A stretch of 64,000 nt of DNA from assembly GCF_030013595.1 (NCBI RefSeq), contig NZ_CP122768.1, one strand, 5' to 3'. Shown here piece by piece: positions 1 through 64,000 of this stretch. The notes below the pieces were generated by a model. The model was not told the DNA's origin. It ran no database searches and saw nothing but the letters and a program-made list of their open reading frames with translations. Made by a program: the position numbers and the translations under genes. How positions within the stretch are numbered: position 1 is the stretch's first letter; each line of letters starts with the position of its first letter. The DNA is from Escherichia coli (GTDB taxonomy: Bacteria; Pseudomonadota; Gammaproteobacteria; Enterobacterales; Enterobacteriaceae).

Positions 1-270
1 CGTAAGTCGATGGCGTTCGTACTCAATAGTCCCTGGCTGGAGATCTGCCTCGCTGGCCTGGCGCAGTTCTTCAACCTCCCGGCGCAGCTTTTCGTTCTCA
101 ATTTCAGCATCCCTTTCGGCATACCATTTTATAACGGCGGCAGAGTCATAAAGCACCTCATTACCCTTGCCACCGCCTCGCAGAACGGGCATTCCCTGTT
201 CCTGCCAGTTCTGAATGGTACGGATACTCGCACCGAAAATGTCAGCCAGCTGCTTTTTGTTGACTTCCAT
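1..270 (-). CDS. nu1: Terminase small subunit Nu1, N-terminal part (gene continues past the left edge of the window)
   Basis: Reverse-strand translation from the ATG at 268-270 reads MEVNKKQLADIFGASIRTIQNWQEQGMPVLRGGGKGNEVLYDSAAVIKWYAERDAEIENEKLRREVEELRQASEADLQ..., which I recognise as phage lambda Nu1; a cos site lies just upstream. Confidence 0.9.
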   Translation of the reverse strand, partial: MEVNKKQLADIFGASIRTIQNWQEQGMPVLRGGGKGNEVLYDSAAVIKWYAERDAEIENEKLRREVEELRQASEADLQPGTIEYERHRLT

Positions 271-439
271 TGTTCATTCCACGGCCAAAAACAGAGAAAG
301 GAAACGACAAAGGCCCAAAAGTTCGTTTTCAGCACCTGTCGTTTCCTTTCTTTTCAGGGGGTATTTTAAATAGAAACATTAAGTTACGACGAAGAAGAAC
401 GGAAACGCCTTAAACCGGAAAATTTTCATAAATAGCGAA

Positions 440-470
440 AACCCGCGAGGTCGCCGCCCCGTGGCAGGCC
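440..470 (-). other. Lambdoid cos site (cosN cohesive-end sequence)
   Basis: Reverse complement of about 448-459 is GGGCGGCGACCT, the lambda left cohesive end, followed (in phage orientation) by lambda-like leader sequence running into nu1. Confidence 0.7.
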
Positions 471-863
471 ACCCCACCGGAAGGACCCGCACAAATGAGA
501 GTGATTATCACCATTGCTGATGAATAAATTGATGAAAATCATTAAAACGCCTTTCAGCAAGATAACGGCGACGGTCGTTGTTGCACTCCGTAACTCTGCG
601 ACTAAGGTTAAAAGCATGGCCCTCTTTTGCCACCGGCAAATCTTCAATGGATTTCCCCTGCCGGTTTTTTATTTTCGTCGATGCATAACATTGCATTTAC
701 ATCAATAGCGGCTATTGTCATTAGTATGTTGCATAAATGCATGGGTGGTATTGGCGGTCTTCGCCGGCCGGTTCTGTGTAGCTGGACCGTTTTTTTATTT
801 CTCACATTACAGCAGCCCCTTAGAGTGAAGGGCTGCTGTAATGCCGCAATCTTTTTTAACATG

Positions 864-883
864 AAAAAGGCCGCAGAGCGGCC
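864..883. repeat. attL core of the P2-like prophage (direct repeat copy 1)
   Basis: Exact 20-bp match to 36907-36926; contains the hairpin GGCCGC-aga-GCGGCC. Confidence 0.6.
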
Positions 884-1008
884 ATAAACACAAGTAAAAA
901 TCAATAAGTTATATAATTATCAAAGACTTACAGACACACAAAAACACAGCCAACCACAACAAATAACAGGGATGTGGTCATTTTGTGGATCATATCGCCG
1001 CCATAAAT

Positions 1009-1446
1009 TTACTTAATAACAGTAACCACAGCCACAAGCACGGCCATCGCAGACAGGACAATACCTGTGAGTAACCAAGTCTGATTTGCAAATGATTTCT
1101 GAAGTTCAGTACGATGCTCAGCCATCTCAACTTTCAGAGACTGGCGTAAATCAGCCATCTCAGACTTCAGGGATTGGCGCGATTCTGCCATCTCAAGCCT
1201 CAACCCTTCGCGAATCTCCAGTACATCAGATTTGGTAGCAAAGGATTCGCTTCTTGTGGTGAGAGTAATCAGGTTGTTTTTGATTTCAGTCACATCACTT
1301 TCCAGGCAACTGACCCGCCGTTCAAGGTCGTCATTCATGCCATCACCTCCATCATTACCACTTCCTGTTACTTGGTTGTTGGATACATTATAGGCATTCT
1401 CTTTCTTTTTTCTGAACCGCGAAATATGTGCAACATTCTCTGCCAT
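1009..1446 (-). CDS. Hypothetical coiled-coil protein with C-terminal transmembrane anchor (cargo)
   Basis: ORF with repeated heptad-like segments (LRLEMAESRQSLKSEMADLRQSLKVEMAEHRTEL) and a hydrophobic C-terminus; start overlaps the stop of the upstream ORF (TGATG). Confidence 0.5.
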   Translation of the reverse strand: MAENVAHISRFRKKKENAYNVSNNQVTGSGNDGGDGMNDDLERRVSCLESDVTEIKNNLITLTTRSESFATKSDVLEIREGLRLEMAESRQSLKSEMADLRQSLKVEMAEHRTELQKSFANQTWLLTGIVLSAMAVLVAVVTVIK

Positions 1447-1808
1447 CACTTCTCATCACCCTGCTTGCCTACCCAGTTCATAAAGGCCCGGGCCGAGTAA
1501 CGATGAACAAACCCACATCTGTTACAGGTAAGTCGGAATTCATAGTTATGGATATTTTCCCGATCATGTCCCTCATATCCCGGATACCCAGTAAATGGAC
1601 CGATGTAATCAAGCATAACAAAAGTGCCTAAATCACACTCCTCAGCAGTTTTCGGCTCAGGCCCCACCTCAACAATATTCGTCAAATACATGTACATATC
1701 CGTATCGCCACACGACAAACATTTTTCATTCGTAGACGACTCATTGAGAAAACGCGCAAAATTATCGAGCGTTGCCATTCTTTTAAGTTCATCTAAATGA
1801 AACTTCAC
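1446..1808 (-). CDS. Hypothetical protein with two CxxC pairs (possible zinc ribbon), cargo
   Basis: GTG start preceded by AGGAGG located inside the last int codons; CLSCG and CNRCG motifs. Confidence 0.5.
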   Translation of the reverse strand: MKFHLDELKRMATLDNFARFLNESSTNEKCLSCGDTDMYMYLTNIVEVGPEPKTAEECDLGTFVMLDYIGPFTGYPGYEGHDRENIHNYEFRLTCNRCGFVHRYSARAFMNWVGKQGDEK

Positions 1809-1810
1809 TC

Positions 1811-2788
1811 TTAAGCACCTCCTAGTGGATTAAACCTCACCGCATCCTGCAGGTAATCCGGCGCAAGATGGGCATAAATCATCGTTGTCTGAATCTTTGC
1901 GTGCCCCAGAATTTTCTGGAGCGTCAGAATATTGCCGCCGTTCATCATGAAATGACTGGCGAAGGTATGGCGCAGCGCATGAACAGCCTGGCCGTCAGGA
2001 ACATCAGGTGCGACCGTTTTGATGACATCGCGAACCAATGGATAATCCAGCGTCGGAAACACCAGTTTCCCGCCCCGTATTTTGATCTTTTCAAACAGGC
2101 TTTCAGAAATAGGAACGGTACGGTTTTTGCTGTTCTTCGTTTTTGAAAAAGTGATTCGACAATGAAGAACACGGCGCTGCTCTAGTGCCGCTACCTCGCC
2201 CCATCGCGCCCCGGTCGACAGAAGGATTTCGACAGCCAGCCGTTCATCGGGATTTTCAGCCAGTGCATCCAGCAACTGAACACATTCAGACTTACTCAGA
2301 TATCCCATTTCGCGCTCGTTAACCTTCATTCCTTTAAGGCCTTGAACGGGGTTATCGTTAAGAAAATGGCCGGATGAGATGAGTGCGGTAAACATCGCGC
2401 TTAACGCCCCAATCTCTCGATTTATGGTGCTGGGCTGTATCCCCTGCTCTATCCTGGACACACGTAGCTCGGTGAGCATCGTTGTATTAAGTTTATGCAC
2501 GCACGGGTCATCCATTGCCTCACTCAAGCGCAGCAATTTAAGGCGCGTGTTATGCCCTGACTTCATTAGCTGGCCGTGGTATTTCCACCACAAGTCAATA
2601 AGCACTGACAGCGGGCGGCGATCAATGGAGTTTCCTTTCCACTCATTGTTATGCTGTTGCGCCAGCACCCACCGCTCATATAAAACTGCATCCGATTTCG
2701 TTTTAAATTTTTTGCGAATGCGTTTGCCTTTACGCCCCTCAGGACGCATGTCAAGAAGATACCCTCCCGGAATTGATTTTATGCTCAT
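1811..2788 (-). CDS. int: Tyrosine integrase (P2 Int-like)
   Basis: C-terminal HxLRHT...Y catalytic region (AVHALRHTFASH...MIYAHL); adjacent to C repressor as in P2. Start chosen at MSIKS (ORF is open up to 2938). Confidence 0.85.
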   Translation of the reverse strand: MSIKSIPGGYLLDMRPEGRKGKRIRKKFKTKSDAVLYERWVLAQQHNNEWKGNSIDRRPLSVLIDLWWKYHGQLMKSGHNTRLKLLRLSEAMDDPCVHKLNTTMLTELRVSRIEQGIQPSTINREIGALSAMFTALISSGHFLNDNPVQGLKGMKVNEREMGYLSKSECVQLLDALAENPDERLAVEILLSTGARWGEVAALEQRRVLHCRITFSKTKNSKNRTVPISESLFEKIKIRGGKLVFPTLDYPLVRDVIKTVAPDVPDGQAVHALRHTFASHFMMNGGNILTLQKILGHAKIQTTMIYAHLAPDYLQDAVRFNPLGGA

Positions 2789-2837
2789 TCGTGAAGCCCC
2801 AGCGTTACAAGACCACCATGCCCCCAGCGTTCCATGA

Positions 2838-3149
2838 TTAGCCGGGCTGTGTGCCAGTCTTGCGGGATTTTTGAGAAGACGATGTGTTTTCTGGCCCATC
2901 AGGGGAGAGAGAAGGACTGATCTGCCCAGCAGCCTCATTTGTTTCGTTACTCATCAACCACGTAGTGTATTTTTTAAATTCCGGGTGCATTGTGATTTTC
3001 AGTAAAACCTCCGTTCCCACACCTCGAATACCAGTCTCGTATTGCTTAACCGTACCAACCGCAATACCTATTGAATCCGCGAACTTTGCCTGACTAAGCC
3101 CCTCAGATTCTCGAATTGCTTTTAGCTTCTTTGATATCTCTATTGACAT
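2838..3149 (-). CDS. C: Immunity repressor (P2 C-like, HTH)
   Basis: About 103 aa from MSIEISKKLKAIRESEGLSQAKFADSIGIAVGTVKQYETG; helix-turn-helix; divergent from the early operon. Confidence 0.75.
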   Translation of the reverse strand: MSIEISKKLKAIRESEGLSQAKFADSIGIAVGTVKQYETGIRGVGTEVLLKITMHPEFKKYTTWLMSNETNEAAGQISPSLSPDGPENTSSSQKSRKTGTQPG

Positions 3150-3244
3150 GGTGTGCACCTGAATACTATATTGGTTATCAGTTGAGTACCACTTGACACT
3201 ACAAAGAGCCACAAATAGCACCAGATTGAATAGGTTATCACACC

Positions 3245-3523
3245 ATGGCAAAAGTCCTTAACACATACGAACAAGCGGATTTTGAGCGTTTGGCGGCGTT
3301 CTACCCATACCGTAATGAACATGGGCTACCGGTACTTGAAGAAAGCCTGGAGGATTATGCGAAACGCACAAATCAAAGCATTCTCGCTGTAAGAAGGCAG
3401 GCTGATAGATCGGTAATTCCCGTTACTCAAGAAGGAAGAAACACAAAACGCAAAGTAAATCTCTTCGCAATTTTCCTGAAAACCATCAGAAACGCAGAGA
3501 AATACGTGCAAATGACAAAATAA
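3245..3523 (+). CDS. First early-operon gene, putative Cox/Apl-like regulator
   Basis: 92-aa ORF divergent from the repressor, positionally equivalent to P2 cox; no clear sequence match recalled. Confidence 0.45.
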   Translation: MAKVLNTYEQADFERLAAFYPYRNEHGLPVLEESLEDYAKRTNQSILAVRRQADRSVIPVTQEGRNTKRKVNLFAIFLKTIRNAEKYVQMTK

Positions 3524-3537
3524 CGAGGTGTCATTTT

Positions 3538-3876
3538 ATGCTGAAGCAACGCCGTAATTTTTGTACCGGAACAGAACGCCACGCTAACCGTTTCACTACC
3601 AGTGCATCACGCAGCAACATCCGCTACAGCCTGAGTGATACACACGCAACGCCGGATGGCTACCCAGTAAAACAAATCGGCGAGCACGCCTGGCTGATTG
3701 AGAAAGCTGGAATCGTGATCCACAAATGCCCACGCAATCCGTTTACCGGAAACCGCATTTTTGCACTGAGCTGTGGCGACAATCAGTTCGGGCAGGATTT
3801 CACATTATACGAAGCACTTCGCACGGTTGATCGTCTGCTTCGCGGGCAAAGTTTTATTAAACAGGCTGATTTATAA
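3538..3876 (+). CDS. Hypothetical early protein
   Basis: ORF with GAGGTG ribosome-binding site. Confidence 0.5.
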   Translation: MLKQRRNFCTGTERHANRFTTSASRSNIRYSLSDTHATPDGYPVKQIGEHAWLIEKAGIVIHKCPRNPFTGNRIFALSCGDNQFGQDFTLYEALRTVDRLLRGQSFIKQADL

Positions 3877-3886
3877 CAGGTGCTTT

Positions 3887-4174
3887 ATGACCAAAGACCA
3901 TGCACAAGGTGTATTTATTCGTTTTATTGATTTTCGCGGTGAACTGTTATTACGTGCATCCGCTATTGACGGAGTGACTCCGGCGGGTAAAAACGGAGCC
4001 GACGAAGCCACTTACGTTTATCTGAACGGCACGCGACTGCTTGTGGAACTTCCGTACCAGACCGTACGAGAAATCATCAGCGAAGCTGAAAAGGCACGCC
4101 AGGTTAATGGCGATGAACCCTATATCGAAATTATTTGTATGGATTCAGAAGCTGAAATACAGAAAGCAGATTAA
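3887..4174 (+). CDS. Hypothetical early protein
   Basis: ORF from internal ATG directly after the previous stop. Confidence 0.5.
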   Translation: MTKDHAQGVFIRFIDFRGELLLRASAIDGVTPAGKNGADEATYVYLNGTRLLVELPYQTVREIISEAEKARQVNGDEPYIEIICMDSEAEIQKAD

Positions 4175-4182
4175 AGGGCGTT

Positions 4183-4428
4183 GTGATGGGCAAAGAATAT
4201 AAAACTCTCATTAACAAAGCACTTGAGCGTTTTTATTTTCGCTTAAGTGCATCAGGCGCTCATGCTGAACGTGCGGCCCGTGACTCATTGACCAGAGCAA
4301 TCCGAAGTCTGTATGACGTGGCTTTTTACGCTGATGATCTGGATGCACTTAACGAACTTTCCGAGCTGATCTGTGCCGCAGAATGCGGGGAACATATTGA
4401 ACCGTATAAGCTGGGAAATATCGCATGA
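4183..4428 (+). CDS. Hypothetical early protein
   Basis: 81-aa ORF in the early operon. Confidence 0.5.
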   Translation: MMGKEYKTLINKALERFYFRLSASGAHAERAARDSLTRAIRSLYDVAFYADDLDALNELSELICAAECGEHIEPYKLGNIA

Positions 4429-4538
4429 GTATATTTATTTCATGGCTTGTTCTGATTATTTCGGTGGCCTGCGCCATTGGGATTATGCGAATTATTAATT
4501 CAGTAAAAAAGATTGAACGCTTTTTCACTGAAGAATAA
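4425..4538 (+). CDS. Small hydrophobic peptide (37 aa), translationally coupled
   Basis: ATGA overlap with upstream stop; MSIFISWLVLIISVACAIGIMRIINSVKKIERFFTEE is a single predicted transmembrane helix. Confidence 0.3.
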   Translation: MSIFISWLVLIISVACAIGIMRIINSVKKIERFFTEE

Positions 4539-4624
4539 CCGCGCAAATAAGACCCCAGGTTAAATAAGAAAATGTGAAAACAATCCGCATTCGCGGAGGT
4601 ATTCGCACACGCCAAGGAGGCGTA

Positions 4625-4828
4625 ATGGCAATTAAGCATTTTCCTGTCGTTCGTTTCACCTCCAGAGGACGTGAATACGAAGTTGACGAACGCCTGATTA
4701 CCACAATCGACAAACACCGTTCAGAAAAGGATGCACATCACATCTATCTCACTGACGGCACTTACTTCTGCGCCACCAATGTGGTGCAGGTGAATCTTAT
4801 CAGACAGGTACAGGAGTCACGCAGATGA
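4625..4828 (+). CDS. Hypothetical early protein
   Basis: ORF with AAGGAGG ribosome-binding site. Confidence 0.5.
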   Translation: MAIKHFPVVRFTSRGREYEVDERLITTIDKHRSEKDAHHIYLTDGTYFCATNVVQVNLIRQVQESRR

Positions 4829-5070
4829 CCATTCTGGACTACATCGCTGCCAATCCGGGTTGTAGCAGTGGAGAAATCGCCGCAGCACTGAATACACCAA
4901 CCACAACCATTAATGCGGAGCTACGCCGTCTCTGGCGCAGCGGTTTAGTCACAAGAAAAGAGCGCAAAACAGGCGGTCGCTTTTCTTATCAGGTAAACCC
5001 GATGCCGTTTGGGTGTAGCAACCCACTAACCCAGATGTTCAACCAGCTACTGAGGGAAATCAGAGCATGA
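4825..5070 (+). CDS. Hypothetical early protein (possible winged-helix DNA binding)
   Basis: 81-aa ORF, overlaps previous stop. Confidence 0.45.
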   Translation: MTILDYIAANPGCSSGEIAAALNTPTTTINAELRRLWRSGLVTRKERKTGGRFSYQVNPMPFGCSNPLTQMFNQLLREIRA

Positions 5071-5211
5071 GCACCTCCAACTGCCGGAAACCACGTCGGG
5101 CTTCAGCAGCTCATCCGGCAGCAAAACAAACTCCATTAATTCCTGTTCCGGGCCTTTCCTGCACCTTGCGGCGGGAGGCCTTCGCACATCTGTAACAAGA
5201 GGATTGCCGCA

Positions 5212-5577
5212 ATGATTCTCGCCAACGACTTTCTTGAATACCTGCTCAACACAGAGCGTGATCTTGCCGTTCGCGTGCGTGAACGTTATGACATGTACCT
5301 GAAATCCCTGCCTGTACCGCAGCTCGCTGACGGAAAGATTGTTATTGATGGTCGCTACATGATTGACAGCCACGAGGGAAATTACAGGCTTTACCGCATT
5401 GAAGGTGGCACCCCGTCCGTTATTGGCATTTACCAGCGCCCATCCTCTGCAATCGTCGATGTGATTGCCGACAGCATCCGCATCACACATCGCCATGCCG
5501 ACACAGAAGACACCGTGCTGGAAATTCAGCGGCTGGCTACAGTCTGCCGCGACACCCTGAATGGCATGACGAAGTAA
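5212..5577 (+). CDS. Hypothetical early protein
   Basis: 121-aa ORF upstream of A. Confidence 0.5.
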   Translation: MILANDFLEYLLNTERDLAVRVRERYDMYLKSLPVPQLADGKIVIDGRYMIDSHEGNYRLYRIEGGTPSVIGIYQRPSSAIVDVIADSIRITHRHADTEDTVLEIQRLATVCRDTLNGMTK

Positions 5578-5583
5578 ATCACT

Positions 5584-8406
5584 ATGACGGCAAAGTACAT
5601 CAGGGACTGGCAACAACCGCGCCACGCAGTGGGGCGTGAAGGAACGGGGATCCCCGCTCCTGAATCCGCGCTTTCCTCCTGGCTGGATGCCTACCGGGCA
5701 GAGAACGAGCGCCGCCAGGAAATGGCTGATGCGGCGTTCTCCGCCACGCCGCTGGGCAACCTGATTAATAAAAGCCTGGACGCACAGGAAAAACAGGACA
5801 AAACCATCACACTGGCAGGAGACGCCAGAAAACAGGCACGCGGCGCGGTGGATGAAGCCATGGCCTCGCTGCGCCTGCTGCCGTCCTATCTGCGCGATCC
5901 GCTTATTCGCCACCTCTCCTTCCTGCGCAAAAAACAGGAAGCCGATCGTCAGAAAGGAAAAAACGCCAGGCAGGCAGAACGCTATGCGCGTGGGACCCTG
6001 CGCAAAATATTCGAACGTCTGGAGCGCACCGATCACCGCTGGCTGACACCGGGTTATCGCTCCCTTGCCGGACGCGAACGCCTGGACGATTTGCTTTACC
6101 TGCCGCAGCTCAACAAACACCAGATACAGACGCTGGCCACCATGACGGCGGCGATGTTCAGCAGCACCTTCGAAAAACTCTGCGATGGCTTTGGCGCGAC
6201 CGATGGCGAACTGACCATGGATGTAACGCTGAAGGCGTATCAGATGCTGGCCCGCATGGCGTTACACCTGCACATCATGCCTCCACATTATGACGCACTG
6301 ACAACAGACAAAGACCGGAGGAACGAACCGGACACGGAGCTGCTGCCGGGCGCAATCCTTCGCCTGACCTGTGCGGAATGGTGGAAACGCAAACTGTGGC
6401 TGTTACGTTGCGAGTGGCGGGAAGAACAACTCCGCGCCGCCTGTCTGGTTTCCAGAAAAACATCACCCTATCTGAGCCAGGACGCGTTAAGCGAGTTTCG
6501 CGCACACCGCGAGAAAACACGCGATTTCCTGAAAAGTTTCATGCTGGAAAATGAAGACGGGTTCACGATTGATCTCGAGACGGTGTATTACGCGGGAGTA
6601 AGTAACCCGGTTCACCGTAAGGCAGAAATGATGGCCACCATGAAGGGGCTGGAACTTCTGGCCGAAGCCCGTGGCGACAGAGCGGTGTTTCTGACTGTCA
6701 CCTGCCCGTCAAAATACCACGCAACAACGGAGAACGGTCATCCGAATCCCAAATGGAACGGGGCCACCATGCGCGACTCCAGCGATTACCTGGTTAACAC
6801 GTTTTTTGCGACGGTCCGCAAAAAACTGAACCGCGACGGTCTTCGCTGGTATGGCATCCGCACGGTGGAGCCTCACCATGACGGCACTGTGCACTGGCAT
6901 ATGATGGTCTTTGCACATCCGGACGAGATTGAAACCATCGTGTCCCACGTCTGCGATATTGCCATTCAGGAAGACCGCCACGAGCTGGGCGATGATATTA
7001 CTCCGCGTTTTAAAGCGGAGTACGTCGACGGCTCAAAAGGCACGCCAACCAGCTACATCGCCACCTACATCGGAAAGAACCTGGACAGCCGCGCCGTGGA
7101 TGGCATCGCCCCGAAAACGGGCAAGCCACGCGTTGACCACGAAACCGGAAAATCAATGGCCGAGAGCGTGGAGCGCGCCATCGGCTGGGCGCGCCTTCAC
7201 CGGGTCCGCCAGTTCCAGTTCTTTGGCATCCCCTCCCGTCAGGTGTGGCGTGAACTGCGCCGCCTTGCCAGCCAGATGGCACGCAACCCGGAAGGCCCGC
7301 AACGGCTGAAGGATGACGCAATGGATGCAGTGCTCGCTGCCGCTGATGCCGGGTGTTTTGCCTCCTACATTGAAAAACAGGGCGGCGTACTTGTTCCACG
7401 CCAGGACTACCTGATTCGCACCGCCTACGACCTCGCAGATGAGCTGAACGATTACGGCGAACAGAGCGTACAGATTTACGGGATCTGGTCACCACTCATC
7501 GGGGAGTCTTCCCGTGTGTGCACACATCCGGATAACTGGAAGCTGGTAAGACGTAAACCGGAAGCGGAAGACAGCGCCCGCGAAAATGGTTTTGACCTTC
7601 AGGGCGGCCCTGCCGCCCCTTGGACTCGTGGCAATAACTGTCCCCGTGTACAGGAAACGGACAACAACGGGACAGAACAGCCGGAAGAACGGCCAGCACC
7701 GTGGCCGCAGCTCCCTGACGGCGTTGAAGTGAACGAATGGATGCGCTCACTGAAACGGCACGAACGCCGGGCGCTGATGCGTTCGCTTCGTGACAAACAG
7801 GCAAAAAACAGCAGTGATGAAATGCAGAGCTGGACACAGAGCCGCAAACAGCAGCGGCCTTTGCCTGATAACCACGAATTACTCGCTAAAGAATGGCGGG
7901 AGTCTGCTGAATCTCTCGGCCTGCATATCGGTGAACAACAGATGCAGCACCTGTTACGGGGCGGCAGTCTGTACGTTGACGGCAGCATCATTGCACCGCA
8001 GGGATTTGAAATTGTACGCAAACCGGATACCCGCCCGGACAGCCGAATCACGCAGCTCTGGCAGCGCCTGAGCCGTAATCATGGCGTAAGCAGCACGGAG
8101 ATCCGCCATAACCCGGTCGCCAGCTATCTGGCACAGCTGGGGGCATCAGACCCTGAAGCCGCCGCACGCCTGGCATCCACACTTCAGCAGGACCAGAACA
8201 CCATGAAAACACCCGTTACCGTGCTTTCTGACATGCTGCGCGCCATCCGCGACGCAGAGCACGCACAGAGAATCAGTGAAACCACTGAACGCGCCAGCCG
8301 CAAAGCAGACCTGCTGCGGGGTGGCCTGACCAGTGGAAACAAAAAACAGACAGAAACGGGACTCACGAATCCCGCAAATGAGCAAAAAACGCGCAGCGAT
8401 ATATGA
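5584..8406 (+). CDS. A: Replication initiation endonuclease (P2 gpA family, rolling-circle)
   Basis: 940-aa ORF with the HUH-type region (GTVHWHMMVFAHPDE) and conserved P2 position between early genes and the Q/P packaging genes. Confidence 0.85.
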   Translation: MTAKYIRDWQQPRHAVGREGTGIPAPESALSSWLDAYRAENERRQEMADAAFSATPLGNLINKSLDAQEKQDKTITLAGDARKQARGAVDEAMASLRLLPSYLRDPLIRHLSFLRKKQEADRQKGKNARQAERYARGTLRKIFERLERTDHRWLTPGYRSLAGRERLDDLLYLPQLNKHQIQTLATMTAAMFSSTFEKLCDGFGATDGELTMDVTLKAYQMLARMALHLHIMPPHYDALTTDKDRRNEPDTELLPGAILRLTCAEWWKRKLWLLRCEWREEQLRAACLVSRKTSPYLSQDALSEFRAHREKTRDFLKSFMLENEDGFTIDLETVYYAGVSNPVHRKAEMMATMKGLELLAEARGDRAVFLTVTCPSKYHATTENGHPNPKWNGATMRDSSDYLVNTFFATVRKKLNRDGLRWYGIRTVEPHHDGTVHWHMMVFAHPDEIETIVSHVCDIAIQEDRHELGDDITPRFKAEYVDGSKGTPTSYIATYIGKNLDSRAVDGIAPKTGKPRVDHETGKSMAESVERAIGWARLHRVRQFQFFGIPSRQVWRELRRLASQMARNPEGPQRLKDDAMDAVLAAADAGCFASYIEKQGGVLVPRQDYLIRTAYDLADELNDYGEQSVQIYGIWSPLIGESSRVCTHPDNWKLVRRKPEAEDSARENGFDLQGGPAAPWTRGNNCPRVQETDNNGTEQPEERPAPWPQLPDGVEVNEWMRSLKRHERRALMRSLRDKQAKNSSDEMQSWTQSRKQQRPLPDNHELLAKEWRESAESLGLHIGEQQMQHLLRGGSLYVDGSIIAPQGFEIVRKPDTRPDSRITQLWQRLSRNHGVSSTEIRHNPVASYLAQLGASDPEAAARLASTLQQDQNTMKTPVTVLSDMLRAIRDAEHAQRISETTERASRKADLLRGGLTSGNKKQTETGLTNPANEQKTRSDI

Positions 8407-8451
8407 AGCGCGCACAAAACAGGCAAAAACGGGATTTCAGAATCCCGTAAA
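8354..8451. repeat. Two copies of a roughly 25-bp palindromic motif (AAACGGGA-N6-GAATCCCG-AAA) upstream of parM; candidate centromere/operator
   Basis: Copies at about 8354-8378 and 8427-8451, each an inverted repeat CGGGA...TCCCG; copy 1 overlaps the 3' end of A. Confidence 0.45.
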
Positions 8452-8482
8452 CGATTAATTAATCAACATAAGGAAAAGCGAC

Positions 8483-9442
8483 ATGAAAATTTGTATCGAC
8501 GACGGCTCCACCAACATCAAGCTGGCATGGACTGAGAACGGCGAACGCCGCAACGCCATCAGCCCGAACAGCTTCAAGTCGGAATGGTCTGCGCCGTTCG
8601 GCGGCACGCAGCCCGCGAACTACATGCTTGATGGCGTGCGCTATGGTTTTGATCCGGTCAGCGATCGCTTTGTCCAGACGACCGACACGCAATACCAGTA
8701 CAGCGATGTAAATGTCATTGCCATTCATCACGCGCTGGTCAAATCAGGCATCACGCCACAGGAGGTGGATGTGGTTGTCACCCTGCCACTGAGCGAGTAT
8801 TTCGACACAAACGCACAGCCGGACATGGCCAACATCAACCGCAAAAAAGCGAACGTTATGCGCCCGGTGGAGTACCAGAACGGCGAAGCATTCACTATCC
8901 GTAACGTGCGGGTTATGCCTGAATCCATTCCGGCTGGCTTTAAAGCACTGGCTGACATGAGTCCGTTTGAATCCCTGCTGATTGTGGATTTAGGTGGAAC
9001 CACGCTGGATGTGGCAAAGGTTCAGGGACAACTGGCAGGTATCAGCCAGGTGTTTTGCGATCCACACGTAGGCGTTTCCCTGATGGCCGATGCAGTACTG
9101 TCGGTGATGGCCACTAACGGTATGCGTACCAGTCACCACATCGCCAATACCATTATCGAACATCGCCATGATGAAGCCTGGCTGCGCCAGCACATCCACA
9201 ATGACGCGCATTACGCCAGCCTGATGGCGGTTATTCGTGAAAAGGAAGAAACACTGAAACAACGCGTGATCCGCGCGCTGGCGGGTTTTTCGGGTTACGG
9301 GCGGGTGATGGTTGTCGGTGGCGGGGCGGAGATTGTGGCACCCGCTATCCGCGAAGCCTGCGGAGTTAATGCGACTTTCATCGCGGACGGGGTGCCACAG
9401 TTTGCTCTGGTTAATGGGCTGTACGCAATGGACAAGGAGTAA
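8483..9442 (+). CDS. parM: ParM/StbA-like actin-family partition ATPase
   Basis: Residue-level similarity along the whole length to plasmid R1 ParM as I remember it (IDDGSTNIKL, YSDVNV...HHAL, VMPESIPAG, LI.DLGGTTLD, GGGAE, LVNG). Confidence 0.85.
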   Translation: MKICIDDGSTNIKLAWTENGERRNAISPNSFKSEWSAPFGGTQPANYMLDGVRYGFDPVSDRFVQTTDTQYQYSDVNVIAIHHALVKSGITPQEVDVVVTLPLSEYFDTNAQPDMANINRKKANVMRPVEYQNGEAFTIRNVRVMPESIPAGFKALADMSPFESLLIVDLGGTTLDVAKVQGQLAGISQVFCDPHVGVSLMADAVLSVMATNGMRTSHHIANTIIEHRHDEAWLRQHIHNDAHYASLMAVIREKEETLKQRVIRALAGFSGYGRVMVVGGGAEIVAPAIREACGVNATFIADGVPQFALVNGLYAMDKE

Positions 9443-9446
9443 ACCA

Positions 9447-9758
9447 ATGACGACACCAACCAGACGGATAAGTTTCTATCTGAAGCCCGCCGCCGTCAAG
9501 AACGAAGGCGAAGCATGCGCCTGGCTGGACAGCCTTACACCAGAAGCCCGCAAAAGCGGCCAACGTGTGGCTTTTCTGGCCGGGCTGGCACTTCTGAAAA
9601 TGAATCCGGCAGAGGCTTACCGACTGGCTGCATGGGCTGACGATGAGGCGTTATCAGTGACACAAACCAGGACAGAACGCCCCGCGTCACAGCCAGTACC
9701 AACCACACAGATAACCAGTCGGATGGCCGGAAATATCAGGGCGTTATTTCCCGAATAA
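9447..9758 (+). CDS. parR: ParR/StbB-like centromere-binding protein
   Basis: Starts 4 bp after parM; resembles R1 ParR from memory (FYLKP, AALTAGLAL-type helix, RALFPE C-terminus). Confidence 0.6.
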   Translation: MTTPTRRISFYLKPAAVKNEGEACAWLDSLTPEARKSGQRVAFLAGLALLKMNPAEAYRLAAWADDEALSVTQTRTERPASQPVPTTQITSRMAGNIRALFPE

Positions 9759-9821
9759 CACAACATCAGGGCGCATCCGCCCTGATGACTTTAATCCGGG
9801 AACATAAACAAGGGGGACACA

Positions 9822-10154
9822 ATGCAACACATTGACAGAGAAAAAGCGCAGCGACTGATTGAGCGGATGGAAGCGCTGGCGAAAGAAGAAAATGTCAACA
9901 TCCAAAAAATAGCTGAATGTGGCCAGATAGTTCTTCGTCGTGAAAAAGACCTCAAACAACTGATGTCTGGCGAAACCAGCAAAACATGGACTTCAGGCGA
10001 GGAGACGATTTATTGCAGCTTCTGCAATAAATCTCAGTACGAAGTCACAAAGGTGATTGCCGGACCGTCTGTTTACATCTGCAATGAGTGCGTGGATTTG
10101 TGCAATGAAATTATCAGGAGAGAAGTGACAGACAAAAAGGGAAAAAACGCATGA
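9822..10154 (+). CDS. Small protein with a C-terminal ClpX-type C4 zinc-binding domain
   Basis: [39 protein letters not shown] closely parallels the ClpX N-terminal zinc-binding domain ([40 protein letters not shown]); no AAA+ module follows. Confidence 0.7.
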
Positions 10155-10489
10155 ACAGAAAACAAAAACAAGAGTTGAAATACTTTTTACGTAAAGAAAT
10201 TGCCAGGCTTGAAGATGCAGAATCACAATCATCAGAAATTCCGTTCGGAATGGATATCAACGACGCCCGTATGCTCCAGGCATACCGCATAGCTCAGGCT
10301 GCACTACAGGCAAAACCGTCAGATGGACTGGTTAGAGCAGTACGATTCTATGAACTGGTAAAGCGTGAGAATCCGCCAGCCGAAACCGGAGCATGGAAAG
10401 ACGCTGTTGACTGGGTACTCAAAGAGGCTTGTCAGGTTGTAAACACTGGCATCAAAGGAGACCTAGCCCAGCCTGCATCAAAGCTATAG
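10151..10489 (+). CDS. Hypothetical protein translationally coupled to the ClpX-ZBD gene
   Basis: ATGA overlap with upstream stop; 112 aa, no recognised domain. Confidence 0.5.
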
Positions 10490-10498
10490 AAATGAGCC

Positions 10499-10527
10499 AA
10501 AACGCCCTCTTCCAGGGCGTTTATTTC
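10499..10527 (+). terminator. Rho-independent terminator after the accessory genes
   Basis: GC stem AACGCCCT/AGGGCGTT followed by a T-rich tract. Confidence 0.55.
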
Positions 10528-10980
10528 AATGCACAATAGTGCACAAATTTGCACAATTTTTTTGAACGAATTTTTGCCCTTCCGGCCCGCGTGACAGTTG
10601 GATCCGTCAAGGATCCGTGCGTGCACAAAAAAACGCGCTTTTTCTGCGCGCAGGTGACGGGGGAACAGCCCGCGTTTCAGGGGGTAAATAGCATTCCCTG
10701 AACGATGTCGCAGAGATACAACAGAATGGCTGTATTTCTCACGCTGAGCGTGAAAAAGATGTGAGGGCTTTTGATTTGATGGGGTGAAAGGTAAGGCCGT
10801 CAAAATCGCACTGAGGCGGCGAGAACATACAGTCAACGCGGTAGGATTGCGTAAGAGTCTGACCGTCGATGGTGGCGATAAACTGGAAGGCGTCGTGAAA
10901 TTATCTGATTGATACAGGAGCTGGAGAGTCGGGGCATAAATTTTTTATGCCCCGGCGAAGCAGCAGACAAGCGAAGCGCG

Positions 10981-12027
10981 TCAGGATGTGGGCTGGGTAT
11001 CTAACAGTGCGTAAGGGTTAAAGCGGATCACCTCTTCGCCAAGCCAGTCATTGATGTGCTTCATGGCCTCCATGACGGGCATCAGCTCGTTAATTGCGTA
11101 AACCCGCGCGGCCTTCTCCACATCACCAAACGCACTTTTTTCACCCGGCATCGCTCCCATCAGTTGCGGCGGAACGCGGTGCGCAGCCAGCACATCATCA
11201 CGGGATGCCGCCTTAACATTCATGAACTCATCCTTTGCGGTGATCTGCTGGAACGGCAAAATTTGCACACCTTCTTTGCCCCCGTTGGGCGCATGAATGA
11301 GCACGTTTTTAAATGCACCACCACCACGCGCACCCTGTAACGTTTCTTTCAGGGAGTCCATGCTTTCGCGGTTTACCTGCGCTGCACCGATGTAGATGAT
11401 GCACCCGGCGTGGGATCCGTTGTCGTAATACAGTTTTCTGAACATGTCCGCCGAATGAGACAGGCTGGCCGAGAGTAATGCGCCAAGATATTCCGGCATG
11501 CCGTAAATTTCCTGGTTAATGTCAGGATTCATCAGGTGACACACTTTGCCTGGGCGAAACTGAAACGCATCCTTGCCATCCTGCACATACCACCATGATT
11601 CAAGATCGCTTCCGCGTCGCATGTATTTCGCCAGGGCGTGCCGTAATTTAAGCGGTTCGCCGAGCATATTGCTTCGAAGCTCAAGGAATGCGTTACCGAA
11701 CACAAACCAGTCCAGCGCCAGCGCCGAGAAATCCTGCCGGGAAAGCAGCGGGTGCGGAATATAGCAGCCGAGCAATACATTGCGCTTAAAGTAAAGCGCA
11801 GACTGATGCCAGGACGTTTGCCGGGCAGCTCTTGCCAGACCGTACCAGTCTACCGGGGTTTCATACCACCGCCCGTTATCAGCACAGTACATATTGTCCA
11901 GCAGGTCATGCCCGGTCAGGCGATAAGGACCATCAAATGTGAATGCACTGAGCGATGATTCTTTCCTGAGCGCATCAGCGAGATCAATGCGTGAACTCAT
12001 GCGCACTTTTTTATTTTTTCTGCTCAT
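10981..12027 (-). CDS. Q: Portal protein (P2 gpQ)
   Basis: 348-aa ORF matching P2 Q in size and position, divergent from O. Confidence 0.85.
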   Translation of the reverse strand: MSRKNKKVRMSSRIDLADALRKESSLSAFTFDGPYRLTGHDLLDNMYCADNGRWYETPVDWYGLARAARQTSWHQSALYFKRNVLLGCYIPHPLLSRQDFSALALDWFVFGNAFLELRSNMLGEPLKLRHALAKYMRRGSDLESWWYVQDGKDAFQFRPGKVCHLMNPDINQEIYGMPEYLGALLSASLSHSADMFRKLYYDNGSHAGCIIYIGAAQVNRESMDSLKETLQGARGGGAFKNVLIHAPNGGKEGVQILPFQQITAKDEFMNVKAASRDDVLAAHRVPPQLMGAMPGEKSAFGDVEKAARVYAINELMPVMEAMKHINDWLGEEVIRFNPYALLDTQPTS

Positions 12028-13778
12028 CAGAACTCCATAACCGTGAAACGCTCGTTTTCTCCTTCGCCGCCAATTGGTTCGTTAATGACAGCAAGCATGG
12101 TTGCCCACGCAAGGTCGCCGTGGCTGATCCCCCTCGCGCGGTCCGTTTCGTAAGTGATAAAGCCGCCCGGTGTTTTCACCTTACGCACGGCGTTAAAGGC
12201 CGCGACCAGCTCGCGTTCGGCGCGATCGTATTCCCACCGTCCGGCACGCATTATTTGCAGCATTTTCAGTACCAGCGACCGTTTGGATGACAGCGTGAAG
12301 GTGTACGGAATAGCAGCAGGGAAAAACCGCTTCACTATCTGATAAACAGCCTCCCCGTTCCCGCCCGTCACATCAATGCCGATGTGTTCCACGTTGTAGC
12401 GACACGTGAACTCTTCAATGACTCTGGCCTGTTCTTCAAACTCCAGCCCCTGAACGCGTCGCGTCTCCACCGTTCGAAAACGGCCACCAGGAACAGCCGG
12501 AGGAACCACCACGGACACAGCGCCGCTGTCGCCGTTGCCACTGCTGCCGTTTGCGTCATACCCAATCCATACCGGACGATTCCCCATCGGGCGGGGAGCA
12601 AAAGGTTTCCAGTCTTTCCAGTCGTCGTATCCGTCAACACCGCAGCCAATCAGGATATTCAGGTTAAATGCCGATTCCCCTTCGCGAACAAACTCACACA
12701 TATAGAGATTGAGGAACTCGTCTTCGGTGTTTTCATCACGGATTTCGTCAATATCGGTGTGTTTCCAGCCGTGATTAACCACATCTTCCAGCGTGACAAT
12801 TTGCCGCCACGTCCGGTCAGGGCAGATAAGCCCGTTATGCAGCGTTTTCCAGTCCACAGAAAAACGCTGGCGTTTATGCGCGGCCTTTTTCTCGTTCCAG
12901 CGGTCGCCGTTCCAGTAGACGTATGCCTCGTGCGTTTCGGTTGATGGCGTGGAGAAGTAGGTGCGCCGCAGTCCGCTGAGGGTTGCCATAGCGCCAGCCA
13001 CCTTGCGCAGTTCAGCAAAGCGACTGACCCAGAAAAATTCATCAAAATAAAAATTGCCTGTGTAGGACTGTGCCGTCGCAGCAGAAGTACCGAGAAAATG
13101 CAGTTCTGCGCCGTTGGAGAGGATGATTTTATCGCCCCCTTTCAGCTCCACATCAACTTCAGCCGCGGCCTTCTGAATAATGCTTTTAAACTGGAACGCC
13201 TGACGACGCGACGCAGACAAAAAAATCTGGTTACGCTGGTAAGGTTGTGCCACATCGTCACGCAGCGCCATCAGCAGTGCTTCCTGTGCAAAATACCAGG
13301 TCGCCCCAATCTGTCGGGATTTCAGGATCATCCTGTTACGTATCCCGGCTTCACTGCAAAGGGTCAGGGAGTCAAACCAGCCCCGCTGATGCCACTCCAG
13401 CCTGCTGATGATTTTTTCCCGCAGTGCGGCAATCTGCTCCGGCGTGAAATGATTTTTAAGTTTTTTCGCCCGGCCTTTCTTTCCTGTGGCCGTCGCATCC
13501 GGCTGGCCATCATGCAGTTTTTTAAGCTGCCGGGTCAGCAGGTCTATTTCCTTAAAGTCACCACCTGTTTTATTCTGTTTTTCAGTAAGCTGGATGAGGC
13601 GCGCATCGATGGACTGCGTGACACGCTGCACGGGTGGCGTTTCATCCCACTGGTCGCGTTTTTTCCACGCATAAATCGTGTTCGGGTTTATTCCCATCAG
13701 ACGTGATATTTCTGCGGGCGGATAACCCTGCCAGTAAAGTTGCCGCGCACGCTGGCGCACAAAAGCGTCCTGAATCAT
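12027..13778 (-). CDS. P: Terminase large (ATPase) subunit (P2 gpP)
   Basis: 583-aa ORF directly upstream of Q on the same strand; P2 P family. Confidence 0.85.
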   Translation of the reverse strand: MIQDAFVRQRARQLYWQGYPPAEISRLMGINPNTIYAWKKRDQWDETPPVQRVTQSIDARLIQLTEKQNKTGGDFKEIDLLTRQLKKLHDGQPDATATGKKGRAKKLKNHFTPEQIAALREKIISRLEWHQRGWFDSLTLCSEAGIRNRMILKSRQIGATWYFAQEALLMALRDDVAQPYQRNQIFLSASRRQAFQFKSIIQKAAAEVDVELKGGDKIILSNGAELHFLGTSAATAQSYTGNFYFDEFFWVSRFAELRKVAGAMATLSGLRRTYFSTPSTETHEAYVYWNGDRWNEKKAAHKRQRFSVDWKTLHNGLICPDRTWRQIVTLEDVVNHGWKHTDIDEIRDENTEDEFLNLYMCEFVREGESAFNLNILIGCGVDGYDDWKDWKPFAPRPMGNRPVWIGYDANGSSGNGDSGAVSVVVPPAVPGGRFRTVETRRVQGLEFEEQARVIEEFTCRYNVEHIGIDVTGGNGEAVYQIVKRFFPAAIPYTFTLSSKRSLVLKMLQIMRAGRWEYDRAERELVAAFNAVRKVKTPGGFITYETDRARGISHGDLAWATMLAVINEPIGGEGENERFTVMEF

Positions 13779-13932
13779 TGCTCCCCCTGAGTAATTACAG
13801 GAAGATTACCCGCGCGCGAAACCGTTCTCCTTAACCCCCTGTTCTGGCCGTTTTCTTACAACAAAAGCCCTTTGTATCAGCCTGTTACGCTTTGCCATCA
13901 TGACTGAAGAACCAGTCAGAGGGGCAAAAACT

Positions 13933-14769
13933 ATGGCTAATGAAAAAAAGACATCCCGCAAAAAGTTTCGCGTGGCTGTCTCCGGATCAACTGTTGATGG
14001 CCGTGAAATCAGTCCGGTGCATCTGCGTGAAGCCGCCGAGAACTTCAACCCGGATGTTTACGCTGCCCGCGTGAACGTTGAGCACTATCTCTCGCCATGC
14101 CCGTCAAGCGAATTTTCCGCAATGGGCGATGTCACCGCACTGAGTACGGAAGACATTACGGAAGGTCCGCTGGCCGGACGTACTGCGCTGTATGCAGAAA
14201 TCGAACCGACCGAGCGCATGAAGCAGCTTGTCGCGGACGGCAAGAAAATCTATTCCAGTATCGAACTGCACCCGCAGTTCTCCGTTAACGGGCGCGCCTA
14301 TCTGGTCGGGCTGGCGATGACCGACACCCCGGCAAGCCTGGGCACTGAGCGCCTGAAATTCACGGCACAGCAACGTCAGGCGGTGATGACGTTCAACAGT
14401 GTCCAGGGTGAAGCACCGCTCATTTCCGAAGCCATCGAGTCTGAAATCATCGAAATGGCAGAACAACGCCAGGAAGAAGGCACCCAGTGGTTTAACCGCG
14501 TAATGGGGATTATTGGTCGTGGCCGCAAAGCGGATGACGCCAGTTTCTCCCGTATTCAGGAAGCGGTGGAAGGCGTCGCAACGTCACAGGCCGACATTAT
14601 CGACCGTTTTAATGTGCTGGAAACCCGCCATCAGCAGGACCGCCAGAAAATCACGTCACTGACCACAGAGCTGACAGCACTGAAGGAAAAACTGCGCACG
14701 CAGGACGGCGATCCGCAGAACCGCTTCACCGCAACGGGCGCAGCCTCCGACCAGCTGGCTGACTTCTGA
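13933..14769 (+). CDS. O: Capsid scaffolding protein (P2 gpO)
   Basis: Resembles P2 O N-terminus (FRVAVSGSTVDGREIS...VNVEHYL); ORF open from 13900. Confidence 0.8.
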   Translation: MANEKKTSRKKFRVAVSGSTVDGREISPVHLREAAENFNPDVYAARVNVEHYLSPCPSSEFSAMGDVTALSTEDITEGPLAGRTALYAEIEPTERMKQLVADGKKIYSSIELHPQFSVNGRAYLVGLAMTDTPASLGTERLKFTAQQRQAVMTFNSVQGEAPLISEAIESEIIEMAEQRQEEGTQWFNRVMGIIGRGRKADDASFSRIQEAVEGVATSQADIIDRFNVLETRHQQDRQKITSLTTELTALKEKLRTQDGDPQNRFTATGAASDQLADF

Positions 14770-14791
14770 TAAGACAAAGGAGCAAATTTTT

Positions 14792-15844
14792 ATGAATCTG
14801 GTGATGTCAGATATTACCCGCAACAAGCTGGGTTGCTATATGGCGCAGCAGGCGTCGCTTAACAATATCCCGGTATCTGCACTGGTATCGCGATTTACCG
14901 TAGAACCCTCGGTGCAGCAGCGTTTTGAAAACGCAGTAAAGGAGAGCACTGAATTTACAAAAAAAATTAACGTGTTCGGTGTGACTGACCAGAAAGGCGA
15001 AAAAATCCTCCTTGACACCACCGGGCCGATTGCGCGCACGAATACCAGTTATGACGGCACAAAACGCCGTAACCCGAATAACGTGGTTGATCTGAAAAAC
15101 CGCAAATACCAGTGCGAACAGGTGAACTACGACACGTTTATTTCGTATCCGCAGCTTGATGCCTGGGCGGCACACCCTGATTTTCAGTCCCGCGTCAGCA
15201 CACAGATTGCCCGGCAGGTGGCGCTTGACCGCATCATGATCGGTTTCAACGGCACGTCTCACGCAGATGAGTCCAACTTCAGCACTAACAAGCTGCTTCA
15301 GGACGTTAACGTGGGATGGCTGGAGCACATCAGAACCGACGCCAGCGAGCGCGTTATGAATGATGTAACGCTGACCTCCCGCAACATGGACAACACCGTG
15401 GCGCACGCGGGTAAATATGCGAACGCTGATGCACTGGTACAGGACGCGCGCTCATCCCTGCTGGATGAATGGCACAAGGAAGCTGACGACCTCGTGGTGA
15501 TTATGGGGCGCAACCTGTTTAACTCGCTGCGTCTGCCCGTGCTGAACAGCATCAGCGGCCAGAATCCCAATGCGGAATTACTTGCCGGACAGCTCATCCT
15601 GTCATCGCGCGCCATTGGCGGGCTGGATGTATTCCTTGCGCCGTTCTTCCCGGATGCAACGATGCTGATCACCTCGTTCAACAACCTGTCAATTTACTGG
15701 CAGAAAGGAACAATGCGTCGCCTGATGAAAGACGAGCCGGAATACAACCGCATCGCCACCTACCAGTCCATCAATGACGCTTATGTCGTTGAAGACTATG
15801 GCAAGTGCGCGATGGTCACTGGCCTGAAGTTCGCCGACAGCTAA
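14792..15844 (+). CDS. N: Major capsid protein (P2 gpN)
   Basis: 350 aa; conserved blocks FTVEPSV, MIGFNG, LVVIMGR, NLSIYW as in P2 N. Confidence 0.9.
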   Translation: MNLVMSDITRNKLGCYMAQQASLNNIPVSALVSRFTVEPSVQQRFENAVKESTEFTKKINVFGVTDQKGEKILLDTTGPIARTNTSYDGTKRRNPNNVVDLKNRKYQCEQVNYDTFISYPQLDAWAAHPDFQSRVSTQIARQVALDRIMIGFNGTSHADESNFSTNKLLQDVNVGWLEHIRTDASERVMNDVTLTSRNMDNTVAHAGKYANADALVQDARSSLLDEWHKEADDLVVIMGRNLFNSLRLPVLNSISGQNPNAELLAGQLILSSRAIGGLDVFLAPFFPDATMLITSFNNLSIYWQKGTMRRLMKDEPEYNRIATYQSINDAYVVEDYGKCAMVTGLKFADS

Positions 15845-15889
15845 TCACCTCACGGCGGGCATCATGCCCGCCTGTAACGGAGAGAAAAA

Positions 15890-16690
15890 ATGATTACTCC
15901 TGCACAGCAACACTGGCAGAACGTGATGGCACAGCGCGCAGGCCGGGCGAATGAAGGCGTGGACCACGCCGCGCGTACCGCGCATGAAGAGGTGCTGTAT
16001 CGTCTGCGTCTGGCACAGGCCCGGCTTAAGGGCGTACAGGCCAGAAGCGCGAAAGCCGCCATCAAAAAAGAGTTATTGCCGGACTTTTCCGGCTGGATTG
16101 AGGGAACGCTGGAGGCTGACGGCGGGCAGCAGGATGAAGTGATTGCCACGCTGATGGTCTGGGCGATTGACTGCGGCGATCTTCCGCTGGCGCTGCGTAT
16201 TGGTGCATATGTGGTCCGTCACAACCTCATCATGCCGGATAACTTTGGACGTACTGCTGCCACGGTACTGACCGAAGAAATCTGTAATCCGGTACTGACG
16301 CAGGCCGGGACGGATGCCGACGCGGATTTGTCCGCCTTTATCGAACCACTGGACACCCTCCGGGAGATTGTCACCGACCAGGACATGCCGGACGAAGTGC
16401 GCGCCAAATTATGCAAAGCGTGCGCCTTTGCCCGCCGTGGCCTGAGTGATACGGACAGCATGGCCCTGTCACTGAAGCTGCTGCGCGAAGCAATGCACCT
16501 GAACCCGAACGCAGGTGTGAAACGCGAGATTGCAACCCTTTCCCGCGCCCTGAAAAAAGCCGATTCCGCAGCCGCACCAGAAGACGCCAGCGCACAGCAG
16601 ACGCAGGACGAAAGCAGCAAAAGTAAAAAGACAACGCGGAAGCCTGCAACACGAAAAACCACCGCGACGCAGAAGGCGAAGCGCGGTTAA
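15890..16690 (+). CDS. M: Terminase small/endonuclease subunit (P2 gpM)
   Basis: Conserved KKELLP, DMPDEVRAKL, AGVKREI blocks of P2 M. Confidence 0.85.
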   Translation: MITPAQQHWQNVMAQRAGRANEGVDHAARTAHEEVLYRLRLAQARLKGVQARSAKAAIKKELLPDFSGWIEGTLEADGGQQDEVIATLMVWAIDCGDLPLALRIGAYVVRHNLIMPDNFGRTAATVLTEEICNPVLTQAGTDADADLSAFIEPLDTLREIVTDQDMPDEVRAKLCKACAFARRGLSDTDSMALSLKLLREAMHLNPNAGVKREIATLSRALKKADSAAAPEDASAQQTQDESSKSKKTTRKPATRKTTATQKAKRG

Positions 16691-16783
16691 CGACTGACCC
16701 CGTCAGCGGGCGGCGTGCGCGGTGTTCCGGTTTGACTCCGTGACCGTTTACACCGCGCACCCACCGCCCGATTTTTTTCAGGA

Positions 16784-17287
16784 GTGAACCCCATGAGTAT
16801 GGTTGCCAGAACTGAACCCAGACCCGCAGAGGACGACATCACCGATACCGATGATGGCGATACCCGCATTTCAGCGGGTGCATTCTGGCCGGATATTGTG
16901 CTGCGCGAGCTGCGTCTGGCGGTACGACTGCCGGGCCGCGTGACCACCTCCCGCCTGCTACATACTGCCACCGGGGCTGTGGCACACGTTACCCGCGAGC
17001 TGGAAGCATGGCAGCAGGAACAGCAGGCAGCTGGCCATCAGACGCTGGCCGATGTTCCGGCACCCGTAATTAACGGAGAAAGCGTCAATCTCTGGCACTG
17101 GCGCAATGCTGTTTATACCGCCACGCGCGCCCTGATTCTGGAGCGTTACCGCGATGCGGACACAACGGATAAGGGCGACCGCCGGGCGGACGCACTGGAT
17201 ATACAGACATCGGATTTGTGGCGCGATGTGAGCTGGGCCATCTCTGACATTCTGCGCCGCCCGCGAATTTTTGCGGAGCTGTGCTGA
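16784..17287 (+). CDS. L: Capsid completion protein (P2 gpL)
   Basis: C-terminal LWRDVSWA...RRPRI matches P2 L. Confidence 0.85.
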   Translation: MNPMSMVARTEPRPAEDDITDTDDGDTRISAGAFWPDIVLRELRLAVRLPGRVTTSRLLHTATGAVAHVTRELEAWQQEQQAAGHQTLADVPAPVINGESVNLWHWRNAVYTATRALILERYRDADTTDKGDRRADALDIQTSDLWRDVSWAISDILRRPRIFAELC

Positions 17288-17487
17288 TGAAAGTGAAGGC
17301 ACTGGAAGGCGACACCGTGGATTCGCTCTGTTTCCGGTACTACGGCACGACGCAGGGCGTCACCGAAAAGGTGCTGGATGCCAACCCCGGACTCTGTCAG
17401 CAGGTATTTCTGGACGCCGGGCAGGACGTGGAGATGCCGGAGCCGGAGAAGAAGAAACGAGAAATGATTCAGTTGTGGGGGGAGTAG
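17287..17487 (+). CDS. X: Tail protein X (P2 gpX)
   Basis: MKVKALEGDTVDSLCFRYYGTTQGV...ANPGL parallels P2 X. Confidence 0.85.
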   Translation: MKVKALEGDTVDSLCFRYYGTTQGVTEKVLDANPGLCQQVFLDAGQDVEMPEPEKKKREMIQLWGE

Positions 17488-17489
17488 CA

Positions 17490-17813
17490 GTGAGCACCAT
17501 TCAAACAGGGATCACAGAGCAGGTTATTGCGTGGCTCTTTGACCACCTGCCAACGGTGTATGCAGTAGGCGCGGCGGTCAGCATTTCCGCGCTGATGAGT
17601 CTTTATGACGGACGAACACTGGTTCAGACCGTAACGGGATCGCTGGCGTGCGGCGTTCTTGCCATGGCCGTGGCCGGGTCGTTGCGCTTCTTCGGGTTTC
17701 CTGAAGATGCCGTGACGTTTATCGGCGCATCAATCGGTTTTATGGGCGCAGAGAAAGCACGCGACAAGGTTATTGCGGCCTTTAATCGCAGGGTGAAGGG
17801 GAAGGACGAATGA
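17490..17813 (+). CDS. Y: Holin (gpY position)
   Basis: GTG start with GGGGGAG ribosome-binding site; small protein with hydrophobic helices directly before the endolysin. Confidence 0.65.
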   Translation: MSTIQTGITEQVIAWLFDHLPTVYAVGAAVSISALMSLYDGRTLVQTVTGSLACGVLAMAVAGSLRFFGFPEDAVTFIGASIGFMGAEKARDKVIAAFNRRVKGKDE

Positions 17814-18202
17814 GCAACACATTTAAATTCAGCAGTCGGAGCGAAAAGAATTTGCAGGGCGTAAATCCTGATCTGGTGAAAGTGACCCGACGGGCACTGG
17901 AAATTTCGGAAGTGGATTTTGGTATCACCGAAGGGTTGCGCAGCCGTTACCGCCAGAAGCAACTTGTGGCCACAGGTAAGAGCCAGACCATGAACAGCCG
18001 CCACCTTACGGGACATGCCGTGGATGTTGTGGCTTATATCGGCAGCCAGGTGTCATGGGAATGGCCGCTGTACGAAAAAATCGCAGCAGCATTCAGACAG
18101 GCCAGCCGGGAGCTGAATATTCCGGTGGAATGGGGCGGCGACTGGAAGACCCTGAAAGACGGACCGCATTTTCAGTTACCACACGGAGCCTATCCGGCAT
18201 GA
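17810..18202 (+). CDS. Endolysin, peptidase M15 family (L-alanyl-D-glutamate peptidase-like)
   Basis: SRHLTGHAVDV...VEWGGDW motif arrangement typical of zinc D-Ala-D-Ala carboxypeptidase-like phage lysins; occupies the P2 K position. Confidence 0.7.
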   Translation: MSNTFKFSSRSEKNLQGVNPDLVKVTRRALEISEVDFGITEGLRSRYRQKQLVATGKSQTMNSRHLTGHAVDVVAYIGSQVSWEWPLYEKIAAAFRQASRELNIPVEWGGDWKTLKDGPHFQLPHGAYPA

Positions 18203-18606
18203 AGCTCTGGCCCACGCTGGGTGTCGCTTTCCTTCTGATTGCCGCATGGGGAACATCCATGCGTCTGTCATGGTCGCTGGGCCGGGAGAACGCCAGAAAC
18301 GAAGCGCAGGCCAGCACCCTGAAACGTACCGCCGACACCCTGAATATCATCAGCGCCGGGGTACAGGATATGCAGCAGGTGCTGGCGCAACTCCGCGTGG
18401 AAAATCAGCAACGCAATCAGGACGGAGAGGTAAGACGTGAACAGCTACGCAACGATATTGCAAAAGATGAATGCGCCCACGCTTTGCCTGACGCTCGTTT
18501 TACTGACAGGCTGCGCAGGCACGCAGAACGCGCCACTGCCAGCGCCGTCAGTCCGGCTTATACCGCAGACGCTGACCATACCGGTAACGCCGCCCCCCTT
18601 CCCTGA
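18199..18606 (+). CDS. i-spanin (LysB/Rz-like)
   Basis: N-terminal transmembrane segment followed by coiled-coil; overlaps the embedded lipoprotein gene. Confidence 0.6.
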   Translation: MKLWPTLGVAFLLIAAWGTSMRLSWSLGRENARNEAQASTLKRTADTLNIISAGVQDMQQVLAQLRVENQQRNQDGEVRREQLRNDIAKDECAHALPDARFTDRLRRHAERATASAVSPAYTADADHTGNAAPLP

Positions 18607-18757
18607 TACTCCCACATGGGGAAATCTCGGTATATGGGGCGACCGCCTTCTGGATGCACTGGAAACCTGTAACGCGGATAAACGGGCCATTGAATTACTG
18701 GAACAGCGCAGGCTGCAACGACTGAACAACGAGGACAACAACCATGCTGAAAACTGA
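18437..18757 (+). CDS. o-spanin lipoprotein (LysC/Rz1-like), embedded and overlapping
   Basis: Signal peptide with lipobox LLTGC; proline-rich mature part; starts inside the i-spanin gene in another frame. Confidence 0.6.
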   Translation: MNSYATILQKMNAPTLCLTLVLLTGCAGTQNAPLPAPSVRLIPQTLTIPVTPPPFPDTPTWGNLGIWGDRLLDALETCNADKRAIELLEQRRLQRLNNEDNNHAEN

Positions 18758-19211
18758 TTCCCTGCGTGAAGCCATGACCCGTTCATGCCGATGGTGTCAG
18801 GCCAACCCGGAAAAATTCACCATTTTCGTGGAGAGCGGCAACATTGAAACGACCGGAGAAACGCCCTCGTTTGTTTACCGCTATCAGATGGTGATGTTTG
18901 TCATGGATTACGCCGGGGAGCTGGACGACCTCACGCTGCCGCTGCTGGCGTGGTTATCCGAAAATCAGCCACAGTTGTTGCTCAACCCTGAGCGTAATCA
19001 GGACATCAAATTCTCCGCCGTTATCAATGACGATGACAGCGCCGATCTCCTGTTTACGCTCCCCCTGCGGGAACGCGTTCGCATCACGCGCAGCAGTCAG
19101 GGGACACCGCAGGCAGAACACCTGCCGGAGCCAAAACCCCGCCTGCCATCACCCGAAGGCGACTGGTCGCATGTATTCCAGGATGTGACGTGGGGTGAAA
19201 GCGATGGATAA
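18744..19211 (+). CDS. R: Tail completion protein (P2 gpR)
   Basis: 155 aa, same length and position as P2 R. Confidence 0.8.
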   Translation: MLKTDSLREAMTRSCRWCQANPEKFTIFVESGNIETTGETPSFVYRYQMVMFVMDYAGELDDLTLPLLAWLSENQPQLLLNPERNQDIKFSAVINDDDSADLLFTLPLRERVRITRSSQGTPQAEHLPEPKPRLPSPEGDWSHVFQDVTWGESDG

Positions 19212-19839
19212 GGCATTCACCCGCGTGGATGAAACCTTTGAGGCCATCCGCGACAGCCTGAATCAGCAGGCCATCAATAACATCGCCAGAAAGCTGGCAC
19301 AGGATTTACGCCGCGCCCAGCAGGCGCGTATCCGGTCACAGAAAGCGCCGGACGGGACCGCGTGGACACCACGCAGACGCCGCGTAACCCGGATACAGGA
19401 GCGCATTCGCTTTATCTGGAATAACGAAGCACGCACGCTGAAAAACTGGCATCACGACACGGGGAAATACGGGCGAACCATTACCGGGTGGGATGAGGAT
19501 AAAAACAATATCCGCACGTTTTACCGGGATGACATCGACCGTTTTCTGGAAATACGCACCCGGCGCATCAACCAGGACAGCACAAAGCGCGTCCCCATGT
19601 TCGTAAAACTGCGCACCGCCCGCTACCTGAAAGCCCGTGCAGATGCTTCCGGTGTGACGGTGGGTTACAGCGGCGTGGCCGCACGTATTGCCCGCGTTCA
19701 TCAGTTCGGTGAGCGCGATCAGGTTGCGCCGGGCATTTTCACCGATTACCCGGTACGTGAGCTGCTGGGTATCAGCCAGGCAGATGAGCGCCTGATTTAT
19801 AACACGGTGCTGGGCCGGATTGCGGAGGCTGTACGGTGA
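19195..19839 (+). CDS. S: Tail completion/virion morphogenesis protein (P2 gpS-like)
   Basis: Position between R and V; longer than P2 S. Confidence 0.7.
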   Translation: MKAMDKAFTRVDETFEAIRDSLNQQAINNIARKLAQDLRRAQQARIRSQKAPDGTAWTPRRRRVTRIQERIRFIWNNEARTLKNWHHDTGKYGRTITGWDEDKNNIRTFYRDDIDRFLEIRTRRINQDSTKRVPMFVKLRTARYLKARADASGVTVGYSGVAARIARVHQFGERDQVAPGIFTDYPVRELLGISQADERLIYNTVLGRIAEAVR

Positions 19840-20417
19840 GCGCAGAACTCATGCGACTGCTGAGCAATATCATCCGCACCGGGATCATCTCTGAAGTTGA
19901 TGAGAAGTCCTGGCGCGTGCGCGTTCGCAGCGGCGAACTGGAAACAGGCTGGTTGCGCTGGAACACCACGCGCGCGGGAGCCTTCAATGTATGGCTGCCG
20001 CCATCACCAGGCGAACAGGTGGTAATTGCCTGCATTGGCGGCAACCCGGAAACCGCCATGATAATTGGCAGCCTGTGGAGTGATGCCAGTCCGGCCCCCG
20101 GCAAAAGCCTGAAAGAAATCGTGGTCAGCGCGCCGGATGGCGCGGCGTTCCGCTACGACGCAGACGCTGGCGCACTGAGCGCCAGCGGCATGAAAACAGC
20201 CACCCTGCAGGCATCCGTCAGCGTGACACTGGATACGCCCGTCGTGGAATGCACAAACCTTCTGAGAACAGCGACGCTTGACGTCACAAAAGGGGGAAAG
20301 ATGAGCGGCAATATCACGCACAGCGGCGGCGATTTCACCTCAAACGGCATCACAGTGCATACGCATAAGCACGGTGGCGTTAAAGGTGGCAGCGATTCGA
20401 CAGGAGGCCCGCAGTGA
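19836..20417 (+). CDS. V: Baseplate spike/assembly protein (P2 gpV)
   Basis: 193 aa with the conserved GG/HTH..HGG C-terminus of gpV-type spikes. Confidence 0.85.
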   Translation: MSAELMRLLSNIIRTGIISEVDEKSWRVRVRSGELETGWLRWNTTRAGAFNVWLPPSPGEQVVIACIGGNPETAMIIGSLWSDASPAPGKSLKEIVVSAPDGAAFRYDADAGALSASGMKTATLQASVSVTLDTPVVECTNLLRTATLDVTKGGKMSGNITHSGGDFTSNGITVHTHKHGGVKGGSDSTGGPQ

Positions 20418-20764
20418 CAACCCGCTACACAGGAATGAACCCGGACGGAACGGGAAACCTGAACGATATGGAGCACCTGAAACAGTCAGTCAGGGACATC
20501 CTGACCACCCCGCTGGCCAGCCGGGTTATGCGACGGGAATATGGCAGCCTTGTGCCTGATTTGATTGACGAACCCATGAATAACACCACGCGTCTGCAAT
20601 GCATGAGTGCTGCCGTGATTGCGCTGACACGATGGGAACCCCGCATTGCCCTGGACGCTATCGACGTTGTCTGGAAGGCAGGAGGCCGCGCCGGGGTGAC
20701 GCTGTCGGGCACTGTCATGCAGACCATGCAGAATGTTGAATTAACCATCACGCTGAGGGAGTAA
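20414..20764 (+). CDS. W: Baseplate protein (P2 gpW)
   Basis: 116 aa, overlaps V stop; P2 W size and position. Confidence 0.85.
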   Translation: MTTRYTGMNPDGTGNLNDMEHLKQSVRDILTTPLASRVMRREYGSLVPDLIDEPMNNTTRLQCMSAAVIALTRWEPRIALDAIDVVWKAGGRAGVTLSGTVMQTMQNVELTITLRE

Positions 20765-20767
20765 ATC

Positions 20768-21664
20768 ATGCCTGCCGTTGACCTTTCACAGTTACCGGAC
20801 CCCGCCATCATCGCGGAGCCTGACTTTGAGGCAATTCTGGCTGACACAAAGGCCATGATGATTGCGTCCTATCCCGCCGAACAGCGTGAAGCCGTTTCCG
20901 CCGCGCTGGAGCTGGAATCGGAACCCCTTAACGTTATCGCTCAAACCATGTCGTTTCGTGAAATGCTGTTACGCCAGCGGGTCAATGAGGGTGCACGCGC
21001 CTGCATGCTAAGCCACAGCGCCGGGACAGACCTGGACAACCTCGCGGGCAATATGAACACAAAGCGCCTGGTTATCACTCCGGCAACGGATACCACCGAC
21101 GCAGTGATGGAAAGTGACACCTCGCTGAGACTACGGGCGCAACGGGCATATGACGGTCTGAGTGTTGCTGGCCCGTCAGGTGCATACGAGTATTTTGCAC
21201 GCAGCGCCAGCGGTCTGGTACGCGATGCGCGGGCCATCAGCCCGTCTCCGGCCAACGTGACGGTTTCCATCCTGTCCACTGAGGGCGACGGCACAGCAAC
21301 GGAGGCATTGCTTAATACCGTTCGCGCCGTTCTGAATGCAGAGGATACCCGCCCGGTGGCCGACCGCCTGACCGTACAGAGTGCCAGAATCGTGACATGG
21401 CGGCTGAATGCAAAACTGTACTTTTACCCCGGCCCGGAATCCGAACCTATTCTGGCCGCGGCGGAATCGTCGTTCAGGAAGTGGCTGTCTGAGCAGGGGC
21501 TTATCGGTCAGGATGTGGCGTTGTCAGCCATTGCTGCCGCACTGCATGTGCACGGTGTGCAACGCGTGGAGATAATCGAACCCACACAAAATATGGCCAT
21601 CAGCGACATACAGGCGGCGCGCTGTGAGTCATTCACCATCAGCGAAGGTGGGCGTAATGAGTAA
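20768..21664 (+). CDS. J: Baseplate assembly protein J (P2 gpJ)
   Basis: 298 aa, P2 J position. Confidence 0.85.
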   Translation: MPAVDLSQLPDPAIIAEPDFEAILADTKAMMIASYPAEQREAVSAALELESEPLNVIAQTMSFREMLLRQRVNEGARACMLSHSAGTDLDNLAGNMNTKRLVITPATDTTDAVMESDTSLRLRAQRAYDGLSVAGPSGAYEYFARSASGLVRDARAISPSPANVTVSILSTEGDGTATEALLNTVRAVLNAEDTRPVADRLTVQSARIVTWRLNAKLYFYPGPESEPILAAAESSFRKWLSEQGLIGQDVALSAIAAALHVHGVQRVEIIEPTQNMAISDIQAARCESFTISEGGRNE

Positions 21665-22187
21665 TTCACTGTTACCGCCATCAGCCAGCAATTTCATGCG
21701 TTGTGCCGAAGCTGTCGGAACGCGCATTACAGACATTCCGGTAGACCTCAACACGCTGTGGTCGCCGGACACCTGCCCGGTGCATCTGCTGCCTTATCTC
21801 GCCTGGGCATTTTCCGTTGACCGCTGGGATCGCAACTGGCCGGAAGAGACAAAGCGACAGGTGATTCGTGATGCATGGCTGATACACCGACACAAAGGGA
21901 CCATCAGCGCACTGCGCCGGGCCATTGAGCCGCTGGGATACCTCATTCGTGTGTCTGAGTGGTGGGAGTTCGGCGGAGAACCGGGAACATTTACCGTTGA
22001 AGTCGGCACGCTGGACAGTGGCGTGACGGAGGAAATGTATCTGGAAATGGAGCGGTTGATTGCTGATGCCCGCCCGGTCAGCCGCCACATGACAGGGCTG
22101 AATATCATTCAGGAGATCCCGGGGGATATTTTCGCGGCGGCAGCAACTTACGACGGTGAAGTCATTACCATTTATCCGGACGATTAA
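21657..22187 (+). CDS. I: Baseplate/tail protein I (P2 gpI)
   Basis: Starts 8 nt inside J; 176 aa as in P2 I. Confidence 0.85.
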   Translation: MSNSLLPPSASNFMRCAEAVGTRITDIPVDLNTLWSPDTCPVHLLPYLAWAFSVDRWDRNWPEETKRQVIRDAWLIHRHKGTISALRRAIEPLGYLIRVSEWWEFGGEPGTFTVEVGTLDSGVTEEMYLEMERLIADARPVSRHMTGLNIIQEIPGDIFAAAATYDGEVITIYPDD

Positions 22188-22189
22188 GC

Positions 22190-24781
22190 ATGAGTACCAC
22201 AACACGAAAATTTAAAACCATTATCACTGATACTGGTGCCAAAAAATTAGCTCAGGCAGCCGCGCCAGATGGTAATCCTGTCCGCCTGACTCACATGGCC
22301 GTGGGCGACGGTGGCGGCACGTTGCCCACACCAGACAGTAAGCAGACCCGTCTGGTGCATGAGGTGTGGCGACATACTGTTAATCGCGTCATCCTGGACG
22401 CAACACATCAGAACCGCATTATTGCGGAGCTGGTTATTCCTCCTGAAACGGGCGGATTCTGGATCCGGGAAATTGGTGTATTTGATGAGCACGGCGATTT
22501 GATCGCGGTGGGCAATACTGCGGAAAGTTACAAGCCAGCCGTTGCCGAAGGATCCGGACGTGTACAAACATTTCGCACCATTCTGACCGTATCCAGCACT
22601 GCCACCGTGGCGCTTACCGTGGATAACACCATGGTTATGGCCACAGTGGATTACGTGAATGACAAACTGAAAGAACATGAACAGTCACGACGTCACCCGG
22701 ACGCCTCGCTGACCGCAAAAGGCTTTGTTCAACTCAGTAGCGCCACCAACAGCACGTCTGAAACACTGGCCGCAACGCCGAAAGCGGTAAAGGCCGCGTA
22801 TGACCTTGCTAACGGGAAATATACCGCACAGGACGCCACCATAGCGCGAAAAGGCCTTGTCCAGCTCAGTAGTGCCACCAACAGCACGTCTGAAACGCTC
22901 GCCGCAACGCCGAAAGCGGTAAAGGCAGCATATGACCTTGCTAACGGGAAATACACTGCACAGGACGCCACCACAACGCGAAAAGGCCTTGTTCAGCTCA
23001 GTAGCGCCACCAACAGTGATTCTGAAACGCTTGCGGCAACGCCAAAGGCGGTAAAGGCAGCATATGACCTTGCTAACGGGAAATACACTGCACAGGACGC
23101 CACCACAGCGCGAAAAGGTCTTGTCCAGCTCAGTAGCGCCACCAACAGCACGTCTGAAGCATTGGCCGCAACACCGAAAGCGGTAAAGGCCGCGTATGAC
23201 CTTGCTAACGGGAAATACACTGCACAGGACGCCACCACAGCGCGAAAAGGTCTTGTCCAGCTCAGTAGCGTCACCAACAGCGATTCTGAAACGCTTGCGG
23301 CAACGCCAAAGGCGGTAAAGGCCGCGTATAACCTTGCTAACGGGAAATACACTGCACAGGATGCCACTACAGCGCGAAAAGGTCTTGTCCAGCTCAGTAG
23401 CGTCACCAACAGTGATTCTGAAACGCTGGCCGCAACATCAAAAGCGGTGAAGTCTGCCTATGACAATGCTGAAAAACGCCTTCAGAAAGATCAGAACGGT
23501 GCGGATATTCCGGGAAAGGATACCTTCACGAAAAATATCGGTGCCTGTCGTGCTTATAGCGGCGCTTTGAGCACTGAAGCCGGAAACTGGACAACCGCTC
23601 AGTTTATTGAATGGCTGGATTCCCGTGGTGCATTTAATCATCCGTACTGGATGTGCAAAGGCTCATGGTCATATGCAAATAACAAAATCATTACGGATAC
23701 CGGATGTGGTGATATCCACCTGGCTGGTTGTGTCGTCGAGGTCATGGGAACTAAATCTGCAATCACTATCCGAGTAACCACGCCGACAACATCAAGTGGT
23801 GGCGGTACAACCAGCGCACAATTCACTTACATTAATCATGGGGGCGGCTACTTCCCCGGCTGGCGTCGTGACTGGAATCGTCAGGGCGACTCAATGACCG
23901 GAACGATTAATCAGGATGGCGGAAGCCAGAATGCCTATATGTCTACGGCCTTATGTTCAGGCACCAGAGGCGGCAAAAAATATCTCAGAAAGTTTCGTGG
24001 TGGAGAAGGAGATACTATCTGGCATGAAACAGTACAGGGCGGGGTAATTCGCTGGGCGACAGGAAACTATGACGCTCAGGAAGAATTATCACTCAGCTCC
24101 GCTTATGGTCTCCGTTCAAGAGGTGAGATTACATCACTCAGTGCTAATGGTCTGCGCATTGCTTATGGCAATTATGGATTCTTTATCAGGAATGATGGCG
24201 GCAGCACATATTTAATGCTGACGGCCTCTGGCGATAAATTTGGGACATGGAACGGCTTAAGACCGCTGACTATCAATAACGCCAATGGCGGAGTGTCAAT
24301 GGGGCATGGCCTGAGTGTTACAGGTGATATTGTCTCAAGTACCAAAGTACGTGCCGGTAGCGGGAAAAAGTTCACGGTCAGCAGCAGCAATACATCCACG
24401 AAGGAAGCCGCATTCAATTTGTGGGGAAACGCAAGTCGTCCGGTGGTGGCTGAATTAGGTGATGATGCAGGCTGGCATTTTTACAGTCAGAGAAATACAG
24501 ATAACAGCATCACTTTTGCTGTTAACGGGCAGGTATCACCATCTAACTATGGCAACTTTGATTCACGCTATGTCCGGGATATTAGACTTGGTGGCGCGTC
24601 ATCCTATAAACCAGCAAATAACGGGACAACATGGACGCATCAGGCTCCATCTGGTTGCGCATATACCGGGATTATCGTTCAGGATACAGGCTCAAACTCT
24701 GCCGATAATATTGGTGGTGTTTATTACAGACCAATTCAAAAAAATATTAATGGTACATGGTATAACGTATCGAGTGTTTGA
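22190..24781 (+). CDS. H: Tail fiber protein (P2 gpH-like) with expanded internal repeats
   Basis: Conserved gpH N-terminus, then about 5.5 tandem 44-aa repeats and a distal receptor-binding region. Confidence 0.85.
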   Translation: MSTTTRKFKTIITDTGAKKLAQAAAPDGNPVRLTHMAVGDGGGTLPTPDSKQTRLVHEVWRHTVNRVILDATHQNRIIAELVIPPETGGFWIREIGVFDEHGDLIAVGNTAESYKPAVAEGSGRVQTFRTILTVSSTATVALTVDNTMVMATVDYVNDKLKEHEQSRRHPDASLTAKGFVQLSSATNSTSETLAATPKAVKAAYDLANGKYTAQDATIARKGLVQLSSATNSTSETLAATPKAVKAAYDLANGKYTAQDATTTRKGLVQLSSATNSDSETLAATPKAVKAAYDLANGKYTAQDATTARKGLVQLSSATNSTSEALAATPKAVKAAYDLANGKYTAQDATTARKGLVQLSSVTNSDSETLAATPKAVKAAYNLANGKYTAQDATTARKGLVQLSSVTNSDSETLAATSKAVKSAYDNAEKRLQKDQNGADIPGKDTFTKNIGACRAYSGALSTEAGNWTTAQFIEWLDSRGAFNHPYWMCKGSWSYANNKIITDTGCGDIHLAGCVVEVMGTKSAITIRVTTPTTSSGGGTTSAQFTYINHGGGYFPGWRRDWNRQGDSMTGTINQDGGSQNAYMSTALCSGTRGGKKYLRKFRGGEGDTIWHETVQGGVIRWATGNYDAQEELSLSSAYGLRSRGEITSLSANGLRIAYGNYGFFIRNDGGSTYLMLTASGDKFGTWNGLRPLTINNANGGVSMGHGLSVTGDIVSSTKVRAGSGKKFTVSSSNTSTKEAAFNLWGNASRPVVAELGDDAGWHFYSQRNTDNSITFAVNGQVSPSNYGNFDSRYVRDIRLGGASSYKPANNGTTWTHQAPSGCAYTGIIVQDTGSNSADNIGGVYYRPIQKNINGTWYNVSSV
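22715..23460 (+). repeat. Tandem in-frame 132-bp repeats (about 5.5 copies) inside the tail fiber gene
   Basis: Unit encodes RKGLVQLSSATNSxSETLAATPKAVKAAYDLANGKYTAQDATTA; copies near-identical at DNA level. Confidence 0.85.
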
Positions 24782-25317
24782 TTATGATGCATTTAAAAAA
24801 TATAAAACCGGGCAATCCAAAAACAAAAGAACAGTACCTGTTAACTAAAAACTCCGGCGTTGTCTGGTTATTCGCTGAAGATGGTAAAAACTGGTATGAG
24901 GAACAAAAGAACTTTCAGCCAGACACCATAAAGATTGCATATGATGAAAATAATGTCATATGCGACGTGCAAACGGATGTAACTGCAATTTGCCCGGAAG
25001 GAAAAAGTGTTGTCGAGTTGCCTAATATTACAGCAAACCGACGCGCTGATATTTCAGGTAACTGGATGTTTAAAGATGGCTCAGTCATTAAACGTGTGTA
25101 TACCGAAGAAGAGCAACGCTTGCAGGCTGAAAACCAGAAACAAAGGTTATTACAGCAGGCCAGAGAAAAAACGCAGTTCTGGCAGACCCAGCTTGCATTA
25201 GGGATTATCAGTGATTCAGATAAGCAACAACTGATGCGCTGGATGCGGTACGTGCAACAAGTTGAGACCACTGATACCACTGAATTACCCGTTACGTTCC
25301 CTGATCAACCAGAATAA
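24778..25317 (+). CDS. G: Tail fiber assembly chaperone (P2 gpG-like)
   Basis: Immediately downstream of H with overlap; typical tfa size. Confidence 0.8.
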   Translation: MIMMHLKNIKPGNPKTKEQYLLTKNSGVVWLFAEDGKNWYEEQKNFQPDTIKIAYDENNVICDVQTDVTAICPEGKSVVELPNITANRRADISGNWMFKDGSVIKRVYTEEEQRLQAENQKQRLLQQAREKTQFWQTQLALGIISDSDKQQLMRWMRYVQQVETTDTTELPVTFPDQPE

Positions 25318-25350
25318 ACGAAAGGCCCGAATATCGGGCCTTATCGTTAT
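25318..25350. terminator. Bidirectional rho-independent terminator between convergent G and U
   Basis: Hairpin AAAGGCCCGA-tat-CGGGCCTT flanked by T/A runs. Confidence 0.6.
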
Positions 25351-25385
25351 TTCTGTTTATCTAACTATTTGTGATTTGCGTTAAA

Positions 25386-25880
25386 TCAGAACAGTCCCTT
25401 AACAGAACTGACCGCACTGTTAAGGGATGACGCCACCTTATCTTTGAAGCCGGACAGCATATCGCTGAACGATGAGGATTGCAGGCGCTCCCGCAAATCC
25501 TCATCACAGCGTTCAAGGGTCAGTGAAAATTCTATCTTTTTCGCCTTACCGTAGCGATCAAACTCGGAACGGGTCGTATTCGTTTCAGTCAGCACATACA
25601 TGCCGTAAATCTGCCCGACACCATCAATCAGAGGCCAGGGGCGTCCTGTATATGCCTGCGTGGTCAGCAACGAAAGCGACACTTCGCCACCTGTAATTTC
25701 AGGATAAAGCACGCCGGAAAGCACAATGCGATCATCACCTGCACCTATATACTGCCAGCTTGCTGAACGGTTAACGCGTTCATTTTTTACATGCCGCCAG
25801 CTTTTGTTTTGCTGTAACTGCTGATGCGGCAGTGTGCGCAGCTCAAAAACAAACATGCCGTAGATCATCATCATGGCCAT
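25386..25880 (-). CDS. U: Tail protein U (P2 gpU)
   Basis: MMIYGMFVF...QQLQ...SW N-terminus resembles P2 U. Confidence 0.85.
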   Translation of the reverse strand: MAMMMIYGMFVFELRTLPHQQLQQNKSWRHVKNERVNRSASWQYIGAGDDRIVLSGVLYPEITGGEVSLSLLTTQAYTGRPWPLIDGVGQIYGMYVLTETNTTRSEFDRYGKAKKIEFSLTLERCDEDLRERLQSSSFSDMLSGFKDKVASSLNSAVSSVKGLF

Positions 25881-25886
25881 GACTCC

Positions 25887-28703
25887 TCAATCTTTATCGT
25901 AAAAACTGCCACGTCCGGCACGGGCGCGCCGTTCCATCTCTGCCCTGACCATTTCACCGACCAGTTTCGCCAGTTCGCGGGGATTCTGCGTAACAACGTT
26001 ATGCAGATGAACATGAATTTCACCGCCAAACCCGGAGGCAACAGGCTCCCGGTTACGGAAAGTTGCAGGAACTGATGCCACTGGAGAGCGTATGGCCTCC
26101 GCCACCGGGCGGGAGCTGGCCGCAACAACAGGGACCAGCGCCGGAGGCAGCGGAGCCGGGACCACGGGTGTGATATTAATTGCGGGGGCAGGCTTACTGA
26201 CCTGCGCAATCTTCCGCTCCTGCCACTCCCCACGAACAGCAAGTGCGCGGGGCAGGTTCTTAAAGACAATATCGCCGGGGCCAATGCGTTTTTTCGTCTC
26301 ATCAACCAGCTTACCTGTGTTATCAGCAATTTTGCTGAGTCTGCGTAGCGTACCGGTATTGCTGTCTGTGAGCGGTTTGTTGTCTTTGGGCTTATCACCT
26401 CCGGTGCCATTGCCATTTTCCACAGGCTTCGGCGGATTGATTTTCGCCAGGTCCCCCTGAAGCAAGGCAACCTTGTCCTGAAGAATGGCCGCACGCTGTG
26501 CGTCTTCGATTTTCTTGCGCGCCCTTTCCGCTTCATCCGGAAGCACACCGAGCTTTTCAAGTATCCACGCCAGCGTATCCAGCAACATTTTTGCAGGTGT
26601 CAGAACAAGTTGTAACGCACCGCCAAGAACGTTACCGAATATCTCGCCAGCACTGGTACATTTATCCAGCGTTTCCTTGCTGGACTCCATCGGTGACAGC
26701 AGCGATTTAAACCAGTTAAACACCTGGCTGATCCCGCTTCCGATTGCGTCAAAAACAGGACCAAACCGTTCAAAGGTTTCGCGCAACGGGGTCAGCCTTT
26801 CCATAATCCCGCTGAACACTCCGGCAAAAAATGCCCTGATGGGATCCCAGTATTTCCAGATAAGAACGGCAGCTCCGGCAAGCGCAGCCACAATAAGACC
26901 AACCGGACTGAACAACGCCCCGATAGCGCCTCCCAGTAAAGAAACAGAACCCGTCACCATTCCCCACAGCGCAGGCAACACCCTGACGACATTCATTGAC
27001 CGGGTCAGGATGTCAAAACCAAGACGCAGGGTGGCCAGCTTCCCGTAAAGCACCCCAATAACCAGCGACAACGAGCCAATCGTTGCAGTCATTGCCAGCA
27101 ACGCACCGCCTGCTATCAGTAGCTGGCGCGTCAGTACCGGATGGGCCTGCGCCAGCGAGGTGATTTTTTCAAGCACCCGCGTGAACCACTGCGTGACAAA
27201 ACGCAGCGGACCGTCAACCAGATCACTGATGCGAATACGAAGACCTTCCCATGCGCTGTCGAGATTTTTCAGGTCCCCATCAAGATTATCGGCCATTACT
27301 TTTGCAACGCGATCGGCCTCTCCCCTTGCCCCCTGCAATTCTCTGGTCAGTTTTTGCAGCTCTCCTGAACCAGCCGCCGCAACAAGCGTCTGCAAACCAA
27401 CGAACGCCTCTTCTCCGGCGATGTCCTTGAAGAAGGAGACCTGGTCCACCTGTCCGTATTTTTGTGTCGCCTTATAGAGATCAAGCAGCACATCCTCCAT
27501 CGGGCGCATTTTGCCTCTGGCGTCAGCAACTGACACCCCAAGCTCTTTCAGCGCATCAGCCGCAGCTTTTGGCGGTGATGCAAGGCGGGACAGACTTGCG
27601 CGCATGGCCGTACCAGCATCGCTTCCACGAAGACCATTATTGGCAAGCATCCCGGCCATGGCTGCCGCTTCTTCAAGACTGATACCAAGTTTTGCGGCAA
27701 CCGGACCGGTATACTTCATGGTTTCGCCCAGCGCGCGTAAATCAGTATTGGTCCGGGTGAATGCCGCTGTCAGCGTATCGCCAACCCGGTCCATTTGATC
27801 GGCTGTCAGGTTGAACTGTGTGAGGATATTGGAGCCTATATCAGCCGTCTCGCCGAGTTCGACGCCACCTGCCAGCGCCATATTAAGAACACCGGGCAAT
27901 GCGGCCTGAATGGCCTGCGGAGTAAAACCAGCCATTGCCAGAAAGCTCTGCCCACTGGCGGCATCACTCGCAGTAAACTGTGTTTCAGAGCCAAGTTTTA
28001 ACGCCTGCTCACGCAGCGCCTTAAACTGCGGGCTGTTTTTGTCGATTCGCGTCAGTGCCTGAACGCGGGACATCTCTTTGCCGAACCCGATCGCAGGCTG
28101 CAAAAAACGCCCGGCAGCATAGCCGCCCGCCGCTGCCGCACCAATTGCCAGCGCACCACCTGTTTTCAGTTTTCCCGCTGTTTCCTGCGCGCGCGAATAC
28201 CGCTCACGCGCCCGCGTTACACGCGCAAGCGCCTGCCGTTCGCGTTCAAGCTGGTTGTTGTACTGTTCGGTGCGTCTGATGGCCTGCTGGATGGTGTTAT
28301 CGCTGCCTGTCAGGGAAATGCCGTGGCGTTTCAGCTCTCCGCCAAGCTCCCGCATTTTCTGAATTTCCCGTGTGCGCGATTCATTCAGGCGTTCAAGCCG
28401 GGTGCTTAACTGCTGCATCAGCTTTTGTTGTTTTTCGCTGAGCACTGTACCCGTGCGTTGTAACTGATTAAGGGCGTTAAGCTGGCGTCGTGCTTTCAAT
28501 ATGCCAGCATCCGCTTTACTGACAGCGTCACGGGCGCGCTCAAATGAACGCGCCTGACGCTCGAGATTTTTGATCGCCCCCTGCGTTCGCTGGATGGAGT
28601 CACCAAGCTGCCCCATCAGGCGGCGGGCGTTTTCGGCAGGCCGGGTCAACCTGTCAACGGCGCTGAAAGCGACCCGGATATCAAGAGTCTTCATTATCTG
28701 CAT
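25887..28703 (-). CDS. T: Tail tape measure protein (P2 gpT)
   Basis: 938-aa protein, helical with a central hydrophobic glycine-rich segment; between E and U. Confidence 0.85.
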   Translation of the reverse strand: MQIMKTLDIRVAFSAVDRLTRPAENARRLMGQLGDSIQRTQGAIKNLERQARSFERARDAVSKADAGILKARRQLNALNQLQRTGTVLSEKQQKLMQQLSTRLERLNESRTREIQKMRELGGELKRHGISLTGSDNTIQQAIRRTEQYNNQLERERQALARVTRARERYSRAQETAGKLKTGGALAIGAAAAGGYAAGRFLQPAIGFGKEMSRVQALTRIDKNSPQFKALREQALKLGSETQFTASDAASGQSFLAMAGFTPQAIQAALPGVLNMALAGGVELGETADIGSNILTQFNLTADQMDRVGDTLTAAFTRTNTDLRALGETMKYTGPVAAKLGISLEEAAAMAGMLANNGLRGSDAGTAMRASLSRLASPPKAAADALKELGVSVADARGKMRPMEDVLLDLYKATQKYGQVDQVSFFKDIAGEEAFVGLQTLVAAAGSGELQKLTRELQGARGEADRVAKVMADNLDGDLKNLDSAWEGLRIRISDLVDGPLRFVTQWFTRVLEKITSLAQAHPVLTRQLLIAGGALLAMTATIGSLSLVIGVLYGKLATLRLGFDILTRSMNVVRVLPALWGMVTGSVSLLGGAIGALFSPVGLIVAALAGAAVLIWKYWDPIRAFFAGVFSGIMERLTPLRETFERFGPVFDAIGSGISQVFNWFKSLLSPMESSKETLDKCTSAGEIFGNVLGGALQLVLTPAKMLLDTLAWILEKLGVLPDEAERARKKIEDAQRAAILQDKVALLQGDLAKINPPKPVENGNGTGGDKPKDNKPLTDSNTGTLRRLSKIADNTGKLVDETKKRIGPGDIVFKNLPRALAVRGEWQERKIAQVSKPAPAINITPVVPAPLPPALVPVVAASSRPVAEAIRSPVASVPATFRNREPVASGFGGEIHVHLHNVVTQNPRELAKLVGEMVRAEMERRARAGRGSFYDKD

Positions 28704-29219
28704 TCCCGCTGCGAAGTGCCGCCCGCTCGCGCCAGCTAACCACTTCGCCGGGCGTCATCATGAAGATTTCGGCGGGCGACCAGTTAAAAATGGCGGCAAT
28801 ATCCGCCACCAGATCTTCGATGTGCTCAAAGCACACCAGGGTGATTACGCTGCCGTCTCCTGCACGCTCTTCGCGCCAGAGTCTGGCTCGCTCATAAAAT
28901 TTACAGCCACAGCGCACAACTGAATAAAATCGCGTGACGACATTTTTTTAATCATCACTTCATCCAGTCGTGGCGAGGTCACGCGAGGCAACAGCGTGAA
29001 CATGGTATCCGCTTTCAGATTCAGCACATCAGACAGCGACAGACCACGCAGGGATCCAGCCTGCTCAATAGCCCCGGTGATCTCCACATACGTGATTTTT
29101 TCGCCACCACGCTCAATTGGTCGGGTCAGTTTTACGCCACGTTCGACAGCCATATCCTCACCTGCCGTCACATCATCCGCCACGGTGTTATTCCGGGTTT
29201 CAGTATCGATGTCTTTCAT
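28681..29219 (-). CDS. E+E': E+E' fusion produced by programmed -1 frameshift
   Basis: A7 tract (plus-strand T7 at about 28943-28949); the -1 frame continues into the 28681-28917 ORF, as in P2 E/E' and lambda G/GT. Confidence 0.65.
28845..29219 (-). CDS. E: Tail assembly chaperone E (zero-frame product)
   Basis: ORF upstream of T containing an A7 slippery run; exact start uncertain. Confidence 0.7.
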   Translation of the reverse strand: MKDIDTETRNNTVADDVTAGEDMAVERGVKLTRPIERGGEKITYVEITGAIEQAGSLRGLSLSDVLNLKADTMFTLLPRVTSPRLDEVMIKKMSSRDFIQLCAVAVNFMSEPDSGAKSVQETAA

Positions 29220-29274
29220 CAGTTGTCTCCTTTTCAGTCAGAGGCGACGCACTGCGCCGCCTGCATATTATTTA

Positions 29275-29787
29275 TCAGCCAAGCCCAAGCGCGGAACGGA
29301 TACGGTCAGGCACAATGTCCTTGCCGTCCTTCCGGTAGATGTGGTTCAACAGGTCGATTTCCCACAGCGGGCGATCGTTAACGCTCAGCTTGTAGTAGGT
29401 GTTTTTGACAGCGTAAGTGTGTGATGTGGCTTCGCCCTGTTTGGCTTCCCCCATATCAATTTCCGTCACACGCCCGCGCATCTCGATTTCATACAGATCA
29501 CTTTCTGCATCGGTGTAGTATTCACCCGCAAAACGCAGCAGCGTGCCGTCAATCGTGCCGCCATATTTAAGGAACAGCGCACGAACAGCTCCCCCCATAA
29601 CAAAACTCGCATCAAGCGCGGAGTCGTCCAGACCGAGATCAATACTTACCGCCCCCATCATGCCACCACCACGATAGCTGTCGGTTTTGCGCGTCAGTTT
29701 GGGCGGCGTGACGGATGTCACTTTACCCACTTCGTTTTCACCATCCACAAACAACGTAAAAAAGCGAAGATGTTTTGGTACAGCCAT
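29275..29787 (-). CDS. FII: Tail tube protein (P2 gpFII)
   Basis: 170 aa, directly downstream of the sheath gene. Confidence 0.85.
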   Translation of the reverse strand: MAVPKHLRFFTLFVDGENEVGKVTSVTPPKLTRKTDSYRGGGMMGAVSIDLGLDDSALDASFVMGGAVRALFLKYGGTIDGTLLRFAGEYYTDAESDLYEIEMRGRVTEIDMGEAKQGEATSHTYAVKNTYYKLSVNDRPLWEIDLLNHIYRKDGKDIVPDRIRSALGLG

Positions 29788-30971
29788 CAGACACCTCCCA
29801 GCACCGCAAATGCGGGACCAAAGAATTCATCAGTAAACGTCTGGTAAAGCTCCATGTCTTCCAGTGGCGGAACGGGCGTATATTTGTAGCGAATACGCAC
29901 ACGTCCCTGACGTAAATCCGTGGTGCCGTTATCCACCACGTCATACCAGCACTCCGCACCAATCAGTTTCCCGGCAGTAACCAGCGAATCCAGTTTTGCT
30001 CTGATGGCACTGATAACATCCTTCACGTTCGCAGGCGTCAGTGGACTGTCGATGGTTTCAAACTGCGCTTCCGCAATTGAATCAGCCAGCACCTGTGCGG
30101 TTCGGGTATACACCTCAAAGATGTAGGCGTTCGTTTCCGGTGTGCGGTTGCCCCAGAAGCGGAACCCGTTGCGACGAATAATGGTCGTGATTTCTTTGTT
30201 GTTGAGGCTGTTGGCATCACTGTCTTCAGCCTGCAACGACCAGAACACATGCCTCGACATCCCCAGCACATTTTTAACCGGAACGTTGGACAGCGATTTG
30301 TGCCAGCCCTGCTCATGGTCAATGTACGCACGAAGGCCGCACGCATAGGCAGGCGCGGGGAACGTTTCGTTTTCGCCACTTTTCGGGTTGTAGGCGATGA
30401 AGTCCGGCCACAAGAGCATCACCTCACGTTCGTTGAATTTCTGGCGGTAGGTAATCGCTTCAGCCATCGTGTTACAGCCGTGACATGCGGCATACACAAA
30501 CGCGCGCAGTTTACCCGCAATCACGCACAGGGATTTTGTCACCGCCTCCGTGTCCAGCTCCGGCGCGGCCAGAATACGCGGACGGTATCCGATGCTTTCA
30601 TCCTGCTCTGCAACAAGCAGCGCATACATCCCCGTATAGCTGCCGTCATCCTCAGAACCACCGATAACCAGTTGATCCTGCGTCTTACCGTCTTCTTCTT
30701 TGTGTTCAGCCACGCGAACGACGATCACCTTTGTGCTCACCTGGTCTGCGATGGCCTTAAGCGCACGATAAAGCGTCCCCGTTGTTCCGCATTTTCCCAG
30801 CACGTCATTGACGCGGGTCAGCAGTGTGGGCTTGTTCAGCGGGAACAGCTTCGCGTCCGCATCATCCGCCGTTGCCACGATACCGATAACGCTGGAATCA
30901 ACATCGTTAATCGCTGTTACCAGGTCGGTATTTTCCGTAACACGGGCACCATGAAAACGAGTTTCACTCAT
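29787..30971 (-). CDS. FI: Tail sheath protein (P2 gpFI)
   Basis: 394 aa with conserved sheath blocks (GFRFWGNRT, YTRTAQV, YKYTPVPPLE). Confidence 0.9.
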   Translation of the reverse strand: MSETRFHGARVTENTDLVTAINDVDSSVIGIVATADDADAKLFPLNKPTLLTRVNDVLGKCGTTGTLYRALKAIADQVSTKVIVVRVAEHKEEDGKTQDQLVIGGSEDDGSYTGMYALLVAEQDESIGYRPRILAAPELDTEAVTKSLCVIAGKLRAFVYAACHGCNTMAEAITYRQKFNEREVMLLWPDFIAYNPKSGENETFPAPAYACGLRAYIDHEQGWHKSLSNVPVKNVLGMSRHVFWSLQAEDSDANSLNNKEITTIIRRNGFRFWGNRTPETNAYIFEVYTRTAQVLADSIAEAQFETIDSPLTPANVKDVISAIRAKLDSLVTAGKLIGAECWYDVVDNGTTDLRQGRVRIRYKYTPVPPLEDMELYQTFTDEFFGPAFAVLGGV

Positions 30972-31128
30972 AGCTTCAGCCCCTTGTATCCGTTAAATGA
31001 TTCGGCAACAATCATCACCCACCACGCGCGTAATCTCACCCCTGCGCCGTTCTCCCGACCCAGCGACAACAAAAAGCAGTAACCCCCTCCGCACGCACAT
31101 GCGACCATGCCGCACAGGGAGGGAACAG

Positions 31129-32232
31129 ATGACCGACACCACCATGCAATTGCTCAGTCAGGGCACAGACCCCGTGAAAATGCCGGATTTTGATATTCTT
31201 GCGGAGGGTAAAACGCTGTCAGGCGTGGCAGAGCGCCTGATGAGCCTGTCACTGACCGACAACCGGGGATTTGAGGCGGACCAGCTCACCATCACGCTGG
31301 ATGATGCGGATGGTCAGTTGCAGCTACCGCCACGGGGCGCGCGCCTGACGGTTCTCATTGGCTGGAAAGGAGAACCGCTGACAGAAAAAGGCACTTACAT
31401 TGTTGATGAAATCGCTCACGAAGGACCGCCGGACAGGCTGACAGTTTCAGCCAGAAGCGCAGATTTTCGGGATGAATTTAACGTTAAACGTGAGGTGTCC
31501 TGGCATGATGTGACCGTTGAGCGTGTGGTATCCGCCATCGCTCATCGGTATGGTCTGAAATCGCAAATCAGCGAAATGCTGATGGATATTGAAATCGACC
31601 ACGCCGACCAGACCGAAGAAAGCGACATGTCCTTCCTTACGCGCATGGCGGAAATGCTGGGCGCAATCACTACGGTAAAAAGCGGTAATCTGTTATTCAT
31701 TATGCCAGGCGGTGGCGTGAACGCGCAGGGCCAGCCGTTGCCCTCGTTCGCCATCACACGCAGCAGCGGCGATCGCCATCAGTTCCGCATTGCTGACCGA
31801 GAGGCGTATACGGGGGTACGCGCTTACTGGCTTGATCTTAATTACGGGAAAAAGAAAAAAGTCAGCGTGAAACGCCGTAAACCGCCAAAACCCAAAAAGG
31901 AGAAAAGCAGCAGCCGTGAAGGTGATTATATGGAAGGCGCGGAAGGCAATGTGTTTGTGTTACGCAAGACTTATCAGAACGAGCAGGCAGCAAGACGCGC
32001 AGCGGCGGCAAAGTGGCAGCAGCTACAACGCGGAGCCGCAGCGTTCTCCATCACATTGGCACGTGGACGCGCAGAACTCTACCCCGAAATGCATGGCACG
32101 GTAACAGGCTTTAAAAGCGAGATTGATAATCAGGACTGGATTATTGCGAAAGCCGAGCACACCATTGATAACAGCGGCTTTACCACGCAGCTTGAGCTTG
32201 AGGCAAAAATCCCGGAATGGATAGCAGAATGA
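31129..32232 (+). CDS. D: Tail protein D (P2 gpD, late control gene D family)
   Basis: Start at MTDTTMQLL with AGGGAGGG ribosome-binding site; size and position as P2 D. Confidence 0.8.
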   Translation: MTDTTMQLLSQGTDPVKMPDFDILAEGKTLSGVAERLMSLSLTDNRGFEADQLTITLDDADGQLQLPPRGARLTVLIGWKGEPLTEKGTYIVDEIAHEGPPDRLTVSARSADFRDEFNVKREVSWHDVTVERVVSAIAHRYGLKSQISEMLMDIEIDHADQTEESDMSFLTRMAEMLGAITTVKSGNLLFIMPGGGVNAQGQPLPSFAITRSSGDRHQFRIADREAYTGVRAYWLDLNYGKKKKVSVKRRKPPKPKKEKSSSREGDYMEGAEGNVFVLRKTYQNEQAARRAAAAKWQQLQRGAAAFSITLARGRAELYPEMHGTVTGFKSEIDNQDWIIAKAEHTIDNSGFTTQLELEAKIPEWIAE

Positions 32233-32396
32233 GACTCTTAAATGTATTAGTCCAGACACGTACTAGCGGGCTAAACGGCACAGTCTTATCTGACCATCTG
32301 CCCCTGACACAGAGCAGACGGTCCTTGATCTTACCCACTAATAATGGACGCGCGACTAATATAATTTATTGCTTTTTATTTATACCTCACTGAGAT

Positions 32397-33032
32397 TTAG
32401 CGAGCTAATATATTCAAAGAATTTAACAATTGAGTGTCGAGTGTTTCAGTTGCAGGAATCGGTAATCCATTCGCAATGCGGTAATTTTTCACAGACAGCC
32501 TTGTGGATGGCCCCATTATGCCGTCAATATTTCCGTTATAAAATCCCCTGTCCAGCAATGCGAACTGAACTCGCATAATCAATCGCTTACGTTTCTCTGC
32601 ATCAGAAGCAAGCCCATTACTCGTACGGTTAACCTCTGAAGTTCCAACAGAACTCGTGTTAGTGGTTCTATTATTATCGTTAGAACGAAGTGCACGCACC
32701 GAGGAAGAGGACGATGAGGAACTTGCACCTGAACTTGAAGAACCAGATGAACTTGGTGAGCTGTATGTTTTTGGATAATAGGGGGTACTTCCACCATAGT
32801 ATCCACCACCTGATGAGGATCTATGAGAGCTATGGCTCCTATGAGAACTATGGCTTCGATGCCCTGCGATATAAAATGGGACTTCCGTGTTAAGTGGAGC
32901 TATCACTAAATCATGCTCATTAAGAGTCATACCAGGTAAATCACTCGCTCCTGTAGATGAATCGCTTGCCCATACAGAATTGTTGAGAGCCAAAAATCCC
33001 GGAAGTAGAGCAGCAAAATTAAACTTTTTCAT
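32397..33032 (-). CDS. hxsA: His-Xaa-Ser repeat protein HxsA: secreted precursor with Gly/Ser/Tyr-rich linker and C-terminal peptidoglycan-binding domain
   Basis: Signal peptide MKKFNFAALLPGFLALNNSVWA; HRSHSSHRSHSSHRS repeats; C-terminus LLDRGFYNGNIDGIMGPSTRLSVKNYRIANGLP resembles PG_binding_1; ATGA overlap with hxsC. Confidence 0.8.
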   Translation of the reverse strand: MKKFNFAALLPGFLALNNSVWASDSSTGASDLPGMTLNEHDLVIAPLNTEVPFYIAGHRSHSSHRSHSSHRSSSGGGYYGGSTPYYPKTYSSPSSSGSSSSGASSSSSSSSVRALRSNDNNRTTNTSSVGTSEVNRTSNGLASDAEKRKRLIMRVQFALLDRGFYNGNIDGIMGPSTRLSVKNYRIANGLPIPATETLDTQLLNSLNILAR

Positions 33033-34141
33033 AAAATTGGTCTCGGTGATTGATGAAAACGGCCTTTTGAGGAACTGAAATAGCCAGCACAGGAAGGCTT
33101 CTGAGTACATTCATCACATTCTTTTGGATAGTAATTTTTCCAATCAGAGATCGACTGAACAGCAAGCTCCCTAGCCCTTTCAGGAAGATAACACAAAGGA
33201 TAATTAAAAATTGTCAGAGGTATGCCTGACCTGTATGCAGCGTCTATGGCAGAGATTATTTTCTCACTATAACTACTGTGATCAATGAAGATGGTGGACC
33301 AGTTTTTTCGTGCCCAACCGATAGGCTCCAACCCCATAAGGGAAATCTGATTGATGTTGGAGAACACACGGCCAGCGAATTCTACGATATCATCCAATTC
33401 GGTATAGTTAGCCAGTGTAGGAATAACTCTAAGTTCGATATTAATCCCCAAGTTTCCTGCATTGATTAACCCTTTAACCGTTTCATTAAATGCGCCATCA
33501 CTCCCTACCAGATGATCATGCACAAGTGGTCTTGATGAGTAGAGCGGGATACCAAAGGTGATTTTGATCTTTTTGCTTCGCTTTGCCATTTCCTGTGTAA
33601 AGTTGGTATCAGCAAATTTGCGTCCGTTTGTTAAAACATGTAAAGCAGTATCTGGTGAATTCTCGATGATAAAATCAATGAAGTGAAGGAAGTCATCCCC
33701 ATATAGCAAAGGTTCACCACCGCTGACCCCAACAACTCCGTTCAAGCCAAATGAAGCTATAGCAAGAGCTGATTGGGTAAGTAGCCAGTCATCATTTATT
33801 TTCTTTGGTGGCTGCGAACAAAACAGACACAAGTTATTGCAGCGTTCCGTAACTAAGACAGTATTATGATTGGCTTTGCGTGACAGAATAACGCGTATCA
33901 TATTGCCATTGTTGATTATCCCAATATCTCCATCTTCAATTGACTCAAATAATTCAGTGCTAATAACAGAGAAATCAAAGCATGGTGGAATGGCATCATT
34001 ATTGCCTTCAGCAACTACTAGCAAATTGGGCAAAAAGAATAAAGGGTTCACTGGTTTTTGTTTGCATAACCGATAGAACCCCGTGGGCACGTTCTCTGTA
34101 GAAGCAAAATGAAAGATATCGTTCCTGATAACCTCAGACAT
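33029..34141 (-). CDS. hxsC: Radical SAM maturase (HxsC-type assignment; B/C assignment tentative)
   Basis: CNNLCLFC (Cx3Cx2C) radical-SAM cluster motif; C-terminal CDEC...C cluster; overlaps both neighbours. Confidence 0.8.
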   Translation of the reverse strand: MSEVIRNDIFHFASTENVPTGFYRLCKQKPVNPLFFLPNLLVVAEGNNDAIPPCFDFSVISTELFESIEDGDIGIINNGNMIRVILSRKANHNTVLVTERCNNLCLFCSQPPKKINDDWLLTQSALAIASFGLNGVVGVSGGEPLLYGDDFLHFIDFIIENSPDTALHVLTNGRKFADTNFTQEMAKRSKKIKITFGIPLYSSRPLVHDHLVGSDGAFNETVKGLINAGNLGINIELRVIPTLANYTELDDIVEFAGRVFSNINQISLMGLEPIGWARKNWSTIFIDHSSYSEKIISAIDAAYRSGIPLTIFNYPLCYLPERARELAVQSISDWKNYYPKECDECTQKPSCAGYFSSSKGRFHQSPRPIL

Positions 34142-35522
34142 ATGCCCATCCTTTTAGCATCTCAGCCTTCGAACCACCCTCTGAGATGCAGTTCATCAGA
34201 TACCTGAACATCCCCTTGTGATATTGACAAAACGTTGAACGACTCCTATCACCGACAGGCTCACCCTGTACACTTATGTTCTGGCATGGATCTGAACCAC
34301 AAAATGGTTGATATGCACATGTATCACAACCTGGCAGAGCAAAATTGAACGATGAACTCAATACTGCGTTATAGTAAGGACTATCAGAAAATGATAGCGT
34401 CTTAACTTCACCCGCACTGAACTCCGTTTCAGGATTCACCTTCTGCAACATACGGCTCTCATCGCTACCATATACTCGACCGTCATAATTGAAAAGAATA
34501 CTGTTAAGCACGACTCCACTTGGAGACTTTAAATCCGCATAACCACTAAAACCGGGATTGAAGATCCTTTTCAGATGAATGGAGGCCGAATGTTCCACAA
34601 CCCTTATCCCTTCATTATTAATCTTAAGGATTTCATCTATCAACGAGGCATAGAAGCTGAAGTATTCGTCCATAGAAAAGGTGAAAGAAGCTTTTTGTGC
34701 AAACCCATAGGGACTAACAGGTCGGATAAACATGTCCTTGAGACCAAGAGACAAGTGAGCCTGAACAATCGATTCAGGACGTCTGATAAGCTCTTTAGTA
34801 ACTGTAGTAACCGTTGCAACGCGGCCAGCACCTAAAGAGTGTTTGATAGCCTCTACCCCTGACACTGTTCTACTGTACGCAAGCCCACGACCAAGAATTC
34901 GATTACTGTTGTGAACAACTTCCTCACCATCAAGCGACACAGAGAACGTTATGTTCCGGTCTCTCGACCATTCAATCATATCCTCATTCAAGACAGACAG
35001 ACTTGATGCCACCACCATCTCAAAATTGGTTCTTCCCAGCGTTTCAGCACATTGATCATAGATGCTCTGAATTAAATCAAACCGCAAGAGAGGCTCCCCA
35101 CCCTGTATCTCTATTTTGTAAGGTGGCGTTGATAGTTTTTTAATAGCCGAAATAATATCGGGGATGAGCTCAGGATTTAGGTCGTAACCTGAGGCATTAA
35201 CAGAAGCTCTACTAACCTGGCAATACTTGCATGTATGGTCACAACGTAATGTGGGTACAATCATGAAAATTGGCCTGACAGCCAGTTCATTCATCAATCG
35301 TTTTGCAAAAGCAGAACTTAAAGCATAGGGAGTTATAGCAGATGAGCTTTCACTGGTTATGAAAAGCTTACTTTCTAGCACGTTTGATTGCTCCGAACTA
35401 ATTCGCTCATCAGAAAGATCAATAAGGTCTTGCTCACCAATGAAATGATGAAAACCTGCAAGGTTGCTTATAAACACCTGTCCATTAGGCAATCTGTCAA
35501 AATTAAATGGCATCAATTCCAT
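34134..35522 (-). CDS. hxsB: Radical SAM/SPASM maturase (HxsB-type assignment; B/C assignment tentative)
   Basis: CDHTCKYC (Cx3Cx2C) motif plus C-terminal Cys-rich SPASM-like region (CDTCAYQPFCGSDPC...C). Confidence 0.8.
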   Translation of the reverse strand: MELMPFNFDRLPNGQVFISNLAGFHHFIGEQDLIDLSDERISSEQSNVLESKLFITSESSSAITPYALSSAFAKRLMNELAVRPIFMIVPTLRCDHTCKYCQVSRASVNASGYDLNPELIPDIISAIKKLSTPPYKIEIQGGEPLLRFDLIQSIYDQCAETLGRTNFEMVVASSLSVLNEDMIEWSRDRNITFSVSLDGEEVVHNSNRILGRGLAYSRTVSGVEAIKHSLGAGRVATVTTVTKELIRRPESIVQAHLSLGLKDMFIRPVSPYGFAQKASFTFSMDEYFSFYASLIDEILKINNEGIRVVEHSASIHLKRIFNPGFSGYADLKSPSGVVLNSILFNYDGRVYGSDESRMLQKVNPETEFSAGEVKTLSFSDSPYYNAVLSSSFNFALPGCDTCAYQPFCGSDPCQNISVQGEPVGDRSRSTFCQYHKGMFRYLMNCISEGGSKAEMLKGWAYV

Positions 35523-35836
35523 TATGAAAGCCTCTCATCAACACTGCGAAGCACTTTATGGACAATAGAGTCTCTCAACGCCCCTGTTTTATGCTGTAGC
35601 TTTTCTCGCAAAGAGTAATCATTAAGCAGCCTATCGAATTCATAAAGGAATTTGGGATTATCGTTTTCAAAAGAGATTATCCAGTGGGAAACGTCTTCAT
35701 GGAGTTTCCATCGAGTAAGCGGAGTCATCCAATATAGACTATTGCGTATAACCCATTCAGAATATAGTTCTTTCTCAAACACTCTTTCGCTCATTGCAAT
35801 TATCTTCCAATACAAATATTCATGATCAGCAACCAC
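35522..35836 (-). CDS. hxsD: HxsD, small LLNDYxLRE-motif protein of the His-Xaa-Ser system
   Basis: Contains FDRLLNDYSLREKL; GTG start at 35836 (alternative ATG at 35794); stop overlaps hxsB start by 1 nt. Confidence 0.7.
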   Translation of the reverse strand: MVADHEYLYWKIIAMSERVFEKELYSEWVIRNSLYWMTPLTRWKLHEDVSHWIISFENDNPKFLYEFDRLLNDYSLREKLQHKTGALRDSIVHKVLRSVDERLS

Positions 35837-35871
35837 TTTAAAGCGGATTTTTCCTATGGCAACAATAATAT

Positions 35872-35891
35872 AACATATCCATAGATATGTT
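35872..35891. promoter_or_regulatory. Perfect 8-bp inverted repeat (AACATATC-n4-GATATGTT) upstream of the hxs operon; candidate operator
   Basis: Located about 35-55 bp upstream of the hxsD start in the hxs/ogr intergenic region. Confidence 0.35.
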
Positions 35892-36046
35892 ACAGATGCC
35901 TTGTTTCCCGTTGACTAATACATCACAACGTTAGTAATGGCTATCACAATTGTGAACTTCCACTTTTCACACAAGACAAGCTGTTAATTGGAATCTGTAT
36001 CAGTACAACTTAGAATATCGGAAGCACCACAGTAAGGGAGGTCGCT

Positions 36047-36307
36047 ATGTTCCGTTGTCCGCTTTGTGGCGCATCCGCCCGAATCCGCACCAGTCGTCCG
36101 GAAAATGATTCAAACACCGTGCGGCAAAAGTATTACCAATGTAACAACCTAGAATGCGGCGTATGCTTCTCAACACTGGAAGCTTTCCATAAATTCACAT
36201 CAAAACACGCCTCCGGCGCTCACTCTTCAGAAGGTATCCCGTGGCATGAACTGCCAGCTTCACACAAAGGAAACAATCAGATGAGTTTGCCCTTACCTCA
36301 AAATTAA
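36047..36307 (+). CDS. ogr: Late transcription activator Ogr (C4 zinc finger)
   Basis: MFRCPLCGASARIRTSR...YYQCNNLEC parallels P2 Ogr (MFHCPLCQHAAHARTSR...YHQCQNVNC). Confidence 0.9.
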   Translation: MFRCPLCGASARIRTSRPENDSNTVRQKYYQCNNLECGVCFSTLEAFHKFTSKHASGAHSSEGIPWHELPASHKGNNQMSLPLPQN

Positions 36308-36367
36308 CAGGCAGAATTGCCGGAGTAACAAAAAAGAGATAGATTACGCGCGGGTGCCTTTCGGCTG

Positions 36368-36631
36368 ATGGTCGGAGGGAATACCCGAAGGCCAGATGTG
36401 GAAAGGCCCCGGAAAACATTTCTGTTTAACCGAGGCCCTAACCGCATTACCTTGACAAGTGAAAGGTTAGCGCCTCTCCGGAAAAGGAGCAAGTGCTATG
36501 TCGCAAAAATCGCTTACGGCCATCATGTTCTGCGTGACGGCAATCCTCATCATCTGGATGTTGCACGGTTCGCTGTGCGAAATACGGATGAGATTCTGGG
36601 GAGCGGAGTTTGCGGCGTTCTTACAGTGTAA
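36368..36631 (+). CDS. Mok-like overlapping reading frame (translation-coupling ORF for the hok-like toxin)
   Basis: 87-aa ORF in another frame spanning the hok-like gene, as in hok/mok loci; may not yield a stable protein. Confidence 0.35.
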   Translation: MVGGNTRRPDVERPRKTFLFNRGPNRITLTSERLAPLRKRSKCYVAKIAYGHHVLRDGNPHHLDVARFAVRNTDEILGSGVCGVLTV

Positions 36632-36638
36632 GCAGTAA
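36498..36638 (+). CDS. hok: Hok/Gef-family type I toxin (46 aa)
   Basis: AAAAGGAG ribosome-binding site; MSQKSLTAIMFCVTAILIIWMLHGSLCEIRMRFWGAEFAAFLQCKQ has the Hok pattern (TM helix then SLCEIR...AAF). Confidence 0.7.
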   Translation: MSQKSLTAIMFCVTAILIIWMLHGSLCEIRMRFWGAEFAAFLQCKQ

Positions 36639-36725
36639 GGAAACCGCGACGGGGGAGCAATCCCCCGTCAATCGGTTGCCAGGGTAAGGTCGATAAGGCA
36701 CCCTATCTCACAGACATGAACAACA

Positions 36726-36760
36726 AACCCGCAACGTAAAAACTGCGGGTTTTCTTTTTG
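36726..36760 (+). terminator. Rho-independent terminator downstream of the hok-like gene
   Basis: Hairpin ACCCGCA...TGCGGGT followed by TTTTCTTTTT. Confidence 0.6.
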
Positions 36761-36906
36761 GTGTCCTTACTGACTTGAAACGGTGATCAGACTATAAGAC
36801 AAAGCCCACAATGTAGCGGGCTTACTCCCCTCTCCCTCCACTGAATGTGGACACATGGTGGAACGAAGATATATAAAACATTATAAATCAATCGGTTACT
36901 GAAAGA

Positions 36907-36926
36907 AAAAAGGCCGCAGAGCGGCC
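36907..36926. repeat. attR core of the P2-like prophage (direct repeat copy 2); also the terminator hairpin of the downstream lambdoid gene
   Basis: Exact 20-bp match to 864-883; on the minus strand it forms hairpin plus T-run just after the stop of ORF 36949-37164. Confidence 0.6.
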
Positions 36927-36948
36927 TTTATGGTTTATTGACAATTGA

Positions 36949-37164
36949 TTAAGACGTGTGGCACTTATTGGCACACCAATAGCAACCATTCACCCGGGAA
37001 TATCCTTTGGCCTTTGCCTCTGTTACCGCCGAAGAACAATCACTATAGTAACCAAGGTAATCGCGGTTAGCTACAGCAGGAAGATATGAACATTCCTCAG
37101 CATGCACCTCATGATCGCCATTGCTCTGAGCATTTTTGTTCACGTAATAGTGTTTAAAAACCAT
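36949..37164 (-). CDS. Hypothetical small Cys-rich protein (lambdoid late region)
   Basis: 71-aa ORF ending at a hairpin terminator. Confidence 0.4.
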   Translation of the reverse strand: MVFKHYYVNKNAQSNGDHEVHAEECSYLPAVANRDYLGYYSDCSSAVTEAKAKGYSRVNGCYWCANKCHTS

Positions 37165-37584
37165 TGTATAACTCCATGTTGACGCTGATATTCAGCATTA
37201 ACATGCTATATCACCAATTACACAAACATAAGCTTGTTATTTCAATTAGTTGATAACGATCACCACTGAACTTTGGCCTTGCGAAATTCAAATGTTTTTC
37301 TGACTATTATTGGGCCGATAAACAGATATTATTTGAGCGTTTTGGTTCATTACATAAGCAATATCTCCATCTTTCAGAATGACTTTCCCATCCTTTCCCG
37401 ATACGGCAATACTCCGCTGCTCAGGATGATAGCCAATGCTACGCCCGCAATGGATCTCTTCCCCACCATTTTGAGACATGACTTTTACAGTTAACATTTT
37501 TCTGCTCCTATTTAGATGCCCTTTCCATCCGGGCCACTGTTCAAAGTAAATTTAGATTCAACAATATTCTGCTCTTACAGGCGA

Positions 37585-37782
37585 TCAGTTCTGCATACAC
37601 TGCCGAACACCGTCGACAATTTCACAGACCTGAGAAGCTGTATCGAAAAGCTGGCGCGCCTTATCCAGGCTGACGCATCCCACCAGGAAAAAAGGCACCA
37701 GTATCGCTACCAGTGCCCATTTCGCCGCCGTTCGCGGCATTCTGTGTGTCCAGTGTTTTCGCTTCATCTCACTATCCACCAA
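37585..37782 (-). CDS. Putative small lipoprotein
   Basis: Signal peptide with lipobox FLVGC. Confidence 0.35.
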   Translation of the reverse strand: MVDSEMKRKHWTHRMPRTAAKWALVAILVPFFLVGCVSLDKARQLFDTASQVCEIVDGVRQCMQN

Positions 37783-38266
37783 TCAATCCGGATAAGCTCA
37801 ATACTCGCCAGGCGGTGGAAATGAAAATGGCAACCAACATTGCTGAAAATGAAAGGCCAACAACCACACAGAGAATTCGCGCCAGTTTTATAATGCTATC
37901 TGACATATTTACCCCTGCCCCACTTACGATTTCACAGCAATGAGCAATTTTGCCATCCCATACAGCATCGGAGACACAGCGATACCGACCGCCACCCACT
38001 TAATGGCAAAAGCCACCGCTCTGCTGATGTCATCAGTTACAGGCGCTTTCAATTCAAGGCCGTTTTTCATAGTCAACCTCAACAGAATTAGTTTATACTT
38101 CCTCATGTTCTCCTTTGCCTTACCCAAGGCCAGAAACAGAAAACCCCGGACTGTTACCGCAGCCGGGGTTTTTGCTATCTGATGCTATGCCCCTTACTTT
38201 CGCTCATCGTAGCCCCAGAAAAGAGCCTGCATGAGTTGAGGGTGTTCAGCACTTCAGTGTCAGTTT

Positions 38267-38833
38267 TTAAACCACCACGCGCTCTTTCATCCAGCCATAG
38301 ACAAACGACTCATTGGCCTCGCGTTTCTCTGCCAGCTCCAGATAACGCTCGCCCTGCGTACAGTTCAGGGCTTTCACCAGTACCAGTTCACCATCCCTGC
38401 TGCGATTTTTCAGATATGCCCGTAATGCATTAAGAGTACGCGGCCCGATGCGTCCATCAGCATCCATATCCGGATAGAGTTTCCCGCGCAGGTTGAAAAC
38501 GTTCAGCCAGCGCTGAAGCATTCTGGACGCCACAGTTGGCCCCATGTTCACGCCCGTATCGCACAACTCTGCGGCAATATCCGGAGACAGGTCCTCAACC
38601 TGGTCGAATCGTGGTCCGTACCAGTAGTCCGCCTCGAGTATTTCCAGCGCCTGCCCACGCGTCAGGTCACGCATATCGCCCTGATAACCGTGTGCACGGG
38701 CAACTTTTTCAGTGATGCCCCATTTAGTCGGACCACCTTTATCATCCGGGTGATTGACGTAACCGCCCTCTTTTCCCAGAATTTCGTCAAAAATTTCATC
38801 TTTCGACTTCATATCAGCGCCTTCGTAATACAA
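38267..38833 (-). CDS. Endolysin, GH108-type lysozyme with peptidoglycan-binding domain
   Basis: N-terminal EGGYVNHPDDKGGPTKWGIT block typical of GH108 phage lysozymes; follows holin-like genes. Confidence 0.7.
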   Translation of the reverse strand: MYYEGADMKSKDEIFDEILGKEGGYVNHPDDKGGPTKWGITEKVARAHGYQGDMRDLTRGQALEILEADYWYGPRFDQVEDLSPDIAAELCDTGVNMGPTVASRMLQRWLNVFNLRGKLYPDMDADGRIGPRTLNALRAYLKNRSRDGELVLVKALNCTQGERYLELAEKREANESFVYGWMKERVVV

Positions 38834-39104
38834 GGATTTTTGATACGTTCCCGCGTGCTCGTATCACCAGCACGCAGAACACCAGGTTAATCAGGACGAC
38901 CAGCCAGTTACCGGGAGGAAAGCGACCACACAGATAACAAAGCGGCGCAAAGGCATAAAGCAGCATCAGCAGCCAGGCCAGCCACGACATCAGCGGTTTA
39001 TGTCTCGACTCACCACGACGATAAAAAAAGAGCGTCAGCACGATAACCGTGCTTAACACCACATTCAGTAATCCGGGAAGGTTACTTAACATTACCGCCT
39101 CCAC
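38814..39104 (-). CDS. Putative holin/antiholin-like membrane protein
   Basis: Three hydrophobic segments; between holin and lysozyme. Confidence 0.4.
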   Translation of the reverse strand: MEAVMLSNLPGLLNVVLSTVIVLTLFFYRRGESRHKPLMSWLAWLLMLLYAFAPLCYLCGRFPPGNWLVVLINLVFCVLVIRARGNVSKILVLRRR

Positions 39105-39471
39105 CCCGCAGACGGGAGAACAGCCCGGATACCAGCGATGCGATATCCTGCTGGTGGATGAATGAGAGAATCTTCACCGACACCACCGATACCAGTACCG
39201 CACAAAGCGCGTCGAGAGATGTGCTGTGGAGATTCAATTTTTCGACCAGCCAGGACGCAAGGACATCCGCCCCCAGCACGCCAACAATGAACGACACCAG
39301 AAAATGCGCCGCCACACGCCAGACAGAAATCACCTGTGGCATCGTGGCCACAAACAACGCCCCGGCAAACGCGCCAAACACAATCCCGAAATCCGTCCCG
39401 GTAAACAGCCCGAATACCGTCGCCCCGCCGAGCGCCACAGCAGTGCTGGAACCGGATAAGGGTTCAGACAT
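39082..39471 (-). CDS. Putative holin
   Basis: Gly/Ala-rich transmembrane helices; first gene of the lysis cassette. Confidence 0.5.
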   Translation of the reverse strand: MSEPLSGSSTAVALGGATVFGLFTGTDFGIVFGAFAGALFVATMPQVISVWRVAAHFLVSFIVGVLGADVLASWLVEKLNLHSTSLDALCAVLVSVVSVKILSFIHQQDIASLVSGLFSRLRGGGGNVK

Positions 39472-41095
39472 ATTTATTCTCCTGTAAATAAAAAGGACCA
39501 TCAGCGGCCCCGTAACTGACATTTTATTAACGTTTGAAGATATGGATATTTATCAGGGTTTACCGTTTTCTGAACCCTGGATATGTTAAGCATTCAGCCC
39601 GCCAGTGGTGGGACGCTGGCTCATCATAGAGAAAGAGGGATGGCTGATTACCTCTGATCAGGGAAATCACATGCAGTTTTTACATAAAAGAATGCATTTA
39701 AATGCAGGAGATACGGTAGTGGTTGACTGCTCTCATCAGTGCAATATTTTGCTGATGACAGATACAAACTTTAATAACTACCGCAACGCAAGAAGCTTTC
39801 ATCATCACGGTGGTGGCGGTTTTTTTCAGAGATTACCGGCCCACCTTCATGTACCGCATTCAGGTTACTGGAATATTACAATTGATTTAGGAGGCGGAAG
39901 TGCAGCTATTCGGCACTCCATTTCCGTCATCCCAGCATAGCAACTCGCCTTTAGCCTGAGTAAATGCGTCCTCAAGGACGGCAACGAGTCGCAGTTGCGT
40001 GCCGTCCTTTACACAGCGTGTGCAGGCAATACCTTCAGAACTTTCATTATGCCGAGCTCATACAATTTCACCATTTTGTTCAACTACAACGCTCATAATT
40101 TTCTTACACTTTTTTAATAAACCACACCAATAACAACCATCACCGATACCTTTTGTATGCTGTTATTTTGCATTACGGTGTAACGGCAAGAGCCCCCTCC
40201 CCGCCCTGAAAGGCTCTGTGTTTTTGATGTGCGCCTGATGTGGCTCAGATACAAAAAAGCTCGCAGTAGCGAGCTAACAGAAAATATGAAGCATGTTTTT
40301 ATCCACGAAGTATGACGTTGAATTCATCCATACCGACACGGCTGGCTATCTCGTTGTATTCCTCAACAAGAGCCAGCAATTCTGAATTAGCAGCCATGAA
40401 CTCTTCAAAAACCTTATGGATGGCATCACTGTTTAATAAAACAATGTTCTTTCCTGAAAGGCGATCAGGGGTAGAAAATATAACTGTCAAACGACTAAAG
40501 GCCCTGGCTCGTTCAGCATTAACATCCTCAATACGCTGCAACAAGCTGGAGCACCTGGAAATATCATCAATATTCACTCTACTCCTGCCATCTGGATGAT
40601 AATCATTTCACGGAGAGAAGCACTCAGAAGTACCACTGAAGTATAGCTGGTGACCAGCTACTTACACATCTATTGCCATCCTGCTGATGATAAGTCGACA
40701 TTAGCCCTTCTGTCTATAAACGAAACAAAGGATAAGTTCAGGTTTTAAACACACTGCCAGGATAAAGTATTGTATACAGTATAGAAGAGCGTTATTGAAT
40801 GACATAAAAAACCAGACCTAATCCCTTATCCGGAAGATATATCAAATAAACGGGGAAAATGTATTAAGATGGCGTTCCTATTCTCTCCATCCCTGATGTC
40901 CACGTAACTCGTTATAGAATCAGAACGCCATCTGAATACACACAAAAAAGCTGACTTCACACCCTCCAGATGTGTGAACGCAGTGCCCGACCACGTGCTT
41001 TCGCAACCAGCACAAATCATTTTAAAGCATCGAAAAACGATCAGAATATATCAGAACTTCCTAGCATCCTGCTTGGCTTAGATATTAATCGAGGA

Positions 41096-42181
41096 TTAGC
41101 TCCTGTTCTTATCTAATTGTGCATTTCGCAATTTATCGTTCAGCACCAATATTTCACCAACTGTTTGTTCAAAACGCCCGGACTCAAGTTCAACCCCAAT
41201 CGTGCGACGCCCCAATCCCATTGCTGCTTTTATTGTTGCCCCCGATCCCATAAAAAAATCCGCAACCACATCCCCCGGACGACTGCTGGCAGAAATTATC
41301 TGACGCAACATATCCGCCGGTTTTTCGCAGGGATGCTTACCCGGATAATACTGCACGGGCTTATGCGTCCAGACGTCCGTATAAGGAACGGCGGCCGATA
41401 CAGAAAAATAACGCCGCAGAGATTTGTATTCCTCAAGCAGACTGGCATATTGCCGGTTCAGTTCACTGTATGTGCTGACCAGTTGCTGGTGTGGCGTTGC
41501 CAGCTCCCCACGCTGGTGCTTTTCTTCTGCAACACACGCGAACAGCGCCTGCAGTTTTCTGTAATCAGCTTCGTTCGGTAACTGCCACTGACAGGTACCA
41601 AACCAGTGCGACACCATGTTTTTCTTTCCGGTGGCTTCCGCTATCTGTTTGGACGTTATCCCCAGTGATTCACGCGCATCACGGAAGTAAGAAATCAGCG
41701 GGGCCATGACGTGTTGTTTAAGCTCGCGCTCCTTTGCCGCATAGCCATCATTTTTTGGCTGGTATGGCCCCTGATAATGTTCGGCAAACAGAATGCGCTC
41801 TGTTGCCGGGAAATACGCCCGCAGGCTTTCTTTGTTGCACCCGTTCCAGCGTCCGGATGGCTTCGCCCAGATAATGTGGTTCAGCACATTAAAGCGCTCA
41901 CGCATCATGATTTCGGTGTCAGATGCCAGGCGATGACCACAGAACAGGTAGAGACTTCCGGCAGGTTTCAGTACCCGCCAGAACTGAGCCAGACACTGAT
42001 CCAGCCATTTCAGGTAATCATCGTCGCCCTTCCACTGGTTATCCCAGCCCTCGGGCTTCACTTTAAAGTATGGCGGGTCTGTGACTATCAGATCGACAGA
42101 GTTTTCCGGTAAGGTCTGGATAAATTCCAGGCAATCAGCGTTGATTAACTCACAACTGGATATTTTTACAGTATCAACCAT
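41096..42181 (-). CDS. DNA N6-adenine methyltransferase (orphan)
   Basis: DPPY catalytic motif (VTDPPYF); SAM-binding region FFMGSGAT near the C-terminus; no adjacent endonuclease gene. Confidence 0.8.
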   Translation of the reverse strand: MVDTVKISSCELINADCLEFIQTLPENSVDLIVTDPPYFKVKPEGWDNQWKGDDDYLKWLDQCLAQFWRVLKPAGSLYLFCGHRLASDTEIMMRERFNVLNHIIWAKPSGRWNGCNKESLRAYFPATERILFAEHYQGPYQPKNDGYAAKERELKQHVMAPLISYFRDARESLGITSKQIAEATGKKNMVSHWFGTCQWQLPNEADYRKLQALFACVAEEKHQRGELATPHQQLVSTYSELNRQYASLLEEYKSLRRYFSVSAAVPYTDVWTHKPVQYYPGKHPCEKPADMLRQIISASSRPGDVVADFFMGSGATIKAAMGLGRRTIGVELESGRFEQTVGEILVLNDKLRNAQLDKNRS

Positions 42182-42702
42182 AGATCAATAAGCACTTCTC
42201 TGATAGGCTCATACCGCTTTTGCGCAAAGCAGATGGGCCTGAGGTTTGCTTGTGACCCTAACGCATGAGCAGATGGCTGGCAGGTGCCGCTAACACCCAC
42301 CAGCCGCCCATTACCACAAATGAAAAAACCTTCACTGCGGAAGGCGTCTGTAACAACCGAACTGATAATCTGCCAGACCCGCCATAACAAGCTGGGTCAG
42401 TATTAACTGACAGCGTTCGCGTGAAAGGTAAGTATTCTGCGCAATTTCCCCAACTGTTGCCGGTTCAGTGACGCTTAATTCATTAAACACCACTCTGGCT
42501 GTTTCGGTCATATCCTGCTGTTTTAGCATGTCTTTTTCTCTTTATTGGTTAACGTGACATACCAATAACTCTTGTCGAAAAAGCCAGCAAGCTGAAAGAC
42601 CGGTATTAATAACCACCTGCACATTTTATGTACCGAACCATTTTTCTGGCATAAAAAACCTCTCAATGGCGGGCGGTAAAAATCTTTGTTACTCAAGAAA
42701 TT

Positions 42703-43416
42703 TTAACGCACTCTGACTGTATTAATTTCAAAATCATTAATATTTCCGCTATTAAATATAACGAATTTCTTACCCCCACTCCTGTATGATTTCGATAACA
42801 CCAGACGATCATCATAACGCGCAATAATGTAATACCATACATTCTCATAGTGGATCGCCTGATATTCCCTCTTAAACTGTGGTTTGTACCAACCGGCAAT
42901 AAGAGAGAATGCCCAGAAATAAATCATAAACCCAGCCATCATGAACTCAATTCGGTGATGACGAATAAAAGACATTTCCGAAAAACATTTGACTGAAACA
43001 AGTCTTCTTCCAAACCTGACAAAAAGCGTGATTGTAAAGGCAGCAAGAATGCAGAAAATCAGTACATCTGGCTCAACATGCTGATGGATTACCGAAAACT
43101 CCAGAACAGGTGGAATAAAAAGCAGCAATATCGCGAGAAAAAGCCGGATAAAACTCAAATTTTGTATATTGCGCTTTTGTTTTATGCCCAAAAAGAAAAC
43201 AATACCAACTCCCCATCCAATAAGGAATATAACGATAACTGTCACAGCATAAAACAAACTTCGTGCTACATCATCGACACCAGCCCCGACAACCCACCAT
43301 GGAAAGCCATAGTAAAATGAAGTACCCCATCCATAGAAATAAGCGCTTCCCCATCCTAGACAGCCCATATAAGCAACAAAAAGTGAAGAGTTTCTGAGCA
43401 GAGCACTGTCATCCAT
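42703..43416 (-). CDS. Multi-pass membrane protein of unknown function (cargo downstream of Q)
   Basis: 237 aa, several hydrophobic helices rich in Trp/Tyr/Phe; AT-rich gene. Confidence 0.5.
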   Translation of the reverse strand: MDDSALLRNSSLFVAYMGCLGWGSAYFYGWGTSFYYGFPWWVVGAGVDDVARSLFYAVTVIVIFLIGWGVGIVFFLGIKQKRNIQNLSFIRLFLAILLLFIPPVLEFSVIHQHVEPDVLIFCILAAFTITLFVRFGRRLVSVKCFSEMSFIRHHRIEFMMAGFMIYFWAFSLIAGWYKPQFKREYQAIHYENVWYYIIARYDDRLVLSKSYRSGGKKFVIFNSGNINDFEINTVRVR

Positions 43417-43670
43417 AGTAACACCATTAACAACTCAAAAATATCAACACATATTACATAACAAATTGGATTCCATGCAGTCAAGGGGCGTCATTGATGG
43501 AGAAAGTATTGGCACAATCATCATCACGTTTAATGTCTATGCCATTTTTTTGGGGATAAAAAAACCCGCTCGGTCACGGGTTTTACTAGCTTTGCCATCA
43601 CGTATAAAAACGGCAAAATATCAGATTCACACGAAATATATGCCTTTTTATCTACTTTTGCAATACTTTG

Positions 43671-44342
43671 CTATGAAAATGCCGCCTTTTGTTTTGAACG
43701 TGTTCCCTCCACCAACAATAAAGCTTCACCATCCAGCCGATGAAAAATGTGTTTCATTGCAACCCAGTGACCAGTAAATGTCTTGGACCAGTTTTTGGTT
43801 GTTACTCCCACCAGTAACGCCAGTTCCTGGTATTCGTAACCTTCCCCACCAAAAAGCTCAGCTTTTACCGCCTGCGCCGCCAACCAGATCAACGTCTTCA
43901 GGCGCACCAGAGTTTTTCCTGCAATTTTTCTGGTACCGGATTGAGCATTAAATTCAGTCCACGCCCACTGCGTTATCGCGATCTGATGCTCCCAGCAAAT
44001 GCTACCGCTGTAACACCACAGCAGCCAGGCTTTATGATGTTCTTCAAGAGACAGAACGGCGCGTCGCCATGATGATGTCGAAAACTCAACCGGACTGACC
44101 AGGGCAATTGATGAACCTTTCACCAGCGATTGCTTTCCCGGGATCGGTGGATTATCCAGCGTTACTATTTTTCCAGTGACCTTATCGCGGTACCGGATTT
44201 TTTTACGTCTGTAACGCCCTGTATTGAACATGGCATTCTCCTGCCAGGCTTCAAGCTGACCTTTTGTTGCTCCACTCAAATCAGCGGTGGCGATCATGAG
44301 CTGCTCACGCACAAACTGTAAATACTGGTTATTCATGCGCAC
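43671..44342 (-). CDS. Putative late antiterminator Q-like protein
   Basis: Position between rusA and the lysis region; 223 aa; family assignment from memory only. Confidence 0.5.
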   Translation of the reverse strand: MRMNNQYLQFVREQLMIATADLSGATKGQLEAWQENAMFNTGRYRRKKIRYRDKVTGKIVTLDNPPIPGKQSLVKGSSIALVSPVEFSTSSWRRAVLSLEEHHKAWLLWCYSGSICWEHQIAITQWAWTEFNAQSGTRKIAGKTLVRLKTLIWLAAQAVKAELFGGEGYEYQELALLVGVTTKNWSKTFTGHWVAMKHIFHRLDGEALLLVEGTRSKQKAAFS

Positions 44343-44692
44343 TCCAGTTCTGTGATTTTTATCCCCAGCCGACCACCGGGAACAACCTGACCGCGCATAA
44401 TATTAACTTCATCAAACTGCTCATCGTCGATAAGCAGTCCCGCATGTGTCAGCGCATCCAGTGGTGCCTTCAGGATATTGTCCAGGTCGCGGCGGCGCTT
44501 ATCCGGTGGCTCTGCAATAATTTTTATTGCCAGCCTTCCGGACAGGTTTAATTTCAGTCGCTGCTGGCGAACAATAAGCGCCACATCACGGCGATAACGC
44601 TCACCGGCTTTTGATACAAAATATGTGCTGCCACGACGTCGCCAGTAGGTGTTCACCGTTGGCGGGTAAGGCAAAACAAATTCTATCCCCAT
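44333..44692 (-). CDS. rusA: Holliday junction resolvase RusA
   Basis: RRRDLDN...D motif and 119-aa size match RusA. Confidence 0.85.
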   Translation of the reverse strand: MGIEFVLPYPPTVNTYWRRRGSTYFVSKAGERYRRDVALIVRQQRLKLNLSGRLAIKIIAEPPDKRRRDLDNILKAPLDALTHAGLLIDDEQFDEVNIMRGQVVPGGRLGIKITELECA

Positions 44693-44704
44693 CAGTAACC
44701 TCTT

Positions 44705-45754
44705 TTATCCGAGTACGCCTGTTGCAAAGGCGTGATCAAGAAAACGAAAAATTAAATCAACCTGAGAACCATGTTTTTCTTCGAATGCCTGCGGATCCGC
44801 ATGAAGCTCGTTGTGATGCTCCCGACACAGCGGCAACGTAAAAATATCGTGGGCCTTTGTTCCCATCCCTCCCTGACCGTGACCAATCAGGTGATGGGGA
44901 TCGTCGGCTGGCTTACCACAACACGCACACGGCTGTGTCTTCACCCAGCGTGTGTATTTCTCATTTACCCAACGGCGACGTTTAGGTCGCTTCATGAAAG
45001 ATTCCGGAGACTCAGGATCAACGGCAATGCTGACCACCGTCTTTTCCTGTGGTGTGTTCTGTTGCTGGTGGACGTGAGGCAACGGCGCAAGATTTTTTGT
45101 GCGCTGCTTCAGTATGCTGGTGGCGGTCTGCTCTCCCGGTACGATGTCGCTTTCGCGGTAAACCGTGCGGATTTTTTCCGCACGTAATCCCAGAGAACGA
45201 CGTAATACTGCCTCCGGTAGCGCGTCCGCCACCTGATTGCAGACCGCCCACCAGGATAATTCAGCCAGCGATAATTCCCGTTCCTGTGCACCACTTATTG
45301 CGTGACGTATGACGTCAATCATCCAGGCTGTCAGATTTTGTTGAGCAAGCTGCCCGAGTGATTCGGATGTCTGGTCGCGCAGCTGGTTGTCGCAGTGCCA
45401 GCACAACAACATTGCGCCGGTACCGTAACGATGTATGACGGTTTCACTGTGGTGATAGTCTCCATGAGGCCACTGGCAGGATTTAACATGACGCAGGAGC
45501 CAGTCAGACAGTGCGCCAGCGCCGCCAGCAGCACGAATCACACGCTCATCGCTGAAAAACGGCAGCAATGTTTTATCTTCCGCCAGCGGCTGGCGAACGG
45601 CAGGAACGACTCCGGACGGCATACCGCGCATGTTTTTCGGTTCCGGCTCCACCAGCACCCTGCCGTTATGGAATACCTGCATGGATTCACGCCCCGGCTT
45701 AAGGACCACCAGCCCGAGTTCCGGTACCGGAACAGGTCGAAGTAATACCCGCAC
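44705..45754 (-). CDS. Phage nin-region protein with Cys/His-rich C-terminus (YdfU/DUF968-like)
   Basis: 349 aa; CACCGK...HHLIGHGQGG...CREHHNELH zinc-binding-like motif. Confidence 0.5.
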   Translation of the reverse strand: MRVLLRPVPVPELGLVVLKPGRESMQVFHNGRVLVEPEPKNMRGMPSGVVPAVRQPLAEDKTLLPFFSDERVIRAAGGAGALSDWLLRHVKSCQWPHGDYHHSETVIHRYGTGAMLLCWHCDNQLRDQTSESLGQLAQQNLTAWMIDVIRHAISGAQERELSLAELSWWAVCNQVADALPEAVLRRSLGLRAEKIRTVYRESDIVPGEQTATSILKQRTKNLAPLPHVHQQQNTPQEKTVVSIAVDPESPESFMKRPKRRRWVNEKYTRWVKTQPCACCGKPADDPHHLIGHGQGGMGTKAHDIFTLPLCREHHNELHADPQAFEEKHGSQVDLIFRFLDHAFATGVLG

Positions 45755-45755
45755 G

Positions 45756-46082
45756 TTACCTCCAGATGCGTTGCTGGAATGTGCGGGACGGACGCGGCGG
45801 GCGTTCGGAATAAGGGAGCCTGACGTAGATTATCCAGTGATGGTAGTCGAGGCTAAGGGCTTTCTTAAACTCATACCCACGTCTGCGGTAGTTATGAATC
45901 AGCCATTCGGCCTGTTCTTCAGTGCAGGGATCGTGCTGATACCAGTCATATTTGAATGTGTGAGAACACCGCCCTTGCCTGCTGGCAGGGGCGGTATCAG
46001 AATTGTGATGTTTGGTATTGTGCGCCATCGGTTTTCTCTGCTGGCGCAGCAGGTGCCAGTTGTTCAAGCTGGCGTGCGGCAA
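45756..46082 (-). CDS. Hypothetical phage protein
   Basis: 108-aa ORF directly upstream of the DUF968-like gene. Confidence 0.45.
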   Translation of the reverse strand: MPHASLNNWHLLRQQRKPMAHNTKHHNSDTAPASRQGRCSHTFKYDWYQHDPCTEEQAEWLIHNYRRRGYEFKKALSLDYHHWIIYVRLPYSERPPRPSRTFQQRIWR

Positions 46083-46163
46083 TATTGTCTCTGATTTCTG
46101 TTGTCGTCAACAGGCAACGTGCTATCATCGAATGGTGTTCTATCCTACTCCGTGAGGTTTACC

Positions 46164-46421
46164 ATGCGTACAACCCAACAATTCAGCATTACATTAACTA
46201 ACGAAATGGCTGACATGGTGCGCGCCCGTGTGGCTTCCGGTGCCTATGCTTCAGAAAGCGAGGTCATTCGTGAAGGGCTTCGCGCACTGAATGAGCGCGA
46301 TAAAGCAATCGAAGCGTGGTTAACGCATTCAGCCGCCCCCTCTCTTGATTCTATCCGCGAAACCCCAAACAACGGACGCTCCATTTCACAGGTTCGCGCC
46401 GCGATTCGATCCGGGAAGTAA
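46164..46421 (+). CDS. parD: ParD-family antitoxin (ribbon-helix-helix)
   Basis: GTGAGGT ribosome-binding site; ITLTNEMADMVRARVASGAYASESEVIREGLRAL is a typical ParD/CopG fold; paired with downstream toxin. Confidence 0.75.
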   Translation: MRTTQQFSITLTNEMADMVRARVASGAYASESEVIREGLRALNERDKAIEAWLTHSAAPSLDSIRETPNNGRSISQVRAAIRSGK

Positions 46422-46426
46422 TCTGC

Positions 46427-46726
46427 ATGACATATGAAGTCATCATTACTCCTGAGGCCGAACAACAAATAATCAACCTGCACAGGTATATAACGGAGAA
46501 AGCAGGGAACGTCATTGCTGACAATTATGCCAATGCGCTTCTTGATTATCTTGATGGGTTTTCTACATTCCCGCATCGGGGCAATAAACGCGATGATATT
46601 CGCCAGGGGATGCGGGTAACTCATTTCCGCCACAGAACGATTATTGCTTTTGCCGTTGATAGCAGAAAAGTCTTTATTGTCGGTATCTATCATGGTGGGC
46701 AAAGTTATGAAACCGATTTCTTATAA
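46427..46726 (+). CDS. parE: ParE/RelE-family toxin
   Basis: 99 aa, 5 bp downstream of the antitoxin; RelE/ParE-like motifs. Confidence 0.75.
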   Translation: MTYEVIITPEAEQQIINLHRYITEKAGNVIADNYANALLDYLDGFSTFPHRGNKRDDIRQGMRVTHFRHRTIIAFAVDSRKVFIVGIYHGGQSYETDFL

Positions 46727-46930
46727 ACTTTTACCCACATCATTCCGGTGTTAGAATTAACCGTCCGCCCCCTCTCTTACTGGCGGATTCGTAGGCTATA
46801 TAAATCAAAGATCCCGGCTCATGTTTGTGTCGGGATCTTTTTTCGGCGATTTATCCCCAGCGGCAAATCGAATACACCACCAGCGCCACCGCCATCGCAA
46901 TTCCTACCGTTGTGAATGCTTCAGGCCAGG

Positions 46931-47275
46931 TCATCGTAAAATATCCTCCACGCTTATCAGTCCGTTCCGCTCCAGATAACTCATCGCCTTATCCGGTAAT
47001 TTGCAGTCTGGCTTCGCTTTCCTCAGTTGCCAGGTTAACTGCTTTACCAGCATGGTTAACTCATCGACCAGACGCTGATATCCCACTGGTTTGTATTCAT
47101 GCAATTTACCGGCTGGCTCTGCTGCCAGCGATACCAGTGCGATTTCCAGAACAGCAATATCCATCTTATATGTGCGGATGATGTCATGGTCGATTGTGCC
47201 CGGTATGCACAGTCTCTGTGCTTCAATAGTCTCCTCTGCGTGAGCTATTAACTGCTCTCTGGTAAAAGTCGTCAT
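46931..47275 (-). CDS. Hypothetical phage protein
   Basis: 114-aa ORF overlapping the HNH gene stop. Confidence 0.4.
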
Positions 47276-47637
47276 GCCGTAGCCCCTTCTTGATATTTTT
47301 CAAACCAGAACACAACTGGGTCAGATTTCATTTCAACCAATCCCATACGAACCAGCGCTTTGCCTTTCCCGGACGCAAGGAATTCACGACGACCATCACT
47401 GATAATTCGCCGATAATCTTCCAGACTACTGCAATGCTTGTGCAGATTGCATGGGTGGCATGCCGGAACCATGTTGGATATATCGTCACGTTCCTGGTGA
47501 AGCATATTTCCATCAAAACGAATGACCGGTTTTACATGGTCTGCATGCCACTTTTCGCCAAGTTCGCAGCCGCAATAAGCACAGCGACCGCCGAACTTCA
47601 TGCGCAGCTCTGCACGTTGTTTTTTCGTCAGTGCCAT
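47272..47637 (-). CDS. HNH endonuclease
   Basis: CAYCGC...HADHVKP...CHPCN motif. Confidence 0.75.
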
Positions 47638-48566
47638 ATCAGCTTTCCTTATACGGATTAATTTTATTGTGCAGTGTGTTGAACGACGCCCACACCACGT
47701 CGTTATACAATTCAATAACTGGCTCAATTATTTTCACGATAAACCAGACCAGTAATAGCGGGGATATCGGTATCATCAACACGATAAATATAATGAGAAA
47801 CAAAAATTCTGTCGCTCTACTTTTTCTCGGATATTCTTTTCTGAATAATGTAGTCATTTCTTACCGCCCTTTCGGGCGGCCTCCTGACATTAATCATTGT
47901 GATAACTCATAGTTTCATTTGCAGCATCAACTGGATCAACATCCCACCAGCAATAATTTTGGTCGAGTCCTTCAGGTGTCCACGGCTCTAATTCATTTTT
48001 TACCGCATTCTCGTCACCAGTAATTTTAAAAATCTGCTCAGAAAATTTCCTCACCCACTCGTTATATTTTTCCGCATTAATGGTTTTCTGTGTATTTAAC
48101 ATAGATATGCCTCCAGTTAAGGATTTGATTTTATTTACAGTGCTAAATTTAATTATTCAGTTCTGGATTTTGTCGCCCTGCGTATCCGCGCTTTCGCGTT
48201 ACGCTCAATCTGAATTAACTTTTCTATATTTTTCCGTCTTTCCTGTTCCTCCTGGCGCAATAGCCTTACATCATCTGCCAGTCTGGTTTCTCTTTTCGCC
48301 ACAGAGAGCATCCAGTCAAACGGCTCCACAACTGCACCGCAGATTTTACAGCGGACCTGACGCTCTTTTTCGTCAACCCGAACAGAGGCGTGATGACAAT
48401 ATGCTCTTTCCGATGGCTCATAAAGAAAATTAACCTGATTACGTGGGTCATCCTCTTTTACCGGAAATAAAACGATATTGCTTAACTCATCTTCTGGTTT
48501 TATTTCCATGCTCTTCTCCTTTGATGTGAATGCCAGCGGTAATTGAAGCCTGATAGCTAATTTCAT

Positions 48567-48989
48567 TCACAGTATCGCCTCCTGAAATTTACCCTGATAG
48601 AAAGCCAGTACACGCTGCATAGCTGCGCTCTTCCGGCACTCGCTACAGATTATGTTCTGACGCCTGTCGTAGCGGCGTATTTCTCCGTCTGGTAATGACC
48701 AGATAAGGTCCGGATCAACCACAGATGTTTTCTTCAGATTTGCCCTTGAGAGTTTTTTGCGGGCATTTTGCCAGTCCTTACGCGCCTGCGCTGACGGGAA
48801 TAACCCGTAACCAGAGTTGTATACATCGCCGCTGGCAACCAGCTCTCTTGCGAGAACGCTCATCAGATATCTTGTTGCCCCAGTTTTAGCTTCCAGTTGT
48901 CGTAACGTCTCTCGCCCGCTCTGGCGTACGAGATCAACAATCTGCCCTTTAATTTTTTCCCGCTCTTCCTGTGTAAATACTTTTGCCAT
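48567..48989 (-). CDS. Hypothetical phage protein
   Basis: Start at MAKVF with AGGGGAGGG ribosome-binding site. Confidence 0.45.
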   Translation of the reverse strand: MAKVFTQEEREKIKGQIVDLVRQSGRETLRQLEAKTGATRYLMSVLARELVASGDVYNSGYGLFPSAQARKDWQNARKKLSRANLKKTSVVDPDLIWSLPDGEIRRYDRRQNIICSECRKSAAMQRVLAFYQGKFQEAIL

Positions 48990-49005
48990 AAGCCCTCCCC
49001 TGGAA

Positions 49006-49731
49006 TCACTTTTCCGACACAATACGACTGGAGGAATCAACAATCTGTCGGACAATATCCCGGTGCTTGTTCAGCTCCCGCAGCGCGGCGCAGACTCGCT
49101 CCCACTTCTGGACATGACTTTTCGCCCGGCGCAGTTCGCGGTTTGCCATATGCAGCGATGGTAAAATCAGGCCATTCGCTCGCGTTTCAGTGAACGATGG
49201 CAGTGACTGCACAAGGTCCGCCACAGTTTCTGTTTTAATTTCCTCCTGTGTTGCCGCTTCCTGTACTGGTAACGCAACACCGGCTGGCTGAGGAAAGGCT
49301 TTACCAGATGTTTTCGCTACCGATACAACTTTCGGCTCTGCTGGTAAATTACCGTCCGGCAGGCAGTAACGAAATTTACCGTTCTGATTTACGCGAATCA
49401 GACGACCTTTGCTGATGGCCATAGCCAGCGATGAGTTCACCCTGCGGGAAGTAATTCTGAATATCAGTGCAAGTTCATCAGCCGCTTTAGGGCCATGCTG
49501 TTCAATCGCCTCGATCAGCATTTGCGCTGTCACTTTAGAAGCCTGTGCCACAGATGCGTTTTCGTCGGTTTGAGTCAACCACCACATCGGGCCCTTGTTA
49601 TCAGCTTCCCCGCGACGCTTCAGTTTCCACAGCTCGTTAATCGCCTCATCCCGGGTCATTCCCAGACGTGCTGCCACTTCCTGGGAAGAGGCTTTTCCCA
49701 TTGCTTTCAGTGCGTCAAAAACGGTCTCCAT
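49006..49731 (-). CDS. Hypothetical phage protein
   Basis: Start at METVF with GGAGGAAA ribosome-binding site. Confidence 0.45.
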   Translation of the reverse strand: METVFDALKAMGKASSQEVAARLGMTRDEAINELWKLKRRGEADNKGPMWWLTQTDENASVAQASKVTAQMLIEAIEQHGPKAADELALIFRITSRRVNSSLAMAISKGRLIRVNQNGKFRYCLPDGNLPAEPKVVSVAKTSGKAFPQPAGVALPVQEAATQEEIKTETVADLVQSLPSFTETRANGLILPSLHMANRELRRAKSHVQKWERVCAALRELNKHRDIVRQIVDSSSRIVSEK

Positions 49732-49765
49732 TAAAATTTCCTCCCGGTAAAAATTACTTCTCAAC

Positions 49766-50227
49766 TCAAACAAAACCAGCCGCTTTCCGGCGTTCATATT
49801 CCTGTTTCAGCAACTCAATTGGCGTTGGTCCCGACGGGTGTTTGGGTGCCGCCAGTTGTCGCCGGACTGGCGGAATGCTCAGGCCATTACCAACATGCTT
49901 TGCCCATTTCGTCAGTTGCCATTCTGCAAGCCGTTTTAACTCCCCTTCGGTCATCTGGCGCTCAATCCCCTTTGAACGCATCTCGAGGCAAATGTGATAC
50001 AGCACAGGCTGAGACCACGGGTACTTATCACTTCCGTCGTATCGCCAGGACTCATTGCGCCAGCGGCGGTACTCCTCCATCACAGCATCCACCGTCAGAC
50101 CAAATGGATTGGCTCCGCTTTCCGAAATCAGCGCCACAAACTCAGCCAGGTCCGGAGGCCATGTTTCACCCGCCCGGCAGCGGTCCATGCACTGGCGGCA
50201 GACCTGCCGGATTTGCTGCTCAGTCAT
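49766..50227 (-). CDS. Replication protein, lambda P-like (helicase loader C-terminal region)
   Basis: DKYPWSQPVLYHICLEMRS...TEGELKRLA parallels lambda P (ESYPWKSNAHYWLVTNLYQ...TDAELRRKA); start set just after the initiator stop. Confidence 0.6.
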   Translation of the reverse strand: MTEQQIRQVCRQCMDRCRAGETWPPDLAEFVALISESGANPFGLTVDAVMEEYRRWRNESWRYDGSDKYPWSQPVLYHICLEMRSKGIERQMTEGELKRLAEWQLTKWAKHVGNGLSIPPVRRQLAAPKHPSGPTPIELLKQEYERRKAAGFV

Positions 50228-51245
50228 CGCGCCAATCTGTGCAATCCAGAGCTTCGAAGGTGCGGCCCCGTTCTTCTGGGTCCAGCGGTTCGAATAAACC
50301 TCCCCCATGAGTTCCCACAGCTTCCAGGCCGTTTCCGTCGCTGATAAATCCGTTTTCACGTTCCCACTGCTCACGTGCTGCCCGAATTTCCTGAACTGCT
50401 CGTGATGCGGTGCCACCTGGTGCTGCTGCATGGTTTACCCCCTTGCTGACTGGTTTAACCTGCGCCCTGACGTGATTTACGTGACGGGCGAATTTCTGCT
50501 CCCACTGAATCTGCGTGAACACTTTCCCCTCCGCTGCCCAGTAGTCCCGGAAGGCTGCAAATTCAGCTGGTGTAAATTCCGGCTCAGGCAGAGCCACTCC
50601 CCACAGAGCAGCCCGTCGTCGAAAATCCGGCGACGGATGCCAGCCATCGGTCATCGGAAATTTCCCGATGGGTTCGCTCATGCCGTCCAGATATTCGGGC
50701 TCCGGTGTCTGCGATGGCGTACCGTTCGACTCACTGGTCGTAGCTCTCTCGCGCACGCGCGCGTTATGTGTGGGGTTTAATTCTTTATCTGTATCTTTAT
50801 CTGTCGTGACTCGTCGTGACATGTCGTGACATATGCGTGACTCGTCGTGACACCCCTCATTCTGTTTTCGTAATTTTTCCCTCTCGCGCTGCGCTCTCTT
50901 GCGCTCTGCCGGGGATTTCGCGGTTTGTGAAACGTTGCCATTGTCCTCTTTCAGTACCTGGCGTTTTTCCCATCCAGTGATTAAATCACCATCAAGTACC
51001 CGCCCCTGCATCGTCTGCAAAATTGAATCAATTACCTCTTCTGTCACGTCGAGCGCACTTGCCAAATCTTCTGTCGTGACATCAATGTGACCTCGCGTGA
51101 CATTTCGTGACGCGCTCACCAGGAGGTGGATATACACTGCCATCACTGTTGCAATTGGCTGCCCTGACACCCTGGCAATTGTTCGCCACTTAGGGTCATT
51201 TGGCATGTCATGCCATAATCTGAGCCAAGCGTTAGCCATACTCAC
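50220..51245 (-). CDS. Replication initiator (YdaU/O-like) containing the origin iterons
   Basis: 341 aa; two clusters of TCGTGAC iterons inside the coding sequence, as in lambda O/ori. Confidence 0.6.
   Translation of the reverse strand: MSMANAWLRLWHDMPNDPKWRTIARVSGQPIATVMAVYIHLLVSASRNVTRGHIDVTTEDLASALDVTEEVIDSILQTMQGRVLDGDLITGWEKRQVLKEDNGNVSQTAKSPAERKRAQREREKLRKQNEGCHDESRICHDMSRRVTTDKDTDKELNPTHNARVRERATTSESNGTPSQTPEPEYLDGMSEPIGKFPMTDGWHPSPDFRRRAALWGVALPEPEFTPAEFAAFRDYWAAEGKVFTQIQWEQKFARHVNHVRAQVKPVSKGVNHAAAPGGTASRAVQEIRAAREQWERENGFISDGNGLEAVGTHGGGLFEPLDPEERGRTFEALDCTDWRDD
50801..51112. repeat. Origin-like iterons: two clusters (about 50801-50853 and 51072-51112) of GTCGTGAC-type repeats at roughly 10-bp spacing
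   Basis: Five and four copies respectively, flanking an AT-rich tract. Confidence 0.6.
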
Positions 51246-51310
51246 CTCTTCTGATACCGAATCTTTTTACTCACGAGTTGCCGGAAGTGATTCGATATGG
51301 CTATTGTCAG

Positions 51311-51736
51311 TCAATGTACTGCCACAGCATTTCCTGCCGGGCCACCACGGTTCATCTGATTGAAACCGGCGATTGCCACTGCGACAAAATCATCAGCGTC
51401 TCTCACCAGTCGCTCCCGCGTCTCCACCAGCTCCCGAAAATAAGCTGAACTGTGGCTGCGCATTCTGGCCACCAGCAAAGGTGGCATTGCCTTTTCGATC
51501 GCTGGTAACAACGTCTGAATTTTTTCAACTGCATCAGGGGTGTCTTTCTCTACCCAGCGGAAAATTTTCTGGGTATTGCGAGCCAGGGCTTCCGGATGGC
51601 TATCGTCATACAGTTCAGGAAACGTCATACCCAACTCAAAATAAGCCTGGGTTATTCCAGCTGCTGGAACTTTTTCGCCATCAGGACGCGCCCAGGCATT
51701 CATCGCCATGCGGATGTGTTCATGCTTGATTTTCAT
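51311..51736 (-). CDS. ydaT: YdaT-like protein (Rac prophage family)
   Basis: Begins MKIKHEHI as I recall E. coli YdaT; 141 aa. Confidence 0.55.
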   Translation of the reverse strand: MKIKHEHIRMAMNAWARPDGEKVPAAGITQAYFELGMTFPELYDDSHPEALARNTQKIFRWVEKDTPDAVEKIQTLLPAIEKAMPPLLVARMRSHSSAYFRELVETRERLVRDADDFVAVAIAGFNQMNRGGPAGNAVAVH

Positions 51737-51758
51737 GAATCATTTGCCTCTTGATGTT

Positions 51759-52055
51759 TCAGGTATGATCAAATGAGGATTTGTTACTGTCATTTAGTTG
51801 CTTCACTGACATATTCTGCGAACAACATGCCGAACGTCGTAAATATGACCAGTCAATATCAGGACGAAGTTCTTCGCACAGAACCTCACCTCTTGTTGCA
51901 CGTTCAATTGCTGGACATCTCTCGGCAGGCAATTGACGTACCCCTTTGATCCATTGATTTACGCTTGGAGGTGATACACCTAAAAGCCTAGCCATTGCTG
52001 ATTGCCCACCGACAACAGCACAAGCTTGCTTGAATGAATAGTTCTCTTTTTTCAT
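51759..52055 (-). CDS. ydaS: Cro-like HTH protein, YdaS-like
   Basis: MKKENYSFKQACAVVGGQSAMARLLGVSPPSVNQW matches my memory of Rac YdaS; divergent from the repressor. Confidence 0.6.
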   Translation of the reverse strand: MKKENYSFKQACAVVGGQSAMARLLGVSPPSVNQWIKGVRQLPAERCPAIERATRGEVLCEELRPDIDWSYLRRSACCSQNMSVKQLNDSNKSSFDHT

Positions 52056-52084
52056 CGAATGAACTCCAAAAACACACAGAAATA

Positions 52085-52151
52085 TTAGGCGACGCCTAAC
52101 ACAAATGTCAATAGGCTGTGCCTAATGCGATAAAGGTAGGAATTGCCTAAT
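52085..52151. promoter_or_regulatory. Operator region: three TTAGGC-n3-GCCTAA-type palindromes between the divergent ydaS-like and repressor genes
   Basis: TTAGGCGACGCCTAA (perfect), ATAGGCTGTGCCTAAT, TAGGAATTGCCTAAT. Confidence 0.6.
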
Positions 52152-52178
52152 ACAATGAGCATAGGAGAATATTAAGCA

Positions 52179-52655
52179 ATGCTTAGTGGTAAAGACTTAG
52201 GCCGAGCGATAGAGCAGGCCATTAACAAAAAAATCGCATCGGGATCCGTCAAATCAAAGGCGGAGGTCGCACGCCACTTCAAAGTCCAACCACCATCAAT
52301 TTATGACTGGATTAAGAAAGGCTCTATAAGTAAAGATAAACTTCCAGAATTATGGCGTTTCTTTTCTGATGTTGTTGGTCCAGAGCATTGGGGGCTTAAC
52401 GAATACCCCATACCAACCCCCACCAATTCAGATACAAAAAGTGAACTTTTAGATATAAACAACCTTTATCAAGCAGCCTCTGATGAAATAAGAGCGATTG
52501 TAGCTTTCCTGTTATCTGGAAATGCTACAGAACCAGATTGGGTTGACCACGATGTTCGCGCCTACATAGCAGCGATGGAAATGAAAGTGGGTAAGTATCT
52601 GAAAGCTCTAGAATCTGAACGGAAAAGCCAGAACATCACAAAAACTGGAACTTAA
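52179..52655 (+). CDS. Prophage repressor (XRE-type HTH, RacR-like position)
   Basis: 158 aa; N-terminal helix-turn-helix; flanked on both sides by the same palindromic operator motif. Confidence 0.6.
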   Translation: MLSGKDLGRAIEQAINKKIASGSVKSKAEVARHFKVQPPSIYDWIKKGSISKDKLPELWRFFSDVVGPEHWGLNEYPIPTPTNSDTKSELLDINNLYQAASDEIRAIVAFLLSGNATEPDWVDHDVRAYIAAMEMKVGKYLKALESERKSQNITKTGT

Positions 52656-52970
52656 ACTTATATGGTCTGACGGAAAACTCCTGGATTCCGTTATTTAACC
52701 CCCCATCACTTTCTGCTGTCGCCATCACCTATTAGGTTACGATCAAAACATTAGGCATAGCCTATTGACAATCAATTAGGCATTACCTATAGTTCCAGCA
52801 TACCACCCACCCCGCCCCACAGAACGCAGGGCAATACTTCGAGTTACCAGGCAGTGGTCAGGGGTTAAGTAGCCAGCCCGAGGCGTAAGAACATGACGGC
52901 AGGGTTCAACTTTAACTATGCAGCAGGTTTTTGTTCCGCCACCCCGGCGTTAAGGGGAAATGAGGTCAGC

Positions 52971-53126
52971 ATGGATACTATCGATCTTGGCAACAGCGAA
53001 TCTCTGGTATGTGGCGTGTTCCCCAACCAGGACGGCACGTTCACTGCGATGACGTATACCAAAAGCAAAACGTTTAAAACCGAATCTGGCGCGCGTCGCT
53101 GGCTGGAAAGAAACTCAGGTGAGTGA
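52971..53126 (+). CDS. Small Rac-type protein (YdaF-like)
   Basis: MDTIDLGNSESLV... 51 aa with AAGGGGAAATGAGG ribosome-binding site; assignment from memory. Confidence 0.4.
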   Translation: MDTIDLGNSESLVCGVFPNQDGTFTAMTYTKSKTFKTESGARRWLERNSGE

Positions 53127-55109
53127 TATGGATTTCGACACAATCATGGAAAAGGCTTACGAAGAATACTTCGAAGGCCTTGCCGAAGGCGAAGAAGCTC
53201 TCAGCTTCAGTGAGTTTAAACAGGCGCTTTCCAGCTCGGCAAAATCTAACGGCTGATAAGCGAAGCAGCACCGCGAGGAATCAGTATGCAGAAACGAGAA
53301 CCCGTCATCATCGCGCCAGACTATACCGATGATGAACTTTATGAGTGGATGCGCCAGAAAATTAATGCAGCGCAGGATCTGAAATGGGCCAATGAAGCCA
53401 GGGCTAAGCAGGCTGAAAATCTGTCCGCTCTGGAGCAGGATATCACCAGGCTGGAAAAAGCAGCGGCATTAAGCATTGCCAGAATGATTTCATACCCGCG
53501 TTAATAGCTAACCAACGAAGCTAAGGTTGGTAATTAAGGAGTTCTCCACGGGTCAGGTGGAGTGCGTGCGCCGGACACGGGTGAGCATCCGGTACGTTCT
53601 TTAAAAATCTGGATAGTCCCAACTTATTTAAACGGTTAATTATCTTGAGTTCATCCAGAACTTATTATTGCAAGCGAGGCAAAAAGTACGAAAATGAGCA
53701 TCAAAGCGCATTATTTCCATTGGCTGAAGTACAGATATTACCTTTTTTCCAAAACATTGTGGGCAAAGATACACAGTTATCTCAGTATCGCCTATAAATT
53801 GCTTCTTGGAATATACAAGGGTTCCAGAATCAAGCTTGTTAAGCTTGTAACCTTCCGCCTGTCGCTGAAAATCTTCTGTCTCTGCAATTTTTGCTTTGAG
53901 ATGCATTATCTCTTCATCACGAAAGCGGATCGCATCGCAAAGAGAGAAGCATTCCGCCTGAAGCGTGATTAGTTTGTTCTGAAGTTCAATAGTTGCGGCT
54001 TTAACTTCTGCATCCGTTTTTGCGTCATTAATAACCTTAGCGAGACCAGCTGTCTCCTTTATCGCAGCCATAGCCGCTGACAGTTCTGCTATCACGTTGA
54101 GTACTCTTCTCGTTGTTGGGGATATCCGGATTATACAAATTTCTTGTTGTTGGGGAATAACAGGAACCACCTCGCCTGACGTGGTTAAAAGCAGGCACAC
54201 AACGCGAAAGCGTACGGCGAGGTAGCTGGTTCATAGATAGCCTGTCGTTAAATTTTCGTCGACCGTGCACTTCCGGTTGTGGCAATCCGCGAAATGGCGC
54301 GGCGGTAAGTATGGCTGGGTTATCCTTACCCCATTAGTGGCACCGGGTTGTCAGGTTGACCATACGCTTAAGTGACAACCCCGCTGCAACAACCCATGTT
54401 GATTACCTTTTGGCGGGTATCCGTTTTTTGTTTTCCCTTGTGATACCCGCCCTTTTTAAAGTGAATTTTGTGATGCGGTGAATGCGGCTCAGCGCACGCG
54501 GAACAGTTAAAAAGGCCAGTTGACTTCCGTATTGGTTCTTATGGGTGGGTTCTCTGTATCCGGCGTTAATTATTAACTGGTTAACGTCACCTGGAGGCAC
54601 CAGGCACCGCATCACAAAATTCATTGTTGAGGATGCGATAATGGAAACGTTATTACCAAACGTCAATACGTCTGAAGGTTGTTTTGAAATTGGTGTCAGA
54701 ATCAGTAACCCTGTATTTACTGAAGATGCCATTAATAAGAGAAAACACGAACGGGAGCTATTAAATCAAATATGCATTGTTTCAATGCTGGCCCGTTTAC
54801 GCCTGATGCAAAAAGGACGATGACAATGAATACAGTATTTGCACTCGTTCTGACGGTTTTTCTTAATACAGGCGAGCCAGTCGATCTTGTTATTGGTATA
54901 CATGACTCAATGAAAGAATGCATGGCTGCCGCAGCGGAACAGAAAATTCCCGGCAACTGTTATCCGGTTGATAAAGTTATTCGCATGGACAATAACGAAA
55001 TCCCGGCAGGACTTAAAACAGCACCGTAATTAATATCCGGTTTCATTTTTATATGCCAGCAATGGCAGGGATTTGTTCACCCTTAAATCTGTAATGAGGT
55101 TAAAACAAA

Positions 55110-57581
55110 ATGAGTAAAGTCTTTATTTGCGCCGCCATTCCGGACGAACAGGCAATAAAGGAAGAAGGTGCAGTCGCTGTAGCCACTGCCATTGAAGCCG
55201 GCGACGAACGCCGCGCCCGAGCCAAATTTACCTGGCAATTCCTGGAGCAATATCCGGCTGCTCAGGACTGCGCTTATAAATTTCTTGTTTGCGAGGATAA
55301 ACCCGGCATGCCCCGCCCTGCCATCGACTCCTGGGATACCGAATATATGCAGGAAAACTGCTGGGATGAGGAATCCGCTTCCTTTATTCCGGTCGAACCA
55401 GAATCCGATCCGATGAACGTCAATTTTGACAAGCTGTCCCCTGAAGTACAGAACGCGGTCCTGGTTAAGTTCGACACATGTGAAAACATCACCGTTGATA
55501 TGGTTATTAGCGCACAGGAATTGTTGCAGGAAGACATGGCAACATTCGACGGACATATCGTTGAAGCGTTGATGAAAATGCCAGAAGTTAACGCCATGTA
55601 TCCGGAGCTTAAGTTGCACGCCATTGGGTGGGTTAAGCATAAATGTATTCCTGGTGCTAAATGGCCCGAAATTCAGGCAGAGATGCGCATCTGGAAAAAA
55701 CGTCGCGAAGGTGAACGCAAGGAAACCGGAAAATACACGTCTGTTGTTGATCTCGCCCGCGCCAGAGCCAATCAACAGTACACTGACAATTCAACAGGAA
55801 AAATCAGCCCGGTCATTGCTGCCACTCATCGCGAATACAAGCAGACATGGAAAACACTGGATGACGAACTGGCCTACGCTCTCTGGCCTGGTGATGTGGA
55901 TGCCGGAAACATTGACGGCAGCATCCATCGCTGGGCAAAAAATGAAGTTATCGACAACGACCGCGAAGACTGGAAGCGTATCTCGGCATCAATGCGCAAA
56001 CAGCCTGATGCCCTTCGCTACGACCGCCAGACTATTTTTGGCCTTGTCCGTGAACGTCCGATCGACATTCACAAAGACCCTGTGGCACTGAACAAATACA
56101 TTACTGAATACCTGACTACAAAGGGCGTGTTTGAAGATGAAGGAAGAAATCAGAGCGCAACTGATACTCTCTCGTCGCCAGTACCAGAAACTGATGCAGT
56201 GGAAACGGCAATTCCGGACAACGAAAAAACCGAATGCAAAGTGGAAGTCGAACCATCTGTAGAGCGTGAGGGGCCGTTCTACTTCCTCTTCACCGACAAG
56301 GATGGCGAAAAATATGGTCGCGCAAACAAACTTTCTGGTCTGAATAAGGCGCTGACTGCAGGGGCTACTGAAATCACGAAAGAAGAATATTTTGCCCGTA
56401 AAAACGGTACATACTCAGGTTCACAACAAAATACTGGTGCATCTGACACGACCGCACAACCAGAGCCGGTAAAAGTTACCGCTGACGAAGTAAACAAAAT
56501 TATGCAGGCAGCCAATATCAGCCAGCCTGACGCCGATAAGTTGCTTGCTGTATCACGTGGTGAATTTGTTGCAGGGATTAGCGACCCGAATGATCCGAAA
56601 TGGGTGAAGGGGATTGAAACCCGCGATTCAGTGAATCAGAACCAGCAAGAAACGGAACAGAACGACCAGAAAGCGGAACAAAACAGCCCAAATGCGTTAC
56701 AAAACGAGCCAGAAACGAAACAACCTGAGCCAGTAGCGCAACAGGAAGCGGAAAAAGTCTGCACCGCCTGCGGTCAGACCGGCGGCGGCAACTGCCCTGA
56801 TTGTGGTGCGGTGATGGGCGACGCAACATACCAGGAAACATTCGATGACAAGAACCAGGTTGAAGTTCAGGAAGACGATTCGGAGAAAATGGAAGGCGCT
56901 GAACATCCACACAAAGAGAATGCTGGCAGCGCTCAGGATCACGCCAGCGATAGTGAAACTGGCGAGACGGCAGATCCCTTAATTACGGTGAACGGTCATC
57001 ACGTTATCACATCCACCAGCAGGACGTGTGACCATCTAATGATCGACCTTGAAACCATGGGAAAAAATCCTGATGCCCCGATTATCTCAATAGGTGCAAT
57101 ATTTTTCGATCCGCAAACCGGAGATATGGGACCGGAATTTAGTAAGACTATCGATCTGGAAACTGCTGGCGGAGTCATTGATCGGGACACCATTAAATGG
57201 TGGCTTAAGCAATCACGCGAAGCGCAATCTGCCATTATGACCGATGAAATCCCGTTAGATGATGCACTGTTACAATTGCGGGAATTTATCGACGAAAACT
57301 CCGGTGAATTTTTTGTTCAGGTCTGGGGAAATGGAGCCAACTTCGACAACACGATTTTGCGCCGTTCATACGAACGGCAGGGGATCCCCTGCCCGTGGCG
57401 TTACTACAACGATCGCGATGTACGCACAATCGTTGAGCTGGGGAAAGCCATAGACTTCGATGCCAGAACGGCTATTCCATTCGAAGGTGAGCGCCATAAT
57501 GCACTTGATGACGCCCGTTACCAGGCAAAATACGTTTCAGCAATCTGGCAAAAACTGATCCCGAATCCGGTTGATTTTTAA
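55110..57581 (+). CDS. Large exonuclease, RecE-like middle region with C-terminal DEDD-type 3'-5' exonuclease-like motifs
   Basis: 823 aa; segment DKLLAVSRGEFVAGISDPNDPKWVKGIETRDSVNQNQ resembles RecE as I remember it; C-terminus has DLET, NGANFD and HNALDDA motifs. Confidence 0.55.
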   Translation: MSKVFICAAIPDEQAIKEEGAVAVATAIEAGDERRARAKFTWQFLEQYPAAQDCAYKFLVCEDKPGMPRPAIDSWDTEYMQENCWDEESASFIPVEPESDPMNVNFDKLSPEVQNAVLVKFDTCENITVDMVISAQELLQEDMATFDGHIVEALMKMPEVNAMYPELKLHAIGWVKHKCIPGAKWPEIQAEMRIWKKRREGERKETGKYTSVVDLARARANQQYTDNSTGKISPVIAATHREYKQTWKTLDDELAYALWPGDVDAGNIDGSIHRWAKNEVIDNDREDWKRISASMRKQPDALRYDRQTIFGLVRERPIDIHKDPVALNKYITEYLTTKGVFEDEGRNQSATDTLSSPVPETDAVETAIPDNEKTECKVEVEPSVEREGPFYFLFTDKDGEKYGRANKLSGLNKALTAGATEITKEEYFARKNGTYSGSQQNTGASDTTAQPEPVKVTADEVNKIMQAANISQPDADKLLAVSRGEFVAGISDPNDPKWVKGIETRDSVNQNQQETEQNDQKAEQNSPNALQNEPETKQPEPVAQQEAEKVCTACGQTGGGNCPDCGAVMGDATYQETFDDKNQVEVQEDDSEKMEGAEHPHKENAGSAQDHASDSETGETADPLITVNGHHVITSTSRTCDHLMIDLETMGKNPDAPIISIGAIFFDPQTGDMGPEFSKTIDLETAGGVIDRDTIKWWLKQSREAQSAIMTDEIPLDDALLQLREFIDENSGEFFVQVWGNGANFDNTILRRSYERQGIPCPWRYYNDRDVRTIVELGKAIDFDARTAIPFEGERHNALDDARYQAKYVSAIWQKLIPNPVDF

Positions 57582-57647
57582 TGTTCAACCCTGATCGCCG
57601 TCCCCGAATTATATTGGCGGCGGTCATGCTGTAAGGCACGTGACCAC

Positions 57648-57899
57648 ATGTACGAATTAACTCTATCGCCAGCAGAGATTCAAGAGATCACGAAATACGA
57701 GCGATACACAAAACAGCAACACCAGTTAAGGCTGCACGGTATCCCATTTGTAATCGGTCCTAAAAACGAACCAATAGTTCTTCGCAGGGATATTCCACAC
57801 GGACTGACTACGATGCCAAAAGCACCTGAACTGGTTTCCGCTGAACCCGATTTTGAGGCGCTGAACAATGGGAAGACCAAGAAAAAACAAAAAAGATAA
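57648..57899 (+). CDS. xis: Excisionase-like protein
   Basis: 83-aa basic protein immediately upstream of and overlapping int. Confidence 0.55.
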   Translation: MYELTLSPAEIQEITKYERYTKQQHQLRLHGIPFVIGPKNEPIVLRRDIPHGLTTMPKAPELVSAEPDFEALNNGKTKKKQKR

Positions 57900-58887
57900 T
57901 GCACTACCACCGCGTGTTAGATCGAATGGTTACAGTTACGTATGGAAACCCGAAGGAAGCACAAGAACTATAGGGCTCGGAAGAGTGCGGGAAACCAGCG
58001 TAGCTAAAGTCTGGCAAAATTATGAGCTGGAAAAAGCAAAACTCCACAACATAATGACAGTAGCTAAATTATGGCACATGTTTATGGACTCCCCTGCATT
58101 TACAGAACTGGCCCCCCGAACCCAAAAAGATTATCGGCAACATCAAAGGGCATTGTTGGCAGTATTCGGAAAAGTGCTTGCTGATAATGTAAAAATTGAA
58201 CAGGTAAGAATTTTCATGGATAAGCGAGGACTTGAGAGCAAGACCCAAGCAAACCATGAACTGGCAAGTCTGAGCCGTGTATACGGATGGGGATATGAGC
58301 GTGGGTATGTGAAAAATAATCCATGCAAAGGAGTCAGAAAATTCACACTTAAAGCCCGTACTGTTTACATCACCGATGAACAGTATGCTGCAATATATGC
58401 GGAAGCAATTCCACAGTTACGTATTGCAATGGAGATATCCTATCTTTGTGCGGCAAGGCTCGGTGATGTACTCGAGCTGAAATGGCAGGATATTATGGAG
58501 AAAGGGATTTACATTGAGCAAAACAAGACCGGCACTAAACAAATCAAGGAATGGTCTCCGCGATTACGTACGGCGATCCAGTTAGCCCGAAATGTATCTT
58601 CCGGCACATGCGAGTATGTGATCAACACAACCAAAGGCGGGAAGGTAATAGCCAAGACGCTGAACAACTGGTGGAATCAGGCTAAACGTGCAGCCGAGCA
58701 AAAAGCCGGCGTTCCGTTTGGGTGCAACTTCCATGACATAAAAGCCAAAGGGATTTCAGATTACGAAGGCAGCAGTCGCGACAAACAAATTTTCAGTGGA
58801 CACAAAACAGAAAATCAGGTGTTGATTTACGATCGTAAAACCAAAATAACACCAACACTGGATTTGCCGCTTGTGGTCAGTAAGTAG
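57868..58887 (+). CDS. int: Tyrosine integrase (lambdoid)
   Basis: 339 aa with ARLGD and H..K...Y-type C-terminal catalytic region; adjacent to the tRNA att fragment. Confidence 0.8.
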   Translation: MGRPRKNKKDNALPPRVRSNGYSYVWKPEGSTRTIGLGRVRETSVAKVWQNYELEKAKLHNIMTVAKLWHMFMDSPAFTELAPRTQKDYRQHQRALLAVFGKVLADNVKIEQVRIFMDKRGLESKTQANHELASLSRVYGWGYERGYVKNNPCKGVRKFTLKARTVYITDEQYAAIYAEAIPQLRIAMEISYLCAARLGDVLELKWQDIMEKGIYIEQNKTGTKQIKEWSPRLRTAIQLARNVSSGTCEYVINTTKGGKVIAKTLNNWWNQAKRAAEQKAGVPFGCNFHDIKAKGISDYEGSSRDKQIFSGHKTENQVLIYDRKTKITPTLDLPLVVSK

Positions 58888-59028
58888 GCAATACAGAAAA
58901 TTTTCTGGCAAAAAGACTTGGTATATTAACTCTGAATAACTCCCTAATATATTGATTTTTCTTGGTGTCAAGTCTGATTAACTTTTCGGATATTTTCCGT
59001 ATTATACTGATTTTTCTTTATTTTTCTT

Positions 59029-59088
59029 CGGTCTTGAAAACCGGCGACCCGAAAGGGTTCCAGAGTTCGAATCTCTGCGCTTCCGCCA
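59029..59088 (+). tRNA. 3' fragment (about 60 nt) of tRNA-Ser(UGA), serT-like; prophage att remnant, not an intact tRNA
   Basis: Anticodon stem-loop CCGGT-CTTGAAA-ACCGG (anticodon TGA), variable arm, T-arm CAGAG-TTCGAAT-CTCTG, acceptor 3' strand and CCA; the 5' half is replaced by phage sequence. Confidence 0.75.
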
Positions 59089-59294
59089 AATAAGATAAGG
59101 GGTTAGCTAAATGCTACCCCCTTTTTCTTTTGCCTGTCGAAATTCTCAGGGCGTTATATTTGCTTAATGACCTGATAATCCGCTGTTAAACCTGTTCCAG
59201 ATCAAATGCGTAAAGATGGGTAAAACTTCTGGGTGCCCTTACGCATTATCATTATGCTGCTTAATTAATTACATCTGTCATAGAGAGTGACTCA

Positions 59295-59954
59295 ATGGAT
59301 CGTATTGTTAGTTCTTCACATGACCGTACATCGCTGCTTAGCACCCATAAGGTGCTGCGTAATACCTATTTTCTGCTGAGCCTGACGCTGGCCTTTTCTG
59401 CGATTACCGCAACTGCCAGTACGGTGCTGATGCTGCCATCTCCGGGTCTGATTCTGACGCTGGTGGGTATGTATGGTTTGATGTTCCTGACCTATAAAAC
59501 GGCGAATAAGCCGACCGGGATTATCTCCGCATTCGCCTTTACCGGTTTTCTGGGTTATATCCTCGGACCAATTCTGAATACCTATCTGTCTGCCGGAATG
59601 GGTGACGTAATCGCTATGGCACTGGGCGGAACGGCGTTAGTGTTCTTCTGCTGCTCTGCATATGTGCTGACCACCCGCAAAGATATGTCGTTCCTCGGCG
59701 GTATGCTGATGGCGGGTATTGTGGTGGTGCTGATTGGTATGGTTGCTAATATCTTCCTGCAACTGCCTGCTCTGCATCTGGCGATCAGCGCGGTCTTCAT
59801 TCTGATCTCCTCTGGCGCTATTTTGTTTGAAACCAGCAACATCATTCATGGCGGTGAAACGAACTATATTCGTGCCACGGTTAGCCTGTATGTTTCGCTG
59901 TACAACATCTTCGTCAGCCTGCTGAGCATTCTGGGCTTCGCCAGCCGCGATTAA
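59295..59954 (+). CDS. yccA: FtsH modulator YccA (BAX-inhibitor family membrane protein)
   Basis: 219-aa polytopic membrane protein matching E. coli YccA; next to serT as in E. coli. Confidence 0.9.
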
Positions 59955-60044
59955 TCTCGCCCAGGGTTACTTACCGAGCCTCGCTTTATGCGGGGCTTTG
60001 TTTTTTGTTACACTGCCGCCAGTCTGATTAAGGTAGTAATAATT

Positions 60045-60374
60045 ATGCTGATCTTCGAAGGTAAAGAGATAGAAACGGATACCGAAGGCTATCTCAAAGA
60101 AAGCAGCCAGTGGAGTGAGCCGCTGGCGGTGGTGATTGCAGAGAACGAAGGGATTACGCTGTCGCCAGAACACTGGGAAGTGGTGCGTTTTGTGCGTGAT
60201 TTCTATCTGGAATTCAATACTTCTCCGGCGATTCGTATGCTGGTAAAAGCGATGGCGAATAAATTTGGCGAAGAAAAAGGTAACAGCCGCTATTTATACC
60301 GACTGTTTCCGAAAGGTCCGGCTAAGCAAGCCACCAAAATTGCTGGCCTGCCAAAACCGGTAAAATGTATTTAA
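60045..60374 (+). CDS. tusE: Sulfurtransferase TusE
   Basis: [17 protein letters not shown]...LPKPVKCI matches E. coli TusE. Confidence 0.95.
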
Positions 60375-60649
60375 CGGATACGAAAATCGGTTAATTCCCC
60401 CGAGGGATGATGCGGCTCGCTGAGCACCCGTTCTACACGCGCAGAACGCGGGCCGCCACTCTTTAACCACTGCATTAATTTTTCTACCTGCCCTTCTTCA
60501 CCGCAGGCAACCACTTCCACGCTGCCATCGTCAAGATTTTTGGCGTACCCGGCTAATCCCAGTTTTTTCGCTTCGTACTGCGTGGTATAGCGAAATCCAA
60601 CGCCCTGAACTCGCCCGTAAACCCAGGCAATTATGCAGACTTTCGACAT
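60371..60649 (-). CDS. acyP: Acylphosphatase
   Basis: [23 protein letters not shown]..., 92 aa. Confidence 0.9.
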
Positions 60650-60743
60650 TGCTGCTCTCCTTATCCTTAATGGACGCGTTGCAAATCCATGGAAAACTCC
60701 GGACAATGACGCCCATTTCTTTGCATCGACAGAAAAGTAAATT

Positions 60744-61934
60744 ATGAGTGTACGTTTAGTGTTAGCCAAAGGGCGCGAAAAATCATTACTTCGTCGCCAT
60801 CCGTGGATCTTTTCCGGGGCCGTTGCCCGCATGGAAGGTAAAGCCAGCCTCGGTGAAACCATCGATATTGTTGATCATCAGGGAAAATGGTTAGCACGCG
60901 GCGCTTATTCGCCAGCTTCGCAAATCCGGGCGCGCGTCTGGACGTTTGACCCGAATGAATCTATCGACATTGCTTTTTTTTCCCGCCGTTTGCAACAAGC
61001 ACAAAAATGGCGTGACTGGCTGGCGCAAAAAGATGGCCTCGACAGTTATCGTTTAATCGCCGGAGAATCTGATGGCCTGCCGGGTATTACTATCGATCGT
61101 TTCGGTAATTTTCTGGTGCTGCAACTACTGAGTGCTGGCGCAGAATATCAGCGCGCGGCATTAATTAGCGCCCTGCAAACGCTGTACCCGGAATGTGCGA
61201 TTTACGATCGCAGCGATGTTGCGGTACGTAAAAAAGAAGGGATGGAGCTGACCCAGGGCCCCGTCACCGGCGAGTTGCCGCCTGCCCTGCTGCCGATTGA
61301 AGAACACGGCATGAAGCTGCTGGTGGATATTCAACACGGACACAAAACGGGCTACTACTTGGATCAGCGTGATAGCCGCCTGGCTACCCGCCGCTACGTT
61401 GAAAATAAACGCGTACTGAACTGTTTCTCCTATACCGGTGGTTTCGCCGTATCGGCACTGATGGGCGGTTGCAGCCAGGTTGTCAGCGTTGATACCTCCC
61501 AGGAAGCCCTGGATATTGCACGGCAGAACGTTGAGCTGAACAAACTGGATCTGAGCAAGGCTGAGTTTGTCCGTGATGATGTCTTTAAATTGCTGCGTAC
61601 CTATCGCGATCGCGGTGAAAAATTTGACGTTATCGTGATGGACCCGCCGAAGTTTGTTGAGAATAAAAGCCAGTTGATGGGCGCGTGTCGTGGTTATAAA
61701 GACATCAACATGCTGGCGATTCAGTTGCTGAATGAAGGCGGTATTCTCCTGACTTTCTCCTGTTCCGGTCTGATGACCAGCGATTTATTTCAGAAAATCA
61801 TCGCGGATGCCGCAATTGATGCCGGTCGTGATGTACAATTTATAGAGCAGTTCCGTCAGGCAGCCGATCATCCGGTGATCGCTACCTATCCGGAAGGGCT
61901 ATATCTGAAAGGGTTTGCCTGTCGCGTCATGTAA
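60744..61934 (+). CDS. rlmI: 23S rRNA m5C1962 methyltransferase RlmI
   Basis: 396 aa, PUA plus SAM-methyltransferase architecture; matches E. coli RlmI (YccW). Confidence 0.9.
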
Positions 61935-62309
<375 letters not shown>

Positions 62310-62320
62310 TCCCTGAACAA

Positions 62321-62358
62321 ATCCCCGGAAGGTTTTTGCCTTCCGGGGATTTTTTATT
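62321..62358. terminator. Bidirectional rho-independent terminator between convergent hspQ and yccU
   Basis: Hairpin CCCCGGAAGG-ttttt-GCCTTCCGGGG followed by TTTTTATTT. Confidence 0.7.
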
Positions 62359-62767
62359 TGGCCAGGCCCAGGCGAGGGATCTCAATAGCCGGGCAGCGAT
62401 CCATCACTACATTTAACCCGGCATCCCGTGCCAGTACTGCCGCTTGCTCATTAATCACCCCCAGTTGCATCCAGAGGGTTTTCGCGCCAATGGCAATAGC
62501 TTCCTGCGCTACGCCCCACGCCGCTTCTGAATTCCGGAAAACATCGACCATATCGACTTTTTCAGGAACTTCTGCCAGCGTGCCATACCCCTGCTGGCCC
62601 AGCAGTGTTTTGCCGGCAACTTTTGGCGAAACCGGAATGACGTGATACCCCTGGTCGAGTAGATATTTCATCACACGATAGCTGGGACGATCGGGTTTGT
62701 CGCTTGCCCCCACCAGCGCAATGGTGTGAGTGGACGTTAAAATGCCTGCAATATCGGTTTCTTTCAT
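62354..62767 (-). CDS. yccU: CoA-binding protein YccU
   Basis: 137 aa from [10 protein letters not shown] with GGAGG ribosome-binding site. Confidence 0.85.
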
Positions 62768-62939
62768 TATTTCCTCCAGACTGTTTAACAAAGTGTACGA
62801 CAAAGCCGACATGCCAACCATGCAGCTAATACGAATGAATGAGAGCAAAAGCGGGAAATATGTCTATATGTTAGTAAGTATGATTAAAGAAAAATTTTGA
62901 CACATTATTATTCGGGCGGTCTTTTGACAGGAGCTACCT

Positions 62940-63602
62940 ATGAAAACCGGCATCGTGACCACCTTGATTGCATTATGTTTGCCGGTATCCGTTTTTGCCA
63001 CCACGCTGCGGCTTTCAACCGATGTCGATCTTCTGGTACTCGACGGCAAGAAGGTTTCCAGCTCTCTGCTGCGCGGTGCGGACAGCATTGAACTGGATAA
63101 CGGACCGCATCAGTTAGTGTTTCGCGTTGAGAAGACGATTCATCTTTCCAATAGTGAAGAACGGCTGTATATCTCCCCACCGCTGGTGGTCAGTTTTAAT
63201 ACCCAGCTCATCAACCAGGTCAATTTTCGCCTGCCTCGCCTGGAGAATGAGCGGGAAGCTAACCATTTTGATGCCGCGCCGCGCCTTGAATTGTTGGATG
63301 GCGATGCGACGCCGATTCCGGTAAAGCTGGATATTCTCGCCATTACCTCAACGGCAAAAACGATTGATTATGAGGTCGAGGTTGAACGCTATAACAAATC
63401 CGCGAAACGCGCTTCACTACCGCAATTTGCCACGATGATGGCAGATGACAGTACGCTGCTTTCGGGTGTTTCCGAGCTGGATGCTATTCCACCGCAGTCT
63501 CAGGTGCTCACAGAACAACGGCTGAAGTATTGGTTTAAACTGGCTGACCCACAAACGCGAAATACTTTTCTGCAATGGGCGGAAAAACAACCATCTTCCT
63601 GA
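62940..63602 (+). CDS. yccT: Periplasmic protein YccT (UPF0319)
   Basis: Signal peptide; 220 aa; matches E. coli YccT. Confidence 0.85.
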
Positions 63603-63698
63603 GATTTTTGTGCCTGTGCGCAGGCTTTTTCGGTCTTTATCTTGCAGCGATAAGTGCTTACAGTAATCTGTAGGAAAGTTAACTACGGATGTAACATT

Positions 63699-64000
63699 AT
63701 GGAACTGACGACACGCACTTTACCTGCGCGGAAACATATTGCGCTGGTGGCACACGATCACTGCAAACAAATGCTGATGAGCTGGGTGGAACGACATCAA
63801 CCGTTACTGGAACAACACGTACTGTATGCAACAGGCACTACCGGTAACTTGATTTCCCGTGCAACCGGCATGAACGTCAACGCGATGTTGAGTGGCCCAA
63901 TGGGGGGTGACCAGCAGGTTGGCGCATTGATCTCAGAAGGGAAAATTGATGTATTGATTTTCTTCTGGGACCCACTAAATGCCGTTCCGCACGATCCTGA
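63699..64000 (+). CDS. mgsA: Methylglyoxal synthase, N-terminal part (runs off the right edge)
   Basis: [24 protein letters not shown]... matches MgsA. Confidence 0.9.

Follow-up and report, generated by a model that had tools for sequence, protein, structure and literature searches.

The four genes at positions 17490-18757 of the window, that is, the whole 64,000-nucleotide stretch of Escherichia coli DNA that was analyzed, very probably form the canonical holin, endolysin and two-component spanin set of a P88-like E. coli prophage (Xuanwuvirus, Peduoviridae), placed in a P2-type late operon and equipped with an endolysin of the M15, L-Ala-D-Glu type. They are tightly coupled and lie between the tail genes X and R of the P2-family late operon, within a P2-type prophage of 36 kb that appears to be intact. 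The genes and their conserved flanks are as follows.

17281-17487, + strand: tail protein X (gpX), conserved left flank; 68 aa; PF05489 Phage_tail_X, 1.7e-20; 48% amino-acid identity to P2 X
17490-17813, + strand: holin of the lambda-S family; 107 aa; PF05106 Phage_holin_3_1, 1.1e-19
17810-18202, + strand: endolysin, single-domain M15/LAS zinc peptidase; 130 aa; PF13539 Peptidase_M15_4, 8.1e-12
18199-18606, + strand: i-spanin (Rz/LysB-like); 135 aa; phrog_214 'Rz-like spanin', 2.9e-40
18437 or 18467 to 18757, + strand: o-spanin (Rz1/LysC-like) lipoprotein; PF23793 LysC, 7.8e-13
18744-19211, + strand: tail completion protein R (gpR), conserved right flank; 155 aa; PF06891 P2_Phage_GpR, 4.6e-40; 40% identity to P2 R

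Organization of the cassette

The ORF listing and direct reading of the region 16800-19200 gave X to R as a run of + strand genes whose stop and start codons overlap or abut. At both the holin/endolysin and the endolysin/i-spanin junctions the stop and start codons overlap in an ATGA sequence, and this suggests translational coupling. In the region 16700-19900, no promoter-like site was found and the two terminator-like sites were at or below the expectation from shuffled sequence. Therefore, the cassette seems to be transcribed together with the other late-operon genes. A search for repeats in 17200-18900 gave nothing beyond short two-copy matches of the kind expected by chance.

The Pfam assignments of the holin, the endolysin, the o-spanin, X and R all exceed the curated cut-offs, and all four cassette genes matched PHROG lysis families. 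The E-values of these families are far beyond chance. The NCBIfam search of the cassette proteins returned no equivalog above its cut-off for any of them.

Relation to phage P88 and prevalence

In nucleotide sequence, the segment 17281-18760 (1,480 bp) shares 98.3% identity with phage P88; for phage 500465-2, of the genus Xuanwuvirus, the value is 99.5%. The identity to P88 extends colinearly over 6.5 kb, again at 98.3%, and this combination of identity and synteny assigns the prophage, as judged from sequence comparison, to the P88-like Xuanwuvirus. The P88 lysis genes gp30-gp32 agree with the cassette in gene order and products, with essentially no difference. P88 is inducible and lyses E. 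coli, and its authors described its lysin as phylogenetically distinct from the lysins of other P2-like phages (PMC5285337). A literature search for 'Xuanwuvirus' returned only passing mentions.

The cassette was found in 1,098-1,099 of 5,426 complete E. coli genomes, or about a fifth, including O104:H4 C227-11 and ST131 strains; in six complete genomes (cq9 and five others) the stretch is 100% identical. At this locus RefSeq lists a 'phage holin family protein', an 'M15 family metallopeptidase', a 'DUF2570 domain-containing protein' and an 'Rz1-like lysis system protein LysC', the proteins of strain cq9 being WP_001407218, WP_000072327, WP_000780552 and, for LysC, WP_418512423. The RefSeq record of P88 calls its enzyme 'endolysin; Peptidase M15'. 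The cassette is thus already known: it is standard, annotated in databases and the norm for a very common prophage lineage.

Holin

The holin gene starts with GTG at 17490, ends with TGA at 17813 and is preceded by a Shine-Dalgarno sequence, GGGGGAG, 5 nt upstream. The protein matched PF05106 with 71.1 bits (cut-off of 23.8) and phrog_126 (holin/anti-holin) with an E-value of 2.6e-35; the match to TIGR01594 holin_lambda of NCBIfam, 53.9 bits, was just under the cut-off of 55.05. The hydropathy scan gave two clear hydrophobic stretches, residues 20-39 and residues 44-70, together with a charged C-terminal tail. A candidate for the third of the three transmembrane domains of a class I holin, at about residues 74-87, is weaker; it lies under the hydropathy threshold and was recognized by eye in the sequence.

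The lambda-type dual-start (holin/antiholin) motif was not found in the holin sequence. The sole in-frame start upstream, GTG 17475, would add the residues MGGVA, which carry no positive charge. The ChiW holin of Serratia likewise has a single start codon, and both proteins belong to the holin-3 family.

Endolysin

The endolysin gene runs from ATG 17810, which overlaps the holin stop codon, to TGA 18202. The original prediction had placed a peptidase of the M15 type after the holin in place of an enzyme of the P2 K type, and a search for the Peptidase_M15 domain, suggested there as a check, bears this out: PF13539 (Peptidase_M15_4) was matched with 46.0 bits (cut-off of 25). In addition, the protein matched phrog_465 'endolysin' (5.1e-77) and solved structures in the PDB sequence search, namely ChiX (5opz, 2.5e-48), 23ri (2.1e-48), 8q2g (2.7e-46) and the T5 endolysin (2mxz, 8.8e-23); it has no similarity to P2 K. 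The identity is 78/126 (62%) to ChiX and 79/125 to 23ri. The 23ri and 8q2g chains are named Peptidase M15C domain protein and peptidoglycan L-alanyl-D-glutamate endopeptidase.

In ChiX, the zinc ion is bound by His68, Asp75 and His123; the enzyme has L-Ala-D-Glu endopeptidase activity in vitro, its D120A variant is inactive, and Arg47 is implicated (PMC5778951). In the alignment, His65, Asp72, His120, Asp117 and Arg44 of the cassette endolysin correspond to His68, Asp75, His123, Asp120 and Arg47 of ChiX, so that all five functional residues are kept. They fall mainly in two motifs.

17996-18028, + strand: SRHLTGHAVDV (residues 63-73), with the Zn ligands His65 and Asp72; the same block is present in ChiX (His68, Asp75)
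18158-18169, + strand: D117-G-P-H120, with the catalytic Asp and the third Zn ligand, His; aligns with ChiX Asp120 and His123

The metal-binding pattern is therefore H65-x6-D72 with a distal H120, and the catalytic Asp is located three residues ahead of H120. This modifies the earlier reading of SRHLTGHAVDV as the H..D...H zinc pattern. His65 and Asp72 are retained as Zn ligands; the second histidine of the motif, His69, gives way to Phe or Leu in two solved homologues. It is not a metal ligand, the third ligand being H120 outside the motif.

From its 62% identity to ChiX, the enzyme is predicted to be an L-alanyl-D-glutamate endopeptidase. The Pfam name of PF13539, 'D-alanyl-D-alanine carboxypeptidase', and a weak NCBIfam match to MepK (E-value of 0.016) would fit a different activity, in which a VanY/VanX/MepK-type enzyme, either D,D-carboxypeptidase or D,D-dipeptidase, trims the peptidoglycan and L-Ala-D-Glu cleavage is not involved. 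However, the MepK match, 15 bits, is far under the cut-off of 185, and the nearest solved relatives (62-63% identity, E-values of about 1e-48) either carry the name L-alanyl-D-glutamate endopeptidase or have been demonstrated to have this activity: ChiX and 8q2g, and also T5 2mxz. The position of the gene between the holin and the spanins and the phrog_465 'endolysin' assignment (5e-77) speak against D,D-activity as well, which we regard as highly improbable. The L-Ala-D-Glu specificity is the preferred assignment.

No hydrophobic stretch, signal sequence or SAR sequence was found in the endolysin, in which the maximum Kyte-Doolittle average over 15 residues is 0.74. The protein is thus considered to be soluble and holin-dependent, as is a canonical endolysin.

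Spanins

The ATG of the i-spanin at 18199 overlaps the endolysin stop codon. By hydropathy, the N-terminus is hydrophobic over about residues 1-23, in agreement with the transmembrane segment that had been noticed in this gene. In the AlphaFold model, predicted from the single sequence, a continuous helix spans residues 4-94 and a second one residues 99-116 (mean pLDDT of 82). The coiled coil ascribed to this protein is read from the long predicted helix; it might be formed there, and this would fit an Rz-like periplasmic domain. The protein also cross-matched phrog_89, the family of P2 LysB (2.7e-4). Its matches to DUF2570 (21.5 versus 26.6 bits) and to TIGR03495 LysB (14.7 versus 92.75) are below the cut-offs.

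The o-spanin gene lies in the +1 frame of the i-spanin gene. The two overlap by 170 nt, and the o-spanin gene continues for 151 nt past the i-spanin stop; its own stop overlaps the gpR gene. The lipobox LLTGC is at 18500-18514, without Asp at +2. The mature part, 81 aa, is rich in proline (10 Pro) and contains one Cys besides the lipidated Cys; one Cys is also present in the periplasmic domain of the i-spanin, so that disulfide bonds between the two proteins would be feasible. The score against PF23793 LysC was 48.6 bits (cut-off of 27), and PHROG matches were obtained to phrog_3001 (3e-25) and to phrog_456, the family of P2 LysC (2.6e-15).

These results agree with the overlapping spanin genes of the original prediction, as is apparent from the matches to PF23793, phrog_214 and phrog_3001. 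The out-of-frame lipoprotein gene with its LLTGC lipobox is indeed present; it is not contained in the i-spanin gene as had been stated, since it extends beyond the i-spanin stop. Two classes of spanin gene architecture have been described: 'overlapped', as in lysB/lysC of P2, and 'embedded', as in lambda (PMC6139136). The spanin genes of the cassette belong to the overlapped class like P2 lysB/lysC and are not embedded like those of lambda.

Three start codons come into consideration for the o-spanin: GTG 18437, ATG 18467 and CTG 18488, the last being the start given by RefSeq/PGAP. The sequence GGAGAGG is located 6 nt ahead of GTG 18437 and is kept in P88, cq9 and Shae_phiSM. Furthermore, a start at GTG 18437 yields a signal peptide with Lys in the N-region. 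GTG 18437 would thus be favored over ATG 18467. The CTG 18488 start leaves only eight residues before the lipidated Cys, an implausibly short signal peptide. It should be mentioned that the o-spanin is not annotated in the phage records.

Proposed lysis pathway

By analogy, the cassette would operate like the three-step lysis pathway of lambda and P2. The holin, as a member of the lambda-S family, would build up in the inner membrane and then trigger, forming large holes. Through these holes the signal-less zinc peptidase of 130 aa would leave the cytoplasm and cleave the stem peptide between L-Ala and D-Glu. As in its family, the Zn ion would be held by His65, Asp72 and His120, and Asp117 would serve as the general base. 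Finally, the i-spanin in the inner membrane and the lipoprotein o-spanin in the outer membrane, probably linked across the periplasm as expected for these families, would disrupt the outer membrane after removal of the wall.

The same four kinds of protein are encoded by chiWXYZ of Serratia marcescens, which serves chitinase secretion. The correspondence of families is complete: a single-start holin of the holin-3 family, an L-Ala-D-Glu endopeptidase (ChiX) and two spanin-like proteins. The cassette might accordingly be imagined as a domesticated holin/endopeptidase secretion device of the ChiWXYZ kind, working for the host and not as a phage lysis module. We consider this hardly credible. The chiWXYZ genes are chromosomal and explicitly not associated with a prophage, and their spanin-like genes are separate; in contrast, the cassette is located within a phage late operon, between X and R of the apparently intact 36-kb P2-type prophage, and its genes are 98% identical to those of the inducible, plaque-forming phage P88. 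A function in phage lysis is by far the better reading of the cassette.

Comparison with P2, lambda and other phages

The P2 cassette, Y-K-lysA-lysB-lysC, shares with the present one the X-to-R position in the late operon and the overlapped +1-frame spanins. The M, L, X, R, S and V proteins of P2 are 26-48% identical to their counterparts flanking the cassette. In contrast to these flanking proteins, P2 Y, K and lysA showed no BLASTP similarity to the cassette proteins. The two holins are from unrelated families, PF04550/phrog_175 for P2 Y and PF05106/phrog_126 for the cassette. P2 K was typed by PDB sequence search, because Pfam gave nothing for either P2 K or lysA; it is an endolysin of the lambda-R type (PDB 1am7, lambda lysozyme, 4.6e-44), whereas the cassette endolysin is an M15 peptidase.

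The spanins are closer. LysB and LysC of P2 belong to phrog_89 and phrog_456, families matched secondarily by the cassette spanins, and weak reciprocal PHROG cross-matches were seen for the LysB type. The o-spanin is in the Pfam LysC family of P2, with a weak BLASTP match to P2 LysC itself, and the i-spanin is a distant relative of LysB. A lysA-like gene in the cassette was rejected: there is no room for it between the endolysin stop at 18202 and the i-spanin start at 18199, and no similarity was found. Relative to P2, the cassette thus has a holin and an endolysin from unrelated families, no lysA, and spanins that are distantly related and laid out alike. The original prediction had not remarked that the holin, too, is of a non-P2 family (PF05106 versus PF04550), that lysA is absent, or that the arrangement is common and annotated.

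A recent import of the cassette from lambda was ruled out. Pairwise BLASTP with lambda S, R, Rz and Rz1 gave only weak similarity, between S and the holin (1.3e-4) and between Rz and the Rz-like protein (0.047).

The endolysin family is widespread. By tblastn it is present in 1,326 phage records, including T5-like, T4-like and P22-like phages, Nonanavirus and others. The T5 endolysin (PDB 2mxz/8p3a) is of the same single-domain M15 L-Ala-D-Glu peptidase family of about 130 aa. The endolysins of T4-like phages, such as phage kaaroe, are about 63% identical to the cassette endolysin, and that of Salmonella phage SP069 is 76% identical. Across the T5, T4-like and SP069 enzymes the identity is 38-76%, and the phage backgrounds as well as the partner holins and spanins differ from those of the cassette.

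A precedent for the pairing of lysB/lysC with an M15 enzyme is Burkholderia phage ST79, which we take to be a P2-like myovirus and which encodes a holin, a peptidase M15A endolysin, lysB and lysC. The ST79 endolysin is muralytic by zymogram; it belongs to another M15 subfamily (PF08291 Peptidase_M15_3) and is no close relative of the cassette enzyme.

Exchange of the endolysin gene

A member of the same genus, Citrobacter phage Shae_phiSM, matches the window with 96.6% identity up to 17790 and again from 18195. Between these breakpoints, the M15 gene is replaced by an endolysin gene of the GH108 + PG_binding_3 type (181 aa) and a 54-nt spacer. The exchanged segment is the following.

17791-18194, + strand: exchangeable segment, consisting of the last 7 holin codons and the whole endolysin gene; identity to Shae_phiSM stops at 17790 and resumes at 18195

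The GH108 version was found in the same context in 32 complete E. coli genomes (e.g. IHE3034), versus about 1,008 with M15. In Shae_phiSM and these 32 E. coli prophages, the holin, spanins and flanks are about 97% identical to the cassette, and the endolysin differs in being GH108. E. coli ETEC1730 has the same left breakpoint as Shae_phiSM (window 17790); it is a P88-like GH108 variant without any spanin genes, in view of which lysis may, in certain conditions, not require spanins.

Counterparts of both endolysins are present in lambdoid prophages, in one type of lambdoid lysis cassette. The window itself contains a lambdoid prophage whose endolysin gene (minus strand, 38267-38833) shares about 80% identity with that GH108 gene. 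The lambdoid cassette of E. coli ESC818 has holins 85% identical to the window segment 38832-39515, and its endolysin is an M15 protein that is 80% identical in protein sequence to the cassette endolysin. All four combinations of a P88-like or lambdoid backbone with an M15 or GH108 endolysin exist. Salmonella phage SEN4, from another Peduoviridae genus, has a 56%-identical holin of the same family paired with a GH24 lysozyme.

Because several close relatives, among them Shae_phiSM and E. coli prophages with GH108, differ only at this gene and reciprocal lambdoid arrangements exist, the endolysin gene is considered to be an independently exchanged module. Module swapping in the lysis cassette, as had been proposed, is thus seen at two levels: the P2 flanks are homologous with Y and K unmatched, and the M15 gene is substituted by GH108 in Shae_phiSM.

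M15 is the common resident endolysin state in the P88-like lineage. It was present in all 15 full-length phage matches and, among E. coli prophages with the holin/Rz context of the cassette, in about 97%; the GC content of the endolysin gene, 0.537, is near that of its neighbors, 0.56-0.60. These features would be expected if no recent swap had occurred, M15 being the ancestral endolysin of P88-like phages and an ancient divergence of whole cassettes accounting for the difference from P2. A resident M15 gene is compatible with the data, yet exchange at the endolysin slot is directly visible in the GH108 gene that lies between 96.6%-identical flanks. M15 also occurs in the lambdoid cassette of ESC818, the holins of which match the lambdoid prophage of the window, and P2 Y and K are from unrelated families despite the homologous flanking genes. 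The account without a recent swap therefore seems unlikely, and exchange of the endolysin gene as a separate module is the preferred interpretation.

Significance

Phage lysis cassettes are textbook mosaics, and the discovery value of the present one is little. A modest value lies in the very clean replacement of a single endolysin gene: the breakpoints fall at the borders of the gene, and reciprocal combinations occur in two phage backbones. In addition, overlapped o-spanin genes are still overlooked or given wrong starts by annotation pipelines.

In the window, the P88-like and lambdoid prophages are physically nested, and each has one of the two endolysin types. The left breakpoint at 17790 is common to two independent GH108 variants of P88-like phages. 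We tentatively suggest, as a possibility rather than the expected outcome, that the endolysin slot is a preferred recombination cassette shared by P2-like and lambdoid prophages of E. coli. If this is true, unrelated prophages residing in one host would frequently exchange the endolysin alone, in a site-directed manner, and the GH108 variant without spanins would be a hint that the two enzymes differ in function.

Borders and Nesting of the P88-like Prophage

A perfect 20-bp direct repeat, AAAAAGGCCGCAGAGCGGCC, is found at positions 864-883 and 36907-36926 of the window and bounds the P88-like prophage. The insertion site is inside a lambdoid prophage, which is itself located at yccA, and the insertion splits the DNA-packaging gene of the lambdoid phage from its lysis genes. 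Both flanks of the P88-like prophage are joined directly in E. coli HCP5S3_I2, where they have one copy of the 20-bp sequence in common. In the window, one prophage is nested inside the other. The features at the left border are as follows.

about 884-36906, P88-like prophage, between the copies of the 20-bp repeat
1009-1808, minus strand, ORFs of 145 and 119 aa, flanked by the left att repeat and the integrase
1811-2938, minus strand, integrase of the P88-like prophage

Searches of the two ORFs against Pfam and with PADLOC gave no match. In NCBIfam, the 145-aa ORF showed a weak match to SH3_and_anchor (9.4e-5, under the cut-off), and the 119-aa ORF showed none.

Lysis Genes of the Lambdoid Prophage and of Related Prophages

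The lambdoid prophage has its own lysis cassette, the second in the window, at 38267-39522 on the minus strand:

39082-39522, minus strand, Phage_holin_8 protein
38814-39104, minus strand, second small holin ORF
38267-38833, minus strand, endolysin with GH108 and PG_binding_3 domains

In the P88-like prophage variant of E. coli ETEC1730 (NZ_CP122832.1; locus L009, positions 2501-3932), the holin is accompanied by a GH108 endolysin, and the spanin genes are absent altogether. The identity between this variant and the window ends at 17790 and restarts at 18713, shortly ahead of gpR.

The lysis cassette of the prophage in E. coli cq9 is 100% identical to that of the window. Several late genes of the cq9 prophage (replication endonuclease, gpM, V, and W) are frameshifted in RefSeq, whereas the M, V, and W ORFs of the window are intact.

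Annotation of the o-Spanin Gene

It should be mentioned that the annotation of the o-spanin gene is problematic in the window (18437-18757), in the cq9 prophage (L003, 21208-21477), and in locus L002. The gene was left unannotated in the records of P88 and of Citrobacter phage Shae_phiSM, and the name LysC was not found among the features listed for the remaining phage matches. The lysC start assigned by RefSeq/PGAP is the CTG at 18488, which leads to a signal peptide of eight residues. The Shine-Dalgarno sequence GGAGAGG precedes the GTG at 18437, which looks like the true start.

Hxs Cargo Cassette

The P88-like prophage carries a further cassette:

32397-35836, minus strand, Hxs cargo cassette, between tail gene D and ogr

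It encodes HxsD, the radical SAM proteins HxsB and HxsC, and the His-Xaa-Ser repeat protein HxsA, all of which exceed the NCBIfam equivalog cut-offs. The viperin matches obtained with PADLOC were all weak. The cq9 prophage lacks this cassette, although it is elsewhere 97% identical to the prophage in the window. The Hxs cassette may be a moron or defence cargo.

Follow-up and report, generated by a model that had tools for sequence, protein, structure and literature searches.

The 132-bp tandem repeats in the tail fibre gene of an Escherichia coli prophage most likely make up the repeat part of a trimeric fibre shaft, whose number of units has been changed by in-register recombination or slippage (we put the probability of this reading at roughly 0.85). 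The window, i.e. the whole stretch of 64,000 nucleotides from contig NZ_CP122768.1 that was analysed, contains this gene with six units. The gene, its parts and the gene downstream of it are as follows.

22190-24781, + strand: tail fibre gene of the P2 gpH type, 863 aa, which holds the array (PF12571, six PF03406 and PF21446)
22205-22648, + strand: N-terminal tail-collar fibre domain, aa 6-153, with presumed baseplate attachment (PF12571, Phage_tail_fib, E = 7e-54)
22715-22846, + strand: repeat unit 1 (AKGF... variant), closest to unit 1 of P2 H (119/132)
22847-22978, + strand: repeat unit 2, 128/132 identical to P2 unit 2
22979-23110, + strand: repeat unit 3, 129/132 identical to P2 unit 3
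23111-23242, + strand: repeat unit 4, absent from the 4-unit P2 allele; nearest is unit 2 (92.4%); triplicated in the 8-unit allele L010
23243-23374, + strand: repeat unit 5, absent from the 4-unit P2 allele; nearest is unit 3 (93.2%)
23375-23470, + strand: repeat unit 6, a 32-aa core, 125/132 identical to the last P2 H unit; aligns to Mu gpS 116-159
23462-23923, + strand: Mu S'-like middle domain, aa 425-578 (PDB 8ju3 residues 177-332, 233.6 bits)
24110-24775, + strand: distal domain similar to the Mu S C-terminus, aa 641-862 (PDB 5yvq residues 266-503, 149 bits)
24784-25317, + strand: tail fibre assembly (chaperone) gene (PF02413, Caudo_TAP, E = 2.5e-33; RefSeq annotation of a collinear prophage)

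Tandem Repeats Finder (TRF) was run over positions 20000-27000 of the window and found a single array (22717-23464, period 132, 5.7 copies, 89% matches, 0% indels, score 1125). The array is in frame with the ORF at 22190-24781 and spans 22715-23470 in codon register. Each unit of 132 bp corresponds to 44 codons, a multiple of 3, and the unit starts listed above fall at residues 176, 220, 264, 308, 352 and 396. Units 1-5 are complete with 44 aa each, while unit 6 retains only the first ~32 residues, after which its core leads into a different sequence, a Mu S-like linker (AEKRLQKDQNGADIPGKD...). An in-frame tandem array of 132-bp units had been proposed in the first-pass annotation, and TRF, the ORF and Pfam agree on it, with five full units and a truncated sixth. 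The 44-aa consensus, RKGLVQLSSATNSTSETLAATPKAVKAAYDLANGKYTAQDATTA, was also given correctly there, as were the T/D, A/V and D/N substitutions; to these we add T/A in unit 4 as well as I/T and A/T at the ends of units. The description of the units as near-identical holds for the protein, with pairwise identities of 86-95% among units 1-5, but less so for the DNA (84-93%). Any two units can be told from each other by 9-21 differences in the 132 positions, and the longest exact runs common to units are 76, 60, 45 and 44 nt. A search in all frames gave no further repeat copies elsewhere in the window.

In the Pfam analysis, PF03406 (Phage_fiber_2) matched the protein in six stretches with 372.6 bits against a cut-off of 22, covering profile positions 1-41/42. 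The score is above the gathering cut-off and the host protein is a tail fibre located between the I and Caudo_TAP genes, so that both the profile and the setting place the array in this family. PF21446 (Gp34_trimer) matches at aa 631-695, and the distal domain at aa 641-862 is presumed to be the receptor-binding and chaperone-binding end. The identification of the gene as a tail fibre gene was supported by its Phage_tail_fib N-terminus, the six PF03406 stretches and the Mu S/S'-like distal half, with baseplate genes J and I and the assembly gene on its flanks. The Phage_tail_fib N-terminus and the order V-W-J-I-H-G mark it as a P2 gpH-type fibre. A 99.8% identical gene is annotated as 'tail fiber protein' in RefSeq.

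The neighbouring genes carry Pfam matches to Baseplate_J, Tail_P2_I, Caudo_TAP (the assembly gene) and gpU. A prophage of E. coli ETEC1749, a P2-family phage according to RefSeq, matches the window at 97% identity over 21.7 kb. The genes W-J-I-H-tfa are followed by U-T-E-tube-sheath on the opposite strand, and this order is the same in P88, the ETEC1749 prophage and the window. Such an opposite-strand block is unusual in a P2-type phage and is the normal layout in P88 (Xuanwuvirus). Judged by gene order, the prophage can be assigned as P88-like (Xuanwuvirus, Peduoviridae). Between the assembly gene, which ends at 25317, and gpU (25386-25880, - strand), there is a gap of 68 nt with no invertase and no alternative fibre segment; the invertible fibre-end segment with invertase that P88 carries may not be a defining feature of Xuanwuvirus. 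An Rfam scan of the whole window gave no matches, and the one tRNA called by ARAGORN lies inside gpV and is probably false.

The main evidence for a change in the number of units comes from related alleles. Full-length matches were found in 133 complete genomes, with gene spans of 2592, 2460, 2328, 2196 and 2064 nt, i.e. steps of exactly 132 nt. One example was fetched for each of the four shorter sizes, and these were found to have 5, 4, 3 and 2 units respectively, all in the synteny W-J-I-fibre-assembly-U-T and with flanks 97-100% identical to the window. In the 3-unit allele, units 1 and 2 are identical to those of the window and the last unit consists of the head of unit 3 and the tail of unit 6; this hybrid is the signature of an in-register deletion of 396 bp. 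On the side of gain, a 951-aa member of the 90%-identity cluster of the window protein has 8 units (allele L010, on a draft contig). Each of its units is 132/132 identical to some unit of the window and unit 4 is present three times; the allele was either expanded very recently or misassembled. Arrays of 4 units are found in 58 of the 120 closest protein clusters, arrays of 5 in 56 and arrays of 6 in 7. The array is thus a coding VNTR, with a unit that is a multiple of 3 and with 2, 3, 4, 5, 6 or 8 units between flanks that are 97-100% identical. The first-pass annotation had expected the copy number to be unstable through recombination and had named the comparison of related prophages as a check. 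The syntenic alleles with 2-6 units in complete genomes, the 8 units in the draft and the unit-3/unit-6 hybrid at the deletion junction support that expectation. Our literature search found no study on copy-number variation of the Phage_fiber_2 repeat.

We account for these observations as follows. Six PF03406 modules stand between the presumed baseplate-attachment domain and the Mu S/S'-like, presumably receptor-binding half. When units that are not equivalent pair in register, homologous recombination or slippage during replication would add or remove whole modules. Whole modules can be gained or lost without a break of the frame because every unit has a length of exactly 132 bp and different units have stretches of as much as 76 nt in common without a mismatch. 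Such gain and loss would have produced the natural series of alleles with 2 to 8 units, and the conserved unit sequence would double as a homology patch joining fibre modules of different phages. The anatomy, the purifying selection on the units, the polymorphism in copy number and the recombinant junctions are demonstrated here; it is plausible, as the first-pass annotation suggested, that each unit adds a fixed increment to the length or reach of the fibre, which would be relevant for adsorption. Three observations stand against this explanation or limit it. The DNA divergence of 7-16% between units should slow recombination; an identical 6-unit allele recurs stably in many strains, which speaks against very high instability; and the 8-unit allele was taken from a draft assembly and could be an assembly error.

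Structural information on the unit is sparse. A profile search of PDB found the repeat only in Mu gpS, with a single unit, and the Mu virion study modelled no part of the fibre beyond its N-terminus (PMC11915804). The Pf2 domain is presumed to be a globular bead from electron microscopy of a collagen-like fibre protein of an E. coli prophage, and its function is little known (PMC3368898), while Phage_fiber_2 is listed among the repeat families that were modelled and had no known structure (PMC8078820). We ran AlphaFold2 on the single sequence of aa 151-457, and the result (mean pLDDT 49.4, pTM 0.32) is too poor to give the fold or the length of a unit. As the fibre is an obligate trimer, any monomer model of it would be unreliable.

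The closest known systems were compared with the window gene. P2 H (Peduovirus P2, NC_070905.1, 736 aa) shares the N-terminal fibre domain, the tandem 44-aa PF03406 units and the location downstream of baseplate genes J and I and upstream of the assembly gene. It has 4 units rather than 6, units 4 and 5 of the window being extra, and its distal end is different, with the DNA similarity gone past gene position ~1684 except for a short 3' stretch. P88 gp39 (Xuanwuvirus, NC_026014.1) comes from a phage with the same opposite-strand block of sheath, tube, tape measure and U; its first 869 nt are 92% identical in DNA and its repeat also starts at residue 176. It differs in having 3 units and another distal half, and P88 has an invertase with an alternative fibre end and the assembly gene of that end, a set that is missing from the window prophage. 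Mu S/S' (PDB 5yvq, 9ki1, 8ju3) resembles the window protein in the distal half, which matches S' 177-332 and S 266-503, and the PF03406 unit of Mu S (residues 116-159) aligns to unit 6 of the window. Mu S has one unit and no array, and its N-terminus is different; the fibre end of Mu is switched by inversion of the G segment (PMC11915804).

Two P1-like S fibres (P0122 and P0123), which are beside P1 R, gp16 and a Cin-type resolvase, have tandem PF03406 units of nearly the same sequence (KGIVQLSSDTNSTSETLAATPKAVKAAYDLA). They differ from the window protein in having 7 and 11 units, in which 44-aa and 62-aa units alternate, in having another N-terminus and in having a collar-type distal end under invertase control. 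K-12 StfR, considered as a further fibre with many PF03406 stretches, was dropped from the comparison; the Pfam scan and TRF found none in it. The adenovirus fibre is a trimeric attachment fibre with a shaft made of a variable number of short repeats, and the number of repeats sets its length and influences receptor usage. It belongs to a eukaryotic virus and its fold and sequence are unrelated, and so it serves as a functional analogy only.

We then consider how unusual an array of six units is. A profile of the unit was searched against 1.84 billion representative proteins (E <= 0.001) and matched 4042 proteins. Among the best 150 of the 4042, 29 have at least 6 stretches and the maximum is 22. 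Near-identical units number 11 and 7 in the two P1-type S fibres, and YpM46, a Yersinia phage, has 4 units. Six units is therefore in the upper range and not exceptional. The array is expanded relative to P2, but not recently, as its units are old and diverged rather than fresh duplicates. The orthologous units of P2 H are 119-129/132 identical to units 1, 2, 3 and 6 of the window, closer than the units of the window are among themselves, and therefore the array is older than the P2 and window alleles. Compared as a 264-bp block, units 4-5 are 92.8% identical to units 2-3, the top value of the block comparisons, which suggests that units 4-5 come from either an old duplication of two units or an out-of-register exchange between diverged alleles. 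The term 'expanded' in the first-pass annotation is thus appropriate only in relation to the 4 units of P2; the same lineage reaches 8 units, P1-like fibres have 7-11, and the expansion was not recent. Purifying selection acts on the units in the sense frame: between units, dS is 0.25-0.53 and dN/dS is 0.08-0.22, and of the 29 variable columns, 18 are at codon position 3, 22 are transitions, mostly synonymous, and 12 involve A.

Another possible reading, which we hold only tentatively, is that the array is mainly a recombination adapter, that is, a conserved cassette in P2-, P88-, P1-, Mu- and lambdoid-type fibres for swapping receptor-binding ends. Out-of-register exchanges would then change the copy number as a neutral side effect; this reading is compatible with the explanation given above. 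Of 5426 complete E. coli genomes, 1633 contain the repeat DNA, at a median of 3 places each and at 16 in the highest case. The similarity to other fibres starts or stops at the edges of the array: many matches in phages and E. coli end between gene positions 1131 and 1284 or begin between 463 and 529, and the edges of the array are 526-1275. The window gene itself is P88-like upstream and YpM46/P2-like downstream with a switch within the array, since the similarity to P88 gp39 (positions 1-869) decays within it and the similarity to YpM46 (95%) starts inside it and runs to gene position 2402. Also, units 4-5 differ from units 2-3 by ~7%, a level typical between alleles. A simple hybrid of a P88 N-terminus with 2 units and YpM46 with 4 units is not clearly supported; units 2 and 3 of YpM46 are nearer to units 2 and 3 of the window than to 4 and 5. 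On the other hand, the dN/dS of 0.08-0.22 holds for every unit, so the protein sequence matters and not DNA homology alone, and the order of the orthologous units is conserved between P2 and the window allele. We take the array as a probable shaft element which also serves as a common homology patch for the exchange of fibre modules between phages. Mosaicism of tail fibres is reportedly a long-standing view (it is said to go back to work of Haggard-Ljungquist and colleagues in 1992 and of Sandmeier in 1994), and the mosaic joints in the array fit it.

It is unlikely that the number of units is a selected 'reach' setting, in which the length of the fibre is matched to the thickness of the host O-antigen or capsule and the 2-8 series is adaptive and not neutral. 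If it were true, the copy number would predict the type of host surface.

That the six units are an artefact of assembly, by collapse or expansion of the true array, is very improbable. Many 'partial' database proteins begin or end within the array, and therefore draft assemblies break there; the 8-unit allele, in which unit 4 occurs three times without a difference, also comes from a draft genome. For the window, however, the gene span of exactly 2592 nt recurs in 11 complete E. coli genomes from unrelated sources (pig, human, cattle and deer isolates), 8 of which match at >=99.4% identity. NCBI contains an identical protein of 863 aa, found on 9 contigs, one of them of 5.58 Mb. As the span and the exact protein both recur and the units of every pair can be distinguished by their 9-21 differences, an artefact is unlikely and the six-unit count can be trusted here. 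The earlier warning about short reads is borne out in part, for draft assemblies, where the array is a spot at which they break or may miscount, but it does not apply to the count in this gene.

Programmed variation, either as the target of a diversity-generating retroelement, as an invertase-switched segment or as a high-frequency contingency locus, has slightly less chance still. Close relatives do differ in copy number, and beside this gene P88 carries an alternative fibre end as well as a DNA invertase, but the 68 nt between the assembly gene and gpU in the window leave neither of these. The mostly synonymous transitions, with only 12 of the 29 variable columns involving adenine, do not show the adenine-specific pattern of a retroelement, and units of 132 bp that have diverged are unlike the short-unit repeats of contingency loci.

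Two ORFs run antisense to the array.

22729-22974, - strand: antisense ORF of 81 aa, a by-product of the repeat, with its stop from the GTT codon of unit 1; not annotated in RefSeq
22993-23409, - strand: antisense ORF of 138 aa, a by-product of the repeat, with its stop from the same GTT/CAG triplet in unit 3; not annotated in RefSeq

Their lengths of 81 and 138 codons are the only point in favour of real genes overlapping the fibre gene, which is the least credible reading of all. In the frame of both ORFs, the third positions coincide with the third positions of the sense frame. Units 1 and 3 encode a Val with the synonymous codon GTT, and the sense triplet T/CA that results gives the antisense stops at 22729-22731 and 22993-22995; units 2, 4, 5 and 6 use GTC, and there the antisense frame stays open. 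The boundaries of the ORFs thus depend on the choice between GTT and GTC in the sense frame, the variation among units fits selection on that frame, and the products merely mirror the repeat. The first-pass annotation had called these ORFs spurious; both exist, and they should stay out of the annotation.

The first-pass annotation described the array correctly and was mostly right in its interpretation. The feature is ordinary and already catalogued, with a curated Pfam entry for the repeat and the exact protein public as a tail fibre protein, and its significance is small beyond annotation hygiene. The series of 2-8 units in one prophage lineage would be a handy test set for relating shaft length to adsorption, or for building fibres whose length increases in steps.

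In the P88-like prophage, the genes for the head, baseplate and fibre (13900-25317) lie on the plus strand, while those for the sheath, tube, E, tape measure and U (25386-30971) lie on the minus strand. P2 has no such opposite-strand split between its sheath-to-U genes and its head, baseplate and fibre genes; in phage P88 (Xuanwuvirus), on the other hand, the opposite-strand sheath-to-U block is the normal layout, as in the window prophage. The two nevertheless differ in that the DNA invertase of P88, as well as its segment with an alternative fibre end and assembly gene, is missing from the window prophage. The following gene, which lies close to the window's left end, probably marks the left boundary of the prophage:

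1811-2938, minus strand: phage integrase with Int_N and Phage_integrase domains

ARAGORN also called a tRNA-Leu(CAG) at 20123-20212 on the minus strand, within the gpV baseplate ORF (19836-20417, plus strand). This call is probably a false positive, because Rfam at the gathering threshold found no RNA in the entire window.

A longer allele of the fibre gene, with 8 units, occurs at positions 3001-5856 of a draft contig (JNNA01000084.1 of GCA_000700165.1). It carries three copies of unit 4 at 132/132 identity, and its remaining units are all identical to those of the window. Either two units were gained very recently in this allele, or the draft assembly is in error here.

A 3.8-kb cargo insert at 32233-36005 separates gpD (30997-32232) from the ogr-like region. 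This insert is absent from the ETEC1749 prophage, although that prophage is elsewhere collinear with ours. The insert codes for a His-Xaa-Ser radical SAM cassette with these genes:

32397-33110, minus strand: HxsA
33029-34141, minus strand: HxsC
34134-35522, minus strand: HxsB

In relatives, hxsD is annotated. PADLOC gave only weak, viperin-like hits on the insert, and 88 of the 5426 complete E. coli genomes match it at 80% coverage or higher.

Past the P88-like prophage, from about 36700 to 64000, the match to the ETEC1749 locus is lost. This part of the window holds a second phage-like region, which includes:

38267-38833, minus strand: GH108 endolysin
41096-42181, minus strand: N6/N4 DNA methyltransferase
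55110-57581, plus strand: protein of 823 aa that carries an Rv2179c-like exonuclease domain

The P88-like prophage and this second region may be tandem prophages.

Follow-up and report, generated by a model that had tools for sequence, protein, structure and literature searches.

Tail gene organization in a P88-like prophage of Escherichia coli: the FI to U segment inverted relative to phage P2 and a divergent FI/D control region

Gene content of the tail region

The window (the whole stretch of DNA analyzed, 64,000 nucleotides of Escherichia coli contig NZ_CP122768.1, assembly GCF_030013595.1) was investigated by ORF scanning, PHROG matches and BLASTP comparison to phage P2. The following genes were identified at 25386-30971 and on either side:

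22190-24781, plus strand: H, tail fibre (ORF scan; PHROG tail fibre match)
24778-25317, plus strand: G, fibre assembly (ORF scan; PHROG fibre assembly match)
25386-25880, minus strand: U, gpU homolog, tail protein (phrog_76, E = 2.6e-74; 46% identity to P2 U)
25887-28703, minus strand: T, gpT homolog, tape measure protein (phrog_28, E = 9.5e-219; 33% identity to P2 T)
28681-28917, minus strand: E' frame, gpE' extension, tail assembly chaperone (phrog_1756)
28845-29219, minus strand: E, gpE, tail assembly chaperone (phrog_103; 35% identity to P2 E)
29275-29787, minus strand: FII, gpFII homolog, tail tube (phrog_55, E = 1.1e-58; 42% identity to P2 FII)
29787-30971, minus strand: FI, gpFI homolog, tail sheath (phrog_23, E = 2.8e-124; 45% identity to P2 FI)
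31129-32232, plus strand: D, gpD homolog, tail/baseplate hub, "late control D" (phrog_52, E = 8e-165; 49% identity to P2 D)
36047-36307, plus strand: ogr/Delta-type zinc-finger late activator gene of the prophage (ORF and translation)

The Peduoviridae contractile-tail set (FI, FII, E/E', T, U and D) is present in full and intact. Its PHROG matches ranged from E = 1e-36 to 1e-219, and by BLASTP the proteins were 33-49% identical to those of P2 over nearly their full length; H and G showed 59-81% identity to their P2 counterparts. The PHROG family matched by FII carries the wrong label "head closure", and the RefSeq name for the equivalent gene is "phage major tail tube protein". For D, the ORF scan also gave a longer mechanical frame beginning at 30997, but the phrog_52 match begins only at residue 43 of its product, and the N-terminus MTDTTMQ is common to the window and P88. 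The product of 36047-36307 matched PRK09678 (NCBIfam) weakly, under the curated cut-off, while the equivalent gene of STEC384 is annotated as "ogr/Delta-like zinc finger family protein". The cargo genes hxsABCD are located between D and ogr. A search of the whole 64-kb window against Rfam at gathering thresholds gave no match.

Based upon ORF scan, PHROG and BLASTP, U, T, E/E', FII and FI lie on the minus strand and H, G and D on the plus strand, as the first-pass annotation of this DNA had described. H and G are the final genes of a long plus-strand late operon beginning at O, FI is the leading gene of a minus-strand operon, and D forms a plus-strand unit of its own. The P2 gene order cited for comparison proved correct as well: in the P2 RefSeq record G, fun(Z), FI, FII, E, E', T, U, D and ogr are on one strand. 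The F operon of P2 (FI FII E E' T U D) consists of seven genes read in the plus direction from pF, with U and D abutting, and is co-oriented with V-W-J-I-H-G. The window has the homologous tail gene set, overlapping E' frame included, but with FI-FII-E/E'-T-U inverted exactly between G and D, so that FI to D do not share one strand. The window also lacks orf30 and the separate pV promoter, which P2 has between S and V, as well as fun(Z), which in P2 separates G from FI.

The P2 and PSP3 records annotate an E+E' product made by -1 frameshift. In the window the heptamer A_AAT_TTT is found in the E frame at 28902-28896 (minus strand), and the -1 frame past AAATTTT runs on into gpE'-family sequence. 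On this reading of the sequence, the heptamer is a candidate slippery site for the E+E' product.

Predicted transcriptional signals at the two junctions

The following signals were identified, the first four at the FI/D junction:

30972-31128: FI/D divergent control region, 157 bp, with a single Ogr-type dyad and candidate -10 elements on either side
31048-31071: Ogr-type dyad, CGTTCT-N12-ACAACA (TGTTGT-N12-ACAACA-like)
31100-31101 (TG) and 31103-31108 (-10, GACCAT), plus strand: predicted D promoter, with a probable start near 31115
31015-31010 (-10, GATGAT), minus strand: predicted FI promoter, with a probable start near 31004
13840-13863: Ogr-type dyad, TGTTCT-N12-ACAACA, from the region of this prophage's divergent P/O late promoters, used as internal reference for the FI/D site
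25322-25342, both strands: predicted bidirectional intrinsic terminator, with a 9-bp stem, 6 GC pairs and T-rich tails on both strands

A convergent terminator had been proposed at 25318-25350, and a real hairpin with a 9-bp stem is indeed located there (25322-25342). Its folding energies were -20.7 and -20.2 kcal/mol (z = -5.9 and -4.7), and no shuffled sequence folded as well. It lies in the G-U spacer, which in the window is 69 bp long and contains no invertase. Rightward late transcription from O to G would end at this hairpin, and the operon from FI to U, read leftward from a late promoter just to the right of FI, would end at its opposite side. No terminator was predicted 3' of D.

The search for late-promoter elements between FI and D, which the first-pass annotation had proposed, yielded a single Ogr-type dyad with -10-like hexamers on both sides. 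The dyad at 13840-13863 is placed like the annotated pP/pO activator site of P2, and GTTCT-N12-ACAACAAAA has only two perfect occurrences in the 64 kb, one between P and O and one between FI and D. A strict TGT-N12-ACA pattern gave 15 matches against 15.8 expected, with none in the FI/D region; it was dropped as too narrow, the P2 sites themselves being TGT-N12-CCA, and was replaced by a degenerate pattern and by TGTTGT-N12-ACAACA. The degenerate pattern, T[GC]T-N12-[AC]CA, found exactly one site in each P/O and each FI/D region of every clade member tested (four lineages), and also recovered the annotated pO/pP and pF activator sites of P2. Against the ideal TGTTGT-N12-ACAACA, 9-11 of the 12 positions of the FI/D dyad were matched. 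The same two regions had served, post hoc, to define the motif; its support consists of positional conservation across genera and the analogy to P2.

Spacing is conserved throughout the six genera described below. The D ATG is 68.5-76.5 nt away from the dyad, and the FI ATG about 81-89 nt away. Toward D, a TG at +29/30 from the dyad (+28/29 in SEN4) is followed by a -10-like hexamer at +32-37; toward FI, a GATGAT-like hexamer is found at about +33-39. The remainder of the spacer, outside the dyad and the -10-like elements, has diverged among genera. A scan of the FI/D spacer for sigma-70 consensus promoters found none, which is expected for activator-dependent late promoters. The features of an Ogr/Delta-type late promoter are found together here: a dyad about 55 bp upstream of the predicted start, no good -35 element, and an ogr-type gene in the prophage.

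Based on these signals, D would be read rightward from a late promoter of its own, rather than as the last gene of an F operon as in P2. Both promoters would flank one dyad-symmetric Ogr/Delta-type site (31048-31071), about 55 bp from each predicted start. This would repeat the design of the P/O divergent late promoter in the same prophage and of the mapped pP/pO of P2, where a single annotated activator site is placed about 55 bp away from either mapped start, a geometry that the FI/D region copies. P2 shares with the window the ogr-type activator gene and TGT-N12-ACA-type dyads.

Distribution of the layout among related phages

The closest known systems are P88 (Xuanwuvirus), 500465-2 (Gemsvirus) and Citrobacter phage PhiSM. 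P88 and PhiSM are temperate and form plaques (PMC5285337, PMC6456863). Window positions 25376-32230 matched these three, P884B11 and PhiR44_2 in one piece at 93-96% nucleotide identity, and the annotated maps of P88, 500465-2 and PhiSM agree with the window in the genes, order and strands from U to D. In the same three phages the 157-bp FI/D region differs from that of the window at only 3-7 positions, and the late genes are laid out in the same manner, with S and V contiguous. They differ from the window in having an invertible alternative fibre segment and an invertase between G and U, where the window has the 69-bp spacer with its terminator. Unlike them, the window has hxsABCD between D and ogr and a different H/G fibre tip.

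The divergent FI/D junction was also found in phages of other genera, namely phiT5282H (Novemvirus), SEN4 (Senquatrovirus), Klebsiella phage 3LV2017 (Reginaelenavirus) and ST16-OXA48phi5.4 (Reipivirus). In these four the block is antiparallel and D diverges from FI, the spacing of the dyad and -10 elements is kept, and they fall in the same clade as the window. Their proteins are more distant (48-78% identity to the window for most of those compared, 28-58% for T), and they have other hosts and other cargo at the G/U and D/ogr junctions. The inverted layout is common to phages of Enterobacter, Klebsiella and Salmonella as well, in six ICTV genera. The window has the layout of this P88-like clade: a block antiparallel to O...G and a D gene divergent from FI across about 150 bp. 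The G/U and D/ogr junctions are spots for cargo, including an invertase with alternative fibre genes, DUF262 genes and hxsABCD.

Among 5426 complete E. coli genomes, 1101 (about a fifth) carry the layout in one piece, counted as at least 80% of window positions 24500-32400 in one place. The opposite orientation was sought with a chimeric colinear U-D query in the 1414 E. coli genomes which have a P88-type U or D; none gave a joined match with these genes juxtaposed as in P2.

Comparison with related P2-like genomes had been suggested as a check. The P88-type relatives keep the layout of the window, whereas P2, PSP3, Fels-2 and phiCTX are colinear. Fels-2, considered as a possible inverted case, proved to be colinear. 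In Burkholderia phages KS5, KS14 and KL3 the genes D, U and T are listed on one strand (PMC3091744). The layout is already present in public annotated genomes, while the inversion itself is unremarked in searchable papers; no explicit description of a tail-block inversion was found in the literature searched (papers on P88, SEN4, PhiSM and the evolution of P2-like phages).

Phylogeny and origin of the inversion

Simple neighbor-joining trees of 12 genomes were constructed, with phiCTX (colinear) as outgroup and assumed root; HP1 was left out as outgroup, its tail region being organized differently. All seven inverted genomes formed one clade, with bootstrap values of 100 for the block genes and 77, a moderate support, for the non-block genes. 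The window grouped with P88 and 500465-2 at 100, and the colinear P2, PSP3, ST147phi7.1 and Fels-2 fell outside the inverted clade. Because the layout is shared across six genera which form one clade, and P2, PSP3, Fels-2 and phiCTX are colinear, a single old and fixed inversion is indicated. The window very probably carries a P88-like (Peduoviridae) prophage whose FI-U tail segment became inverted a single time, in a common ancestor, and has been fixed since. The late promoter probably moved along with the FI-FII-E/E'-T-U segment. The first-pass annotation had proposed an in-place inversion of the block; as an event in this genome, it does not agree with a layout ancestral to at least six Peduoviridae genera. 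Of the "new" divergent promoter region between FI and D, the divergent control region exists, but it is old and conserved across the clade.

That the assembler had placed a 5.6-kb block in the wrong orientation was raised earlier only on account of the difference from P2, and nothing specific speaks for it. The chance of such an artefact is negligible: cultured phages sequenced independently (P88, PhiSM, 500465-2) and the 1101 complete E. coli genomes show the same junctions within one colinear piece, these junctions recur in distant genera, both bear conserved, functional-looking signals, and the block has no flanking repeats which could mislead an assembler. The block might instead have flipped recently in this genome, or be switchable, for example through a site-specific DNA invertase acting as in the fibre shufflon of relatives. 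There is a precedent in P88, 500465-2 and PhiSM, whose stretch between G and the U end contains an invertible fibre segment along with the gene for a serine DNA invertase, and in Fels-2, where an invertase adjoins FI. Such an inversion is nevertheless extremely unlikely here. The marks of an invertible segment (flanking crossover repeats, an adjacent serine invertase and both orientations among genomes) were not seen in the window, which has no invertase ORF in the 69 bp between G and U; a search of 24700-31400 found no inverted repeats around the block except the terminator hairpin and none linking about 25.3 kb to about 31.0 kb. The opposite orientation was found in 0 of the 1414 E. coli genomes with these genes, and orientation is constant over the six genera.

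Two further explanations concern the ancestor. Phage genomes are mosaic, and the G/U junction is variable in relatives (invertase, extra fibre genes or DUF262 cargo), as would suit the gain of a foreign FI-U cassette in the opposite orientation. Such a module replacement is improbable, however, as block and non-block genes gave the same clade with similar branching, the block genes are about as similar to P2 (33-46% identity) as the flanking late genes N, J, D, V and W (41-54%), and within the block the genes and their order, E/E' included, are exactly those of P2. The polarity could also be reversed, with the divergent layout ancestral for Peduoviridae and the colinear order of P2 the product of an inversion; the trees include only 12 genomes with an assumed root, and HP1 shows yet another order. 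This is quite unlikely, given that the inverted layout is limited to one clade, while sister enterobacterial lineages (P2, PSP3, Fels-2, ST147phi7.1) as well as the distant Pseudomonas phage phiCTX and the Burkholderia phages KS5, KS14 and KL3 are colinear.

For the control region, with slightly better than even confidence, we favour the reading that the ancestral inversion brought the pF activator site beside D, so that one Ogr site may drive both the FI operon and D throughout the clade, as a second unit of the pP/pO type. The layout suggests that D could keep its late expression after the inversion because the Ogr binding site is symmetric.

Implications for P2-like phages

The present result is above all corrective: P2 cannot serve as the template for annotating every P2-like prophage. 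When a genome of E. coli, Klebsiella, Enterobacter or Salmonella shows FI-U inverted and D divergent, this is no reason to flag a misassembly or a rearrangement. The layout is a marker of a clade of at least six genera and splits the classical F operon in two units. If the proposed origin and control are true, the FI/D junction would be a clean synapomorphy, unmentioned in the searchable literature, of a supra-genus group in Peduoviridae, and would document how a symmetric activator site made an inversion viable that splits an operon.

Tail gene block

By ORF scan, the interval 25386-30971 was found to be exactly filled by five contiguous minus-strand genes; together with PHROG profiles, this confirmed the first-pass annotation in placing the FI-U block between plus-strand H, G and D. 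Identity to the translated P2 genes was 33-49% over near full length (BLASTP). The genes assigned by ORF scan and PHROG profile were:

22190-24781, plus: H, 863-aa fibre gene left of the block
24778-25317, plus: G, left of the block
25386-25880, minus: U
25887-28703, minus: T
28845-29219, minus: E, with an overlapping E' frame down to 28681
29275-29787, minus: FII
29787-30971, minus: FI
Start 31129 (longest ORF 30997), plus: D, right of the block

The longest ORF for D begins at 30997, yet its first 42 residues fall outside the profile match, which opens at residue 43, and P88 D shares the N-terminus MTDTTMQ encoded from 31129; the FI/D spacer was therefore taken as 30972-31128. Start codons in this spacer are annotated inconsistently in public records (window 30997-31128). 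The 500465-2 record (L002, 17613) uses the long ORF for D, while in phiT5282H (L005, 6623) and ST16-OXA48phi5.4 (L009, 20786) FI is over-extended, the promoter region being swallowed in each case. A candidate slippery heptamer, A_AAT_TTT, was located at 28902-28896 in the E frame, and the -1 frame runs on into gpE'-family sequence, resembling the -1 frameshift annotated for E+E' in P2 and PSP3. The block itself looks intact.

The 3' part of H (window 24000-24592) shared ~96% identity with the tail-fibre genes of P2-like phages from Yersinia pestis, e.g. P37 and vB_YpM_46, and the remainder of the prophage matched E. coli P88-like phages; distal H reflects mosaic exchange of the receptor-binding tip. 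Within region 19195-20417, S (end 19839) overlaps V (start 19836), so that neither a separate pV promoter nor an orf30-like gene, both present in P2, would fit between them. O through G are probably one late operon of ~11.4 kb. ARAGORN reported a 90-nt tRNA-Leu(CAG) at 20123-20212 (minus), antisense within gene V, but the call is probably spurious; Rfam at the gathering threshold identified no tRNA anywhere in the window.

Distribution and origin of the inversion

The P2 order given in the first-pass annotation was borne out by the P2 RefSeq record, in which G, fun(Z), FI, FII, E, E', T, U, D and ogr are co-oriented. The window's element belongs to the P88-like Peduoviridae and has the gene content which defines the P2 tail module but not its operon order. 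Of the earlier interpretation, an inversion relative to P2, a divergent promoter and a convergent terminator stood, while an assembly artefact and an inversion in this genome did not.

An artefact is contradicted by the identical layout occurring in one piece elsewhere. Based on megablast of 24000-33000 against phage records, window 25376-32230 was matched in a single piece, with 93-96% identity, in Escherichia phages P88, 500465-2, 520873, P884B11 and PhiR44_2 and Citrobacter phage PhiSM, and at least 80% of window 24500-32400 was found in one place in 1101 of 5426 complete E. coli genomes. Comparison with related P2-like genomes showed that the arrangement is not unique, the annotated maps of P88 and 500465-2 having the same strand pattern. 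Because the temperate phages P88 and PhiSM can be induced and form plaques (PMC5285337; PMC6456863), the inverted layout is fully functional. It is plainly recorded in public annotated genomes; the inversion is not remarked on in searchable papers on P88, PhiSM, SEN4 and P2-like evolution. As a control, a chimeric query fused the 3' 500 nt of U (sense) to the 5' 500 nt of D, as in the P2-style junction; 1414 E. coli genomes contain these sequences, and the two are juxtaposed in none. Neither inverted repeats connecting both block borders nor an invertase gene at the window's block junction were found, and the block lacked every feature tested of an invertase-driven invertible segment. Its orientation is fixed, not switchable.

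An event in this genome is likewise refuted by the same layout in phages of much more distant genera. Using blastn with the FI/D junction, the divergent arrangement was identified in Enterobacter phiT5282H (Novemvirus), Salmonella SEN4 (Senquatrovirus), Klebsiella 3LV2017 (Reginaelenavirus) and Klebsiella ST16-OXA48phi5.4 (Reipivirus). When window proteins were compared by BLASTP with all six-frame ORFs of 12 genomes, the block was inverted in seven (the window, P88, 500465-2 and these four) and colinear in five (P2, PSP3, Fels-2, Klebsiella ST147-VIM1phi7.1 and Pseudomonas phiCTX). D, U and T are also listed on one strand in Burkholderia phages KS5, KS14 and KL3 (PMC3091744). The seven inverted genomes formed one clade in bootstrapped NJ trees, both for in-block genes FI+FII+U (bootstrap 100) and for out-of-block genes N+J+D (bootstrap 77). 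Acquisition of a foreign cassette in place of the block is argued against by the congruence of these trees, and by a divergence from P2 which is similar inside and outside the block. The most parsimonious explanation is a single inversion in the clade ancestor, from a P2-like colinear order.

G/U junction

G stops at 25317 and U at 25386, leaving a 69-bp spacer (25318-25385). A hairpin at 25322-25342, with a GC-rich 9-bp stem and T-rich tails on both strands, folds at ~-20 kcal/mol on both strands, a value that lies far below those of shuffled sequences; it is predicted to act in both directions as the intrinsic terminator at which two late operons converge. At this junction P88 (L001, 9828-11976) and 500465-2 (L002, 10520-11976) have a DNA invertase together with an invertible segment of alternative tail-fibre sequence, whereas STEC384, like the window, has the 69-bp terminator-bearing spacer alone; fibre switching was therefore either lost from this lineage or never acquired. 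With DUF262 cargo at the same place in ST16-OXA48phi5.4, the G/U junction thus behaves as a hotspot for cargo, comparable to the site of fun(Z) in P2.

Prophage boundaries and cargo

The P88-like prophage (~864-36926) is bounded by the 20-bp direct repeat AAAAAGGCCGCAGAGCGGCC at 864-883 and 36907-36926, and lies within a lambdoid prophage, whose DNA-packaging genes flank it on one side and whose lysis/Q region flanks it on the other. The unoccupied site was found in E. coli ETEC1706, where window 1-883 is contiguous with 36907 onward. Between D and ogr, the prophage carries as cargo a complete His-Xaa-Ser radical-SAM cassette (hxsA, hxsC, hxsB, hxsD; 32397-35836, minus), all four genes scoring above NCBIfam cut-offs; the cassette is present in E. 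coli STEC384 but absent from P88 and 500465-2. A small ORF at 36498-36638 (MSQKSLTAIMFCVTAILIIWMLHGSLCEIRMRF...) resembles Hok/Gef-family toxins and occupies the position of the hok/gef or MokW-like gene annotated in P88, 500465-2 and STEC384; Sok or hok RNA gave no Rfam match.

FI/D junction and predicted late promoters

In the suggested search of 30972-31128 for late-promoter elements, a dyad and -10-like hexamers on both sides were identified; no sigma-70 consensus promoter was found in this 157-bp spacer. The dyad, CGTTCT-N12-ACAACA, lies at 31048-31071. In its extended form (GTTCT-N12-ACAACAAAA) it has only two perfect copies in the 64-kb window, the second being at 13841-13866 in the P/O divergent late-promoter region. 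In the four clade lineages tested for it, every FI/D and P/O spacer contains a single match to the degenerate pattern T[GC]T-N12-[AC]CA, which also recovers the annotated activator-binding sites of P2 for pO/pP and pF. The P2 promoters pP and pO, with mapped starts at 3016 and 3127, are each ~55 bp away from one and the same activator site.

Over six genera the spacer has otherwise diverged, with three islands kept: the dyad, with 68.5-76.5 nt between its centre and the ATG of D and ~81-89 nt between its centre and the ATG of FI; towards D, TG at +29/30 from the dyad (SEN4 +28/29) followed by a -10-like hexamer at +32-37; and towards FI, a hexamer at ~+33-39 that reads GATGAT, GATTAT or GAATAT. 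In the window these elements are:

31100-31101 (TG) and 31103-31108 (GACCAT), plus: predicted promoter of D
31015-31010, minus: FI-side hexamer

A TGn-CATCAT arrangement is present at equal distance in the prophage's own O promoter, and at the sequence level the FI/D control region conforms to Ogr-dependent late promoters. A TGTTGT-N12-ACAACA-like dyad (10/12 match) was also observed at 9742-9765, 68.5 nt upstream of ORF 9822-10154, a spacing nearly equal to that between dyad and D (69.5 nt). Over residues 60-106 the product of this ORF is similar to the N-terminal zinc-ribbon domain of ClpX; late promoters may control cargo in the A-to-Q gap.

Only the comparative evidence is mildly new, both for a putative second bidirectional Ogr-type late promoter and for the FI/D junction as a clade marker. 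The prophage's Ogr-type activator (gene 36047-36307) would bind the single symmetric FI/D site and switch on two divergent late promoters, the leftward one reading FI-FII-E/E'-T-U from a predicted start near 31004 and the rightward one reading D from a predicted start near 31115. An inversion which carried pF along with FI-U would place beside D an activator site that is usable because it is a dyad. D, deprived of its upstream operon, would so have gained an activator site, which would explain the viability of the rearrangement.

What the first reader, a model, noticed from the sequence alone, without database searches (positions are those of the whole stretch)
28681..29219. Programmed -1 frameshift site for the E / E+E' tail chaperone pair
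Seen in sequence: the E reading frame contains an A7 run (plus-strand T7 at about 28943-28949, codons ATT AAA AAA ATG) and the -1 frame from that point is open for a further 87 codons, ending at 28681 just before T. Established knowledge: P2 E/E' and lambda G/GT use the same mechanism.
Basis: partly seen in the sequence, partly recalled or inferred. Interest (0 to 1): 0.3.

Follow-up and report, generated by a model that had tools for sequence, protein, structure and literature searches.

The report
P2-type tail chaperone frameshift, relocated site

Summary
ATT AAA AAA ATG lies at 28952-28941 on the minus strand, with A7 at 28949-28943. The -1 frame is open for 87 further codons, to the TGA at 28683-28681. 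That frame codes: it carries Pfam PF06528 (Phage_P2_GpE, E 7e-12), and the fusion is collinear with P2 E+E' (E 1e-28). The gene sits between the tube and tape-measure genes of a P88-like (Xuanwuvirus) prophage in E. coli.

The A7 assignment is not supported.
- Across 63 haplotypes, the only conserved slippery element is the T-run at the invariant x-Phe-Leu codons, which is P2's T_TTT_TTG.
- Here that position reads GTA AAT TTT ATG. T6G is lost, but the canonical heptamer A_AAT_TTT (28902-28896) remains.
- The A7 is out of phase (U_AAA_AAA_A).
- In phage P88 and all 52 T6-type relatives, a -1 stop follows the A7 five codons later.
- Between A7 and the T-run, variation is synonymous in frame 0 (14 synonymous, 3 not) and not in frame -1 (2 synonymous, 15 not). 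The codon periodicity flips at the T-run.

Verdict: a known mechanism in a new member with a variant heptamer. Public annotation gives E' as a separate 51-aa ORF or omits it. Interest is low.

The parts
28845..29219 (-). Gene E: tail assembly chaperone, gpE homologue, 124 aa. GGAG Shine-Dalgarno at 29230-29227, stop TAA at 28847-28845.
   Evidence: ORF list. phrog_103 E 1e-36. PF10109 Phage_TAC_7 is weak: 20.6 bits, below the cutoff of 25. Aligns with P2 gpE and 14 other homologues with 20 invariant columns.
28896..28902 (-). Proposed slippery heptamer A_AAT_TTT, covering zero-frame codons GT[A AAT TTT] ATG. It sits at the position homologous to the P2 T_TTT_TTG site.
   Evidence: It falls on the invariant Phe of the x-F-L motif. 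P88-type relatives read A_AAT_TTT_TTG at the same place. AAAUUUU is frameshift-prone in E. coli reporters: 0.07 / 0.36 / 11.4 % (PMC4066793 Table S3).
28681..28896 (-). E' extension read in the -1 frame after the slip: 71 sense codons (YERARLWREERAGDGS...NADNEDS) plus TGA. E+E' = join(29219..28896, 28896..28681), 179 aa.
   Evidence: Translation. The -1 frame is conserved from the first codon after the T-run; R119, G121, G123, T127 and F131 are nearly invariant. Codon periodicity switches to the -1 frame here.
28702..28809 (-). Pfam PF06528 (Phage_P2_GpE) domain within E', fusion residues 138-173.
   Evidence: hmmscan E 7.4e-12, 45 bits against a cutoff of 23.
28943..28949 (-). Phase is U_AAA_AAA_A, so it is only an A_AA.A tetramer motif.
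   Evidence: The tetramer A_AA.A is the weakest of the six effective tetramers in E. coli (PMC4066793). Some public assemblies carry A8 here, giving a fused ORF.
28948..28950 (-). TAA stop in the -1 frame. It marks the upstream limit of the open -1 frame in this lineage.
28899..28946 (-). Segment between the A7 and the T-run: 16 codons, KMSSRDFIQLCAVAVN in frame 0. It encodes the conserved C-terminal helix of the E domain. The -1 frame is open here but unconstrained.
   Evidence: The -1 frame carries stops here in the majority of the 63 haplotypes; frame-0 identity is at least the -1 identity in all but one haplotype. Within T4 haplotypes, frame 0 takes 14 synonymous and 3 non-synonymous variants, frame -1 takes 2 and 15. 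The AF2 helix 95-111 lies in blocks with mean pLDDT of about 84-88.
28848..28895 (-). True dual-coding overlap: 16 codons. Frame 0 is the E tail MSEPDSGAKSVQETAA; frame -1 is the start of E'.
   Evidence: The -1 frame is more conserved than frame 0 in relatives. Polymorphism is greatest at frame-0 position 2, which is the -1 wobble.
25887..28694 (-). Tape measure gene T. The start ATG at 28694 overlaps the E' stop by 14 nt; an alternative ATG lies at 28703.
   Evidence: PF10145 E 1.6e-56. PGAP uses this start in the 100 % identical locus.
29275..29787 (-). Tail tube gene (FII homologue), immediately upstream of E.
   Evidence: PF04985 E 2e-45.

Best explanation
Gene E (28845-29219, minus strand) encodes the tail assembly chaperone of a P88-like, P2-related prophage. 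Most ribosomes finish E at 124 aa. A minority slip back one base and make the 179-aa fusion E+E'. Its C-terminal 71 residues come from the -1 frame and end 14 nt inside the tape-measure gene.

The slip most likely occurs on A_AAT_TTT (28902-28896). There tRNA-Asn and tRNA-Phe re-pair from AAU-UUU to AAA-UUU. This is the same codon position as P2's proven T_TTT_TTG site, and no RNA stimulator is detectable.

By analogy with lambda G/GT and P2 E/E+E', the shared E domain would bind the tape measure, and the E' domain would recruit the tube protein.

Shown here: gene order, homology of both frames, the conserved position of the slippery T-run, and the switch of coding constraint at that point. 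Inferred: that slippage actually happens here, how efficiently, and what the proteins bind.
For: **The -1 frame codes and is homologous to P2 E+E'**
- The -1 frame carries PF06528 and phrog_1756.
- The fusion built with the T-run junction aligns collinearly with P2 E+E' through the junction: 33 % identity over 153 aa, E 1e-28.
- The P2 RefSeq record places the -1 shift at GGT TTT TTG.

**The T-run is the conserved slippery element**
- In all 63 distinct haplotypes from IMG/VR, P88 and P2, a slippery T-run sits on the invariant Phe codon, 24 to 63 nt before the E stop: T_TTT_TTG/A/T, often with C_CCT_TTT or A_AAT_TTT.
- The literature describes T6G, T7G and T7C as the conserved site of P2-like phages, without downstream structure (PMC3091744; PMC3931495).

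**Coding constraint switches at the T-run**
- Before it, diversity peaks at the frame-0 wobble (pi 0.286).
- After it, diversity peaks at the -1 wobble (pi 0.189).
- The same holds within the 50 T4-type haplotypes.

**The heptamer is plausible in E. coli**
- A_AAU_UUU is at least as shift-prone as U_UUU_UUG in E. coli reporters with stimulators: 0.355 against 0.247 %, and 11.4 against 0.77 %.

**A viable phage carries the same site**
- The record named Citrobacter phage Shae_phiSM carries exactly the window's site.
- PhiSM of C. rodentium is a plaque-forming temperate phage (PMC6456863).
Against: - The family's hallmark T6G is absent here (TTT ATG). Without a stimulator, AAAUUUU gave only 0.07 % in reporters, against a background of about 0.055 %.
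- No stimulatory structure was found downstream (z -0.46 and -1.74).
- In this sublineage the -1 frame is open back to the A7 in 59 of 62 distinct contexts, so an upstream slip is not excluded.
- No protein-level data exist for this lineage.
Confidence: 0.75

Rival explanations
1. One reading: the -1 slip happens on the A7 run (28949-28943). tRNA-Lys slides from AAA to the overlapping AAA, giving ...MIKK-NVVTRFYSVVRCGCKFYERARLW... (also 179 aa).
For: - The -1 frame is open from exactly this point, and in 59 of 62 distinct T4-type contexts.
- Lys-tRNA(UUU) is intrinsically shifty, and A7 runs are under-represented in E. coli genes (PMC4066793).
- A8 variants in public assemblies encode exactly this fusion.
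Against: - The phase is U_AAA_AAA_A, not X_XXY_YYZ. Only the tetramer A_AA.A applies, the weakest effective one and at background without a pseudoknot.
- No downstream structure (z +1.16).
- The Lys-Lys codons are not conserved outside the clade.
- In P88, Chuche and all 52 T6-type contexts, a TGA follows five codons later.
- Near-identical relatives L027 and L031 acquired the same stop through a synonymous CGC-to-CGT change.
- The -1 frame of this segment takes 15 non-synonymous and 2 synonymous variants.
- The product would lose the conserved C-terminal helix of the E domain, including invariant D97, L101 and F108.
Confidence: 0.07
2. Both sites are used in this sublineage. A_AAT_TTT is the main site and the A7 is a minor or back-up site, by ribosomal or RNA-polymerase slippage. 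The result would be two 179-aa isoforms differing in 16 residues.
For: - Loss of T6G co-occurs with an open -1 frame from the A7: T4+open 59, T4+closed 3, T6+closed 52, T6+open 0.
- The mosaic L082 combines P88-like flanks with T4 and an open frame.
Against: - The association is most simply two clades with linked variants.
- T4+closed haplotypes exist.
- The -1 frame of the intervening segment shows no purifying selection.
- A 16-codon open stretch is expected by chance about 46 % of the time, (61/64)^16.
Confidence: 0.1
3. E' is a separate small protein started at its own codon, as PGAP annotates it: GTG at 28836, 51 aa, 'GpE family phage tail protein'.
For: RefSeq and GenBank annotate it this way in the 100 % identical E. 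coli locus and in P88.
Against: - No Shine-Dalgarno sequence lies within 5-12 nt of GTG 28836; the nearest GGAG is 20 nt upstream (sequence).
- The -1 frame is conserved for 21 codons upstream of that GTG, with nearly invariant R119, G121, G123 and T127.
- Periodicity flips at the T-run, not at the GTG.
- In P2, E' lacks a ribosome binding site and is made as an extension of E (PMC3931495 summarising Christie 2002; RefSeq join).
Confidence: 0.04
4. The prophage is decaying and no functional E+E' is made. On this view, the loss of T6G is a lesion.
For: - Some relatives carry obvious lesions in E' (L064 premature stop, L080 frameshift).
- In the 100 % identical E. coli locus the D gene is truncated.
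Against: - The same site is present in the record named for plaque-forming phage phiSM.
- 50 distinct T4 haplotypes keep E' intact and under -1-frame constraint.
- All tail genes in the window are full-length ORFs.
Confidence: 0.04

Closest known systems
Bacteriophage P2 gpE / gpE+E' (Christie et al. 2002, J Bacteriol 184:6522; RefSeq NC_001895 join at 19685)
   Same: - Gene order tube - E - E' - T.
- A -1 extension overlapping the start of T.
- E' carries PF06528.
- The fusion is collinear with P2's: 33 % identity, E 1e-28.
- The slip position falls on the same Phe codon.
- No downstream RNA structure.
   Different: - The heptamer is A_AAT_TTT(A) instead of T_TTT_TTG.
- E is 124 aa against 91. 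It has an N-terminal extension and a 16-residue tail after the slip site, against 6 in P2.
- E+E' is 179 aa against 142.
- Gene D lies on the opposite strand.
Phage P88 and other Xuanwuvirus (Peduoviridae)
   Same: - 84.5 to 99.4 % nucleotide identity over this region.
- Identical module layout.
- The A7 and the A_AAT_TTT heptamer are both present.
   Different: - P88-type genomes also keep T_TTT_TTG (AAT TTT TTG).
- They have a -1 TGA between the A7 and the T-run.
- The window/phiSM type has TTT ATG and an open frame back to the A7.
Lambda gpG / gpGT and the conserved tail-chaperone frameshift of long-tailed phages (Levin 1993; Xu, Hendrix & Duda 2004)
   Same: - Two overlapping ORFs between the major tail gene and the tape-measure gene.
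[quoted passage not shown]
- Neither product is expected in virions.
   Different: - No sequence similarity was tested or is expected.
- Lambda uses G_GGA_AAG.
- P2-like efficiency is reported as 2-3 fold higher (PMC5009743).
P2-like phages of Burkholderia (KS5, KS14, KL3) and Stenotrophomonas/Xanthomonas (Smp131)
   Same: An E/E+E' arrangement with a T-run slip site and no predicted hairpin.
   Different: Those phages keep T6G, T7G or T7C. This lineage has shortened the run to T4, preceded by A3.

Membership tests
P2 gpE / gpE+E' tail assembly chaperone pair | Located between the tail tube gene and the tape measure gene | tested here: met
   Tube PF04985 at 29275-29787; tape measure PF10145 at 25887-28694/28703.
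P2 gpE / gpE+E' tail assembly chaperone pair | Upstream ORF homologous to gpE | tested here: met
   16-sequence alignment including P2 gpE with 20 invariant columns. blastp of the fusions E 1e-28. phrog_103 E 1e-36. Pfam PF10109 is only 20.6 bits, below its cutoff.
P2 gpE / gpE+E' tail assembly chaperone pair | -1 frame extension homologous to E' (PF06528) that overlaps the start of T | tested here: met
   PF06528 at 45 bits against a cutoff of 23. The E' stop at 28683-28681 lies inside T (start 28694).
P2 gpE / gpE+E' tail assembly chaperone pair | Conserved T6G (T_TTT_TTG) slippery sequence on the x-Phe-Leu codons | tested here: not met
   The window reads GTA AAT TTT ATG (T4, Leu to Met). 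Every haplotype outside the window-type group of 16 keeps a run of six or more T at the site.
P2 gpE / gpE+E' tail assembly chaperone pair | A canonical X_XXY_YYZ heptamer in the E/E' overlap, at the homologous codon | tested here: met
   A_AAT_TTT at 28902-28896 is the only in-phase heptamer in the overlap.
P2 gpE / gpE+E' tail assembly chaperone pair | E' has no ribosome binding site or conserved start of its own | tested here: met
   No Shine-Dalgarno within 5-12 nt of GTG 28836. -1 frame conservation extends 21 codons upstream of it.
P2 gpE / gpE+E' tail assembly chaperone pair | Fusion protein actually produced and required for tail assembly | not testable with these tools
   Needs mass spectrometry, a reporter assay or genetics. 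The only indirect support is that plaque-forming phiSM is the phage for which a record with the identical site is named.
A-run (dnaX / IS-type) -1 frameshift signal, A_AAA_AAG/A with stimulators | A-run in phase A_AAA_AAN | tested here: not met
   The phase is U_AAA_AAA_A.
A-run (dnaX / IS-type) -1 frameshift signal, A_AAA_AAG/A with stimulators | Downstream stem-loop or pseudoknot, or an upstream Shine-Dalgarno-like stimulator | tested here: not met
   The 60 nt after the A7 fold at -10.6 kcal/mol, z +1.16. No GGAGG-like element upstream.
A-run (dnaX / IS-type) -1 frameshift signal, A_AAA_AAG/A with stimulators | The -1 frame downstream of the run is conserved and open in relatives | tested here: not met
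   Stops within 16 codons in the majority of the 63 haplotypes. All 52 T6-type contexts are closed.

The most novel reading that the evidence does not exclude
The phiSM/window sublineage lost the ancestral T_TTT_TTG. Frameshifting may now be shared between a weakened A_AAT_TTT site and the upstream A7 run, by ribosomal or RNA-polymerase slippage. That would give two E+E' isoforms, and would be a slip site caught in the act of migrating. The near-perfect association between T6G loss and an open -1 frame from the A7 (59:3 against 0:52) is what leaves room for this reading.
Probability: 0.1. Interest if true: 0.4.

Novelty: new member of a known kind. Interest (0 to 1): 0.2.

Why it matters
**Annotation**
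- This chaperone pair occurs in about a quarter of complete E. coli genomes: 1369 of 5426 have a match.
- In every record I inspected the E' part is called a stand-alone 51-aa protein, a 'tail fiber protein', or nothing.
- The correct description is a single slippage join at 28896.

**Recoding**
- A sublineage that includes the record named for plaque-forming phage phiSM lacks the T6G site treated as the hallmark of P2-like phages.
- There it is replaced by A_AAU_UUU at the same codon.

**Method**
- The most eye-catching homopolymer in an overlap is not necessarily the slip site.
- Phase, homology and frame-specific constraint decide.

Tried and rejected
- **RNA stimulators.** I folded 60-80 nt downstream of both candidate sites, and downstream of the P2 and P88 sites. 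None was better than shuffles (z -0.46, +1.16, -1.74, +0.18, +0.28). No stimulator is claimed.
- **Motif enrichment.** A7 occurs 19 times against 21 expected, and AAATTTT 23 times against 19. Both are at chance, so motif presence alone carries no weight.
- **NCBIfam.** No hit for E or for the fusion.
- **Solved structures.** The PDB sequence search found nothing relevant: best hit bL28m, E 0.31.
- **Fold search.** The AF2 model has mean pLDDT 68. Foldseek against PDB gave nothing with E below 0.2. BFVD gave only predicted 'tape measure chaperone' and 'tail assembly chaperone' hits at E 2e-3 to 8e-2. These agree with the chaperone reading but are weak.
- **The primary P2 paper.** Christie 2002 is not in the held library. 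What I say about it comes from papers citing it and from the RefSeq record.
- **Fused 170-179-aa database proteins.** I considered these as evidence for the A7 junction. They turn out to be A8 or other indel variants in assemblies. That is homopolymer length variation or sequencing error, not evidence of translation.
- **The T4/open association as proof of A7 use.** Rejected as proof, because of phylogenetic linkage and the lack of -1-frame constraint.
Full report
**Observation**

On the minus strand the E reading frame (ATG 29219 to TAA 28847-28845, 124 aa) reads ATT AAA AAA ATG at 28952-28941. The A7 is therefore at 28949-28943.

The -1 frame has a TAA at 28950-28948, inside the run. It is then open until the TGA at 28683-28681.

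'Just before T' needs correcting. E' ends 14 nt inside the tape-measure gene if T starts at ATG 28694, which is PGAP's choice and has GGGA 9 nt upstream.

An A7 alone means nothing here. The window holds 19 such runs against 21.4 +/- 5.9 expected.

**Context**

The locus is the tail module of a P88-like (Xuanwuvirus, Peduoviridae) prophage in an E. coli chromosome.
- It is 100 % identical over 701 nt to E. coli 19AR1724.
- It is 99.4 % identical to Citrobacter phage Shae_phiSM and 84.5 % to phage P88.
- Matches occur in 1369 of 5426 complete E. coli genomes.

The minus-strand gene order is sheath (29787-30971), tube (29275-29787), E, E', tape measure (25887-28694), U (25386-25880). All have strong Pfam hits.

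**Is the -1 frame coding?**

Yes.
- The fusion carries PF06528 Phage_P2_GpE at residues 138-173 (45 bits, cutoff 23, E 7e-12).
- It also matches phrog_1756 (E 2e-38).
- E matches phrog_103, and aligns with P2 gpE and 14 other homologues with 20 invariant columns.

So the general interpretation holds: an E/E+E' chaperone pair linked by a -1 shift.

**Where is the slip?**

P2's RefSeq record places the shift at GGT TTT TTG (T_TTT_TTG), on the Gly-Phe-Leu codons near the end of E. In the protein alignment, Val-x-Phe-Leu is conserved in all homologues and the Phe is invariant. The Lys-Lys encoded by the A7 is not conserved.

I collected 160 related loci from IMG/VR by protein pattern, plus P2 and P88. 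They reduce to 63 distinct haplotypes.
- Every haplotype has a slippery T-run on the invariant Phe codon, 24 to 63 nt before the E stop.
- The run is T_TTT_TTG (or -A, -T), often preceded by C_CCT_TTT or A_AAT_TTT.
- Papers on P2-like phages of Burkholderia and Stenotrophomonas describe the same T6G, T7G or T7C site, and the absence of a downstream hairpin.

The window reads GTA AAT TTT ATG (28904-28893). The T6G is lost through TTG to ATG. The in-phase heptamer A_AAT_TTT (28902-28896) remains, and it is the only canonical X_XXY_YYZ heptamer in the E/E' overlap.

**Against the A7**

- *Phase.* The run is U_AAA_AAA_A, so only the A-site tetramer A_AA.A applies. Sharma et al. 2014 found that tetramer the weakest of six effective ones, and indistinguishable from background without a pseudoknot.
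- *Stops in relatives.* In P88, in the isolate Chuche and in all 52 distinct T6-type contexts, the A7 is present but a -1 TGA follows five codons later (KNGIP*). The A7 therefore cannot produce E+E' in those viable phages (P88 plaque formation). Two near-identical relatives of the window (L027, L031) acquired the same stop through a synonymous CGC-to-CGT change.
- *Frame-specific constraint across relatives.* In the 16 codons between the A7 and the T-run, the majority of the 63 haplotypes carry a -1 stop. Frame-0 identity to the window is at least as high as -1 identity in all but one haplotype. After the T-run the -1 frame is the better conserved.
- *Frame-specific constraint within the clade.* Among 98 haplotypes of the Xuanwuvirus clade, diversity before the T-run peaks at the frame-0 wobble (pi 0.286 against 0.03 at positions 1 and 2). 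After the T-run it peaks at the -1 wobble (0.189).
- *Frame-specific constraint within the window's own type.* Restricting to the 50 T4 haplotypes, variants in the A7-to-T-run segment are 14 synonymous and 3 non-synonymous in frame 0, but 2 and 15 in frame -1. Wobble polymorphism there (10 of 16 sites) is no lower than in the E-only region (34 of 67).
- *Structure.* This segment encodes the long C-terminal helix of the E domain (residues 95-111, mean pLDDT of about 84-88 in those blocks). The helix holds invariant D97, L101 and F108. An A7 shift would replace it with unrelated sequence, whereas P2's E+E' keeps it.

**For A_AAT_TTT**

- It occupies the homologous codon.
- Built with this junction, the fusion is collinear with P2 E+E' through the junction (33 % identity over 153 aa, E 1e-28).
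- Conservation of the -1 frame starts at the very next codon.
- In E. coli reporters, AAAUUUU gives 0.070 / 0.355 / 11.4 % frameshifting with no stimulator, IS911 stimulators and the IS3 pseudoknot. UUUUUUG gives 0.118 / 0.247 / 0.765 %. R_RRU_UUY motifs are singled out there as efficient exceptions.
- The record named Citrobacter phage Shae_phiSM has exactly the window's sequence. PhiSM of C. rodentium forms plaques and lysogens. So this variant site is compatible with a working tail, assuming E+E' is essential as in P2.

**What stays open**

- I found no RNA stimulator at either site. Absolute efficiency is therefore unknown.
- In the window's sublineage the -1 frame is open back to the A7 in 59 of 62 distinct contexts, and in none of the 52 T6-type contexts. 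This is most simply two clades with linked variants. Recombinant combinations exist (L082; a T4-type context carrying the NGIP* stop). Even so, a minor contribution of the A7, ribosomal or transcriptional, cannot be excluded.
- Database proteins of 179 or 176 aa with the junction MIKK-NVVTR come from assemblies with A8. They show homopolymer length variation, not translation.

**Rivals**

- *Independent initiation of E' at PGAP's GTG 28836.* Unlikely. There is no Shine-Dalgarno sequence, -1-frame conservation reaches 21 codons upstream of it, and the periodicity switch is at the T-run.
- *A decayed, non-functional module.* Unlikely, given intact ORFs, -1-frame constraint across 50 haplotypes, and phiSM.

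**Comparison and novelty**

This is a member of the P2 gpE/gpE+E' family by position and by homology of both frames. It works like lambda G/GT. It fails one family hallmark, the T6G heptamer, and replaces it with A_AAU_UUU one codon upstream.

No public record I inspected annotates the slippage. PGAP calls a 51-aa GTG-start 'GpE family phage tail protein'. The P88 record says 'tail fiber protein'. The phiSM record leaves the region empty.

The finding is a known mechanism in a new member with a variant slip heptamer. Interest is low (0.2). The only mildly novel possibility is dual-site or migrating frameshifting, at about 10 %.

Noticed in passing
window 28791-28811 (minus strand): A terminator-like hairpin lies inside the most conserved part of E', upstream of the tape-measure start: TGGTGGCGG-ATA-TTGCCGCCA followed by TTTTT. 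The number of such sites in the region is at chance (2 against 2.4 expected), so it may mean nothing.
   Followed up: partly
window 29242-29262 (minus strand): A 9-bp GC-rich hairpin (AGGCGGCGC-AGU-GCGUCGCCU, -15.7 kcal/mol, z -2.1) sits in the 55-nt gap between the tube gene and E. It has no U-tract. It might be an mRNA stability or processing element that sets the tube:chaperone ratio.
   Followed up: partly
window 22717-23464 (plus strand), within the tail fibre gene 22190-24781: 5.7 tandem copies of a 132-nt unit (89 % matches), corresponding to six Pfam Phage_fiber_2 repeats. This is a length-variable shaft in the tail fibre.
   Followed up: partly
window 30997-32232 (plus strand) against 25386-30971 (minus strand): The gpD-like baseplate hub gene is on the opposite strand to the sheath-tube-E-T-U block, whereas P2 has FI-FII-E-T-U-D co-linear. 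P88 shows the same arrangement, so it is a genus-level arrangement. The ORF listing start at 30997 is probably too far upstream.
   Followed up: partly
L001 (E. coli 19AR1724), locus 3063-3863 and 9944-10543: In the genome that is 100 % identical over the E/E' region, the D gene is truncated to 801 nt. A recombinase-family (invertase-like) gene sits between U and the tail-fibre genes. The window has a full-length D ORF, and no ORF of 40 aa or more lies in the 68-nt gap between U and the tail-fibre assembly gene.
   Followed up: no
window 32397-34141 (minus strand): Just beyond D lie two further ORFs. One is a Ser/His-rich low-complexity protein with a weak PG_binding_1 match (E 2e-4, below cutoff). 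It overlaps a radical SAM protein (PF04055, E 4.5e-12). Whether these are prophage cargo or host genes is unresolved.
   Followed up: no
L165, L166 (Logan assemblies ERR13669365, ERR13868096), locus about 870-878: The A-run is A8 instead of A7, giving a single fused 179-aa E+E' ORF with no separate E. Three database clusters share this MIKK-NVVTR junction and five more are fused through indels elsewhere. Whether these are real indel variants or homopolymer sequencing errors is unknown.
   Followed up: partly
PMC6456863, Fig. 2 legend, against L287 (OR565851): The paper describes phiSM virions as having a long non-contractile, Siphoviridae-like tail. The genome record named phiSM encodes a sheath-length CDS (mislabelled 'late control gene D protein') and a tube protein in a P2-like contractile-tail module. 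This may be a mix-up of the two phages' micrographs or names.
   Followed up: no
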